This document shows positions 1-43,078 of a stretch of DNA of 43,078 nt, one piece after another (position 1 is the first letter of the stretch; each line of letters begins with the position of its first letter). The stretch is from a virus (lineage: Duplodnaviria; Caudoviricetes). The notes under the pieces were generated by a model, which worked only from the letters and a program-made list of their open reading frames with translations, searched no databases and had not been told where the DNA came from. Made by a program: the position numbers and the translations under genes. The stretch covers positions 1-43,078 of the IMG/VR virus record IMGVR_UViG_3300032291_000953. One strand, 5' to 3'.

Positions 1-279
1 ATACAAGAAGCCAAGAATGACTCTATTGTTAAACAACAAGACTTAGTAAGTAAAGGAATTAAAAATGACTATGAAAGCAAGCTTGCTGCCGTTCGTAATT
101 ATTATGGCGGGTTGCAGCACTCCAGTACCAGTGGCAGTAAATTGTCCGGCATTTCCAACCCCGCCAGCGGAGCTAATGAAACCCCCGCCTACTACCAGCT
201 TGCTGAGTCCTGCGCTGAAACCACTCTCCAAACCTTAGCATTACAGGATTGGATCTTACAACAAGCAGGAATTAAGTAA
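1..279 (+). CDS. Rz: Rz-like inner-membrane spanin (5' truncated)
   Basis: Frame 1 is open from base 1 to TAA at 277-279 (IQEAKNDSIV...AETTLQTLALQDWILQQAGIK). It has the Rz-type C-terminal LQDWI, carries an embedded lipoprotein gene, and adjoins the holin and endolysin. Confidence 0.75.
   Translation: MQEAKNDSIVKQQDLVSKGIKNDYESKLAAVRNYYGGLQHSSTSGSKLSGISNPASGANETPAYYQLAESCAETTLQTLALQDWILQQAGIK
65..238 (+). CDS. Rz1: Rz1-like outer-membrane lipoprotein spanin, embedded in the +1 frame of Rz
   Basis: Manual translation: MTMKASLLPFVIIMAGCSTPVPVAVNCPAFPTPPAELMKPPPTTSLLSPALKPLSKP. Signal peptide, lipobox MAG-C and Pro-rich mature region. Absent from the ORF track. Confidence 0.8.
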   Translation: MTMKASLLPFVIIMAGCSTPVPVAVNCPAFPTPPAELMKPPPTTSLLSPALKPLSKP

Positions 280-887
280 TGGCGGTAGTAGAACAAGGCA
301 ATGCTAAAGAAACGCTATTAGGCGTTTTAAACTATATTGATAGCCCATTTAAGTTGGGTGTAGTTCTTTTGCTGGCGTTTTTAGGATTTTTTGGTTTTTT
401 TATATATCAGCATCAGGATGTAATGATTGGTGCTTATGTAAAAAGTAAAGAAAGACCTACCATGAATGCTGATAGATTTGAACCAGCAGCAAGGTTGATA
501 TTGAAATCTACTGGTGCAGAAGTGGTAGTGATATTTCATGTAGATACCATTCTTGGAAGGCGTATAGTTGAGAGAGCTTTCCTTGCTGACGGCTCTAGAT
601 ACAAAGACTTTGATGGTTACGATGTTGGTTTGTTTACTAAAAATATTGCTAATAACAACGATGTTATTAAATTGATGGCAAATGAGATTCCGTGCGGAGA
701 ATACGCTAGGGCGCAGTCTGAAATTGGTCTTTGGTATAAGTCTTTAGGTGTTAACTACACTTGCCGTATATCAGTTCCGCCTGACCAAAATCAATTTATT
801 GGGCAAATTACAGTAGGTTGGAAAGAAAAGCCAGTTGATCCAGAAGCTATCCTGCCAATAGCAGCAATAATGTTAAGTAGAAAATAA
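279..887 (+). CDS. Holin, T4 gpT-like (single TM plus periplasmic GAF-like domain)
   Basis: One N-terminal TM helix. Motifs LLGVL, RFE, GQITVGW and C-terminal AAIMLSRK parallel T4 T as recalled. Lies between spanins and endolysin. Confidence 0.6.
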   Translation: MAVVEQGNAKETLLGVLNYIDSPFKLGVVLLLAFLGFFGFFIYQHQDVMIGAYVKSKERPTMNADRFEPAARLILKSTGAEVVVIFHVDTILGRRIVERAFLADGSRYKDFDGYDVGLFTKNIANNNDVIKLMANEIPCGEYARAQSEIGLWYKSLGVNYTCRISVPPDQNQFIGQITVGWKEKPVDPEAILPIAAIMLSRK

Positions 888-1474
888 TGACAAACGAACA
901 GCTACAAGAACTTGGTATTGATGCGAAGTGGTTGCAACCGCTGGAGGATACCTTTGCCAAATACGATATCAACACACCAGAGCGTCAAGCAGCGTTTATT
1001 GGTCAGTGTGCTCATGAATCTGGAAACTTTAAAGTATTGCAAGAGAACCTTAATTACAGTGCAGAAGGCTTAATGAAGACTTGGCCAAGCCGTTTTCCTA
1101 CAAAAGAGATTGCAGATCAATATGCACGTCAACCAGCTAAGATTGCTGGCAAAGTTTATAACGGACGGTTAGGTAACACTAGCGAGGAAGAGGCTGCTAA
1201 GTATTTAGGCAGGGGCTTGATTCAGTTGACTGGCAAGGAAAATTATGGAAACTGCGGATCTGGTCTTGGTGTGGATCTTCTCAGTAATCCTGATTTGCTT
1301 AGTACTCCTGAATATGCGGCTTTAAGCGCTGGCTGGTTTTGGAACAAGAAAGGCTTAAATGCCTTGGCAGATGCTGGGGATTTTGAGACAATGACAAAGA
1401 GAATAAATGGTGGCTTAATTGGGTTAGATGACCGCAAAGCCAAGATTGCTAAAGCATTATCCGTGTTAGGGTAA
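887..1474 (+). CDS. Endolysin, glycoside hydrolase family 19
   Basis: AAFIGQCAHESGNF, GRGLIQLTGKENY, SAGWFW and TKRINGG motifs. Confidence 0.9.
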   Translation: MTNEQLQELGIDAKWLQPLEDTFAKYDINTPERQAAFIGQCAHESGNFKVLQENLNYSAEGLMKTWPSRFPTKEIADQYARQPAKIAGKVYNGRLGNTSEEEAAKYLGRGLIQLTGKENYGNCGSGLGVDLLSNPDLLSTPEYAALSAGWFWNKKGLNALADAGDFETMTKRINGGLIGLDDRKAKIAKALSVLG

Positions 1475-1480
1475 ACACTT

Positions 1481-3628
1481 ATGTTACAAAAACTACAACT
1501 GCGCCCTGGATTGAACCGAGAAGGTACAGACTACTCTAACGAGGGCGGTTACTATGACGGGGATAAAATCCGCTTTCGTTCAGGTTTTCCTGAAAAGATT
1601 GGTGGCTGGGTACGTTTAAGTGCTAATAACTTTGTAGGAATTGCTCGTTCTTTATGGAACTGGGCTACTTTAAATAACTCAAACTACTTAGGTATTGGCA
1701 CCAACTTAAAGTATTATGTTGAAAGTGGTGGTCTATATAATGACATTACTCCTATTGTTAACAGCGTAAACGAAACAAATGCTATTACCACAGGGTTTAC
1801 TACCTTAGTATCCACTATCAATGCTACAACAACTACATTTACCGTAACAGACGGCACTAACTTTCCACCGCAAAACGGGGTGGTTAAGATTGATTCTGAA
1901 GTTATTTTTTACAACACGTTAACTAGCAACGTTGCTTCAAACTGTATTCGTGGATATGCTAATACTACGGCAGCTTCTCATACTGCTGGTGCAAACGTAG
2001 CTAGTGCGTTCTTTATTCTAAAAGATACAAACAATGACGTTAATGATAGAGATTATGTTATTGTCTCTAACTGCTCTGTGTCTTCTATTGGTGGTATTGC
2101 CAATACAACGATTAACGGCGAACATCAGGTATTTAAGTATGCATCAAACGTAGAATATGCATTAGCTTCTACAGCGGATAACAACCTAGCTAACGTTACT
2201 TATTGCACATCTGCTGTTGCTAATACCGCAAACGTTACAGTACAAAACGAATATCCAGTTGGTTTGGAAGTTTATTCTCTTGGTACTGGTTGGGGCGCAG
2301 GTCCTTGGAGCCGTGGTGGTTGGGGTTCTGCATTTGAAGGTGCGGGTGTTGGTCAACAGTTACGGCTTTGGTCTAACGACAACTACGGTGAAGATTTAAT
2401 TCTAGCGCCTCGTGGTGGTGAGATTTTCTATTGGTACGGAGCGGGCGGGCTTAGTACACGTGCAAAATATCTATCAACGCTTTCTACAGACTTAGGATTC
2501 CAAGGTACATATGTGCCTGAGTCAACTAACCAGATTATTGCTTCCGCTATCCAGCGTTTTGTTATAGCTTTTGGCGCTAACTCTTACTTATCTGGTACCC
2601 CTGCAACTGATTTTGATCCAATGCTTGTTCGTTGGTCTGACCAAGAAAACCCCTATGATTGGGTACCTTCTGTAACTAACCAAGCTGGTGAATTCCGCCT
2701 GACCAACGGTTCTTACATTATGGCCGCTAAGTCAACCCGTCAAGAGATTCTAGTTTGGACTGATTCGGCTATTTATTCACAGCAATATTTAGGACCTCCT
2801 TATGTTTGGGGCTTTAATATTTTGATGGATAACATCTCCGTGATGTCTCCAAACTGTATGATTACGATTAACAACGTAACCTACTGGATGGGTACGGATA
2901 AGTTTTATATGTATTCTGGTCGTGTGGAAACACTTCCTTGTGCACTGCGTCAATATGTCTTTGCCGATATTAATAAAGACCAAGGCTATCAGGTTACTTG
3001 CGGTGGTAATGAAGGCTACAACGAGATCTGGTGGTTCTATTGCTCTACTAACAGCACTGTAATTAACAAGTACGTTGTATATAACTACTTAGATCGTGTT
3101 TGGTACTATGGTTCTTTAAACCGCACAGCGTGGTTAGATTCTGGTATTCGTCAAAATCCAATGGGTACATTTATCAACGGTGCTGATGATATGCGTAATC
3201 CTTTAGGGCGCCTTCTTTACCATGAAGTTGGCAACGACGATGCTTCAGGGCTTTCTACCGTGCCTATTGCTGCGTATGTACAGTCTTCTGACTTTGATAT
3301 TGGTGATGGGCATAACTTTGGCTATGTATGGCGGATGCTCCCTGACGTAAACTTTAACGGTTCTAGCGCAAACCAACCTAGTGTTCAGATGCAACTTAAA
3401 CCTCGCTATAACAGTGGAACTGCGTATAGTACGGACGATAATCCAACCGTAACTAGCTCTGATAACTTTGTGCTTGCACCTCAGTACACAATTCAGCAAT
3501 TTACTGGGCAGGTTTATACCCGCTTGCGGGGTCGCCAGATGGCATTTAGGATTAGCTCTGACGGCTTAGGTGTGGCTTGGCAGTTGGGTACTCCACGTAT
3601 TGATATTAAGAACGATGGTCGCAGATGA
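1481..3628 (+). CDS. Tail hub / DNA stabilisation protein (P22 gp10-like)
   Basis: 715 aa, beta-rich, with VRWSDQE and EIWWFY motifs. Sits directly before the ejection proteins. Confidence 0.65.
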   Translation: MLQKLQLRPGLNREGTDYSNEGGYYDGDKIRFRSGFPEKIGGWVRLSANNFVGIARSLWNWATLNNSNYLGIGTNLKYYVESGGLYNDITPIVNSVNETNAITTGFTTLVSTINATTTTFTVTDGTNFPPQNGVVKIDSEVIFYNTLTSNVASNCIRGYANTTAASHTAGANVASAFFILKDTNNDVNDRDYVIVSNCSVSSIGGIANTTINGEHQVFKYASNVEYALASTADNNLANVTYCTSAVANTANVTVQNEYPVGLEVYSLGTGWGAGPWSRGGWGSAFEGAGVGQQLRLWSNDNYGEDLILAPRGGEIFYWYGAGGLSTRAKYLSTLSTDLGFQGTYVPESTNQIIASAIQRFVIAFGANSYLSGTPATDFDPMLVRWSDQENPYDWVPSVTNQAGEFRLTNGSYIMAAKSTRQEILVWTDSAIYSQQYLGPPYVWGFNILMDNISVMSPNCMITINNVTYWMGTDKFYMYSGRVETLPCALRQYVFADINKDQGYQVTCGGNEGYNEIWWFYCSTNSTVINKYVVYNYLDRVWYYGSLNRTAWLDSGIRQNPMGTFINGADDMRNPLGRLLYHEVGNDDASGLSTVPIAAYVQSSDFDIGDGHNFGYVWRMLPDVNFNGSSANQPSVQMQLKPRYNSGTAYSTDDNPTVTSSDNFVLAPQYTIQQFTGQVYTRLRGRQMAFRISSDGLGVAWQLGTPRIDIKNDGRR

Positions 3629-3933
3629 GTACAGGTACAACCAAATCCCCTAACTTACCGATTGCTCCGGTTGAATACGACCAGCAGTATCAAGACCAGC
3701 TTAATAACGTCTTGCGTCTGTACTTTTCCCAGCTAGATAACCCAGGACCGTCTGCTGCAGCAACTCAAAGAAACGGTAATGCTGTTATTTCTGCTTTTAA
3801 TTTTAGTCAAGCTAACGCTACTGGAGTGCAGATATTAAGCCTACCAGATCAAACCGAATTATCCAAGTTAAGAGTAGGCGATGTGTATGTGGATAAAAGC
3901 GCTAGTAATGTTTTAAAGGTTAAAGTATCGTGA
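3625..3933 (+). CDS. Small virion-associated protein
   Basis: ATGA overlap with the tail-hub gene; LPIAPVEYD...LRLYF N-terminus; position in the structural operon. Confidence 0.5.
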   Translation: MSTGTTKSPNLPIAPVEYDQQYQDQLNNVLRLYFSQLDNPGPSAAATQRNGNAVISAFNFSQANATGVQILSLPDQTELSKLRVGDVYVDKSASNVLKVKVS

Positions 3934-3967
3934 TAAAATCAACTAAATTCGATCTAAAAGGCCATTT

Positions 3968-5665
3968 ATGGGCATAGAATCTCTTTCCCAACGCAACATG
4001 CAAAACGCTGGTTTAGCTGGAACTGACCGACTAGCTAGGAATGCTATGTTTCCGCAGTCCCAAATGGATAAGACCCAATATGCGGTTTCTAGCCAGATGC
4101 CTACTAGTGCCGAAATAATCCGTTCAGATTACGATACTCCGTCTAATGCCTATACAGGGTTAGCCAATCAAACGTTTGCACAAGGTGGTATTGCCAGATT
4201 AGCCTACGGCGGCACCCCAGAAGAACAACGTGCGATTATTGCGGACGCATACCAAAAGATACTAGGTCGTGCTCCTAGTGAAGGTGAAGATATTACGCAG
4301 TGGTCTAGCCAACTAGGTGAGACTGGCGACACTATAGAACTTGCTAATAGGCTTGCACAAACCGAAGAAGGTACTGCATATGGCAAGTTAAACCCAAATG
4401 AAGTATATAAAGGGGCTGCTCAGCTTTCTCAAGTCAGTTCCCCGTTCAAAGACACAGAAACTCCGTACTCAAACATGAAATATGTGGCATCTCACACTAC
4501 TCCAACTACGGAAGAGGGTCAAGGTGGTGTTACAACTCATAGATTTCAAGATCAAAACGGTGGGGTTATTACTGTTGGTGATGATGGCCAACCTATTAAT
4601 TATGAACCAGGACGTGGTTGGTATGAAGAACAATTACGCAAAAATCCAGATGCAGTTCGTAAATCAGACTATAGAAACCAAACCTATTTATCTACTGGTC
4701 CTATAGACCAAACCTATAACTTTAATGGGGTAGATGTTCCGATTACTGCACAAGAGTTTCAGTTAGATCCGAAGACTGGTAACTTTATTACTGGTAAAAC
4801 TGGCGACTATGCTCCTGTCCTTATGAAAGACCGTGGGTATGATTGGTTTGACGATTGGGGTGGCCCTGCAATGGTGGTTGCTATTCCTGCGTTGGCTGCT
4901 GCAGGAGCTGCTGCGGCTGGGGCATATGGCGCTGGCGCTGCTGGCGCTGGTGCTGCTGGTGGAACTACTGCCGGAACTGTTGCTGGTTCTGCTGCTGTAC
5001 CGCTTGCCGAAATAACAGGAAGTACGTTTGCTGGTCCAGCTTTTGCATTACCAGAAGCCGCCGCCGCAACTATTGGCGTAGGTGGTGAAGCTGCCTCTAA
5101 AGGACTAACATTAAAAGATGCTTATAACGCATATAAGTATGGAAAAATGGGTCTTGGCACATTAAACGCACTATCAGGTACTGGTGGTACAGCTACTGGT
5201 AGTTATGGGGATCAGGGTATTAACTTAGGTATGGGCAATACAGGTTTTGTAGCAAACACCTATGGCAATACCGGTTTAGGTATTTCAGGTGACTATTCTC
5301 CATTAAGAACAGATCCAATATTCTTATCTAAGTTATCAGAATTTAAAGCTGATAGACCCATTGAAATGGCATCTGGAGGCATTGCTAATTTAGGTTCATA
5401 CTCAGATGGGGGGCAATTATTAAAAGGCCCTGGAGATGGTATGAGTGATAATATTCCAGCTAAAATAGGACGTACTCAACCAGCTCGTCTGGCTGATGGA
5501 GAATTTGTAGTTCCAGCGGATGTTGTTAGCCATCTAGGTAATGGCTCGACTGATGCTGGAGCTAAGCAGTTATATAAAATGATGGATCGTATTCGCCATG
5601 CCCGTACCGGAAACAAGAAACAGGGCAAGCAAATCAACCCATCTAAATTTTTACCACAAGGATAA
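3968..5665 (+). CDS. Internal virion/ejection protein with DUF4214-like domain
   Basis: AYQKILGRAP DUF4214-like segment, Ala/Gly-rich hydrophobic tract, and C-terminal GPGDGMSDNIPA...LADGEFVVPADVV module. Confidence 0.55.
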   Translation: MGIESLSQRNMQNAGLAGTDRLARNAMFPQSQMDKTQYAVSSQMPTSAEIIRSDYDTPSNAYTGLANQTFAQGGIARLAYGGTPEEQRAIIADAYQKILGRAPSEGEDITQWSSQLGETGDTIELANRLAQTEEGTAYGKLNPNEVYKGAAQLSQVSSPFKDTETPYSNMKYVASHTTPTTEEGQGGVTTHRFQDQNGGVITVGDDGQPINYEPGRGWYEEQLRKNPDAVRKSDYRNQTYLSTGPIDQTYNFNGVDVPITAQEFQLDPKTGNFITGKTGDYAPVLMKDRGYDWFDDWGGPAMVVAIPALAAAGAAAAGAYGAGAAGAGAAGGTTAGTVAGSAAVPLAEITGSTFAGPAFALPEAAAATIGVGGEAASKGLTLKDAYNAYKYGKMGLGTLNALSGTGGTATGSYGDQGINLGMGNTGFVANTYGNTGLGISGDYSPLRTDPIFLSKLSEFKADRPIEMASGGIANLGSYSDGGQLLKGPGDGMSDNIPAKIGRTQPARLADGEFVVPADVVSHLGNGSTDAGAKQLYKMMDRIRHARTGNKKQGKQINPSKFLPQG

Positions 5666-5668
5666 ATC

Positions 5669-7186
5669 ATGGGTATTTTTGATCCACAAGGACTACCTTC
5701 TAGCCCTACTTCGCAAACTAATACTAGCTCTGGAATTGCATCTTGGGCGCAGCCGTATGTAATGAACTACCTTAACCAAGGTAATGCGCTGCTCAATCAA
5801 GGCCCTACGGCCATGCAAAATCAAGTATATGGTTCTGCATCAAATATGCAGACTCCTGGACAATTTGCGCAAGGAACAAATTTTTTAAACCAGTCTGGCG
5901 CTGGGATGCTGAGTACTACTGGCACTGCTTTAGGTTATGGACAACAAGGTTCTAACTACGGTCAACAAGGTGCTGGGTACGGTCAACAAGCTACTGGTGT
6001 TGGTCAAGCTTATCAAAACATGGCCACCGATCCAAGCCAAATGGCTGCTTATATGAACCCCTATGTTCAACAAGCACTTAACCCACAGCTTGCATTATTG
6101 AACCAACAACAAGCTTTAGCTGGCCAAGGTATTGCTTCTAAAGCTGCTGGGCAAGGTGCGTTTGGTGGTAATCGTGCGACACTAGCTCAAGGTTTAAATC
6201 AGCAAAACTACGCTTTGGCACAGCAACAAGCAATTGGACAAGGTTATAGTGATGCATTTAAACAAGCGCAACAGGCTCAACAGTTTGGAGCCGACTTAGG
6301 TTTACGTGGTTTACAAACTGGCATACAAGGTGCTCAAACTGGCATACAAGGTGCTCAGACAGGATTACAAGGTGTACAAGGCGCTCAAGCTGGTTATGCT
6401 GGTGCTACACAAGCAGGTGTAGGTTTAGGTAATATTGGTTCGCAACAAGGTCAGTACGAAACAAATAAACTTGCACTACAAAACCAAATTGCTAATCAAC
6501 AATACAATTTGCCGTTCCAACGCCTACAGTTTATGCAAGGTCTAATGCAAGGCTTACCAGTTGCTTCACAAACACAAACAGGTTACCAATCTGGACCAAA
6601 CTCACTATCTCAAATTGGTGGATTGGGAACAACGCTTATTGGTGGTGCAGCTTTGGCTAATAAGTTTGGTGTTTTTGATTTCTTAAAAAACAGCGGTGGG
6701 AGTGGAACACTAGGGAACGTCCTTGACGATGATGGAAACCCAATGCCTCCATTTGCTAAAGGTGGTCAAATCAAATCCTATGCTTCTGGTGGAATGGCGG
6801 AGGGTTTAGCAGCGGGTCTAGACTATGGCAATGAAATGCGCCCTATGGGACAAATAGCTCCTTCTGGATATGGTCTTGCTGAACTTATGCAAGCTAGAGA
6901 TGTTGTTCCTATGGGCGCTGGTATAGGTCCAGCATTTGGTAGTTCTAATGAAGACTATGTAAATTCTTTATATCAAAATATGTTAGGTAGACAAGCTGAT
7001 CAAGGTGGTTACCAACATAACTTAGATCTACTAAACTCTGGCAAGATTAGCGCTCAAGATTTAGCTGGCGCTTTCCGTACTTCTGAGGAAGGTCAAAGAA
7101 TGCCTAGCCGTAATGTATTAATGGGTGCTGGTATGCCAGCAGCAAGTGGTCTAGCTGACATTCGTTTAAATCAATTGTTAGGTTAA
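5669..7186 (+). CDS. Gln/Gly-rich DNA ejection (pilot) protein with C-terminal DUF4214-like domain
   Basis: Q/G/A-rich heptad repeats, GAFGGNR motif, and YVNSLYQNMLGRQADQGG segment. Confidence 0.6.
   Translation: MGIFDPQGLPSSPTSQTNTSSGIASWAQPYVMNYLNQGNALLNQGPTAMQNQVYGSASNMQTPGQFAQGTNFLNQSGAGMLSTTGTALGYGQQGSNYGQQGAGYGQQATGVGQAYQNMATDPSQMAAYMNPYVQQALNPQLALLNQQQALAGQGIASKAAGQGAFGGNRATLAQGLNQQNYALAQQQAIGQGYSDAFKQAQQAQQFGADLGLRGLQTGIQGAQTGIQGAQTGLQGVQGAQAGYAGATQAGVGLGNIGSQQGQYETNKLALQNQIANQQYNLPFQRLQFMQGLMQGLPVASQTQTGYQSGPNSLSQIGGLGTTLIGGAALANKFGVFDFLKNSGGSGTLGNVLDDDGNPMPPFAKGGQIKSYASGGMAEGLAAGLDYGNEMRPMGQIAPSGYGLAELMQARDVVPMGAGIGPAFGSSNEDYVNSLYQNMLGRQADQGGYQHNLDLLNSGKISAQDLAGAFRTSEEGQRMPSRNVLMGAGMPAASGLADIRLNQLLG
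6314..6355 (+). repeat. 21-bp tandem repeat (QTGIQGA x2) within ejection protein
   Basis: caaactggcatacaaggtgct occurs twice exactly, followed by degenerate copies. Confidence 0.9.
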
Positions 7187-7188
7187 GT

Positions 7189-8952
7189 ATGAATATTACA
7201 CAATTATCTGAACAGTTAAAGGATGTACCTCAAGGTACGCTCGTTGGCTATGCAAAGAATCCTAATAGCGTAGTTCCTCAGTTCTTAGCTTTAGCTGAGA
7301 TTCAACGCCGTCAGCAATTACAAGCTCCAATGTCAGCTCCTACAGGAACTGTTGCAGATGATGTGTTAGCACAGGCTACCCCAATGCCACAACAGATGAC
7401 GCCTCAACAAGTTGATCCTCGTTTATTGCAAGCTCAAGCTATGCAACAACAAGCACAACAACTTCCAGAGAACCAGCCTGGTGTAGCTCAGTTACCTTCA
7501 GGTATGCCACAAGGCATGGCTTCTGGTGGTATTGTTGCGTTTGCTGGTGGTGGAGATGCAGAAGAAGATGAAGATTACCAAGATTACTTAGACTCACGTG
7601 AGAAAACAAAACGCAATAGTCGTTTTGATGAAATGTTTAGTGGCTTAAAAGATCGTGTTGCTGGTATTGCTAGTTCAATGCCAGAGTCTTATGAAGAAAC
7701 CAAAAAATCATATCAACCTACCTCATCAACAAAGCCAGAAGGAATTGAAGGATTGTTGGCTAAAATTGGTCATCTGGAAAGTGGTAACAAAGACTATGAC
7801 AAATATGGTCGATTAATTACATCTCCAAAGGGTGCAGAAGGAAGAATGCAAACATTGCGTTCTACCCAACGTGATCCAGGTTATGGAGTAATGGCAGCTA
7901 GAGATAGTAGCGTTGAAGAGAAGAATAGGGTTGGAGAAGATTACTTCAAAGCTATGCTTAGCGAATTTAAGGATCCAAAAGTAGCTGCTATGGCTTACAA
8001 CTGGGGTCCAGGCAATGTTAAGAAATGGATTGATTCTGGTTATAAGTTGCCAATTCCTGAAGAAACCCGTAAGTACGCATCTCATTTTGCAGAAGGCGGT
8101 ATTGCACGACTTGCAACTGGCGATTTGATTGACCCATATAAGAGTCTATCTGCTGGAGAAGAGATTATTCCAGAAACCTTGTCAGCACCAGTTTTAGAAA
8201 AACAAGTTAACCCACTAGAAGAATATTTAAAACAGTTGCGTAGTGAGAGGGAAGAAATTAAAGCAGGACAGAGCACCGATGCTAGCTTAGCTTTAATGCA
8301 AGCTGGACTTGGAATGATGGCTGGAACTTCTCCTTATGCTCTAACTAATGTTGGTCTGGGTGGAATGCAAGGTCTTGCAGCGTATCAAGCCGCTCAAAAA
8401 CAAAGAGCTGTTGAGTTGGCTGCACTTCGTAAAGCCGAAGGTTCTGGGCTTGAAGCTGGTCAGATATATGAATACAGACAGCAACAACTTAAAGATCAAG
8501 CTGATATTAAAAACCGTCAATTGGAAAGTTTGAATGAAAATCGTCAAGAGCGGATTAGAATTGCAAACGAGAAGTTGTCTAGCGCTGCTGATGTTGCCGC
8601 AAATCTTAAACAAGCTAAGATTGATGATTTAACAACCAAGACATTGGCTGCTGCTGGTCGCAATCCTCAATACAAATTCTATGTTAAACAATTAGAAAAC
8701 AGTGCTGCTGGCACTCCTGAGCATGAAGAAGCTATTCAAGCATTGCAACAGATTGAAGATACATTTCTTAAGAATGCTGGCTTAACAGCAGCTAAGCCTA
8801 TTTCAATTACAAGAAATCCTCCTAAAGAAGAAGAACCTGGATTCTTAAGAGATATCTTTACTAAAGCTGGGCAAAGAATATTTGGCGCACCATCTTCATC
8901 TGGGGTAGAGTTATCACCCAAACAGCAAGATTTGCTAAACAAATACAAATAA
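7189..8952 (+). CDS. Ejection protein with lytic transglycosylase (SLT) domain
   Basis: LESGN catalytic Glu, SPKGAEGRMQ, AYNWGPGNV and ETRKY motifs. Confidence 0.8.
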   Translation: MNITQLSEQLKDVPQGTLVGYAKNPNSVVPQFLALAEIQRRQQLQAPMSAPTGTVADDVLAQATPMPQQMTPQQVDPRLLQAQAMQQQAQQLPENQPGVAQLPSGMPQGMASGGIVAFAGGGDAEEDEDYQDYLDSREKTKRNSRFDEMFSGLKDRVAGIASSMPESYEETKKSYQPTSSTKPEGIEGLLAKIGHLESGNKDYDKYGRLITSPKGAEGRMQTLRSTQRDPGYGVMAARDSSVEEKNRVGEDYFKAMLSEFKDPKVAAMAYNWGPGNVKKWIDSGYKLPIPEETRKYASHFAEGGIARLATGDLIDPYKSLSAGEEIIPETLSAPVLEKQVNPLEEYLKQLRSEREEIKAGQSTDASLALMQAGLGMMAGTSPYALTNVGLGGMQGLAAYQAAQKQRAVELAALRKAEGSGLEAGQIYEYRQQQLKDQADIKNRQLESLNENRQERIRIANEKLSSAADVAANLKQAKIDDLTTKTLAAAGRNPQYKFYVKQLENSAAGTPEHEEAIQALQQIEDTFLKNAGLTAAKPISITRNPPKEEEPGFLRDIFTKAGQRIFGAPSSSGVELSPKQQDLLNKYK

Positions 8953-8961
8953 AGGCTAGTA

Positions 8962-11900
8962 ATGGCTGATTTAAACGAGATGTTTTCTGCCTTAGAAAGG
9001 GCGGACGCTGCTGGTAATGTGGATGATGCAAAAGAAATTGCGGCGATGATTCGCCAGTTTAAAACACAACCAGTCATTCAACCATCTCAACCAGCAGTTC
9101 CTACAGATCCTAATTTTAAAGCTGGATTATTATCTGGCACAACCCTACCAGCAGATGCTGGCCCAGTAGGTAACCGCATGATTGAGGATGTAGGAACCCC
9201 GTTACCTATTACCAAAGAACTACCTAAGCTTGACGCATCTAAGATGCCAGTTGAGAGTAGGTTTGGGTCAGATTTTAGCAAGCTCTTAGCTGGTTCAGCA
9301 ATTCCAAGCGTTATAGGAACTCCTGAAGCTATTGAATCTGCAATAGTGCAACAGTCTAAATCTGCACTGCCAGCACCATCAGAACTCCTTGGCTACTTAT
9401 CTAGCCCAGACAAGCTAGCAAATAAGTTTGTTACCTCGTTAGGGTTTAAACCTATATTTGGTGAAGAAACCAAGGGACTAATACCAGAGGAAGCACTAAA
9501 GGTACAACAAAGAGCGATTGATGAGGTTAGGGCTAAAGGTAAGTCTCAGACATTGAAAGACATTACTGAGTTTGGTAACAAGCTTGGTAAAGACATTAAC
9601 GCTACAGTTTCTCCAGAGATGCAGTTAGCAATGGCTAACTTTACTCCAACTGGATCGCTATCTGATTTAGCCCGTGGAAATCTTGATAAGCTCAGCTTTG
9701 GTAAAGATCCTTCTTTGCAAGGATTAGCTGGTCAATTTGCTAGTGTTTTTGGTTCTATCATGCCTGGCATGCTTGGCACAATCATCACTAAAGACCCAAG
9801 ATATATGACCACCTTTGGGTTTGGTCAAGCTGGATCAGAAGCAGTAAACAATGCTCGTCAATATATTGGTTCGCTTAATGACCAACAGTTGGCAAAAAAT
9901 AGCCCGTACTTTAAAGATTTAATACAGGCAGGATACGACCCTAAAACTGCTAGAGCAATGACAGAAGAGAAGGCGGTTGATACTGCCGCTACTGCACAAG
10001 GTGTGGTTGGTATGCTGGGTGGTGACTTTACCGCTAAGTTAATTACTGGTAAGTTTGATAAGCTATTGCTTTCATCCATTCAGAACCGTGCCTTAAACAT
10101 CCTTGCTAGAACAGGTAAAGGGATAGTTGCTGGCGGTACTGAAGAAGGTATACAGGAGCTGGTAGAAGGTATTGCTAGCGATCTGGCTATTGACAAGACC
10201 GTAGCCAAGGAAATTGGTGCTGATGCCTTTGCTAACCTAGTATTGGGTGCTCTCGGTGGTGGTGGTCCAGGCGGTGTGCGTGGAGCTATTGCTACAGGCG
10301 AAGTCCCTAAGACTGCACCAGAAGCTCCACAAGCTCGTAAAGAGCCACGGTTGGCACCAGAAGCTATCCAGCCACAAGAAGTCGCTCCTATGCCCGCTGC
10401 TGAAGCCGTTGCTCCAGAGGCTCCAATCGTTGCCCAAGAAGCAACACCAGCAATCCCTGTACCACCAGAGACTATCCAGCAAGATACTGGGGCTTTGGAT
10501 AAACAATTTATGTTGTCCGAGTTAGATGATAATCCGCAAGAAGTTATTAAAAAAGCCATTGAGAATCCAGCAAGTCCTGAAGGGCAAGTACTGGAAAACA
10601 TTGAACGCAAGCAAACAGCAACTCCTCAATTCAAACAATGGTTTGGTGACTCTAAGGTTAAGGATGAAGCTGGCAAGCCATTAGTTGTTTATCATGGAAC
10701 AACACAAGACATTAAATCGTTTGATCCATCCAAATCATTTGGGGATCTTGGTGCATCGTTTTTTACAGAAGACCCTAAATTTGCTTCTTCCTATGATTAC
10801 ACACAAGGTAAAGGAAATGTTCTTCCTGTTTATTTAAGTGCAAATAATATATTTGATTTTGGCAACAAAGAACAAAGGGATTCATTAAGACAAGCTGCTT
10901 CTAAAATTGAAATTAGAGATCCAGTTCGTGGATTTACAACGTTAGATACTAAGATTCCAAATAGTGAGCAATATTTTGATACAGAACATCCAGAAGTTTT
11001 TAAGCTAATCAAAGACCTTGGCTATGATGGCGTTAAGCTAAAAGAACGTGATGTAACAAACTATGCCGTCTTTAATCCAACACAAATTAAATCTGCTATT
11101 GGTAATACTGGTGCATTTAGTTCTGAGAGCGCTGACATTACAGAAAACATTAGCCCTAAGTACATTGTTCCCACCTCAGCCTTTGGAAAAGATATAGAAC
11201 GCACTCCTTCTTTCAGAACAGAAACAAAACGTCTTGATAAGATGTTTAAAAAAGGCAGGATATCCTCTGACATTGTGGCAAACCAACTTGGTCAGTTATT
11301 GGAAGATACAAAGAAAACCAAAGCATCTAAGCCATTAGTTCGTGGTGCTAACAATGTTATAGAAAGATTAAACAGAGCTGCTCGTAAAAAAGAGATCTCT
11401 CCAGAAGGCGCACAACTAGCAACTTGGTTTCTAAGTAAAAACCCTAACCTTGCTAATGATCTAGCTATATCTATACAAAAGCCCGGAGACAATACTCCTT
11501 CTGGCAACTATCTTCCATCAAATCGTTTGGTAACTTTGTTTAAAGAGTCTCCTGAAGATGAGACTGCAGTGCATGAAATATTGCACCACACCGAAAGAAT
11601 GATGCCTCAGAATGTACAGATCGGCATTCGTAAGGCTTGGTTTAAGAGTTTTTCAAGTGCGCTTACAAAGGCTATGAACGGTTCAGACAAGAACTTACAA
11701 GACTATTTTGACAATCTTTTAAAGATGCATTTTGATAACGATCAGACTGCTGGCAAAAAAGCAAAAGCTCTTATAGGTGATGGATCTGTAGATATCTCTA
11801 ACTACCAATACTATAACCCTTCGGAATTTTGGGCTGTTAATGCTACGGATATTGTTGCTGGTAGGTTTGAGGGCAACAAGTCTTTCCTTGCAAAACTTAA

Positions 11901-14817
11901 GCAATGGCTAAAAGAATTTTCTGAAACAATAAAATCAGTCTTTGGTTTAGACTCTACAGCTCCAGTCATTCGTGCCTTAGATAGCTTATATAAGGCTGAT
12001 GGGCAATATAAGAGCGGAGTCATGTTGTCTCGTGGCACTAAGTTTGAAAACATTAAGCGTACATTTAAAGCTAAAGGCACTGGTCAAGAAGTATCTCCAG
12101 AAAAAACTCCAGAGCTTTACTCTTGGTCTATGCCTGAAAGAGAAGACTTAGTTCTCGGCTACAAAAAAGATGACTTGATGTATCAATTCTTGGACAAGCA
12201 GATTGATACCAAACAAATGCAAGAAGCTATCCTAAAAGCTAAAAGAAAGATTGACGATAACTTTAATGCTTATCAGAAAGAAACTCTTTATCACGGTAAG
12301 GTAGCTGCCAAGACTGGTGACTTCCTCAAGGGCGATGTATTAACGCTTGTTCGTGATATGAACAAAGCTGACATTACTTTAGAGCAGTTAGAAGAGTATC
12401 TGCATATGAACCACGCTGAAGAGCGTAACGATAAAATGAATGAGCGTAATGTAGGTAACGCTAATTTACAAGATCGTGGCTCTGGTGTTTCAACAAAAGA
12501 GGCTGAAGAATACTTTAAGAAGCTTTCTAAAGAAGAGAAAGCTAAGCTTGAGCCATTAGCCAAACAGGTCTATGACATCATCAATGAAACTCAGGATATC
12601 TTGGTTCGTTCTGGTGCTGAAGAGAAGGGCTTGATTGATACATGGCGTAAGACATACAAGAAGTATGTTCCTTTGTTTCGTGAAGACGATGACTTTGTAA
12701 GCCCTCCTGGTACACAGATGGGTTCTGGATTCCGTGTACAAGGCGCTACAAGCAAGCGAGCTACTGGTTCTACCAAAAAAGTATCTAACATTCTAGGTAA
12801 CATTATTTCCCAGCGTGAACGAGCTATTGTTCGTGAAGAGAAGATGAAGGTTGGTCGTGCGCTATATGGCATGGCTATTCAACATCCAAATCCTGACTTT
12901 TGGTTTGCGTTTAACCCTGATGCGGTTAAAAGCAAAAAAGCAGCAATTGAAGAGCTGAAGAAGTTCGGTGTTAAAGATGCAGAAAATGTAATGAATTTAA
13001 TGGAGGCTCCACGCACTCCATACATTGACGAAGCTACTGGTCAAGTCGGCTATCGTTTAAGCCCGATCACATTACAACAGCATAACGCTTTCCCAGTTCG
13101 TATCAATGGTAAAGATCGTTACATTTTCTTTAACCAAAGCAATCCTCAAGCTTTGCGCATGGCAAAGACTTTAAGTGAGATTGATACTGACAAGCTAGAT
13201 GCTATCTCTAATGCGGTTGGTAAGTTGACTCATTGGTTAGCAGCCGTCAACACTCAGTACAACCCAGTATTCGGTGTAGTCAACTTGATTCGTGACGTTA
13301 AAGGTGCAATGTATAACCTTACAACTACCGAATTAGCTGGCAAGCAAAAGGAAGTAGCAGCGCAAGTCATGCCTTCTATGAACACTATTCGTAAGGTGTT
13401 ATACGCTGAGCGTAATGGTAAACCCTTACCAGATGATGATGATGCCAAGTTGTTTATTCAGTTTAGAGATGATGGCGGTCAGACTGGATACAGAGATGTA
13501 TTAATGCGTCAAAAGGAAGAGGAACAATTAGTTGCTCAAGAATTACGCAAGATTCAAGATCCTGCAATTAAGCGTCAAGCTAGACACATTGTTCGTGCAT
13601 TGTCTGATTTTAATGACACCATGGAAAACTCTGTGCGTTTTGCAGCGTACAAGATTGCTATTAAACCAACATCTGAAGGTGGTAGTGGTTTATCTAGGGA
13701 CAAAGCCGCTTACATTGCTAAAGAACTAACAGTTAACTTTGACCGTAAAGGTAACTTAAACCGCCGCATTAACGCATATTTTGCATTCTTTAATGCAGCC
13801 ATTCGTGGTTCAGCCCGTATCTATGAAACATTAACAGGTCCTGCTGGTAAAAAGATTATGGCTGGTGGTGTAGGACTAGGCGTTTTACAAGCCGCTATGT
13901 TAGCTGGATATCCAGATGATGACCCTCCTGAGTTTGTGCGTGAGCGTAACTTTATTATTCCTGTACCAGGCACTAAGCAGATGTTTACTATTCCTTATCC
14001 ATTGGGCTACCATGTATTCCCAGGATTAGGGCGCATTACTACTGAGTTTATGTTTGGTGATCGCAAGATTGGTAAAGCAGTAACCGATGCATTAAGTATG
14101 TTTGCTGAGGCATTCAACCCATTAGGCGGTGGCAGCTTAGGTTGGCAGACAGTTGCTCCAACAGTCTTAAAGTTACCAGCACAAGTAGCTCAGAATAAAG
14201 ATACTTTTGGGCGCCCAATTTACAGGGAAGATCGTGCAACTCAACCAACTCCTGGCTATTTGCGTTCTCGTGATACTGCTAGCACTGTAAGTAAGTTTAT
14301 ATCTGAAGCGCTGAACTATATGTCTGGTGGAACCAAGTACAAGAAAGGCGCTATTAGTCCTACTGCAGACGAGATTGATTTCTATGCTGGTCAAATTACT
14401 GGTGGTGTAGGTCGTGAGCTTGCTAAGACTAAAAGTTTAATTACCAACTTAATTACTGGTGAAGAAACACCTTCATATCGCATTCCTTTAGTCGGTCGAT
14501 TCTATGCCGATGTAGATACCAACGCATCTAAAACTCAGCGTTTCTATAACAATGTTGTAGAGATGTCTAATCATGAGCAAGAAATTAAAGGTCGTCAAAA
14601 GAATCGTGAGAATGTTTCTGATTATATGAAAGAGCATCCAGAAGCTAGGCTTTGGCAACAGGCCAATAACATTGAGAATCAATTGAGTGCTATTAAAAAA
14701 GAACGCAAGGCATTAAAAGAACGTGGTGCATCTGAAGACTTGATTAAACGCAAAAATGATCAAATGATTCGTTTAATGGATAACTTTAATAATCAAGTTG
14801 AAAAAGCTAAAAAATAG
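8962..14817 (+). CDS. Large polyvalent internal virion protein (ART-like, zincin and LPD38-like domains)
   Basis: TPQFKQWFGDSKV...PLVVYHGT (ART-PolyVal-like), VHEILHH...SEFWA (metallopeptidase), and C-terminal TVNFDRKG...FFNAAIRG...IPYPLG (LPD38-like). Confidence 0.75.
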   Translation: MADLNEMFSALERADAAGNVDDAKEIAAMIRQFKTQPVIQPSQPAVPTDPNFKAGLLSGTTLPADAGPVGNRMIEDVGTPLPITKELPKLDASKMPVESRFGSDFSKLLAGSAIPSVIGTPEAIESAIVQQSKSALPAPSELLGYLSSPDKLANKFVTSLGFKPIFGEETKGLIPEEALKVQQRAIDEVRAKGKSQTLKDITEFGNKLGKDINATVSPEMQLAMANFTPTGSLSDLARGNLDKLSFGKDPSLQGLAGQFASVFGSIMPGMLGTIITKDPRYMTTFGFGQAGSEAVNNARQYIGSLNDQQLAKNSPYFKDLIQAGYDPKTARAMTEEKAVDTAATAQGVVGMLGGDFTAKLITGKFDKLLLSSIQNRALNILARTGKGIVAGGTEEGIQELVEGIASDLAIDKTVAKEIGADAFANLVLGALGGGGPGGVRGAIATGEVPKTAPEAPQARKEPRLAPEAIQPQEVAPMPAAEAVAPEAPIVAQEATPAIPVPPETIQQDTGALDKQFMLSELDDNPQEVIKKAIENPASPEGQVLENIERKQTATPQFKQWFGDSKVKDEAGKPLVVYHGTTQDIKSFDPSKSFGDLGASFFTEDPKFASSYDYTQGKGNVLPVYLSANNIFDFGNKEQRDSLRQAASKIEIRDPVRGFTTLDTKIPNSEQYFDTEHPEVFKLIKDLGYDGVKLKERDVTNYAVFNPTQIKSAIGNTGAFSSESADITENISPKYIVPTSAFGKDIERTPSFRTETKRLDKMFKKGRISSDIVANQLGQLLEDTKKTKASKPLVRGANNVIERLNRAARKKEISPEGAQLATWFLSKNPNLANDLAISIQKPGDNTPSGNYLPSNRLVTLFKESPEDETAVHEILHHTERMMPQNVQIGIRKAWFKSFSSALTKAMNGSDKNLQDYFDNLLKMHFDNDQTAGKKAKALIGDGSVDISNYQYYNPSEFWAVNATDIVAGRFEGNKSFLAKLKQWLKEFSETIKSVFGLDSTAPVIRALDSLYKADGQYKSGVMLSRGTKFENIKRTFKAKGTGQEVSPEKTPELYSWSMPEREDLVLGYKKDDLMYQFLDKQIDTKQMQEAILKAKRKIDDNFNAYQKETLYHGKVAAKTGDFLKGDVLTLVRDMNKADITLEQLEEYLHMNHAEERNDKMNERNVGNANLQDRGSGVSTKEAEEYFKKLSKEEKAKLEPLAKQVYDIINETQDILVRSGAEEKGLIDTWRKTYKKYVPLFREDDDFVSPPGTQMGSGFRVQGATSKRATGSTKKVSNILGNIISQRERAIVREEKMKVGRALYGMAIQHPNPDFWFAFNPDAVKSKKAAIEELKKFGVKDAENVMNLMEAPRTPYIDEATGQVGYRLSPITLQQHNAFPVRINGKDRYIFFNQSNPQALRMAKTLSEIDTDKLDAISNAVGKLTHWLAAVNTQYNPVFGVVNLIRDVKGAMYNLTTTELAGKQKEVAAQVMPSMNTIRKVLYAERNGKPLPDDDDAKLFIQFRDDGGQTGYRDVLMRQKEEEQLVAQELRKIQDPAIKRQARHIVRALSDFNDTMENSVRFAAYKIAIKPTSEGGSGLSRDKAAYIAKELTVNFDRKGNLNRRINAYFAFFNAAIRGSARIYETLTGPAGKKIMAGGVGLGVLQAAMLAGYPDDDPPEFVRERNFIIPVPGTKQMFTIPYPLGYHVFPGLGRITTEFMFGDRKIGKAVTDALSMFAEAFNPLGGGSLGWQTVAPTVLKLPAQVAQNKDTFGRPIYREDRATQPTPGYLRSRDTASTVSKFISEALNYMSGGTKYKKGAISPTADEIDFYAGQITGGVGRELAKTKSLITNLITGEETPSYRIPLVGRFYADVDTNASKTQRFYNNVVEMSNHEQEIKGRQKNRENVSDYMKEHPEARLWQQANNIENQLSAIKKERKALKERGASEDLIKRKNDQMIRLMDNFNNQVEKAKK

Positions 14818-14896
14818 GGACTTTCCCTAACTACTTGTATTTCCTTTTAAAATCAATGTAATATGCGGATAAGTTAATAAAACTAAAGAGGAATCT

Positions 14897-15862
14897 ATGC
14901 CAGCCGGATACGCTTTAACTGATGACCAGTTTATTGAAGAGTGGATAAAACTTGGAAGCCCACAAAAGTTTGCAGAAAAACATAAAGTAAATGTCCGTTC
15001 GGTATATAACCGAAGAAGAACTGTTGAAATAAGGCGTGGCATAGAATTACCTACGCATAACGATGCTAGGATAAATAGCCTTAAGAAACTTCAACAAACA
15101 CCAGGTCATGCAAGACGTGGTATTGAAATGGAAAAAGGTCGAGTAATAGTATTTTCAGACGCTCACTTCTGGCCTGATGATGTCAGCACATCTTATAAAG
15201 CACTCCTTTTGATGATTAAAACATTTCGCCCTAAAGTCGTAGTGGCAAATGGAGATATGTTCGACGGCTCACAAGCAAGCCGCCATGCCCGTATTGGCTG
15301 GGAGAATACCCCAACGGTTAAAGAAGAGTTAGAAGCCTGTCAGGAGATGATGGCAGGCATTGAGAAAGCAGCGGTAGGAGCAGAGCTTATATGGACACTC
15401 GGAAACCATGATGCCCGCTTTGAGACTTTCTTATCAGCCCAAATGGGTACCTATGAGGGAGTAGCAGGGTTTACCCTTAAAGACCACTTCCCCATGTGGA
15501 AGCCATGCTGGTCATATTGGGTCAATGAAGACACCTGTATTAAGCACCGTATAGGGGGTGGATTTGGAGCTGGTCGTGCCAATGCCCTTAAAACAGGCAC
15601 AAACATCATTACAGGCCACACACACAATTTGGCTGTACAACCCTTCACGGATTACAACGGAACCCGCTATGGCGTCCAAACGGGCTGCCTAGCGAACATC
15701 CATGGAGAACAGTTCATGGCATACACTGAGGATAATCCTAAAGACTGGCGGGAGGGGTTCGCTCTGTTATCATTTGAGGAGGGCAGATTAATGCTGCCTG
15801 AGCTAATCCAAGTATGCGGAGAAGATTCTTTTGAATTTAGGGGATGCATTAATCGGGTATGA
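14897..15862 (+). CDS. Calcineurin-like metallophosphoesterase
   Basis: FSDAH, NGDMFD, GNHD and GHTH motifs. Confidence 0.85.
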   Translation: MPAGYALTDDQFIEEWIKLGSPQKFAEKHKVNVRSVYNRRRTVEIRRGIELPTHNDARINSLKKLQQTPGHARRGIEMEKGRVIVFSDAHFWPDDVSTSYKALLLMIKTFRPKVVVANGDMFDGSQASRHARIGWENTPTVKEELEACQEMMAGIEKAAVGAELIWTLGNHDARFETFLSAQMGTYEGVAGFTLKDHFPMWKPCWSYWVNEDTCIKHRIGGGFGAGRANALKTGTNIITGHTHNLAVQPFTDYNGTRYGVQTGCLANIHGEQFMAYTEDNPKDWREGFALLSFEEGRLMLPELIQVCGEDSFEFRGCINRV

Positions 15863-16206
15863 AACTAACATCAGCAATCCTAAAGAACTTATATTGTGCA
15901 ATCTATTGCATGAAGCCTTTTGATCGCTGGTCAATGCCCCTGCCTGAAGAAGTTAACTTTATAGTAGATCAAGACCCAGAAGTAATGGGTACTTATTTAT
16001 ATGATGATGGTGGTGATTTTGAACATGTCATTACCATTTCAACTAAAAAATGTGGTCATTTAGCAACAGTTATTCGAGTCTTATGCCACGAAGCTGTCCA
16101 TATGAGTAGATGGAAGACTAATCGTTGGTCTCACCACGACGCTGAGTTTAGGCGGCGCACCAAAGTCATATCTGATGAATTGGGCTTCGATCCTCTAGAG
16201 TTGTAA
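15859..16206 (+). CDS. SprT-like zincin metalloprotein
   Basis: LCHEAVHM (HExxH) followed by HHDAEF. Confidence 0.7.
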   Translation: MKLTSAILKNLYCAIYCMKPFDRWSMPLPEEVNFIVDQDPEVMGTYLYDDGGDFEHVITISTKKCGHLATVIRVLCHEAVHMSRWKTNRWSHHDAEFRRRTKVISDELGFDPLEL

Positions 16207-16220
16207 TATATACTATCCAA

Positions 16221-16280
16221 TGGGAGGTTACGGCGTTCTCCTCTTTTCGCCTGCAACCCACGGTTGCCCTCCCAACTTTT
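16221..16280. other. Structured intergenic element (3-way junction) between convergent operons; terminator or sRNA
   Basis: TGGGAGG/CCTCCCA closing stem enclosing GGCG/CGCC and GCAACC/GGTTGC hairpins. Confidence 0.5.
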
Positions 16281-16327
16281 ATAACTCTGGTATTACGATA
16301 CCAATAGTTTCTGGGCTAATAACACGA

Positions 16328-16630
16328 TTACTTAAAGAGTCTGTTAGCTTCATTCTTCTCGTGTAGTACCTGCTCCGATTGGGTCCATAGTTCCATCTCG
16401 GTAATTCCATAATGTTTCTCAAATCCTTTATGCCCAAGTCCGTGAACACCGGTATCGCCTCGGTGATGTTCTCTACAGAGTGGAATGACTGGAGCATTAT
16501 CTCGCTTGCCTCCAAACCGCCGTATATGATGTATCTCCGCAGGCGATTGTCCGTAGTTGAGATGCCTGCAAAGTATGCAGCCGAGGTCTGCAAGACCCGA
16601 AAAATATTTCCGTTGATCATTTTTTGACAT
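16328..16630 (-). CDS. Ref-like recombination enhancement HNH nuclease
   Basis: GCILC...AEIHH...IPLCREHHRG...GVH pattern. Start trimmed to MSKNDQ. Confidence 0.8.
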   Translation of the reverse strand: MSKNDQRKYFSGLADLGCILCRHLNYGQSPAEIHHIRRFGGKRDNAPVIPLCREHHRGDTGVHGLGHKGFEKHYGITEMELWTQSEQVLHEKNEANRLFK

Positions 16631-16874
16631 CAACCATCTTTCGGATGCATTCTCCAGCAATATCTATAGAAGTTAGTTTCTTAGGTTCTATTCTAAGTAT
16701 AAATCCATCAGCTAAATGCCATCCTAAATTAGCGTCTTTAACAAGCATTCCATCGTCCATTAAAGCCCTTGTATGGGCGCCTACAGAAGCTCGCCCTAAA
16801 CCTACATTAATATCAGCCGACAGAACTCCTGGGTTCTTCGCTATGAATTCCAATATCAATGTTCTCTTGTCCAT
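16617..16874 (-). CDS. Winged-HTH protein
   Basis: ILEFIAKNPGVLSADI...RASVGAHTRALMDDGML. Start trimmed to MDKRTL. Confidence 0.55.
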   Translation of the reverse strand: MDKRTLILEFIAKNPGVLSADINVGLGRASVGAHTRALMDDGMLVKDANLGWHLADGFILRIEPKKLTSIDIAGECIRKMVDVKK

Positions 16875-16958
16875 AATAGAAGTAGTAGGATCCGTCTGGC
16901 AATATTTTGTACTGCGGAATAGACACACCAGCAGCTCTTAGCGCTAGTATAACCTCTT

Positions 16959-17129
16959 CTATTTCATCCATGGTCTATTCCTTTTGGCTTGAGCGCAAAG
17001 CTTTTGTACTTCAATTGGGTCTTGTTTTGATACCTCAGCACACGCATAAGGCAAAGTCTCTACATGGGTGTTTAAGATCCATGCAGATAGAGCTATCAAT
17101 AGTGCAGTGCAAAATAATATAGCATTCAT
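16959..17129 (-). CDS. Small membrane-anchored protein with two C-terminal Cys
   Basis: Manual translation MNAILFCTALLIALSAWILNTHVETLPYACAEVSKQDPIEVQKLCAQAKRNRPWMK; coupled to the upstream stop. Confidence 0.5.
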   Translation of the reverse strand: MNAILFCTALLIALSAWILNTHVETLPYACAEVSKQDPIEVQKLCAQAKRNRPWMK

Positions 17130-17314
17130 TAACTGCTACGACTGCGTTTACGTTTAGGGACAATGTCAACAATCCCACCAGTAACAGCCTTTTCATTTTC
17201 AAGCTCTTCTATTAGTTCATCTGCTAGCTTGACTGCTCCAGCGGGGTTCCCACAATTAACTAGCGCAAAACAAGAAGCTAAAAAGCGCATGTATTCTTTG
17301 TCTTTATTTTCCAT
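17129..17314 (-). CDS. Hypothetical protein
   Basis: Tightly packed ORF in the leftward operon; FLASCFAL...AVKLADELI resembles 26904-27095. Confidence 0.55.
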   Translation of the reverse strand: MENKDKEYMRFLASCFALVNCGNPAGAVKLADELIEELENEKAVTGGIVDIVPKRKRSRSS

Positions 17315-17591
17315 TTTGCTCCAGCATATTAATGCTCTCCACTAATATATCGCTAAGCCTGTCGTTGCCAATCAACAAAATAGAAGCTTCTTTGGTATCA
17401 CGAATTACTTTACAGGCATCTCGCAATCCTTTGTTATAACCACTGTTAAATTGATCCATACCGTCTAAGGCTACAATCAACGCATCCCTGATAAAAGAAG
17501 ATGCCGTGCGGTCTGCCTTTGACATCTCTTTTAGTCTGGTGACATGCTCAATTGGTAAATACAAGCTATAGGGAACTAGTTTGCTTTCCAT
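17304..17591 (-). CDS. Ribbon-helix-helix-like DNA-binding protein
   Basis: YSLYLP strand followed by two helices (RTASSFIRDAL). Confidence 0.5.
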   Translation of the reverse strand: MESKLVPYSLYLPIEHVTRLKEMSKADRTASSFIRDALIVALDGMDQFNSGYNKGLRDACKVIRDTKEASILLIGNDRLSDILVESINMLEQNGK

Positions 17592-17992
17592 GCTTTGAAC
17601 TCCTCATTTAATCGCTCGAACATAGCTCTAGCTTTCGTATTAGTTTTAATGTCTGCACGGGACTCTATGTTTAAATAAACACATAACCAATCCTTTGCAG
17701 CCTCTTCACTTCTCTCAAACAAGTAACCATGCTCATGCAAGAAATCCCAGAACTGGCGATCTCTGCAAATGATGCCAGCTACCTTAACCGCTTGGGATCC
17801 AGCAAAATCTTGACGATCCATTGGCTCCTCGTTGTCAGCAAGGCGAACCATAACTACCATGTACCTAGAGCCTACAAAGTCCCTTAGAATCTCATCAGGG
17901 CTTTCATCTGGATGGATGGCAAGCGTTAGTACATGGCCGTCTTTAGTCTGCTTGAGAGCTACCTTCTTGGCTTCAAACTGACTAGTTTCCAT
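17576..17992 (-). CDS. Hypothetical phage protein
   Basis: 138-aa ORF overlapping its neighbours. Confidence 0.6.
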   Translation of the reverse strand: METSQFEAKKVALKQTKDGHVLTLAIHPDESPDEILRDFVGSRYMVVMVRLADNEEPMDRQDFAGSQAVKVAGIICRDRQFWDFLHEHGYLFERSEEAAKDWLCVYLNIESRADIKTNTKARAMFERLNEEFKAWKAN

Positions 17993-18271
17993 TTAGAGTT
18001 TTCCTGTAATCAAAAACTTCAAACGGTCAACAAAAGTAAAGCTAGAGTCAAGGCGGATAACTTTCTTAAAATCCTCCACAACTTCCTTAAGAGCTTCGTT
18101 CTCTTTCATCTCAGTAGCTAAAGCTTCTTGAAGGCGCTTAGCAAGCTTTTCCCAATCTGTTGGTGGTGGAACCCAGCCTTCACTACTAACTGTCTTGTTC
18201 TTAGAGCCTGCTGGACGACCACGCTTTTTTTGAGTCTTAGCAATGACCGCTGTTTTTTTAGTTATGCCCAT
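17993..18271 (-). CDS. Hypothetical protein with AT-hook-like motif
   Basis: KKRGRPAGSKNK motif plus a coiled coil. Confidence 0.55.
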   Translation of the reverse strand: MGITKKTAVIAKTQKKRGRPAGSKNKTVSSEGWVPPPTDWEKLAKRLQEALATEMKENEALKEVVEDFKKVIRLDSSFTFVDRLKFLITGKL

Positions 18272-18525
18272 GGATCTTTCTCCGTTGCAGATGTTGTAGG
18301 TTGATCTTTCTTAACATAAGTATCTACAGATACAGAGATACCTTTCTTGCCGGATGCGAAGATCTTTTTCCATGCGGATAGCTTGATCTCTATCAAAGGC
18401 TCACCCTTATCCATCAACTCCTTGAGGTAATCACGCTCGATCTTAATGTAACCATTCAAATCGGGCGCCTTTTCGGAACGCTTCTCATCGACAAAAAACA
18501 ACATACCTTTATTTGGATATTCCAT
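18262..18525 (-). CDS. Putative single-stranded DNA-binding protein (DUF736-like)
   Basis: GMLF...SEKAPDLNG...LSAWKK pattern, DPW-type tail, next to ERF. Confidence 0.6.
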   Translation of the reverse strand: MEYPNKGMLFFVDEKRSEKAPDLNGYIKIERDYLKELMDKGEPLIEIKLSAWKKIFASGKKGISVSVDTYVKKDQPTTSATEKDPWA

Positions 18526-18535
18526 TTACTTCTCC

Positions 18536-19249
18536 TTATTTAAAAGACTTCTTGGTTTTATTAAAACTTACTACTAATTCCCCGTAGAATGTCGGGTCTA
18601 ATTCTTTGGCTCTATCAAATGTAGAGCGGTTTACTTTAAAAATGTTATCTACATCTTCTGGTTTAGATGCCAAAGCCAATAGAGTATCTGTCCCAGCCTG
18701 TAAAGACTCAAGCCATTGATCTGCTGTGCTTGTTTTGTCATTGATAACTTTCAATGTCCATTCACCTGGTAGGGCGACCTTCTCAGATAGCTTAATGCTT
18801 GGAACTACTGGTATAGATTTAGCAGTAGCCACAGGCGTAACTACTGCATCAGGCTTTTTTGCTGGAGCCTCATTGGGGTTTGTAACAGGTTCAATGGCGT
18901 CATTTTCTACAATCTCAAAGGCATTAACCCAGAGATAGCGACGTAAGTATGTTTGAACGGCGCCCAAATTTTGAACGTCATGGCATCCTTTTAAGGCAGC
19001 CGATGACATAGGAGAGGTAAACATTACTGAGGTACCATCTTCCGTGTCATTGATCTGTAAGTAGGCCATATTGTGGTCAAACGATACAACACCGCATAGA
19101 CCCATCTCGGAACATATTCTCTGAATGGCTGGTAAGAAATCGCCCAACTCAAAGTAATGGTACCCAGCAAACTTGTTATGACCAGACTTCTTAAGTGGTT
19201 CTTTTTGTAACCGTATACGGGCATCTTGTAACTTCTTATAAACACTCAT
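18536..19249 (-). CDS. ERF-family single-strand annealing protein
   Basis: KSGHNKFAGYHYFEL and QNLGAVQTYLRRY signature. Confidence 0.85.
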   Translation of the reverse strand: MSVYKKLQDARIRLQKEPLKKSGHNKFAGYHYFELGDFLPAIQRICSEMGLCGVVSFDHNMAYLQINDTEDGTSVMFTSPMSSAALKGCHDVQNLGAVQTYLRRYLWVNAFEIVENDAIEPVTNPNEAPAKKPDAVVTPVATAKSIPVVPSIKLSEKVALPGEWTLKVINDKTSTADQWLESLQAGTDTLLALASKPEDVDNIFKVNRSTFDRAKELDPTFYGELVVSFNKTKKSFK

Positions 19250-19464
19250 CTTAATTCCTCTTTAGTTGCTACTTCAATTAACTTCTCTGCGTAATGCACG
19301 ACCTTGCGTAAATCATCAACTCCACCCTTTTGCCTCCAGCGGGTAATGTATTTAACAACATTACCTTCTAGGTACCCAAGGTTATTGGCAACGATATAGT
19401 CCCAAGGTTGAATCGCATTATCTTTGTAATGGCTACCGCCTACCTGACTATCATTGGCTCTCAT
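19246..19464 (-). CDS. DUF3310 (T7 gp1.7/SaV-like) protein
   Basis: QVGGSHY...GNVVKYITRWRQKGGVDDLRK. Confidence 0.85.
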   Translation of the reverse strand: MRANDSQVGGSHYKDNAIQPWDYIVANNLGYLEGNVVKYITRWRQKGGVDDLRKVVHYAEKLIEVATKEELR

Positions 19465-19673
19465 AGACGAGTTACCTTATGTGACGGATGCAACAACCAC
19501 TTCTTGCCCATGTTTTTAATGCACTTCTTAATAGCCTCTTCATTCCTTGCCCGCATTGCCTCAATCTCTGCATCGGACATACGACCATGATAGATAGATT
19601 CGCTTACTGGATGCCAAATCTTAGACTGCCCAATAAACTCACGCTCAAAAGCTTTTAACATTTGATCAAACAT
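19461..19673 (-). CDS. Hypothetical protein
   Basis: RBS GGAGA and ATGA coupling. Confidence 0.55.
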   Translation of the reverse strand: MFDQMLKAFEREFIGQSKIWHPVSESIYHGRMSDAEIEAMRARNEEAIKKCIKNMGKKWLLHPSHKVTRL

Positions 19674-19682
19674 TTTTCTCTC

Positions 19683-19886
19683 CTATATCTTTTTCTTGAT
19701 ACTGCCATCATCGTTTAAAAAAATAAGACCATCATCCGTTTCTACTGAAATTTCTGGATGACAATTGCATTCCTTACCCTTGTTAAACTTGCACCAACTA
19801 TCATGGGCGACTTGTGGCATTAATAGTCCACCCTGAAGATTTCCCTTTTCTAATGCCAGCATGATTGTTGCCATGTAATTGCTCAT
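19683..19886 (-). CDS. Small putative Zn-binding protein
   Basis: HDSWC...CNCHP motif. Confidence 0.55.
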   Translation of the reverse strand: MSNYMATIMLALEKGNLQGGLLMPQVAHDSWCKFNKGKECNCHPEISVETDDGLIFLNDDGSIKKKI

Positions 19887-20046
19887 ACTGTTTCCTCCTC
19901 TAAGATTTTGTCGTATCTTTTTTGTAATTCAACAATTGCATCTTGCAAACAATCTAATTGAATAATTCTGTGCATTGCCTCAAATTCCTCATAGAAATAA
20001 GGTGTTGCCTCTTCAATGTTTTCATCGTAATTAAATGTAAATAAGC

Positions 20047-20922
20047 TCATTGTTTTTCCTTCAAATAGGTTTGGTACTGATCACACCATTCGGCAACCGG
20101 ACAGAAAGACGAGCAACGAGTGCGGTCTCCTTGACGAATCTCCAATTGGTATCCTTTTCCAGCTTTTTCTAAAGCTATTTCGGCAGCCTCTAGTTCTTCA
20201 TGAACTGACTTTGCTCGTGATGCACCTTCTTTTTTTACTGCATACATTGTGGGCTTTTCCCACATTTGTTCAGGAGTACACAGTGGTAGCTCCTCTCCAG
20301 CCTCAGCCGCAAATAAAGCTCCCGAATGTATATGTATAAGGTTGCGGATGAATGATTCTCTTTCTTCCATAGGCCACAAGTTGATGCTAATTACAGCAAC
20401 TGGTGCCTCTGGGTATCCTTGACGGGTCTGTGCATCTCTACGGTTCCAGTCACGAATGATGGCTACGATGTCTAACTTAACTACAGGAGCCTCTTTAACA
20501 CGCTCTACAAGCCACGCATAGATGTTTAACTGTTGCTCCCACTCTATCTTCTCGTTCATTACAGACCATGCTCCTACGGTCTTGTAATCGCTGATCTCAA
20601 TGCCATCCTCTACAACCTTTTGAAGATCAATAGCGCCCGACAAATGCCAGCCATCAATCTCGGTATGAAGGCGTTGCTCTACGATATGATTGGCGTCTTT
20701 GCCCTGCTCTAATACGGAGTGAATAGCGGTGCCAAAGATAGACCACATCATCTCAGATACATCGGTCGTGATCTGTTCGTCATATTTCTTACGCAAAAGC
20801 ACAATGCGTGGGCTATTAATCAACTCGGTAGCTGATAGATGCGCTTTACCTTTGCTATAGGTAGGGCGATCCAAAACATTCATAAATGTCTGTGGAAGGT
20901 TATATTTATTTGTTAGTATCAT
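20047..20922 (-). CDS. Cas4-like PD-(D/E)XK exonuclease
   Basis: GTAIH, SGAIDL, DYKT, QLNIY and C-terminal RCSSFCPVAEWC. Confidence 0.85.
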   Translation of the reverse strand: MILTNKYNLPQTFMNVLDRPTYSKGKAHLSATELINSPRIVLLRKKYDEQITTDVSEMMWSIFGTAIHSVLEQGKDANHIVEQRLHTEIDGWHLSGAIDLQKVVEDGIEISDYKTVGAWSVMNEKIEWEQQLNIYAWLVERVKEAPVVKLDIVAIIRDWNRRDAQTRQGYPEAPVAVISINLWPMEERESFIRNLIHIHSGALFAAEAGEELPLCTPEQMWEKPTMYAVKKEGASRAKSVHEELEAAEIALEKAGKGYQLEIRQGDRTRCSSFCPVAEWCDQYQTYLKEKQ

Positions 20923-21078
20923 TTGTGTTTATCCAACCAGAACTTCAAATCAATCAATGCAATAATCAAGTCATTGCACTTGTCCCAAGAACCAGCAAAA
21001 TCACGCTGTTGTAATAATTTACTCAACTCTTTTTCACCAGCTTTAAGCTCAAGAATAGTTTCTGAATAGTCAATCATC

Positions 21079-21381
21079 TTATCTTCCATAAGGGACATAG
21101 CCTTGGCGGTTGCCTAGGTTGTCGTAATAGTTAACTGTTCCGCTAGGGCTTGGCATTACATATCCCTGACGATTACCTTGGTTGTCGTAAACACCATTGT
21201 TTGAGTTGTAATTGTTTGGACTATTGTTCCAATTGCTCTCGCTATTTTTCCAGTTGCTAGAACTGTTATTCCAATTGCTCTCGCTATTTTTCCAGTTGTA
21301 GGGACTATTCTCCCAGCTAGTTACTTGAGCGGAGGCTACTCCACCTAGCAACAGCAATGCTGCTAATAAACTCCTCTTCAT
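21079..21381 (-). CDS. Secreted protein with W-x-N-S heptad repeats
   Basis: Sec signal peptide (…VASA-Q) and repeats WENSPYN/WKNSESN/WNNSSSN/WKNSESN/WNNSPNN. Confidence 0.7.
   Translation of the reverse strand: MKRSLLAALLLLGGVASAQVTSWENSPYNWKNSESNWNNSSSNWKNSESNWNNSPNNYNSNNGVYDNQGNRQGYVMPSPSGTVNYYDNLGNRQGYVPYGR
21227..21298. repeat. 30-bp direct repeat, 42-bp period
   Basis: ttccaattgctctcgctatttttccagttg at 21227-21256 and 21269-21298. Confidence 0.9.
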
Positions 21382-21392
21382 GGCTTCTCCTC

Positions 21393-21539
21393 TTATTTAG
21401 TTGCCATCATCCATAAGCCAACATTGGCTCCAGCGTATCCTAGGTAACATATAAACATTGCTACATTACCTTTGACCAACTGTTCTATTGCAATATACAG
21501 GTAAATTAAACCTGTTGCAATGATTAAGTTACCACTCAT
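21393..21539 (-). CDS. Small membrane protein
   Basis: Manual translation MSGNLIIATGLIYLYIAIEQLVKGNVAMFICYLGYAGANVGLWMMATK; two hydrophobic segments. Confidence 0.55.
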   Translation of the reverse strand: MSGNLIIATGLIYLYIAIEQLVKGNVAMFICYLGYAGANVGLWMMATK

Positions 21540-21571
21540 AGGGTATGTCCTAGTATTTGTGTTGTAAAAAG

Positions 21572-22006
21572 CTAAGAAAGCTGTGCAAATTGAAAGCGTT
21601 TTTTAGGAACATTATAAAAATATTCGCCTTCTTTAACATTGCAGTTAGGGTTCTCAACCAAATCACAGTTGGTAATTTGATTGGTATTAATCCACAAGGC
21701 TTTAGTAAAGTTTTTATTAACTACAAAGTAGATTGTTGGCAAGTCGTTATCAAATAGCTTTGCCTTGCGTTCTGGAATATGTACCGTCTCAAATGGAAAC
21801 TCCCATCGAAATGAAGGCCTTACTTCTACTTCTACATAAATCTTATTTTTACCATTTCTAGTACAAATAAGATCTACTTCATACTTCTTATAGTCTTGAG
21901 CATACAAATCCCACTCCTTGCTAAGAAACCGTTTAACAGCTTCTCTACCAGGAGTATCGTACTTGTCGCTAAGCGACTGTTCGTAAGGTTTGTAAGCGCC
22001 AATCAT
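21572..22006 (-). CDS. PD-(D/E)XK-fold nuclease-like protein
   Basis: VDL...YVEVEVR pattern. Confidence 0.55.
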   Translation of the reverse strand: MIGAYKPYEQSLSDKYDTPGREAVKRFLSKEWDLYAQDYKKYEVDLICTRNGKNKIYVEVEVRPSFRWEFPFETVHIPERKAKLFDNDLPTIYFVVNKNFTKALWINTNQITNCDLVENPNCNVKEGEYFYNVPKKRFQFAQLS

Positions 22007-22797
22007 TATGCAGATCTTGGTAACTGTCCACTAAAAGTATAGGTTCCAGTATGACCAAAGCTAGCCCAAGGAGCAGCGTAGACTTTAAAGCCAGCCTGCC
22101 GTGCAATTTTACAAAAATGATAATCTTCTGATAACAGGCGATTAGATTCTTCATCAATGCTTGTTGCAAAGAACTCTTTGATTATTTTAACTTCTCGTAC
22201 TGTGTCTACCGCATGGTACATATCGTTGGTATAACTTGGAACTTTGTCATCAAGAGCCTCAAACACCTTACGCTTAATTAGCATAAAGCCTGTACCACCG
22301 TTGGCAATCTCCATTGGCTCGTTAAGATTACCTGACTTAGTCTGTTCTCCATGAGGAAGGTTAACTACAAACGCCCCTGTATGGTTTTGTAATTGTTGAG
22401 GTGGCACACCACGCTTAACTGCCGCATCTACTTCTACCCAGTTGATTTCTTTCTTAGGGTATAGTCCGCAAATGATATCTACATCTGCATCCACCATGCG
22501 AGGAATGTCGGCAGGATTAAAGTTAATATCGGCATCAATAAACATTAAGTGAGTAGCGTCAGACTTAATAAAATCATATGCCATGCTATTTCTAGCACGA
22601 GTAATTAAAGACTCGTTCATCATAAAGCTGTAGTACATCTGTATATTGTTTTGCCCAAACACGCCTACGCACTGCATAACTGCAGAGGCATACATACCTG
22701 TACACATACCACCATACATCGGGGTAGCTACAAATAATGATGCTTTTGGTTTTTGTTGGACAAATGGTGCAATTTTTTTATCGTTTTTAAAACTCAT
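22006..22797 (-). CDS. GT-A fold glycosyltransferase-like protein
   Basis: VATPMYGG, ESLITRARN, FIDAD (DxD), GTGFMLI and LSEDY motifs. Confidence 0.75.
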   Translation of the reverse strand: MSFKNDKKIAPFVQQKPKASLFVATPMYGGMCTGMYASAVMQCVGVFGQNNIQMYYSFMMNESLITRARNSMAYDFIKSDATHLMFIDADINFNPADIPRMVDADVDIICGLYPKKEINWVEVDAAVKRGVPPQQLQNHTGAFVVNLPHGEQTKSGNLNEPMEIANGGTGFMLIKRKVFEALDDKVPSYTNDMYHAVDTVREVKIIKEFFATSIDEESNRLLSEDYHFCKIARQAGFKVYAAPWASFGHTGTYTFSGQLPRSA

Positions 22798-23058
22798 TTT
22801 GATTCCTTCTTTTGGTCAATATATTGTTTAAGTATACTTAATATGCCAGCCTCAACTAAAACAGCCAGTCCTTCTTTATCAAAATTGACTATGGCATCTG
22901 CTGATCCGTCCTCATATTCTTTAATTACTTCTAACTGGATTTCCATTAGTGTTCCCTGTGATAGTAATGTGTTGGGTTATTTAGCATTGATTGAATGGCT
23001 TGATCTACTGTATGGAACCAAGCTATATGCCAGCCGTCTTGTGTGTAGACCTTAAAGC

Positions 23059-23742
23059 TCACTTCTTTCTCCACGGGAGTTCTTCACCATAAGCTTTTTT
23101 CATAGCTTCGTTGCCTTCTCTAAACATGCCAAGTAATCTTTCGGGCGCTCGGTAATTAACCGTAGCCTCGCCTGTGCATCCGAAGGCAGGCAGAGCTGAT
23201 GCGGCAGCTTTATAGAATGGTCGGTCTGCGCCCCATTGACCGTAGAAATTATGTGCCACGTTAACCAAATAATCACGCCTAAAGCAATAGCAATTAGTAT
23301 CAACAAAGTTGAGTAAATGATCGTAAAACGTCGGGTATCTACCGAGTGATTCGCAATCATCATCAAGAACATATTGTCCTCGTTCATCACATATTCTCCT
23401 CAAGCTATAGGCCCACATTAGGTCTTTAGATTTAATTTTCTTAATCATGGTTTCTACATGATTTGGCTCGAACCAATTATCCTCATCCAAAAATAAGATG
23501 TAATCAGCGTTTACCATTAGTGGCATGGCGGCATAGACTCGGTGTCCATACCATCCGTTACCACCTACGTTTTCGGGCAATTCAATAATTTTTAATAAAT
23601 CTTTTGGTATGTATCCTTTTGCCTTTTCAACTCCATCCAATACAACTAAATGTTCAGTAGTCATTGTTTGATCTTTAACGCTTTGGATAGCTTTATATAC
23701 AGTATCTTTCCCAGTAGTTGGGGTGATGACCATTATCCGCAT
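23059..23742 (-). CDS. Glycosyltransferase family 2
   Basis: VITPT...AIQSVKDQT, VVLDG and FLDEDN motifs. Confidence 0.8.
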   Translation of the reverse strand: MRIMVITPTTGKDTVYKAIQSVKDQTMTTEHLVVLDGVEKAKGYIPKDLLKIIELPENVGGNGWYGHRVYAAMPLMVNADYILFLDEDNWFEPNHVETMIKKIKSKDLMWAYSLRRICDERGQYVLDDDCESLGRYPTFYDHLLNFVDTNCYCFRRDYLVNVAHNFYGQWGADRPFYKAAASALPAFGCTGEATVNYRAPERLLGMFREGNEAMKKAYGEELPWRKK

Positions 23743-23889
23743 GTCTTTATCTCCGAGTCACCACTCTTTTGAATGATGCAGTTGCCTTCCCAACGTGGGG
23801 TTTTCTTTTCCACAGGACAATCTTGGGCGGGGCTATCCCCCCAAAAGTAAATAGCTACAATGGCAAGAAGTAGGGCTATTATGATGTTC

Positions 23890-24759
23890 TTATACATTTA
23901 GCTCGGTCACATTCTCACAAGATTTGCAAATACTGCATTTGTTAAACCCATCTGCCTCATTTATTTCAATAAGGTCTAGTAAGGGTTTACCCTGAAAGAT
24001 CTCTTTATAAGTTTGATTTAATAGATTGCCGATAATATGCTTAAGGTTGTAATCCATACAACAAAGCACAACATCGCCATTAGGTAGCAGAACGTTACGA
24101 TCATAGAATGGGGTACTCCTACAGGTTAGTGGAAAGGTATTCATTGGAGTAATGCTGATGGCTTGACCGGCTACTTGTTCAGTATTCAAACTATCCGCCC
24201 GTGTATGTCCTTGCCAACCAGGAAGACGACCAATCATAGACTGAAGCTCTGGATGCACTAGACCTGAGCTATCCATTGTCATAGCACCAACGCCACAGGG
24301 AACATTGGTATGGGACATTACCGCAGCAGCGTACTGCCATTCCTCACTATTCTTCCAGCCTTTCATGTTGCCATTGGCATCAGGAAGGTGAAGCATAATG
24401 ACATCCACTTGGTTAGGATGGTCTTCCAAGACTTTACGGACTCGCTCAGGATCCGTCATTCCATACAAAGTGCTGTATATGGCAATGTTAAATCCCATGT
24501 ATAAAACGGTCTCTAGCATCTCCGTACAGTGTGGGTTAGCCCAAGGCTCAGACATCCCAGAAAAATCAATCCTAGTGCCTTTTGGAAGCTTTGAGAGTAC
24601 AGCAACCAAGTCTCTGGGTTGCATATACTTTTCGCTATCACCGTAACTATCCCGAAGATTCTCTTGCGGGCAAAAGGTACACATCAATGGGCAGCCGATC
24701 ATTGTCGTCAGCTCCATTACTGGGCCTTCAAAATGTTTAATGCCATACTTCTCTTTCAT
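23890..24759 (-). CDS. Radical SAM protein with SPASM/twitch domain
   Basis: CPLMCTFC (CxxxCxxC); C-terminal C...NGDVVLCCMD...IGNL...CSICKSC. Confidence 0.85.
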   Translation of the reverse strand: MKEKYGIKHFEGPVMELTTMIGCPLMCTFCPQENLRDSYGDSEKYMQPRDLVAVLSKLPKGTRIDFSGMSEPWANPHCTEMLETVLYMGFNIAIYSTLYGMTDPERVRKVLEDHPNQVDVIMLHLPDANGNMKGWKNSEEWQYAAAVMSHTNVPCGVGAMTMDSSGLVHPELQSMIGRLPGWQGHTRADSLNTEQVAGQAISITPMNTFPLTCRSTPFYDRNVLLPNGDVVLCCMDYNLKHIIGNLLNQTYKEIFQGKPLLDLIEINEADGFNKCSICKSCENVTELNV

Positions 24760-25478
24760 TTGTACATATCCTTTGGTAAGGGGCGGTCTGGTTTATCCAA
24801 GACATTTGGCATGTCTAATGGGTGTGGAAACTCTGTGCAAAATCCTGTAGCTGGCGAGCGATCTTTGCGTAAAAAGGTCAGCTCAAAGACGGTAGGCATT
24901 AGCAATCCATTAACATCAATGAATTGACAGTTATTGTTTGGATGGTTATGAACTACATGAAAGTCTTGTAATAATTTTTCAAAGAAAGTTTGAGCTACAC
25001 CCCAAGCAAGAGGGTTGTTAAACCAGTTCTGTACATCGTGTATTTCAATAGCCATCATTCTAAAATTACACAACACTTCGGATGGTGTACTTAGTATCGT
25101 TACGTATTCTGCGCCCTCAATATCCATCTGAAGAATCAAGTCATCACCAGAATAGGCATTACTCAATACCCAATCCGATAGGGTCATATAACCCTCTGTA
25201 TTGACTCCGTCTAAATACTTTTTAGTAAATGATGCTACCTCTAATTCGTTTGGTGGCCCATCTACTGATGCATCTGCAAGGTGAGACTTAATACCACGCT
25301 CAAGAAGATCTTTCTCAAAGCTGGCAGTCACATCTACGCCAGGCGAGAAACAGGCTGCAATGTCCTCTAAATCGTTTGGAATGAGATATCCGCCATCGTT
25401 ATTTCCGCCAATACGTACCAGCTCAAAGTTTGTTTTAACTGGATAAAGGGACACCAGCAGATCGTTTAGTTGATTCAT
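24756..25478 (-). CDS. FkbM-like SAM-dependent methyltransferase
   Basis: RIGGNNDGGY, SPGV...SFEKD, LQMDIEGAE and IEIH motifs. Confidence 0.75.
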   Translation of the reverse strand: MNQLNDLLVSLYPVKTNFELVRIGGNNDGGYLIPNDLEDIAACFSPGVDVTASFEKDLLERGIKSHLADASVDGPPNELEVASFTKKYLDGVNTEGYMTLSDWVLSNAYSGDDLILQMDIEGAEYVTILSTPSEVLCNFRMMAIEIHDVQNWFNNPLAWGVAQTFFEKLLQDFHVVHNHPNNNCQFIDVNGLLMPTVFELTFLRKDRSPATGFCTEFPHPLDMPNVLDKPDRPLPKDMYK

Positions 25479-25548
25479 TTATCTTGATTCTTTCTTATTG
25501 CCAATAAGATTTGTTTTAATAGCTTAAGAACTTCCTCTTCAAATTGTG

Positions 25549-26406
25549 TCATTGGACTATGTTCCTTACAAAATCTAATGCGTTATCAAGACTAGGCTCT
25601 TCCCACAGAAGCGGTTTAGTATACATAGCCTCGTAGAGTTCCTTGCTCTCATCAATAGCCTGAATGGTTGTAACAAACCAATTCATATCTTTGGTGTTCA
25701 TATAGTTTAAATAAGCACCTTCATGGAAATCACAGTCAGCCGACATCGTTCCGCTGTAGATAGGTATAGTACCGCCCGCATATGCGTCTAATAACTTCTC
25801 AGTTACATAGCCATCATAGATAGAGTTCTCAGGGCATAGGCAGAACTTATACTCAGGAAGGATGGAGAACTTAGATTCCCGTAATGAGTTGTTAAACATG
25901 TTGCCAAATCCATGTACGGGTTTATACCTAGATATAGAGTTGTACAAGTTAATGCGTAACCCTTCGGGATTGCCAGCAATCATGGCGCAGAACTTATCTT
26001 TCTTACTAGCATCTAGTACACGTGGCTGAACAAGCGGAGCAATCTCAATCAATGGTTCGTACCCATGATTATGGGCGTTTGCTCTGCGTGGCTTTTGTTC
26101 AAATCCGGGCCATGCTAACCGTGAGTACCATAGAGGTAATCGAAAATTACGTCCACCGTAACTGTCATAGTCAAAAGAAAGAGAATGGTCGTAGCCCATG
26201 TAGCTAGGTCGAATATTCTCTCCAATGTATGCAATAGTTTTTCGCTGATCATATTGAGCATTCCCAAAGACGGAGGTTACGATAAGGTCTGCATCATATG
26301 GGTTATCTGTGTATTCAAACCCACCTAATGCCCGTTGAAAGAAGTACTCAAAGAAGTCTCCATCAAAGCCACCTTCCCAAAAGTTAATGACGCATAACTT
26401 TTTCAT
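25549..26406 (-). CDS. Glycosyltransferase family 10 (alpha-1,3-fucosyltransferase-like)
   Basis: GENIRP and YKFCLCPENSIYDGYVTEKLLDAYAGGTIPIYSG fucosyltransferase motif. Confidence 0.85.
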   Translation of the reverse strand: MKKLCVINFWEGGFDGDFFEYFFQRALGGFEYTDNPYDADLIVTSVFGNAQYDQRKTIAYIGENIRPSYMGYDHSLSFDYDSYGGRNFRLPLWYSRLAWPGFEQKPRRANAHNHGYEPLIEIAPLVQPRVLDASKKDKFCAMIAGNPEGLRINLYNSISRYKPVHGFGNMFNNSLRESKFSILPEYKFCLCPENSIYDGYVTEKLLDAYAGGTIPIYSGTMSADCDFHEGAYLNYMNTKDMNWFVTTIQAIDESKELYEAMYTKPLLWEEPSLDNALDFVRNIVQ

Positions 26407-26678
26407 TTCTTCGCATCCTTGGTTAGCTTATGCTTGGCTATCACTGCCTCTAGCTTACGAATGCATTCTTCTTGCGCACGGTTCTCACTCATCAAGTGCG
26501 CTACTTCTGACTCTATTTCATCGCTGACTCTCGTAAGAGTATCTACTGCGCACCAGCAGGCACCGCTTTCTGCGTTATCTGTAATATTGGTAGCTACTAA
26601 TTCCACTACCATTGCGGCGCTATGTACCTTGTAACCTAGTTCGCTAATCTTGTTAGCTCTCTCCCATATTGCATTCAT
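26403..26678 (-). CDS. Hypothetical coiled-coil protein
   Basis: Likely start MNAIWE after RBS GAGGAG, inside track ORF 26403..26765. Confidence 0.55.
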   Translation of the reverse strand: MNAIWERANKISELGYKVHSAAMVVELVATNITDNAESGACWCAVDTLTRVSDEIESEVAHLMSENRAQEECIRKLEAVIAKHKLTKDAKK

Positions 26679-26903
26679 TTGCTTCTCCTCTTGGTTTAAA
26701 AATGTAGAACAAATCGCCATTGTTCCGTTCGATAATTTTTCTTTGTTTATCTTTGTCGTCCACATAGTCTTTTAAGTAGTAAGTAATACTGTTATCAAGT
26801 TTAAAATATTCTTCTTTGCGCTTATTCATCTCTGCCTTTCATAAACAGAAAGATTGCATAGCAAGCAAGGCATACCAGCGCAGCAACAATTAGTTCAATC
26901 ATA

Positions 26904-27095
26904 TCAATGGGATGTCGGTACGTTTTCAATCTCACGCTCAGCAAGCATGGCATCAGCCAGCTCATAAGCTCTCTTGGCAGCTACTTCATCCCAGCTTTTA
27001 CCGCTGGATAGATCAAACTTCCAGTCACCGGAACACATGCCACTCATAACCTTTGCAGCAAAATAATCACGCAGTCTGCGTTGTCTATCAGTCAT
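26904..27095 (-). CDS. Conserved small phage protein
   Basis: LRDYFAAK...AYELADAMLAER motif; strong RBS; first gene of the leftward operon. Confidence 0.75.
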   Translation of the reverse strand: MTDRQRRLRDYFAAKVMSGMCSGDWKFDLSSGKSWDEVAAKRAYELADAMLAEREIENVPTSH

Positions 27096-27181
27096 TCATT
27101 TCTCCTCTTTTGTTTAGACTATAATCACAGTTATGAATACAGTCAATACATCGTACCCACTTTAATGCAATTTATTTATTA

Positions 27182-27580
27182 GTGATTACCCTAAAGCTAC
27201 CTTACCCTTGTTCCGTTAACTCCTACTGGCTAACATCTGGTAAGAGGCGTTATATATCAAAGCGAGGCATGGCTTTTAAGGCGTCAGCAGCAGAAGCGTG
27301 TAGTGGATTAACTGGATTTGGAGCTGAACCAGTGGAAGTGTCAATCGTGTTGTATCCACGAGACAAAAGGCTTCTGGATATTGATAACATTTGTAAATGT
27401 ATTCTAGATTCGTTGCAAGGATACCTCTATGATGACGACCAACAGGTCTGGAAACTGACCGTTGAGCGGGCTGAAAAGATTAAGGGCGGTGGCTGTGATG
27501 TAACCATCAAGGAATACAGCAAGCATGGTTCTACTCTAACTGACCGCATGGCCAGTCTTATACAAGACTTAACCGATTAG
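27182..27580 (+). CDS. rusA: RusA-family Holliday junction resolvase
   Basis: LPYPCSVNSYW, DIDNICKCILDSL and DDDQQV motifs. Confidence 0.88.
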   Translation: MITLKLPYPCSVNSYWLTSGKRRYISKRGMAFKASAAEACSGLTGFGAEPVEVSIVLYPRDKRLLDIDNICKCILDSLQGYLYDDDQQVWKLTVERAEKIKGGGCDVTIKEYSKHGSTLTDRMASLIQDLTD

Positions 27581-28101
27581 GTGCGCTCTGCACTTTCATG
27601 CGGCATGAAGGCATGATGTCCTATTTTTGCATGACTTTTTATATAAATTTCATGCACTTACAAGCGTTTTTAAAATGGGTCGCCTATTATTAACATTGTG
27701 TATGTTAATCGTAAAAAAGTATGTTAGAAAAAGTTTCCCGAACGGGAATAATGTAAGAAAAAGTAGCATATATTACACAAAAATTCCCGAACGGGGCATT
27801 TTGTAAGTTTTAGTAAAGGATTCTTTAATAAGGCTTTAAGCTATTTAAAGACTCTTTAATAAGTCATTAAGCTGTCTACAACAAAGTAAATACAAAGCCA
27901 ATAACAAAGTAAATGTCTACAACTCTGTTGTTATGTATACTTTTTGACAATAAATGTACATATAGGCATCAATATGTATAAGCAATAGACATAACTTTAC
28001 AATCAGTTGGCAAAACTTTACAAAAGTGCATGAATTTTCAATAAATGATGCGTCTCATTCTTATTTAAAAGGTTCCGTTTGGGAACCTAGGGTAAACCCT
28101 T
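27554..28101. repeat. Array of heterogeneous paired direct/inverted motifs
   Basis: TTCCCGAACGGG x2, TCTTTAATAAG x2, AACAAAGTAAAT x2, TGTCTACAAC x2, ATGTAYA x3, AACTTTACAA x2 and TGCATGA inverted repeats; no ORF of 60 aa or more. Confidence 0.8.
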
Positions 28102-28114
28102 ATAACTATTAATA

Positions 28115-28130
28115 CTGTATGGATGTACAG
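28115..28130. promoter_or_regulatory. LexA (SOS) box
   Basis: CTGTATGGATGTACAG = CTGT-N8-ACAG, preceded by TA. Confidence 0.7.
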
Positions 28131-28160
28131 TTAGTATTACTTTTCCTCGGTAGGGTGTTT

Positions 28161-28195
28161 GGGGGTGGCATCACGGAGCCACTCCCATTTTTTTT
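28161..28195 (+). terminator. Rho-independent terminator
   Basis: GGGGGTGGC/GCCACTCCC stem followed by a T8 tract. Confidence 0.75.
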
Positions 28196-28228
28196 GCATC
28201 TGGTAAATTTACCACATAGGTGTATAAT

Positions 28229-28243
28229 TGTTGCAATGCAACA
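28229..28243. promoter_or_regulatory. Palindromic operator (PhaR-box-like) next to a -10 element
   Basis: TGTTGCA-A-TGCAACA perfect palindrome directly after TATAAT (28223-28228). Confidence 0.5.
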
Positions 28244-28263
28244 TAAACCAATAGGAGATAACC

Positions 28264-28371
28264 ATGTTTGATTTTGATAAGCAAATTAAAGAAGTAACCG
28301 CTCAGGTTAAGAAGTACAACGATATGTGGATTAACTGGACTATTACAGTTCTAGAACAAATCAAGAAGTAA
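28264..28371 (+). CDS. 35-aa amphipathic peptide (mini-phasin-like?)
   Basis: MFDFDKQIKEVTAQVKKYNDMWINWTITVLEQIKK with its own -10, RBS AGGAGA and a downstream hairpin. Confidence 0.6.
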   Translation: MFDFDKQIKEVTAQVKKYNDMWINWTITVLEQIKK

Positions 28372-28382
28372 TGGCGTAAGCC

Positions 28383-28413
28383 AAGGGGTGAGCAGAAACT
28401 GCTTGCCCCTTTT
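28383..28413 (+). terminator. Rho-independent terminator
   Basis: AAGGGGTGAGCAG-AAA-CTGCTTGCCCCTT hairpin followed by Ts. Confidence 0.65.
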
Positions 28414-28482
28414 GTATTTCGTGTTATAGTTTTACTAACAGAAGAAACTTTGGACGGTTGCTTTATGTTAGAATCAAACCTG

Positions 28483-28772
28483 AAGCCTCATACACATGGG
28501 GTCTGTCATAGTTTTCTTATGCTTGGTTCAGGGATTGACAAACATAAGCGAATGTCCAAAACAGACTCCAGTTGTATGGGGCTTTTTCTTTTGTGGTTTA
28601 TCCTGGACGGCAGAGAAACACCAGCGGGATAGATACAAGCGCTACTGGGGAAGTAGATGTAAGAGCGCAATATCGGTGGCGAAGCTTAGTGCCGATTCTA
28701 CGAACGACTGGCGAGTGCTGTGGCTCCGAAAGGTAACAGTTAAAGGCGCACTGCTAGGGCGTAGTGCGTCCA
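28483..28772 (+). ncRNA. Candidate structured RNA / leader upstream of the replication genes
   Basis: Long hairpin 28483-28584 followed by a multi-stem domain with a CC-GAAA-GG tetraloop; many G-U pairs on the + strand. Confidence 0.45.
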
Positions 28773-28819
28773 CCAAAAGGTAACATGGGCTTACGTAAGA
28801 AAGCAATAGAAAGAGAGCA

Positions 28820-29005
28820 ATGGATTTACGAGAAGAAATAAAAAAGCAAGCTGGGGTAATCCCCGATGCGGTACAAAGAGGATCGGTGCAAACTACGATC
28901 AGGTGGAAAGAAAGAGCGATGAACGCTCTAAGAACTGCCAATAACCCTAAAGCAACCGAGCGAGAGCTAAAGACGGCCTTCGCTGAACTAATGAGGAATG
29001 TATGA
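28820..29005 (+). CDS. Hypothetical protein
   Basis: RBS-like GAGAG and ATGA coupling to the next gene. Confidence 0.6.
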   Translation: MDLREEIKKQAGVIPDAVQRGSVQTTIRWKERAMNALRTANNPKATERELKTAFAELMRNV

Positions 29006-29802
29006 AACTATCAGAAATTACACTTGACCCCGAACTTCAATCCCGTGAAACATTAAACCAGGATACGATCCATGATTATTCCGAGAAGATCAGAGAGGGA
29101 GTCAAATTCCCAGCCCTTAAGGTATACCGAGTTGGATCTCGCCATTATCTCGTTGATGGATGGCACCGTTACTTTGCTTATAAGAAGGCTGGCATAGTTG
29201 ATGTAGAAGTCATTATTGTTGATGGTACTAAGCGTGATGCTCTGCTGGCGTCAACTGGTGTTAACAAAGATCACGGTCTGCCACCAACTCGTGCTGATAG
29301 ACGCCGTGCAGTATTAAAATTACTGGACGACATGGAATGGTCTTTATGGAGTAACCGTGAGATCGCTGTTCAAACTGGCGTAACCCATCCTACAGTGATG
29401 GCTATTCGTGAATCTTTAGGTAAGCCACAACCTGAAGCAATTAAGTTTGAAAGAAACGGTAAAGAGTTTGAGCAGAAAGTAAAGTACAAAGATGAAGAAT
29501 CCTATTTACCAGCACCAGCCCCTGAAGAGGATAAACTCCATGAGCTGGCAACTGAAATTCAAGCCTTGGCTGAGGAGAACGAACGGCTCGAAGCCAGAGT
29601 TGCGGTCGCTGCTATGGAAGGTACGGCTACAGAGAAGGGGGCTGCTCAGGCTATCATTGAGGAGCTTCAAGCTACGGTTAAGAATCAGGAAATTGCAATC
29701 CGTTCATTAACCATTAGCCGTGATACTTTCCAAAATAAATGCTCTGAATTAATGAAGCAAGTTACTTACTGGAAAAAGCAAGCACAAAAAATGGCAGCGT
29801 AA
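29002..29802 (+). CDS. ParB/Srx-like N-terminal domain protein with HTH and coiled coil
   Basis: YLVDGWHRYFA motif and WSNREIAVQTGVTHPTV HTH. Confidence 0.8.
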   Translation: MKLSEITLDPELQSRETLNQDTIHDYSEKIREGVKFPALKVYRVGSRHYLVDGWHRYFAYKKAGIVDVEVIIVDGTKRDALLASTGVNKDHGLPPTRADRRRAVLKLLDDMEWSLWSNREIAVQTGVTHPTVMAIRESLGKPQPEAIKFERNGKEFEQKVKYKDEESYLPAPAPEEDKLHELATEIQALAEENERLEARVAVAAMEGTATEKGAAQAIIEELQATVKNQEIAIRSLTISRDTFQNKCSELMKQVTYWKKQAQKMAA

Positions 29803-29982
29803 ATAGGGGTATTCCTCTATTAAAAAGTTGTCATAAAAGCAGTAAAGTTTACATGGGGTGAACGCAACACAGTCGGCTCGGCGACTCTAAATAGCCTGTA
29901 TTTCATATGAAGTCCTTTCTAAAAAAAGTTGTCAGTAACCCCACCCGAATGCAAGCGGTTTCTTGCTAGAACAGGAGTATTA

Positions 29983-31476
29983 GTGTTAGAACTGCGTGAG
30001 CATCAATTAGAAGTTGTTCAGAAAATTAAAGAGGGATTTGAGCAAGGCCACACACGGCAATTGCTTTACGCACCAACAGGATTCGGTAAGACAGAAGTAG
30101 CAATGTCTATCATGAAGACTGTTTCAGACGATTATAAAAAGACAGCGATGGTATTAGATCGCATTGTCTTAATCGACCAAACCAGTATGCGTTTATCCAA
30201 GTATGGTATTGAGCATGGAGTCATGCAAGCCAAGCATTGGAGAGAACGTCCACACGAAAGAATTCAGATTTGCTCGGCTCAAACGCTAGAGCGTAGATCA
30301 TCATTTCCTGATATTGAGTTGCTCATCATTGACGAGTGTCATATTGCTCGTACCAAGACAACTGAATTTATTAAGAATAATCCACACATCAGAGTCATTG
30401 GATTGACCGCAACCCCTTTTACTAAGGGGCTTGGAGACATTTATACCCATGTTGTGGGCGCCACACCTACTGGTGATCTGATTGAAAAAGGCTGGCTTAC
30501 TAAACTGCGTGTCTTTATTGCTAAAGAAATTGATATGACGGGTGTTACTAAGATGGCTGGTGAGTGGTCTGCCAATGATACGACCAAGCGTGGTATGCAA
30601 ATCACAGGCGATATTGTTCAGGAATGGATTAAGAAGACGCACGAAGTCTTTGGTGGCCCACGCAAGACCATTGTATTTTGTTCAGGCGTAGAGCATGGGC
30701 GAGACCTAGTAGAACAGTTTGCAGCGCAAGGCTATAACTTTGTATCCATTTCCTATAAAGAAGAAGATGAGTTTAAAAGAGAGGCTATTGAAGACTTCTC
30801 TCGACCAGACACACAGATCCATGGACTAATTGCTACCGACATTCTTACCCGTGGATTTGATGTTTCCGATGTCATGATTGGTGTATCAGCCCGTCCATTC
30901 TCTAAGTCTTTTTCATCCCATGTCCAGCAACTTGGTCGTGTGATGCGTCCACACGAAGGTAAAGAGTTTGCATTATGGCTAGACCATTCCGGTAACTTTC
31001 TGCGTTTCCGTGAGGATTGGGATCAACTATATACCGAAGGAGTTCAGACTCTAGAGGAGGGTGGATCAGAGAAAGCTAAACGAGAGCCAACCGAGAAAGA
31101 AAAGAAAGAAGCTAAGTGTCCAGCCTGTGCTGAGTTATGGGTTTCTACGACTAATACTTGCCATGCTTGCGGTCATATCAGACCTAGCAGAAGCATGATT
31201 GACAGTGTAGCTGGTCAACTTGAAGAACTAGAGGCAGCCAATCGTAAGTTGCATAAATCTAATACTGAATTCTATGCAGAGCTTGTGTATTATGGGCGCC
31301 TAAAAGGATACAAAGACGGCTGGGCTGCACATAAATACAAAGAGAAGTTTGCAGTATTTCCAAAAGGATTGCATATCGACCCTAAACCACCAACACCTGA
31401 GACATTGCGTTGGATTAAAAGTCGGTTCATTGCATACGGTAAGAGCAAAGCACAACAACAGGGAGTATCAGCATGA
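29983..31476 (+). CDS. Superfamily 2 (DEAD/DEAH-like) helicase with Zn ribbon
   Basis: APTGFGKT, DECH, LTATP, RGFD, QQLGRVMR and CPAC...CHAC. GTG start at 29983 after RBS AGGAG. Confidence 0.9.
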   Translation: MLELREHQLEVVQKIKEGFEQGHTRQLLYAPTGFGKTEVAMSIMKTVSDDYKKTAMVLDRIVLIDQTSMRLSKYGIEHGVMQAKHWRERPHERIQICSAQTLERRSSFPDIELLIIDECHIARTKTTEFIKNNPHIRVIGLTATPFTKGLGDIYTHVVGATPTGDLIEKGWLTKLRVFIAKEIDMTGVTKMAGEWSANDTTKRGMQITGDIVQEWIKKTHEVFGGPRKTIVFCSGVEHGRDLVEQFAAQGYNFVSISYKEEDEFKREAIEDFSRPDTQIHGLIATDILTRGFDVSDVMIGVSARPFSKSFSSHVQQLGRVMRPHEGKEFALWLDHSGNFLRFREDWDQLYTEGVQTLEEGGSEKAKREPTEKEKKEAKCPACAELWVSTTNTCHACGHIRPSRSMIDSVAGQLEELEAANRKLHKSNTEFYAELVYYGRLKGYKDGWAAHKYKEKFAVFPKGLHIDPKPPTPETLRWIKSRFIAYGKSKAQQQGVSA

Positions 31477-31697
31477 ACGCCGAAGAGCAAAAAGTTATAG
31501 ATGATATTAACTTTTATTACCACGACACAGTAAGAACGAATGACCCGATGAAGAAGATGCGGTTCGAGATCATGAAGATGGCTAGATTTAGAAGCCCGCT
31601 TTCTGAGTTTGAGTTGAATTGTGTAATGAAAGAAACTGAAGGCGGGACTCTAGAAGAGTTTGCAAGAGCAGTAGAAAGGGCGCACGGAATAAAATGA
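31473..31697 (+). CDS. Hypothetical protein
   Basis: C-terminal FARAVERAHGI motif, shared with 34636-34830. Confidence 0.6.
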   Translation: MNAEEQKVIDDINFYYHDTVRTNDPMKKMRFEIMKMARFRSPLSEFELNCVMKETEGGTLEEFARAVERAHGIK

Positions 31698-31870
31698 TAG
31701 AAAAGACACCGTATGATGACTATGCTATGACCCAGCAAGAAGTAGCTGATGCTTTGGGCATGAGCAGAGGTAATGTTGGAGCAATTGAATTAAAAGCAAA
31801 GCAAAAACTTAAGAGAGAACTAGAGAAGCGTGGTTTTAAAGTAGAAGACTTTATAGGAGCGATGATATGA
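31694..31870 (+). CDS. Sigma-70 region 4-like HTH protein
   Basis: Manual translation MIEKTPYDDYAMTQQEVADALGMSRGNVGAIELKAKQKLKREL... Confidence 0.7.
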   Translation: MIEKTPYDDYAMTQQEVADALGMSRGNVGAIELKAKQKLKRELEKRGFKVEDFIGAMI

Positions 31871-32040
31871 GAGATGGTGGCAAAGGGGATGCACAGCGCC
31901 CATTGGTAGTACCTATGCAAGAGTTTGATAATAACTGGGATGCTATATTTAAGAAGGCAAAAGATTTAACTAAGCATATAGACTTAGTGAATGAAGAGTT
32001 TGACAAAGCTTACAAAAAATATAACAAGGAAAAGAAATGA
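31867..32040 (+). CDS. Small conserved phage protein
   Basis: MRDGGKGDAQRP...FDNNWDAIF; ATGA-coupled at both ends. Confidence 0.6.
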   Translation: MRDGGKGDAQRPLVVPMQEFDNNWDAIFKKAKDLTKHIDLVNEEFDKAYKKYNKEKK

Positions 32041-33449
32041 ATTACTTATCCGTGTGTTCAGGAGTTGAGGCAGCCACGGTAGCATGGCATGACCTTGGCT
32101 TCAATCCGATTGCCTTCTCCGAGATAGAGAAGTTTCCATCGGAAGTATTAGCGCATCACTACCCAAGCGTCCCGAATATGGGCGATATGACTAAGTATAA
32201 AGAATGGAATTTGAATGAACCAATTAACCTTTTGGTCGGAGGAACTCCCTGCCAATCCTTCTCCGTTGCCGGTCTTCGCAAAGGACTCGAAGATCCCCGA
32301 GGTAACCTTGCCCTCACCTATGTTGGAATTCTTGACAAGTTTAGACCCAAGTGGTGCGTATGGGAAAACGTGCCAGGTGTCCTCAGTAGTAATGGAGGAC
32401 GGGACTTTGGTTCCTTCCTCGGGGCGTTGGTCGAACTCGGGTATGGGTTCAGCTATCGGGTGCTTGACGCTCAATACTTCGGAGTACCCCAAAGACGTAG
32501 ACGTGTCTTTGTTGTTGGATGTCTTGGAGACTGGGAATCTCCCGCAAAAGTTTTATTTGAGTCCTCTTGCTTGCGCAGGGATACTCCGCCGAGCAGAGAA
32601 AAGAGGAAAGAAACTACCCTCGCTACTCCAGACAGCGTTGGAACGCTCTGCGCTAGAGATTACAAAGGAGTTGAAAACCAATACGTCCAAGAAGGAAAGT
32701 GCATAGTAACCTTCGATCGCCAGTCTAGCGGTGAGTATGGGACTCAAGATGTAGCCAGCACTATTGCCGCAAGGGATTACAAGAGTGCAACTGATTTAAT
32801 TGCTAAGGTTTATGAAACTCACCCAGCCGATAGCAGAGTAAAAGAAATGGGCGATGTATCTCAGACAGTTACATCACGCTGGGGTACAGGCGGTGGCAAT
32901 GTTCCACTCGTTCAAGCAATAGCTTTGCAAGATGTATCAGGCAGAGATAAGAAGCAGAACGGCAAAGGCTGGAACGATGATGGCGTTAGCTACACAATAG
33001 ATACCCATGCCACTCAGGGTGTTGTAGAAGCATACAGTTTGCGTGAGGATGCTAAGGCTAATAACTTTAGTGCTACCCCACTACATGTAACTCCAGCACT
33101 ACAGGCACTGCGTCCCTCTGTGCAATCCCATCACGCCCAGACTTTTGTAGCCCAAGGTGTAGATGTGTACAACCAAGCGATTGATGGTGATGTAGCAGCA
33201 ACCCTAACCAAGGCTTGCGGTGGTTCTAATACAAGTGGCCCAAAGATTATGGACATGGCGGTTCGCCGTCTTACTCCTATCGAATGTGAACGTTTACAGG
33301 GATTCCCTGATGACTACACAAACATTCCTTGGCGTGGTAAAGACGAGTCGCCGGATGGTCAAAGATACAAAGCAATGGGTAATAGCATGGCGGTTCCCGT
33401 TATGAAGTGGATTGGTAAACGTATTGCGGAGGTAGAGAATGAGCTTTGA
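32037..33449 (+). CDS. C5-cytosine DNA methyltransferase with long variable region
   Basis: SVCSG (I), GTPCQSFS (IV), WENVPG (VI), QRRRRVF (VIII), RRLTPIECERLQGFP (IX), MGNS (X). Confidence 0.93.
   Translation: MNYLSVCSGVEAATVAWHDLGFNPIAFSEIEKFPSEVLAHHYPSVPNMGDMTKYKEWNLNEPINLLVGGTPCQSFSVAGLRKGLEDPRGNLALTYVGILDKFRPKWCVWENVPGVLSSNGGRDFGSFLGALVELGYGFSYRVLDAQYFGVPQRRRRVFVVGCLGDWESPAKVLFESSCLRRDTPPSREKRKETTLATPDSVGTLCARDYKGVENQYVQEGKCIVTFDRQSSGEYGTQDVASTIAARDYKSATDLIAKVYETHPADSRVKEMGDVSQTVTSRWGTGGGNVPLVQAIALQDVSGRDKKQNGKGWNDDGVSYTIDTHATQGVVEAYSLREDAKANNFSATPLHVTPALQALRPSVQSHHAQTFVAQGVDVYNQAIDGDVAATLTKACGGSNTSGPKIMDMAVRRLTPIECERLQGFPDDYTNIPWRGKDESPDGQRYKAMGNSMAVPVMKWIGKRIAEVENEL
32215..32706 (+). 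CDS. Overlapping +1-frame protein similar to M.EcoHK31I beta polypeptide
   Basis: SSGRWSNSGM...LLDVLET...FYLSP...ILRRAEKRGKKLP parallels EcoHK31I beta as recalled; 163 codons open inside the MTase gene. Confidence 0.65.
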   Translation: MNQLTFWSEELPANPSPLPVFAKDSKIPEVTLPSPMLEFLTSLDPSGAYGKTCQVSSVVMEDGTLVPSSGRWSNSGMGSAIGCLTLNTSEYPKDVDVSLLLDVLETGNLPQKFYLSPLACAGILRRAEKRGKKLPSLLQTALERSALEITKELKTNTSKKESA

Positions 33450-34242
33450 ATCTTTTGCACACCAACATGGGTTGATCATTGATAGCCTGGTTCACGATCG
33501 CTGGACTCGTGTACCTACAGTAGATAAGCCTAATAAAAAGAATGGTTCTTATATCTATCATGGAGATCATGGGGCGGTGAAAAACTGGGCAGTGCATGAG
33601 AAAGCTATCTTTTGGAGTGGCAACTATGTTCCTGAAGCGGAGTATCGGGAGCGTGTTCAAAAGTCTAAGAAAGACTTGCTTGCTAAACAGAACGAGGCAG
33701 CTGGTAAGGCAGCATGGATCCTTGACCGTTGCGTAAAAGCAACACATCCATATTTAGTTAACAAGGGATTTGCAGACGTCAAAGACTTGGTGTGGAATAA
33801 CCTTCTTGTTATACCTATGCGCATGGAAGGACGTTTGGTTGGTTGTCAGTTAATAGATCCACAAGGTTCCAAAAGGTTCCTTTCTGGTCAGCGTACCAAA
33901 GGTGCATCGTGCGAGATCAACAACAAAGGACGCATCATTCTTGTGGAAGGCTACGCTACCGCCTTGTCCATCAGGAAGGCTCTTAAAGCCGTCCGCACTC
34001 GTTATAACATCCAAGTATGCTTTTCTGCTGGAAACATCGCAGAGGTGGCAAAGAATCATCCTGACTGCATGATAGTAGCGGATCATGATCCTGTAGGCAT
34101 CAAGGCAGCCAAGAAAACAGGGATGCCTTACTGGGTTTCTGCCTTGGAGGGAGAGGACTTCAATGATTTTGAAACTAGAGTGGGGTCTGAGGCCGCCGGC
34201 AAATCGCTTATTGCAATAGGTCGGACGGTGAATCCTGAGTAA
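33439..34242 (+). CDS. Toprim-domain primase
   Basis: LVIPM, QLIDPQGSKRFL, EGYATA, IVADHD and DFND motifs. Confidence 0.8.
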   Translation: MSFESFAHQHGLIIDSLVHDRWTRVPTVDKPNKKNGSYIYHGDHGAVKNWAVHEKAIFWSGNYVPEAEYRERVQKSKKDLLAKQNEAAGKAAWILDRCVKATHPYLVNKGFADVKDLVWNNLLVIPMRMEGRLVGCQLIDPQGSKRFLSGQRTKGASCEINNKGRIILVEGYATALSIRKALKAVRTRYNIQVCFSAGNIAEVAKNHPDCMIVADHDPVGIKAAKKTGMPYWVSALEGEDFNDFETRVGSEAAGKSLIAIGRTVNPE

Positions 34243-34402
34243 ACTCATTGTGTTTGACGAACACGCAGTTGTTAACTTCCCATAGGTTGTTGACAATGGC
34301 GTTTCCAATAAGGAACGACTGACCTGGATCACCAACCAATTCCATTACAACTTCAACTTTGCCGTTCTTGCCATCTTTTAAATAGAGTATCACTGCGTCC
34401 AT
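34208..34402 (-). CDS. Hypothetical protein
   Basis: Last ORF of the leftward early cluster. Confidence 0.5.
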   Translation of the reverse strand: MDAVILYLKDGKNGKVEVVMELVGDPGQSFLIGNAIVNNLWEVNNCVFVKHNEFTQDSPSDLLQ

Positions 34403-34623
34403 ACAATTCTGATAGCCTCTTGCTTTGTGAAATAATCCGGAAAAGCCTCCACTAACTTCTTAAGGTTCTCCTCGTCAGCTATAAGGGCAGCCTTGCCTAA
34501 TGATACCGCAAAACTGCCCTTGTTTTCTAGCCTATCGACCGCTTGAATTAGGGCGGTTCTATCAGTCAAAACCCTCATGCCAGGCATAAGGCTGCGGTCA
34601 TAAGGCCAAATAATACTGCGCAA
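34390..34623 (-). CDS. Hypothetical protein
   Basis: GSFAVSLGKAALIADEENLKKLVEAFPDYF motif; start uncertain. Confidence 0.55.
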   Translation of the reverse strand: MRSIIWPYDRSLMPGMRVLTDRTALIQAVDRLENKGSFAVSLGKAALIADEENLKKLVEAFPDYFTKQEAIRIVWTQ

Positions 34624-34635
34624 ATAAGGTCATCT

Positions 34636-34830
34636 CTAGTCATTGTGTATTCCTATTCCATGTGCGTGTTCAATCCGCCTAACAAAATCAACAAGCGGGC
34701 TTATGCTCTTTTGCATCGACACATCAAAGTAGATAGACTCTATCTCCTTGATGGTCAATGGTGCGCTAGGCTGGATTTTTTCCAGCTTTAGCAACTCTTG
34801 AAAGAATTCCTTTTCATTCTTCATTACCAT
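34636..34830 (-). CDS. Hypothetical protein
   Basis: FVRRIEHAHGI motif. Confidence 0.55.
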   Translation of the reverse strand: MVMKNEKEFFQELLKLEKIQPSAPLTIKEIESIYFDVSMQKSISPLVDFVRRIEHAHGIGIHND

Positions 34831-34999
34831 CCTCTTCAGAGATTACATCATCAATTGTAGTATCCTCTCTGATTTCTCCGCAATCGTTTTCAAACTCATC
34901 ACAAGCGATACCCTCTGCCTCCTCATAATCGGGTGCGCTTACAGAATAAGTCCTTGAACCACTATAAGAAATTGTTACTGAATATTCTTTCATTCTCAT
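34814..34999 (-). CDS. Acidic hypothetical protein
   Basis: YSVTISY...VSAPDYEEA; coupled start. Confidence 0.6.
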   Translation of the reverse strand: MRMKEYSVTISYSGSRTYSVSAPDYEEAEGIACDEFENDCGEIREDTTIDDVISEEDGNEE

Positions 35000-35226
35000 A
35001 CTTCCTCCCCTATTAATTTGTTGGTGTCTTTTTTGTAAATGCGAGCTAATTCATCCATAAATCTAGATAACTCCCACTCCATTTCCTGTTTGGTTAAGTC
35101 AGCATCTAAAAAATCATGGACGATTTCATATACGTACTTGGTTGATAGCGTACTCACACTTTCCCCTCTAGTCGTTGTGATGTCGTTGATGAATTGGTCA
35201 AAACCCCAAAGCCAGTTTTCTTGCAT
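34996..35226 (-). CDS. Hypothetical protein
   Basis: RBS GAGGAG; ends in the EEV junction motif. Confidence 0.6.
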   Translation of the reverse strand: MQENWLWGFDQFINDITTTRGESVSTLSTKYVYEIVHDFLDADLTKQEMEWELSRFMDELARIYKKDTNKLIGEEV

Positions 35227-35379
35227 AACTCCTCCTCTTTTAATAAAGCATACTGTAAGTTCTTGTTTAAAATCTGTAGGTCTATACCCTTACTTATCCG
35301 GATTCTTTCCTGGAGGTAAGCAACAGACTCTTTTACATCTAGTAAATGTTTTAGCGCCTTACTGCGTGATTGTTTTTTC
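35154..35379 (-). CDS. Hypothetical protein (start approximate, MKKQSR)
   Basis: Part of track ORF 35154..35435. Confidence 0.4.
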
Positions 35380-35510
35380 ATAAAGTTACTTTTCCCTTTT
35401 GTAATAAAAAATAGCATCGTACTGCGTAAAACCAAATGGAATCGGGCCTTAATTTTGCCAAACGATACCCCAAAAAGCCCTCAGAAAAGGCTTTTCAGGG
35501 TGTCGGCTGC

Positions 35511-35807
35511 CTACACTTCGAAAGTGATTGAATCGCCCACAAATGGGAGCGTTTGATCATTTGATCGCAGATGTAAGAACCATTCGCCTTTCTTTTGATA
35601 AACCCCAAAGCGACTTTGTGCGTATGTGTTGGCAAATTGGTTCATGCGTAGCTTGGTGGTTCTTGACTTCCATCCACCCGTCTTTAGGGTGATTGTGTTA
35701 CCAAGCTGAGAGGCAACCTCTGTGCCTCTATAAATGCCCACCAACGCTCCTTGATCGTTGCGAAAGGTGGTTGTCTCTACTCCTCGGAAAATTCGAGTCT
35801 GTGCCAT
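35511..35807 (-). CDS. Conserved early phage protein
   Basis: MAQTRIF...ITLKTGGWKSRTTKLRMNQF...VYQKKGEWF; start trimmed. Confidence 0.7.
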   Translation of the reverse strand: MAQTRIFRGVETTTFRNDQGALVGIYRGTEVASQLGNTITLKTGGWKSRTTKLRMNQFANTYAQSRFGVYQKKGEWFLHLRSNDQTLPFVGDSITFEV

Positions 35808-35809
35808 GT

Positions 35810-35962
35810 TTATGCCTCTTTTGGTTGGTTTGATTGAATGAAAGCCTCGCAACACCGTTTTAGGATGTTGTTTGCCTCGTCTAAAGGAAGATATCCCTCG
35901 TCAAATTGCTCGTAAATGTCATTGATTGAACAGAAAAGGTCATCTATTGTGAATGGTTCCAT
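35810..35962 (-). CDS. Small acidic protein
   Basis: Manual translation MEPFTIDDLFCSINDIYEQFDEGYLPLDEANNILKRCCEAFIQSNQPKEA; RBS GGGGAG. Confidence 0.5.
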   Translation of the reverse strand: MEPFTIDDLFCSINDIYEQFDEGYLPLDEANNILKRCCEAFIQSNQPKEA

Positions 35963-36111
35963 GTCTCCCCCTCATCCAATGCGATTAGTTGTAAGCGATC
36001 GCCTAAACGATCGAGATAGCCTCTAAAAAACTCTTTGTCCATTACAAAATTCTTACTTGCGTGTAGGACATAATCTTGCTGGAATATGTCGCAATAGTAG
36101 TAAATTCTCAT
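35944..36111 (-). CDS. Hypothetical protein
   Basis: Start MRIYYY after GGAGGAAGT; immediately downstream of the ribozyme. Confidence 0.55.
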   Translation of the reverse strand: MRIYYYCDIFQQDYVLHASKNFVMDKEFFRGYLDRLGDRLQLIALDEGETWNHSQ

Positions 36112-36128
36112 ACTTCCTCCTTTGGTTT

Positions 36129-36179
36129 GCAAATGACCCCTTGCGGGGTTTCGGCTAATAAAGCCATCATCAGACTTGC
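36129..36179 (-). ncRNA. Type I hammerhead ribozyme
   Basis: Minus strand GCAAGU-CUGAUGA-U-GGCU(UUAUU)AGCC-GAAA-CCCC(GCAA)GGG-GUC^AUUUGC: complete core and stems I-III. Confidence 0.88.
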
Positions 36180-36391
36180 TTGATTGGTTCGTGATCTCTT
36201 AAACACTCGCCCGAATTAATCTCTTGTACTCGTATATCTGCCCATTGTTCAAACCATTTCGGCTCAAGGTTGTAAGCCTTTGCGTGCGCCTTAAGTCCCT
36301 TGTGAAGCGTTCCTATAGCCTCGTTGTAGGTTGATCCAATGGCTTGAAAATCAAAACTCCGACTATGTGCGGATGCGTAGTATATTTTCAT
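36170..36391 (-). CDS. Hypothetical early protein
   Basis: Stop codon lies inside the ribozyme CUGAUGA. Confidence 0.65.
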   Translation of the reverse strand: MKIYYASAHSRSFDFQAIGSTYNEAIGTLHKGLKAHAKAYNLEPKWFEQWADIRVQEINSGECLRDHEPIKQV

Positions 36392-36588
36392 TTAATCCTC
36401 CGCACCCAATGATCACCGCTTTCTTGAAACCTAGCGTACTCACCAACTTCTAAACCATCTATTTGCCAAATATCGTCTTCCGAATAACCTTTTAATAAAT
36501 CAAAAAATCCTTGATCTTGATAAGCAAGGATAGACTTGCCATCCTTACTCCGATATCCATCACCCCAAAAACATTCAAATGTTTTCAT
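36388..36588 (-). CDS. Hypothetical early protein
   Basis: ATGA coupling and RBS. Confidence 0.6.
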   Translation of the reverse strand: MKTFECFWGDGYRSKDGKSILAYQDQGFFDLLKGYSEDDIWQIDGLEVGEYARFQESGDHWVRRIK

Positions 36589-36818
36589 GCTTGCTCCTTT
36601 GTTTTTAAACTGTTGTAAATTTCATCAAAAAACCAGCTTTTACCATTGTGATAAGTGCCTAAATGTCTTCCGTCTGTGGTGTAGTACAGATGAATAGGAG
36701 CGGTTGACTCGCTATATTGCTCGTAATGCTTGCGATAGCCCAAAGGCTCTTGTTTATTGGCATGGAATAATAAGTTTTCAAAATCTTTCTTTTTTAAATT
36801 TACTTGTGTGGTTTTCAT
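36585..36818 (-). CDS. Hypothetical early protein
   Basis: ATGA coupling and RBS. Confidence 0.6.
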   Translation of the reverse strand: MKTTQVNLKKKDFENLLFHANKQEPLGYRKHYEQYSESTAPIHLYYTTDGRHLGTYHNGKSWFFDEIYNSLKTKEQA

Positions 36819-37102
36819 ACTTCCTCCGTTTGTTCTAATAAGTGTTGAGCAATCTCGTAAAAGTTAACTTCTGAAACAAAAGCCATTGCATAGCCATAAG
36901 ATAAAGAACCATATTTACACTCATCGCCTATGCCCATTTCTACATAATCTTTGAGGATTTTTGAAACTTCATGAGGGTCGGTTTCAACTGTGTCAATGTC
37001 CCTTAAAGTCAAACCATCAAACACCTCAAGATTGATCCTCCATGTGGCGTAGTTATGCCAGCCGTTATATTTTTCCATTTGATCTCTTTCGTATTTACTC
37101 AT
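36815..37102 (-). CDS. Conserved early phage protein
   Basis: YNGWHNYATW...VNFYEIA motif. Confidence 0.7.
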   Translation of the reverse strand: MSKYERDQMEKYNGWHNYATWRINLEVFDGLTLRDIDTVETDPHEVSKILKDYVEMGIGDECKYGSLSYGYAMAFVSEVNFYEIAQHLLEQTEEV

Positions 37103-37398
37103 ACTTGCTCCTTGGTTAGGTTGTTATCCTTAATGTAGGCTAGAACTTCGTTTAAATCGTCCGACTCCATAAGGTGATCTGAGTCACCGTATTCACCAAC
37201 TACTAAAACAAACTGTTTGCCTCCGCACTCCCTCTCTTCGGGGTTTGATTCTTGAAACCAAATGCGGAGCATCTTGTTATCACCTAAAAGATAATCTAAG
37301 GAAGGACAAGAGTCGTTGTGCCATGAGTTGTCCTCCCAACCTTTACCCAAGTCGGGTAAGTCATAAGCAAAATCGGGGAATTCGTTCTTATAGGTCAT
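37099..37398 (-). CDS. Conserved early phage protein
   Basis: EFPDF...WEDNSWHNDSCPS motif. Confidence 0.7.
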   Translation of the reverse strand: MTYKNEFPDFAYDLPDLGKGWEDNSWHNDSCPSLDYLLGDNKMLRIWFQESNPEERECGGKQFVLVVGEYGDSDHLMESDDLNEVLAYIKDNNLTKEQV

Positions 37399-37589
37399 GA
37401 TATTGACTCCTCCCAGTTTAAAACCGCTAGTTCTAAGGCTTGCTGATGACTCAACGGCTCATTACCTAAAGCGGTTCTTTGTTTATCTGAATACTCTCCA
37501 TCACTATCATGAGCGACAAGCATAGTAATCAATTGATCTCTGTCGAGTCTGTGCAAGTCTTCCAAGGTGCAATCTGTTAAATGTTTCAT
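37395..37589 (-). CDS. Hypothetical early protein (start MKHLTD approximate)
   Basis: Part of track ORF 37395..37628. Confidence 0.55.
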   Translation of the reverse strand: MKHLTDCTLEDLHRLDRDQLITMLVAHDSDGEYSDKQRTALGNEPLSHQQALELAVLNWEESIS

Positions 37590-37591
37590 AG

Positions 37592-37846
37592 TTATTCTTC
37601 CTCTCCGTTGTTTGCGTATTTCTTCCATGTATCAGGATAAAAGTCTAATAATTCCCAAGGGTTGCAATACTTCCATAAATCAAGCCAATTCAACTTGAGC
37701 AAGTAAACCTCATGCTCCATAAGATCAGATGACTCTGAAAATATATCTTCAGGGTCATCGTCTAAATGAAAAGAATTACCCTCTTCAACAAGTTCCTCAA
37801 TAAAATCCCTTACATCGTCAGGGCATTCAAATTTATATCGTTTCAT
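37592..37846 (-). CDS. Acidic early protein
   Basis: Start MKRYKF after RBS AGAGGAG; SFHLDDDPEDI motif. Confidence 0.65.
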   Translation of the reverse strand: MKRYKFECPDDVRDFIEELVEEGNSFHLDDDPEDIFSESSDLMEHEVYLLKLNWLDLWKYCNPWELLDFYPDTWKKYANNGEEE

Positions 37847-38414
37847 AATTTCTCCTCTTTGCAATACATTGATAAAAACTACATATTGATAATATACACC
37901 CAAACCAAAGTCAAGGGCAATTCCCGACTAAAGTTTGGGGTTATTACTCAAAGGCCCTACTTATTCGCCCGACTCCTTTTGATCAAACAAAGCCTTGACG
38001 ATGCAATCAGCCATGATCAATTTGCTATGAGTAGGCAACTCTGGGAAGTACTCAACTACATAGGCATAAGCCATCTTTAAGCGAATCTCTGAGCGGTCTT
38101 CTATTACTGGGTTTTGTGTGTTTGTATCCAAGATGTTTAATCTCCATTAGGTTTAAAAGGTGCTACATACATAAGACGATCGACTTGCCAATTACTTAGG
38201 GTCAATCCTCTTATCTATAAAGACGAGCAAGAATGGAAAAGGTCAGGGTAAGCCTTGAAATAAATTTTGCTGCCGAGCAAATGGCAAACGAAAAAGCCCG
38301 ATAGCCTTACTGGAGAACGGCTTAGATACTTATGCAGTAGGAGAGAAGAGAGAGCATAGGAGACTTACTTAGGCATGAGAGTCCACAGAAAAACAAAGCA
38401 TCGCCTTTTAAGTA

Positions 38415-38462
38415 CTGTACATTTATACAGCTTAGCCAGGAAAGCACTGTATACATATACAG
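38415..38462. promoter_or_regulatory. Tandem LexA (SOS) boxes upstream of terS
   Basis: CTGTACATTTATACAG (38415-38430) and CTGTATACATATACAG (38447-38462). Confidence 0.8.
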
Positions 38463-38507
38463 GGTTTATGCTATGATCTACCCAATACCAAATAAATACC
38501 CTATTGA

Positions 38508-39287
38508 ATGAAACCTCAACGATTAACTAGGAAACAGATTAGCGAGCAGTTGGACAATGTTCCAGCCCATCAGATATTGAGCAACAAAAGGAATCTAACC
38601 TATAAGCAGAAACAGTTTTGTAAGGGTTTAGTAGAGGGATTAACTAAGACTGAGGCAATGGCTAAAGCATACAAATACACAGGAAAGCGTAAGACTATGT
38701 CAGACGATGCGAGTAGATTGTCAAATGACCCCCGAATCATCGCTGAGGTCGAGGCTTTAGAGAGGGCTAAGAACTATCTGGATTATCAAGAGAACGCTCA
38801 AAAGATCGCTGAACTCCGTTCCCTTGTGGTTTCTCAGCTAACCAAGGAGGCTCTTGACCCTGAGAGTCCACCTAATGCAAGGATACAAGCCCTATCCAAG
38901 CTAGGATCGGTGTCAGAATTACAGGTGTTCACCGAACGCAAGATCGAGAAGACAATCATCAAGGACTCTGAGAGCGCTAAGGCTGAGCTAATGGCTAAGC
39001 TTAAGCAAGCGATGGCGGATAACATGCGGACAGTCGATGAGCTTGACGATTCGGACGAGCTACTAGCTATCATTAAGAGCGGTAAGCCCGACCCCATCGC
39101 AAATGCTGAGTATTCCGACCCCACCGCAGCCCCACCAAGCCCTGTGGATGTTTTGACCACCGGTAATACACATAGTAATCCAGACACTCGATCACCAAAC
39201 AAAATGGGGGTACCCCTCGAAAACAAAAGCCATCTGGTAAATTTACCAGATACAGAAGACACCCCCCTAATGAAATCAAACACTTAG
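38508..39287 (+). CDS. terS: Terminase small subunit-like protein
   Basis: LTYKQKQFCKGLVEGLTKTEAMAKAY...ASRLSNDPRI HTH; upstream of terL. Confidence 0.7.
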   Translation: MKPQRLTRKQISEQLDNVPAHQILSNKRNLTYKQKQFCKGLVEGLTKTEAMAKAYKYTGKRKTMSDDASRLSNDPRIIAEVEALERAKNYLDYQENAQKIAELRSLVVSQLTKEALDPESPPNARIQALSKLGSVSELQVFTERKIEKTIIKDSESAKAELMAKLKQAMADNMRTVDELDDSDELLAIIKSGKPDPIANAEYSDPTAAPPSPVDVLTTGNTHSNPDTRSPNKMGVPLENKSHLVNLPDTEDTPLMKSNT

Positions 39288-39305
39288 GGGTGGGGGGTAT
39301 ATATT

Positions 39306-39497
39306 TTGAGTAAAGAGATAGATAACATCGTTAGAAAACAAGTGGAAAGAGACTTGGAAAAGTTCTACGCTATGAGTGAAGCAGATAAAGATGCCTATAT
39401 GGATAAGCTTCTACAAGACATGGAAGCTGGTAAACAAGCATCTGCTGAGATTCATACAGAAGCTCTAATCAAACGTTGTAGGGGTTTGAATGACTGA
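39306..39497 (+). CDS. Hypothetical protein
   Basis: Fills the gap between terS and the LexA-like gene; TTG start. Confidence 0.45.
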   Translation: MSKEIDNIVRKQVERDLEKFYAMSEADKDAYMDKLLQDMEAGKQASAEIHTEALIKRCRGLND

Positions 39498-39720
39498 GCG
39501 CCAGGCAATCGTTTACGAGATGATTGACGAATGGTGGAAAAAGTTTGGCTATGCGCCCTCTATAGATGATGTGATGCAACAGACCAAATTTAAGGGTAGG
39601 GGGCATACTCATAGAATCATGAAGCAACTCTGTGATCTGGGTCACTGTAAGAGACTTCCAAATCGGGCGAGAAGTATTAGACCGTCCTATATCCGTGTTC
39701 ATAAGCTAGAGATCGCATGA
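39490..39720 (+). CDS. LexA N-terminal DNA-binding-domain-like protein (no peptidase domain)
   Basis: MTERQAIVYEMI...GYAPSIDDV...KRLPNRARSI. Confidence 0.75.
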   Translation: MTERQAIVYEMIDEWWKKFGYAPSIDDVMQQTKFKGRGHTHRIMKQLCDLGHCKRLPNRARSIRPSYIRVHKLEIA

Positions 39721-41204
39721 ACATAGAAGAGATAATTAAGGGTTTACCCCCAGAAGAGCAATCTGCGTTAATGCTGATGGCGAAGGATTATGTAGACTCC
39801 CTAGGTAGGGAAAAAGCCCAAACCGACTTTATGGAGTTTGTCCATCAGATGTGGCCCGGCTTTGTAAACGGCCCCCATCATAAGATAATGGCAAAGAAGT
39901 TCCAAGATATAGCGGACGGTAAGTTAAAGAGACTGATTATCAATATGCCTCCCCGTCACACCAAAAGCGAGTTTGCATCCTATATGCTTCCCGCATGGTT
40001 CTTAGGAAAGTTTCCGTCTAAGAAGATTATTCAATGTTCTAATACGGCTGAATTAGCGGTTGGTTTTGGTAGGAAAGTGAGGAACCTAGTTGGTAGCGAA
40101 GCATACTCAAAGATTTTCCCAGATGTCGCTCTTAAATCTGATAGTAAGGCTGCTGGCCGTTGGGGTACTAATGCCAATGGCGATTACTTTGCTATTGGTG
40201 TTGGCGGTACTGTTACAGGTAAAGGAGCTGATCTGCTCATTATTGATGATCCTCACTCGGAGCAAGAGGCGGCGATAGCAGCCACTAACCCCGAAGTCTA
40301 CGATAAGGTCTATGAATGGTATTCATCAGGTCCTCGTCAGCGACTCCAACCAGGTGGTGCAATTATTGTTGTTATGACCCGCTGGAGTCTGAGAGACTTA
40401 ACGGGCAAGATTTTAAAGTCGTCTATGGAGCGGGACGGAGACGAGTGGGAGGTAATTGACTTTCCTGCAATTCTCCCAAATGAACAACCTTTATGGCCTG
40501 CATTCTGGCCGCTCAAAGAACTTCTTGCATTAAAAGAAGAACTTCCAGTAAGCAAATGGAACGCCCAGTATCAACAAAGTCCTACGAGTGAAGAGGGCGC
40601 CCTAGTTAAAAGAGAATGGTGGAAGATGTGGGAGAGCGACCGTCCTCCTAAATGTGAATTTATTATCCAATCTTGGGATACCGCATTTACCAAGAATGAG
40701 CGTTCAGACTACTCAGCCTGTACGACTTGGGGTGTCTTTTATCTAAATGAAGATGAAATGCAACCCAATATCATCTTGCTTGACGCATTTAAAGAGCGTA
40801 TGGAATTCCCGCAATTAAAGGAGCGAGCCATCCGCATGTATAGAGAATGGGAACCCGATGCGTTTATCGTCGAAGCTAAGGCGTCTGGCGCCCCGCTCAT
40901 ATTTGAGTTGCGTCGCATGGGTATCCCTGTATCAGAGTTTACACCTACTCGTGGCAATGATAAGATAGCCCGATTAAATTCGGTAACAGATTTGTTTGCT
41001 TCAGGCAAGGTGTGGGCGCCTGGAACAAGATGGGCTGATGAGGTAATGGAAGAGATGGCGGCATTCCCAAACTCGGATCACGATGACTTAGTGGACTCCT
41101 CCACACAAGCCCTGATTCGGTTTAGGAAGGGCGGATTTATTTCACTTCCATCAGACGAGCAAGATGAACCACAATTTTATAGACGCAAAGCTGCGTATTA
41201 CTAG
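39717..41204 (+). CDS. terL: Terminase large subunit
   Basis: MPPRHTKSE Walker A, LLIIDDPH Walker B, SWDTAF and HDDLVDS nuclease motifs. Confidence 0.95.
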   Translation: MNIEEIIKGLPPEEQSALMLMAKDYVDSLGREKAQTDFMEFVHQMWPGFVNGPHHKIMAKKFQDIADGKLKRLIINMPPRHTKSEFASYMLPAWFLGKFPSKKIIQCSNTAELAVGFGRKVRNLVGSEAYSKIFPDVALKSDSKAAGRWGTNANGDYFAIGVGGTVTGKGADLLIIDDPHSEQEAAIAATNPEVYDKVYEWYSSGPRQRLQPGGAIIVVMTRWSLRDLTGKILKSSMERDGDEWEVIDFPAILPNEQPLWPAFWPLKELLALKEELPVSKWNAQYQQSPTSEEGALVKREWWKMWESDRPPKCEFIIQSWDTAFTKNERSDYSACTTWGVFYLNEDEMQPNIILLDAFKERMEFPQLKERAIRMYREWEPDAFIVEAKASGAPLIFELRRMGIPVSEFTPTRGNDKIARLNSVTDLFASGKVWAPGTRWADEVMEEMAAFPNSDHDDLVDSSTQALIRFRKGGFISLPSDEQDEPQFYRRKAAYY

Positions 41205-41212
41205 GAACCAAT

Positions 41213-43078
41213 ATGGCCATTGATAAAGCACTATACCAAGCCCCAGTCGGAATCGACGCACTGGCAGAACAAGAACCTGATATGGAGATCGAGATTGTAG
41301 ATCCCGAATCAGTAACAATCGGTATAGATGGACTCGAAATTGAGATCGAACCAACCGAAGAAGGTGAAGATGACTTTGATGCCAACTTAGCTGAATTCAT
41401 GGATGAAGGTGAATTGTCTTCTATCGCTGGTGATTTGATCGGAGATTATGACAATGACATCTCTTCTCGTAAAGATTGGATTCAAACCTATGTTGACGGT
41501 TTAGAACTTCTTGGTCTAAAGATCGAAGAAAGAACTGAACCATGGGAAGGTGCTTGCGGAGTCTATCATCCACTTCTATCTGAAGCAGTAGTGAAGTTCC
41601 AAGCAGAAACCATGATGTCTACTTTCCCAGCTTCTGGTCCTGTAAAGACTCAGATTATTGGTAAAGAAACATCAGAAAAGAAAGATGCTGCTGAACGAGT
41701 AACGGCTGATATGAACTATCAGTTGACCGATGTAATGCAAGAATATCGCCCTGAGCATGAGCGTATGTTATGGAGCTTAGGTATTGCTGGTAACGCATTT
41801 AAGAAGGTGTACTTTGACCCTTCCTTAAATCGCCAAGTGTCAATGTTTGTTCCTGCCGAAGACATCGTGGTACCTTACGGCGCTTCAAACCTTGAGTCGG
41901 CAGAGCGTGTAACCCATGTTATGCGCAAGACTGAAAATGATTTACTCCGATTACAGCATTCGGGTTTCTACCGAGATATCGACTTAGGAACACCAGATAA
42001 TGTATTAGATGAAGTAGAGAAGAAGATTGCAGAAAAGCTTGGCTTTAGAGCAACTTCGGATGACCGCTACAAAGTATTGGAAATGCATGTTAATTTAGAT
42101 TTAACTGGTTACGAGCATACCGATGACGAAGGTGAACCTACTGGTATCGCCCTTCCCTATGTAGTAACAATCGAAAAAGGATCGAATACGATTTTAGCGA
42201 TCCGCAGAAATTGGAACCCAGATGATGAGACTAATAAAAAGCGTCAGCACTTTGTTCACTACGGGTATATTCCCGGCTTTGGTTTTTACTGTTTTGGCCT
42301 TATCCATCTTATCGGCGCTTTTGCTAAATCTGGTACTTCCATTTTGCGCCAACTCGTTGATGCAGGATCACTCTCGAATTTGCCAGGTGGCTTTAAGACC
42401 CGTGGATTGCGAGTCAAAGGTGATGACACACCGATAGCCCCAGGTGAGTTCCGTGATGTAGACGTTCCATCAGGCACGATGAAAGATAACATCATGCCGT
42501 TGCCATACAAAGAACCGTCAATGGTTTTGGCTGGATTGCTTGATAAGATTGTTGACGAAGGTCGTCGCTTTGCTTCTGCTTCCGATATGAAGGTTGCGGA
42601 TATGTCAGGGAATACCCCAGTAGGGACAACCCTTGCAATTCTAGAAAGAACTCTAAAAGTAATGTCTGCGGTACAAGCCCGTATTCATTATTCAATGAAA
42701 CAAGAGTTCAAGCTATTAAAGAAAATTATCGCTGACTACACTCCAGAAGAGTATAGCTATGAGCCTTCAGAGGGTCGCCGTTCTGCTAAGCGTTCTGACT
42801 ACGATGATGTTGATGTCATTCCAGTAAGCGATCCTAACGCAGCAACGATGAGTCAGAAGATTATGCAGTATCAAGCTGCTCTTCAGTTGGCTCAGTCTGC
42901 ACCTCAGCTTTACAACATGCCACTACTACATCGTCAGATGTTAGATGTTCTTGGTTTAAAGGATGCTAATAAATTAGTACCAATGCCAGACGACCAAAAA
43001 CCAAGAGATCCAATCTCTGAGAATATGGCTGCATTTAAGATGGAACCACTCAAGGCATTTATTTATCAAGACCATGAA
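41213..43078 (+). CDS. Portal protein (P22-like), 3' truncated
   Basis: Open from ATG 41213 to the window end: MAIDKALY...RTEPWEGACGVYHPLLSEAVVKFQA...AFKKVYFD; follows terL. Confidence 0.85.
   Translation, partial: MAIDKALYQAPVGIDALAEQEPDMEIEIVDPESVTIGIDGLEIEIEPTEEGEDDFDANLAEFMDEGELSSIAGDLIGDYDNDISSRKDWIQTYVDGLELLGLKIEERTEPWEGACGVYHPLLSEAVVKFQAETMMSTFPASGPVKTQIIGKETSEKKDAAERVTADMNYQLTDVMQEYRPEHERMLWSLGIAGNAFKKVYFDPSLNRQVSMFVPAEDIVVPYGASNLESAERVTHVMRKTENDLLRLQHSGFYRDIDLGTPDNVLDEVEKKIAEKLGFRATSDDRYKVLEMHVNLDLTGYEHTDDEGEPTGIALPYVVTIEKGSNTILAIRRNWNPDDETNKKRQHFVHYGYIPGFGFYCFGLIHLIGAFAKSGTSILRQLVDAGSLSNLPGGFKTRGLRVKGDDTPIAPGEFRDVDVPSGTMKDNIMPLPYKEPSMVLAGLLDKIVDEGRRFASASDMKVADMSGNTPVGTTLAILERTLKVMSAVQARIHYSMKQEFKLLKKIIADYTPEEYSYEPSEGRRSAKRSDYDDVDVIPVSDPNAATMSQKIMQYQAALQLAQSAPQLYNMPLLHRQMLDVLGLKDANKLVPMPDDQKPRDPISENMAAFKMEPLKAFIYQDHE

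Follow-up and report, generated by a model that had tools for sequence, protein, structure and literature searches.

Phages are known to counter toxin-antitoxin systems, and the counters found in our literature searches are proteins or RNAs, each directed at one system. In phage PhiTE, pseudo-ToxI repeats counter ToxIN, as described in the accessible part of PMC3475682. On the host side, the labile antitoxin of type II systems represses its own operon (PMC7029023, in part) and abiE is autoregulated by AbiEi (PMC7725324, in part). Operator DNA slows the degradation of E. coli HipB by Lon (half-life >200 min; excerpt of PMC3376134), and HipA is believed to form dimers within complexes of HipA, HipB and operator (excerpt of PMC7029023, citing others). 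No report of phage-borne arrays of toxin-antitoxin operators was found in the literature, searched mostly outside subscription papers and supplements; the available portion of a 2026 editorial on anti-defence (PMC13728456) contains the terms "operator", "titrat" and "non-coding" 0 times.

The window analyzed here (the whole stretch of 43,078 nucleotides) is a 43-kb fragment of a tailed phage, about 68% of the phage genome, with genes for RusA, a ParB-like protein, helicase, primase, methylase and terminase. The best terminase matches in sequenced phages are 52-58% identical. Cultured phages searched with the DNA of positions 27100-29800 gave no match, and a helicase search of named genomes (7 loci) revealed no betaproteobacterial prophage. 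The array discussed below is flanked on its left by a rusA-like resolvase gene (27182-27580, + strand; PHROG and Pfam RusA), for which the RusA search returned 45 related viral loci. It is followed by a 35-aa ORF absent from the supplied ORF list, an intrinsic terminator (28383-28411, + strand) and the Rfam Betaproteobacteria-1 RNA (28596-28716, + strand; 88.5 bits), the last being present in 12 of 18 relatives; a search for Rfam RF02932 in 151 genomes found none.

A sequence-only reading had described positions 27554-28243 as a non-coding, AT-rich string of unrelated paired motifs, and all the motifs it listed were found at their positions. With a GC content of 0.33, this stretch holds nine palindromes (arm at least 6, gap at most 5), compared with 1.7 (sd 1.35, maximum 7) in 500 dinucleotide shuffles, and six direct repeats of at least 9 nt within 60 nt, compared with 0.34 (maximum 3). 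Neither count was matched in any of the 500 shuffles, and all other 690-nt segments of the 43-kb sequence fell far short of them. The modules are mutually unrelated, comprising many motifs and no single iteron; the array had no match in Rfam, and the modules resemble upstream DNA, not an RNA family. The first palindrome (27554-27569) falls within the rusA frame and so is not part of the non-coding DNA. The stretch also contains a terminator (28160-28187), and its end is the promoter of the conserved 35-aa ORF.

Host counterparts of the core modules

Probes for ParA and ParB taken from one locus (L203) of the metagenome scan described below led to two genomes, G737 and G651, whose protein source names give the genus Polynucleobacter. 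Matches of the array itself point to Polynucleobacter as the likely host of the phage. Comparison with genomes of this genus strongly supports the view that the core of the array (27595-28045) strings together close copies of upstream DNA from about eight Polynucleobacter toxin-antitoxin-type loci. The clearer counterparts are two types of hipBA, AbiEi-AbiEii, a pair of MarR-like and nucleotidyltransferase-like genes, a Fic protein and an HTH-ATPase-DUF4325 protein, and the weaker ones are MmpAB, SoFic and two further AbiE types; all are patchily distributed in Polynucleobacter. The proposal that sites for many different host proteins had been strung together thus appears sound, with most core modules matching upstream DNA of toxin-antitoxin or defence-type operons, which was among the options named in the sequence-only reading. 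The matched host sites are inverted or direct repeats that immediately precede an HTH antitoxin or regulator gene or run into its start, and two-site spacing is the same in phage and host (31, 49, 23 and 21 bp). Spacings formerly read as whole helical turns are those of the host operators themselves, 49 and 23 bp among them. Phage modules are cut down to the sites themselves and lie packed together or overlap.

Two modules correspond to hipBA operons. The first (27730-27800) consists of two sites 49 bp apart and is an operator-like copy for hipB (83 aa)-hipA (429-431 aa). Its profile scores 23-38 bits at 3 of 30 hipA loci and -9.7 at best in G737, and the three loci have hipA of another subtype, with three sites at 49 bp before hipB. 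Between phage and host, the sites are identical at 24 of 30 positions and the spacer at 11-15 of 34; among nine phage copies, conservation is 0.93 in the sites versus 0.77 in the spacer. A degenerate site is nested in this spacer (27763-27782; 16-17/24 in the window copy), and better copies of it in relatives match a pair of genes for a 160-aa HTH protein and AbiEii, with profile hits at 3 of 30 AbiEii loci. The second module (27814-27870), two sites 31 bp apart, is an operator-like copy for another hipBA type, encoding a 113-118 aa HTH protein and a 435-437 aa HipA (Pfam). In G737 it has one standout match (58.6 bits, 41 of 56 bases identical; next independent site, 0.4 bits), located 5' of genes for an HTH protein and HipA, and overall it scores 42-67 bits at 13 of 30 hipA loci in 12 genomes, with 40-41 of 56 positions identical and no gaps. 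The same segment also resembles the upstream region of a SoFic-like gene (L485).

The module at 27621-27660 is an operator-like copy for the type IV operon AbiEi (DUF6088)-AbiEii, both genes being called by Pfam and PADLOC; it is identical at 32-33 of 39 positions and was seen at 7 of 30 AbiEii loci. A half copy of the AbiEi-AbiEii site lies at 28022-28045 (31-36 bits to L530, L533 and L546). The inverted repeat 27646/28024, previously taken as a bracket around the core, is instead formed by the right arm of the full AbiE-type operator and this second half-site. Assignment of the 28022 half-site to an ahpC promoter, from a single match in G737, was dropped after the AbiE partners emerged. A probable half-site of a second AbiE type (a 136-aa DUF6088 protein and a 325-aa AbiEii) is located at 27614-27632, with 31 bits to one locus (L525); fuller copies of this type are found in L155, L162 and L185.

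An operator-like copy at 27685-27729 matches three loci (L474, L478, L441) with 29-33 of 41 positions identical, upstream of a pair encoding a 341-aa MarR-like protein, for which MarR matches are below cut-off, and a 252-aa protein that has no Pfam match and is nucleotidyltransferase-like by eye. A 23-bp-spaced repeat (27880, 27903) within 27873-27923 is an operator-like copy for a 513-aa Fic protein (30-32/41; L503, L507), assigned by Pfam to Fic and weakly by PADLOC to SoFic, and matched in two genomes by weaker hits; the 41-bp-spaced 10-mer that flanks it (27873/27914) had no partner in the host genomes searched. Positions 27933-27986 form a degenerate composite (23-24/37) similar to the DNA upstream of mobile mystery protein A/B, an HTH and Fic pair called by NCBIfam and Pfam, and of a 349-aa SoFic-like gene; it scores 33 bits to L550 and L567 and is stronger in relatives, one of whose arrays gave the MmpAB link. 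A 21-bp-spaced repeat (27993-28024) is an operator-like copy for a 346-aa HTH-HATPase-DUF4325 gene (26-28/35; L500-L502), in which HATPase and DUF4325 are Pfam calls and the HTH, which has no Pfam match, is our own reading. A palindrome with 8-bp repeats at 27595-27618 is tentatively paired with one locus (L484; 20/27 identity), where genes for 96-aa and 109-aa proteins have no Pfam name. The 341/252-aa pair, the DUF4325 gene and the 96/109-aa pair are toxin-antitoxin-like by layout only, and the Fic and DUF4325 targets are single-gene loci in which no separate antitoxin was seen.

We used several controls to assess the specificity of these matches. Searches of 46 genus genomes with array DNA produced 12 matches at E<=1e-3, spread over 10 genomes. 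Each lies immediately 5' of a toxin-antitoxin-type locus: AbiEi-AbiEii in seven cases (27621-27660), the 341/252-aa pair in three (27685-27729), the DUF4325 gene in one (the 21-bp repeat) and hipBA in one. Non-coding DNA of the same length from elsewhere in the window had none at this threshold. Two further array matches with E of about 0.002-0.003 (L504, L505) lie within coding DNA and were taken as chance. Genes for hipA occur in 21 and for AbiEii in 25 of the 46 genomes. We cut upstream regions at 60 hipA and AbiEii loci, obtaining 52 (8 dropped) and, after dereplication, 47; the two families were picked after the first matches, and the loci inside them without regard to similarity. Fifteen of these 47 regions matched the array at >=31 bits, whereas none of 718 ordinary upstream regions of G737 did. 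The sequence-only reading had suggested comparing the motifs with host promoters, especially those of toxin-antitoxin operons, and the contrast of 15/47 with 0/718, like that of 58.6 with 0.4 bits for the 31-bp pair, shows specificity to toxin-antitoxin-type loci over promoters in general. The control region and three shuffles of the array each matched 0 of 47, and the reversed array matched one. When the whole 43-kb window was searched, 47 of 50 host-upstream matches landed in the 526-bp array (background 1/31), as did 27 of 29 after exclusion of the 13 queries (of 60) that had themselves been found by array DNA. In the single genome G737, no more than five of the 18 module profiles gave a clear signal, which reflects the accessory nature of most partner loci.

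Single-regulator sites and the right-hand end

Several other elements resemble sites of individual host regulators. The palindrome in the 3' end of rusA (27554-27569) matches the operator of a host GntR-UTRA regulator of the TCA cycle, possibly SdhR, and may be incidental. In G737, five of its top ten matches are intergenic versus 1.4 in controls, and they are found at acnB, at mdh with a divergent GntR-UTRA gene, and at aceA; the palindrome is disrupted in two (L005, L009) of the six close relatives aligning there. The palindrome at 28087-28102, best conserved of all (25 of 41 rusA relatives), is a site of the host core regulon: six of its top ten G737 matches are intergenic versus 1.0 in controls, at etfB, tctC and acs/fumarase, and it is also found 5' of the genes for formate dehydrogenase and an oxalate/formate antiporter. 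Among 401 Gammaproteobacteria, it was detected in 10 genomes, below the reversed control. The LexA box (28115-28130) was correctly recognized earlier, its profile retrieving the host SOS genes umuD-umuC and recA as top matches in G737.

Four elements lack a host partner in the genomes searched: the 10-mer at 27873/27914 and the elements at 28042-28065, 28070-28088 and 28201-28214. The second of these, which we assume to be Fur-box-like, is conserved in relatives and had no partner in G737 or 51 genomes. The third is a conserved palindrome (8 of 41 rusA relatives) without a partner in G737, the genus genomes or the 51 genomes; it had been listed as a variant of the 27735 motif and is a separate palindrome of its own. 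The fourth, a palindrome presumably of GntR/FadR type, occurs in 5 of 41 relatives and had no clear host match in G737 or the 51 genomes.

Downstream of the LexA box, a probable short RNA is predicted (28135-28198, + strand), ending in an intrinsic terminator (stem 28160-28187); its relatives have C-rich loops that are anti-Shine-Dalgarno-like. One RNA run, containing 5% of the words plus three contigs of 151 nt at a depth of 4-5, gave no transcript support. At 28223-28243 (+ strand), a -10 hexamer is directly followed by a PhaR box. In G737, all of the top ten matches to this box are intergenic versus 0.7 in controls, and they are found at two phasin genes and phaR. By eye, the box agrees with two published consensus strings at 16/17 and 21/21 positions (available parts of PMC12849132 and PMC12542648). 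The fit to the consensus and the placement at host phasin and phaR promoters both argue for the PhaR assignment made earlier. The pattern of -10 hexamer plus last palindrome was found at 49 viral loci, in 46 of which a homologous ORF of 35-46 aa lies behind it; in the window this is the conserved 35-aa ORF (28264-28371, + strand). The ORF family comprises 158 clusters, and the 35-aa ORF has no match in Pfam. In a metagenome scan with the last palindrome (118 loci), Pfam searches of the 118 neighbouring ORFs identified nine Phasin_2 proteins, along with PHB depolymerases and related genes. The 35-aa ORF itself was rejected as a phasin, having no Phasin_2 or other Pfam match and an hhalign value of 1.4% to a host phasin. 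The right-hand end, with its LexA box, PhaR box and 28087 palindrome, likely represents ordinary cis control of the short RNA and the 35-aa ORF. The earlier suggestion that the array reads host state is compatible with the right-hand end only, and the helical-phase argument fails.

Turnover of modules in related phages

Comparison across related phages, proposed in the sequence-only reading as a way to detect modular change, did reveal it: 3' of rusA, whole modules come and go and change their order and orientation, each with a fixed internal spacing. To classify arrays, we surveyed 185 phage loci, many of them overlapping, at a threshold of >=34 bits, with same-contig duplicates dropped by eye. 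At this threshold the window has eight operator classes, one of which (SoFic-382) overlaps the hipBA module, and at least three classes are present on 25 other contigs; there are 17 array types, window included. Ten of the 25 arrays are located after rusA, 13 at the end of a metallophosphoesterase/SprT-like block, one before terminase and one elsewhere. The 49-bp pair and the 27685 module also occur on a contig of G770, in a T7-like region of lysozyme and terminase genes (L487). No such module was found at >=34 bits in 20 of 41 rusA relatives.

At eight of the 19 loci inspected, the genes on both sides converge on the array with their 3' ends, a layout that favours action in trans. No sigma-70-type promoter was found in positions 1400-2400 of one related locus (L155), and in phages with the PhaR promoter the array is downstream of the small ORF. 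Together with the reordered and inverted modules, the convergent layout indicates that the array is independent of position and orientation with respect to a promoter. Counter-examples are L152, L190 and L487, where the array precedes terminase genes and, in L487, overlaps the start of the small terminase gene; in these three loci and in the window, the array is upstream of promoters or gene starts.

Possible roles of the array and comparison with known systems

Our preferred explanation, which we consider reasonably probable, is that the core array is a multi-operator decoy acting in trans, keeping host toxins neutralised while the phage replicates. The sequence evidence covers the identity of the modules, the spacing of sites, the target gene families and the modular turnover. 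Under this explanation, the host sites would be autorepression operators bound by the HTH protein of each locus, and the phage copies would bind the same proteins. During replication, phage copies would come to exceed the one operator on the chromosome, autorepression would be lifted and antitoxin would still be made, and antitoxin or toxin-antitoxin complexes might be held on phage DNA in a protected form. Antitoxin retained in this way would delay toxin release and, with it, abortive infection. The phage would carry sites for many systems because each system occurs in only some host strains. Derepression yields toxin as well as antitoxin, so that the sign of the effect does not follow from it, least of all for the single-gene Fic and DUF4325 loci, where a plain sink fits better than an antitoxin top-up.

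Alternatively, the array might be a sensor in cis, in which bound host proteins tune the next promoter or block read-through and the phage reads the defence systems of its host. The array of the window does precede the LexA box, the probable short RNA and the PhaR promoter, those of L152, L190 and L487 precede terminase genes (with a start codon overlapped in L487), and use of host regulators in cis by phages is established (PMC9437464, in part). However, module order and orientation are free, the next promoter is up to about 500 bp away, and there is no gene start on either side in the 8 of 19 inspected loci with converging ends; we regard this possibility as unlikely. A decoy might also unleash toxins, stalling host growth or excluding competing phages, which seems to us quite unlikely. 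Translation, on which HipA and AbiEii act, is needed by the phage itself, and none of the 72 ORFs of the window, about 68% of the genome, was annotated as a phage RNA polymerase or a toxin-bypass gene. Moreover, HipB is stabilised by operator DNA (PMC3376134, in part). Nevertheless, by the general logic of type II systems, titration of autorepressors also raises toxin transcription (excerpt of PMC7029023), and several of the targets are single-gene Fic or DUF4325 loci without a visible separate antitoxin.

That the modules are functionless relics of recombination with host islands would agree with their absence from 20 of 41 rusA relatives and with the degeneracy of some window copies (16-17/24, 23-24/37). 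It is very unlikely given that the modules comprise little beyond the sites and are packed together or overlap, that sites are kept better than spacers among phages (0.93 vs 0.77), and that 17 array types occupy several genome positions and extend to a T7-like phage. Most improbable, and not supported for the core, is the simple origin of replication (or landing pad for phage-encoded proteins). In its favour, the region is AT-rich (GC 0.31 vs 0.42), close to the minimum of cumulative GC skew and upstream of the ParB-like and helicase genes, and it includes the four elements without host partner. Against it, there is no single initiator iteron repeated at a fixed place, most modules match host accessory loci, the array varies in position among relatives, and the skew turn coincides with the switch of coding strand.

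The preferred explanation, a decoy in trans, leads to a more general proposal, which we consider evenly balanced: a counter-defence made of DNA only, that is, a modular and evolvable collection of operators, addressed to the autorepressors of many toxin-antitoxin and abortive-infection systems and serving as a multicopy co-antitoxin in at least two families of Polynucleobacter phages, with a list of sites that names anti-phage host loci. If true, gene-free modules of 30-70 bp directed at eight or more systems would be a new and cheap counter-defence, invisible to gene-based searches. The proposal makes an old question testable, namely whether the control of toxins during infection includes operator binding as such. 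Conversely, each module would point to a host locus that phages were selected to engage, and the module list may guide the search for anti-phage systems among the unnamed accessory genes that an abundant freshwater bacterium carries. The loci flagged in this way would include unnamed ones, such as the 341/252-aa pair, the HTH-ATPase-DUF4325 gene, the 513-aa Fic gene and MmpAB.

An array of this kind would be new if the role in trans holds, and it can be compared with several described systems, as far as the accessible parts of the cited papers go. PhiTE pseudo-ToxI is similar in that non-coding phage DNA copies a host toxin-antitoxin element and acts against abortive infection, the element having been expanded or captured by recombination (PMC3475682). 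Its product, however, is an RNA that mimics the antitoxin of a single type III system, whereas the array, which has no tandem antitoxin-RNA repeats, consists of operator-like DNA apparently corresponding to many type II, type IV and Fic-type loci. Phage antitoxin mimics that act against DarTG are likewise counter-defences aimed at toxin-antitoxin, but these are proteins for one system each and the array encodes no protein (PMC11481870, PMC11825919). Sites for CtrA, LexA and Spo0A in phage genomes are host operators in intergenic phage DNA (PMC9437464), a likeness that suits the right-hand end with its LexA and PhaR boxes. Those sites serve one global regulator in cis, while the core of the array appears to address many accessory autorepressors, in free order and often with no adjoining promoter. 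The right-hand end also resembles the PhaR-phaP circuit, in which a PhaR box adjoins the -10 hexamer of a small gene (PMC12849132, PMC12542648), although the phage ORF has 35 aa and is not a demonstrable phasin.

The operators of hipBA and abiE are paired inverted repeats with fixed spacing before an HTH antitoxin gene (PMC3376134, PMC7029023, PMC7725324), as are the counterparts of the array. They sit with their genes, whereas the phage has sites without genes: no cognate toxin-antitoxin genes were found among the 72 ORFs of the window, itself an incomplete genome. Finally, decoy transcription-factor sites, including synthetic ones, share with the proposed mechanism the principle that extra sites titrate a regulator in trans (PMC7826281, PMC8599769, PMC3322331). 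These decoys are engineered or chromosomal and mostly address one factor, whereas the array is natural, viral and multi-target.

Small ORFs and short RNAs beside the array

Of 49 viral loci in which a -10 hexamer is followed by a PhaR box, 46 have behind it an ORF of 35-46 aa belonging to one family (window 28264-28371; L148-L196). The family comprises 158 clusters and matches no known family; in the phage relatives L016, L019 and L024 its orientation is inverted with respect to rusA, the left flank of the array. A second ORF family, of 70-100 aa, was seen behind PhaR boxes in four phage-like metagenome contigs (L217, L222, L233 and L274), in three of which a lysine/alanine/proline-rich ORF lies divergent from it.

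The stretch at window 28135-28198 is probably a short RNA with two hairpins and a terminator. Probable short RNAs of this build were also located in phage relatives (L005 1800-1885; L009 4605-4690; L020 4458-4548; L021 4310-4400; L025 4580-4680), with z values of -3.8 to -5.9. The candidates carry C-rich loops complementary to ribosome-binding sites, and neither the window RNA nor those of the five relatives have an Rfam match.

Host loci and a possible regulator

The unnamed Polynucleobacter accessory loci that match the array are candidate defence systems. Those flagged in this way are a 341/252-aa pair (L611 54-1837), an HTH-ATPase-DUF4325 locus (L500-L502), a 513-aa Fic locus (L503, L507) and a 96/109-aa pair (L484 961-1555). 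Modules matching two further host types, the 170/240-aa AbiE type (L534-L537, L539, L541) and the 418-aa hipBA type (L463, L467), are found in phage relatives (L059-L061 and L148-L150 for the former, L041 for the latter); the window has modules for neither type.

In distant Gammaproteobacteria, three of ten exact copies of the palindrome at window 28087-28102 (L139, L146, L147) adjoin genes that, judged by eye, resemble those of FixJ/NarL response regulators, a lead as to the regulator of this palindrome.

Terminase-linked and other elements

Elsewhere, the window encodes a polyvalent protein of 1951 aa carrying both ART-PolyVal and LPD38 domains (8962-14817), a glycosyltransferase/radical-SAM block (22006-26406) and a probable portal ORF running past the window end (41213-43078). 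The tRNA-Thr called by ARAGORN within a structural ORF (4911-5008) is probably spurious. Two LexA-box-like sites, spotted by eye, precede the small terminase operon (38413-38460), and immediately ahead of the large terminase gene is an ORF of 76 aa (39490-39720) whose product contains a LexA DNA-binding domain.

A T7-like phage region on a contig of a Polynucleobacter genome (G770:C5; L487, L586) contains two array modules that overlap the small terminase start (L487 1445-1560); a LexA box lies some 6 kb from them. A separate palindrome stack, which includes a PhaR box, adjoins terminase genes in an unrelated phage contig (L264 2840-3230). Against the toxin-antitoxin set this stack gave nothing at 34 bits or above; some of its sites look like Fur, LexA and parS sites.
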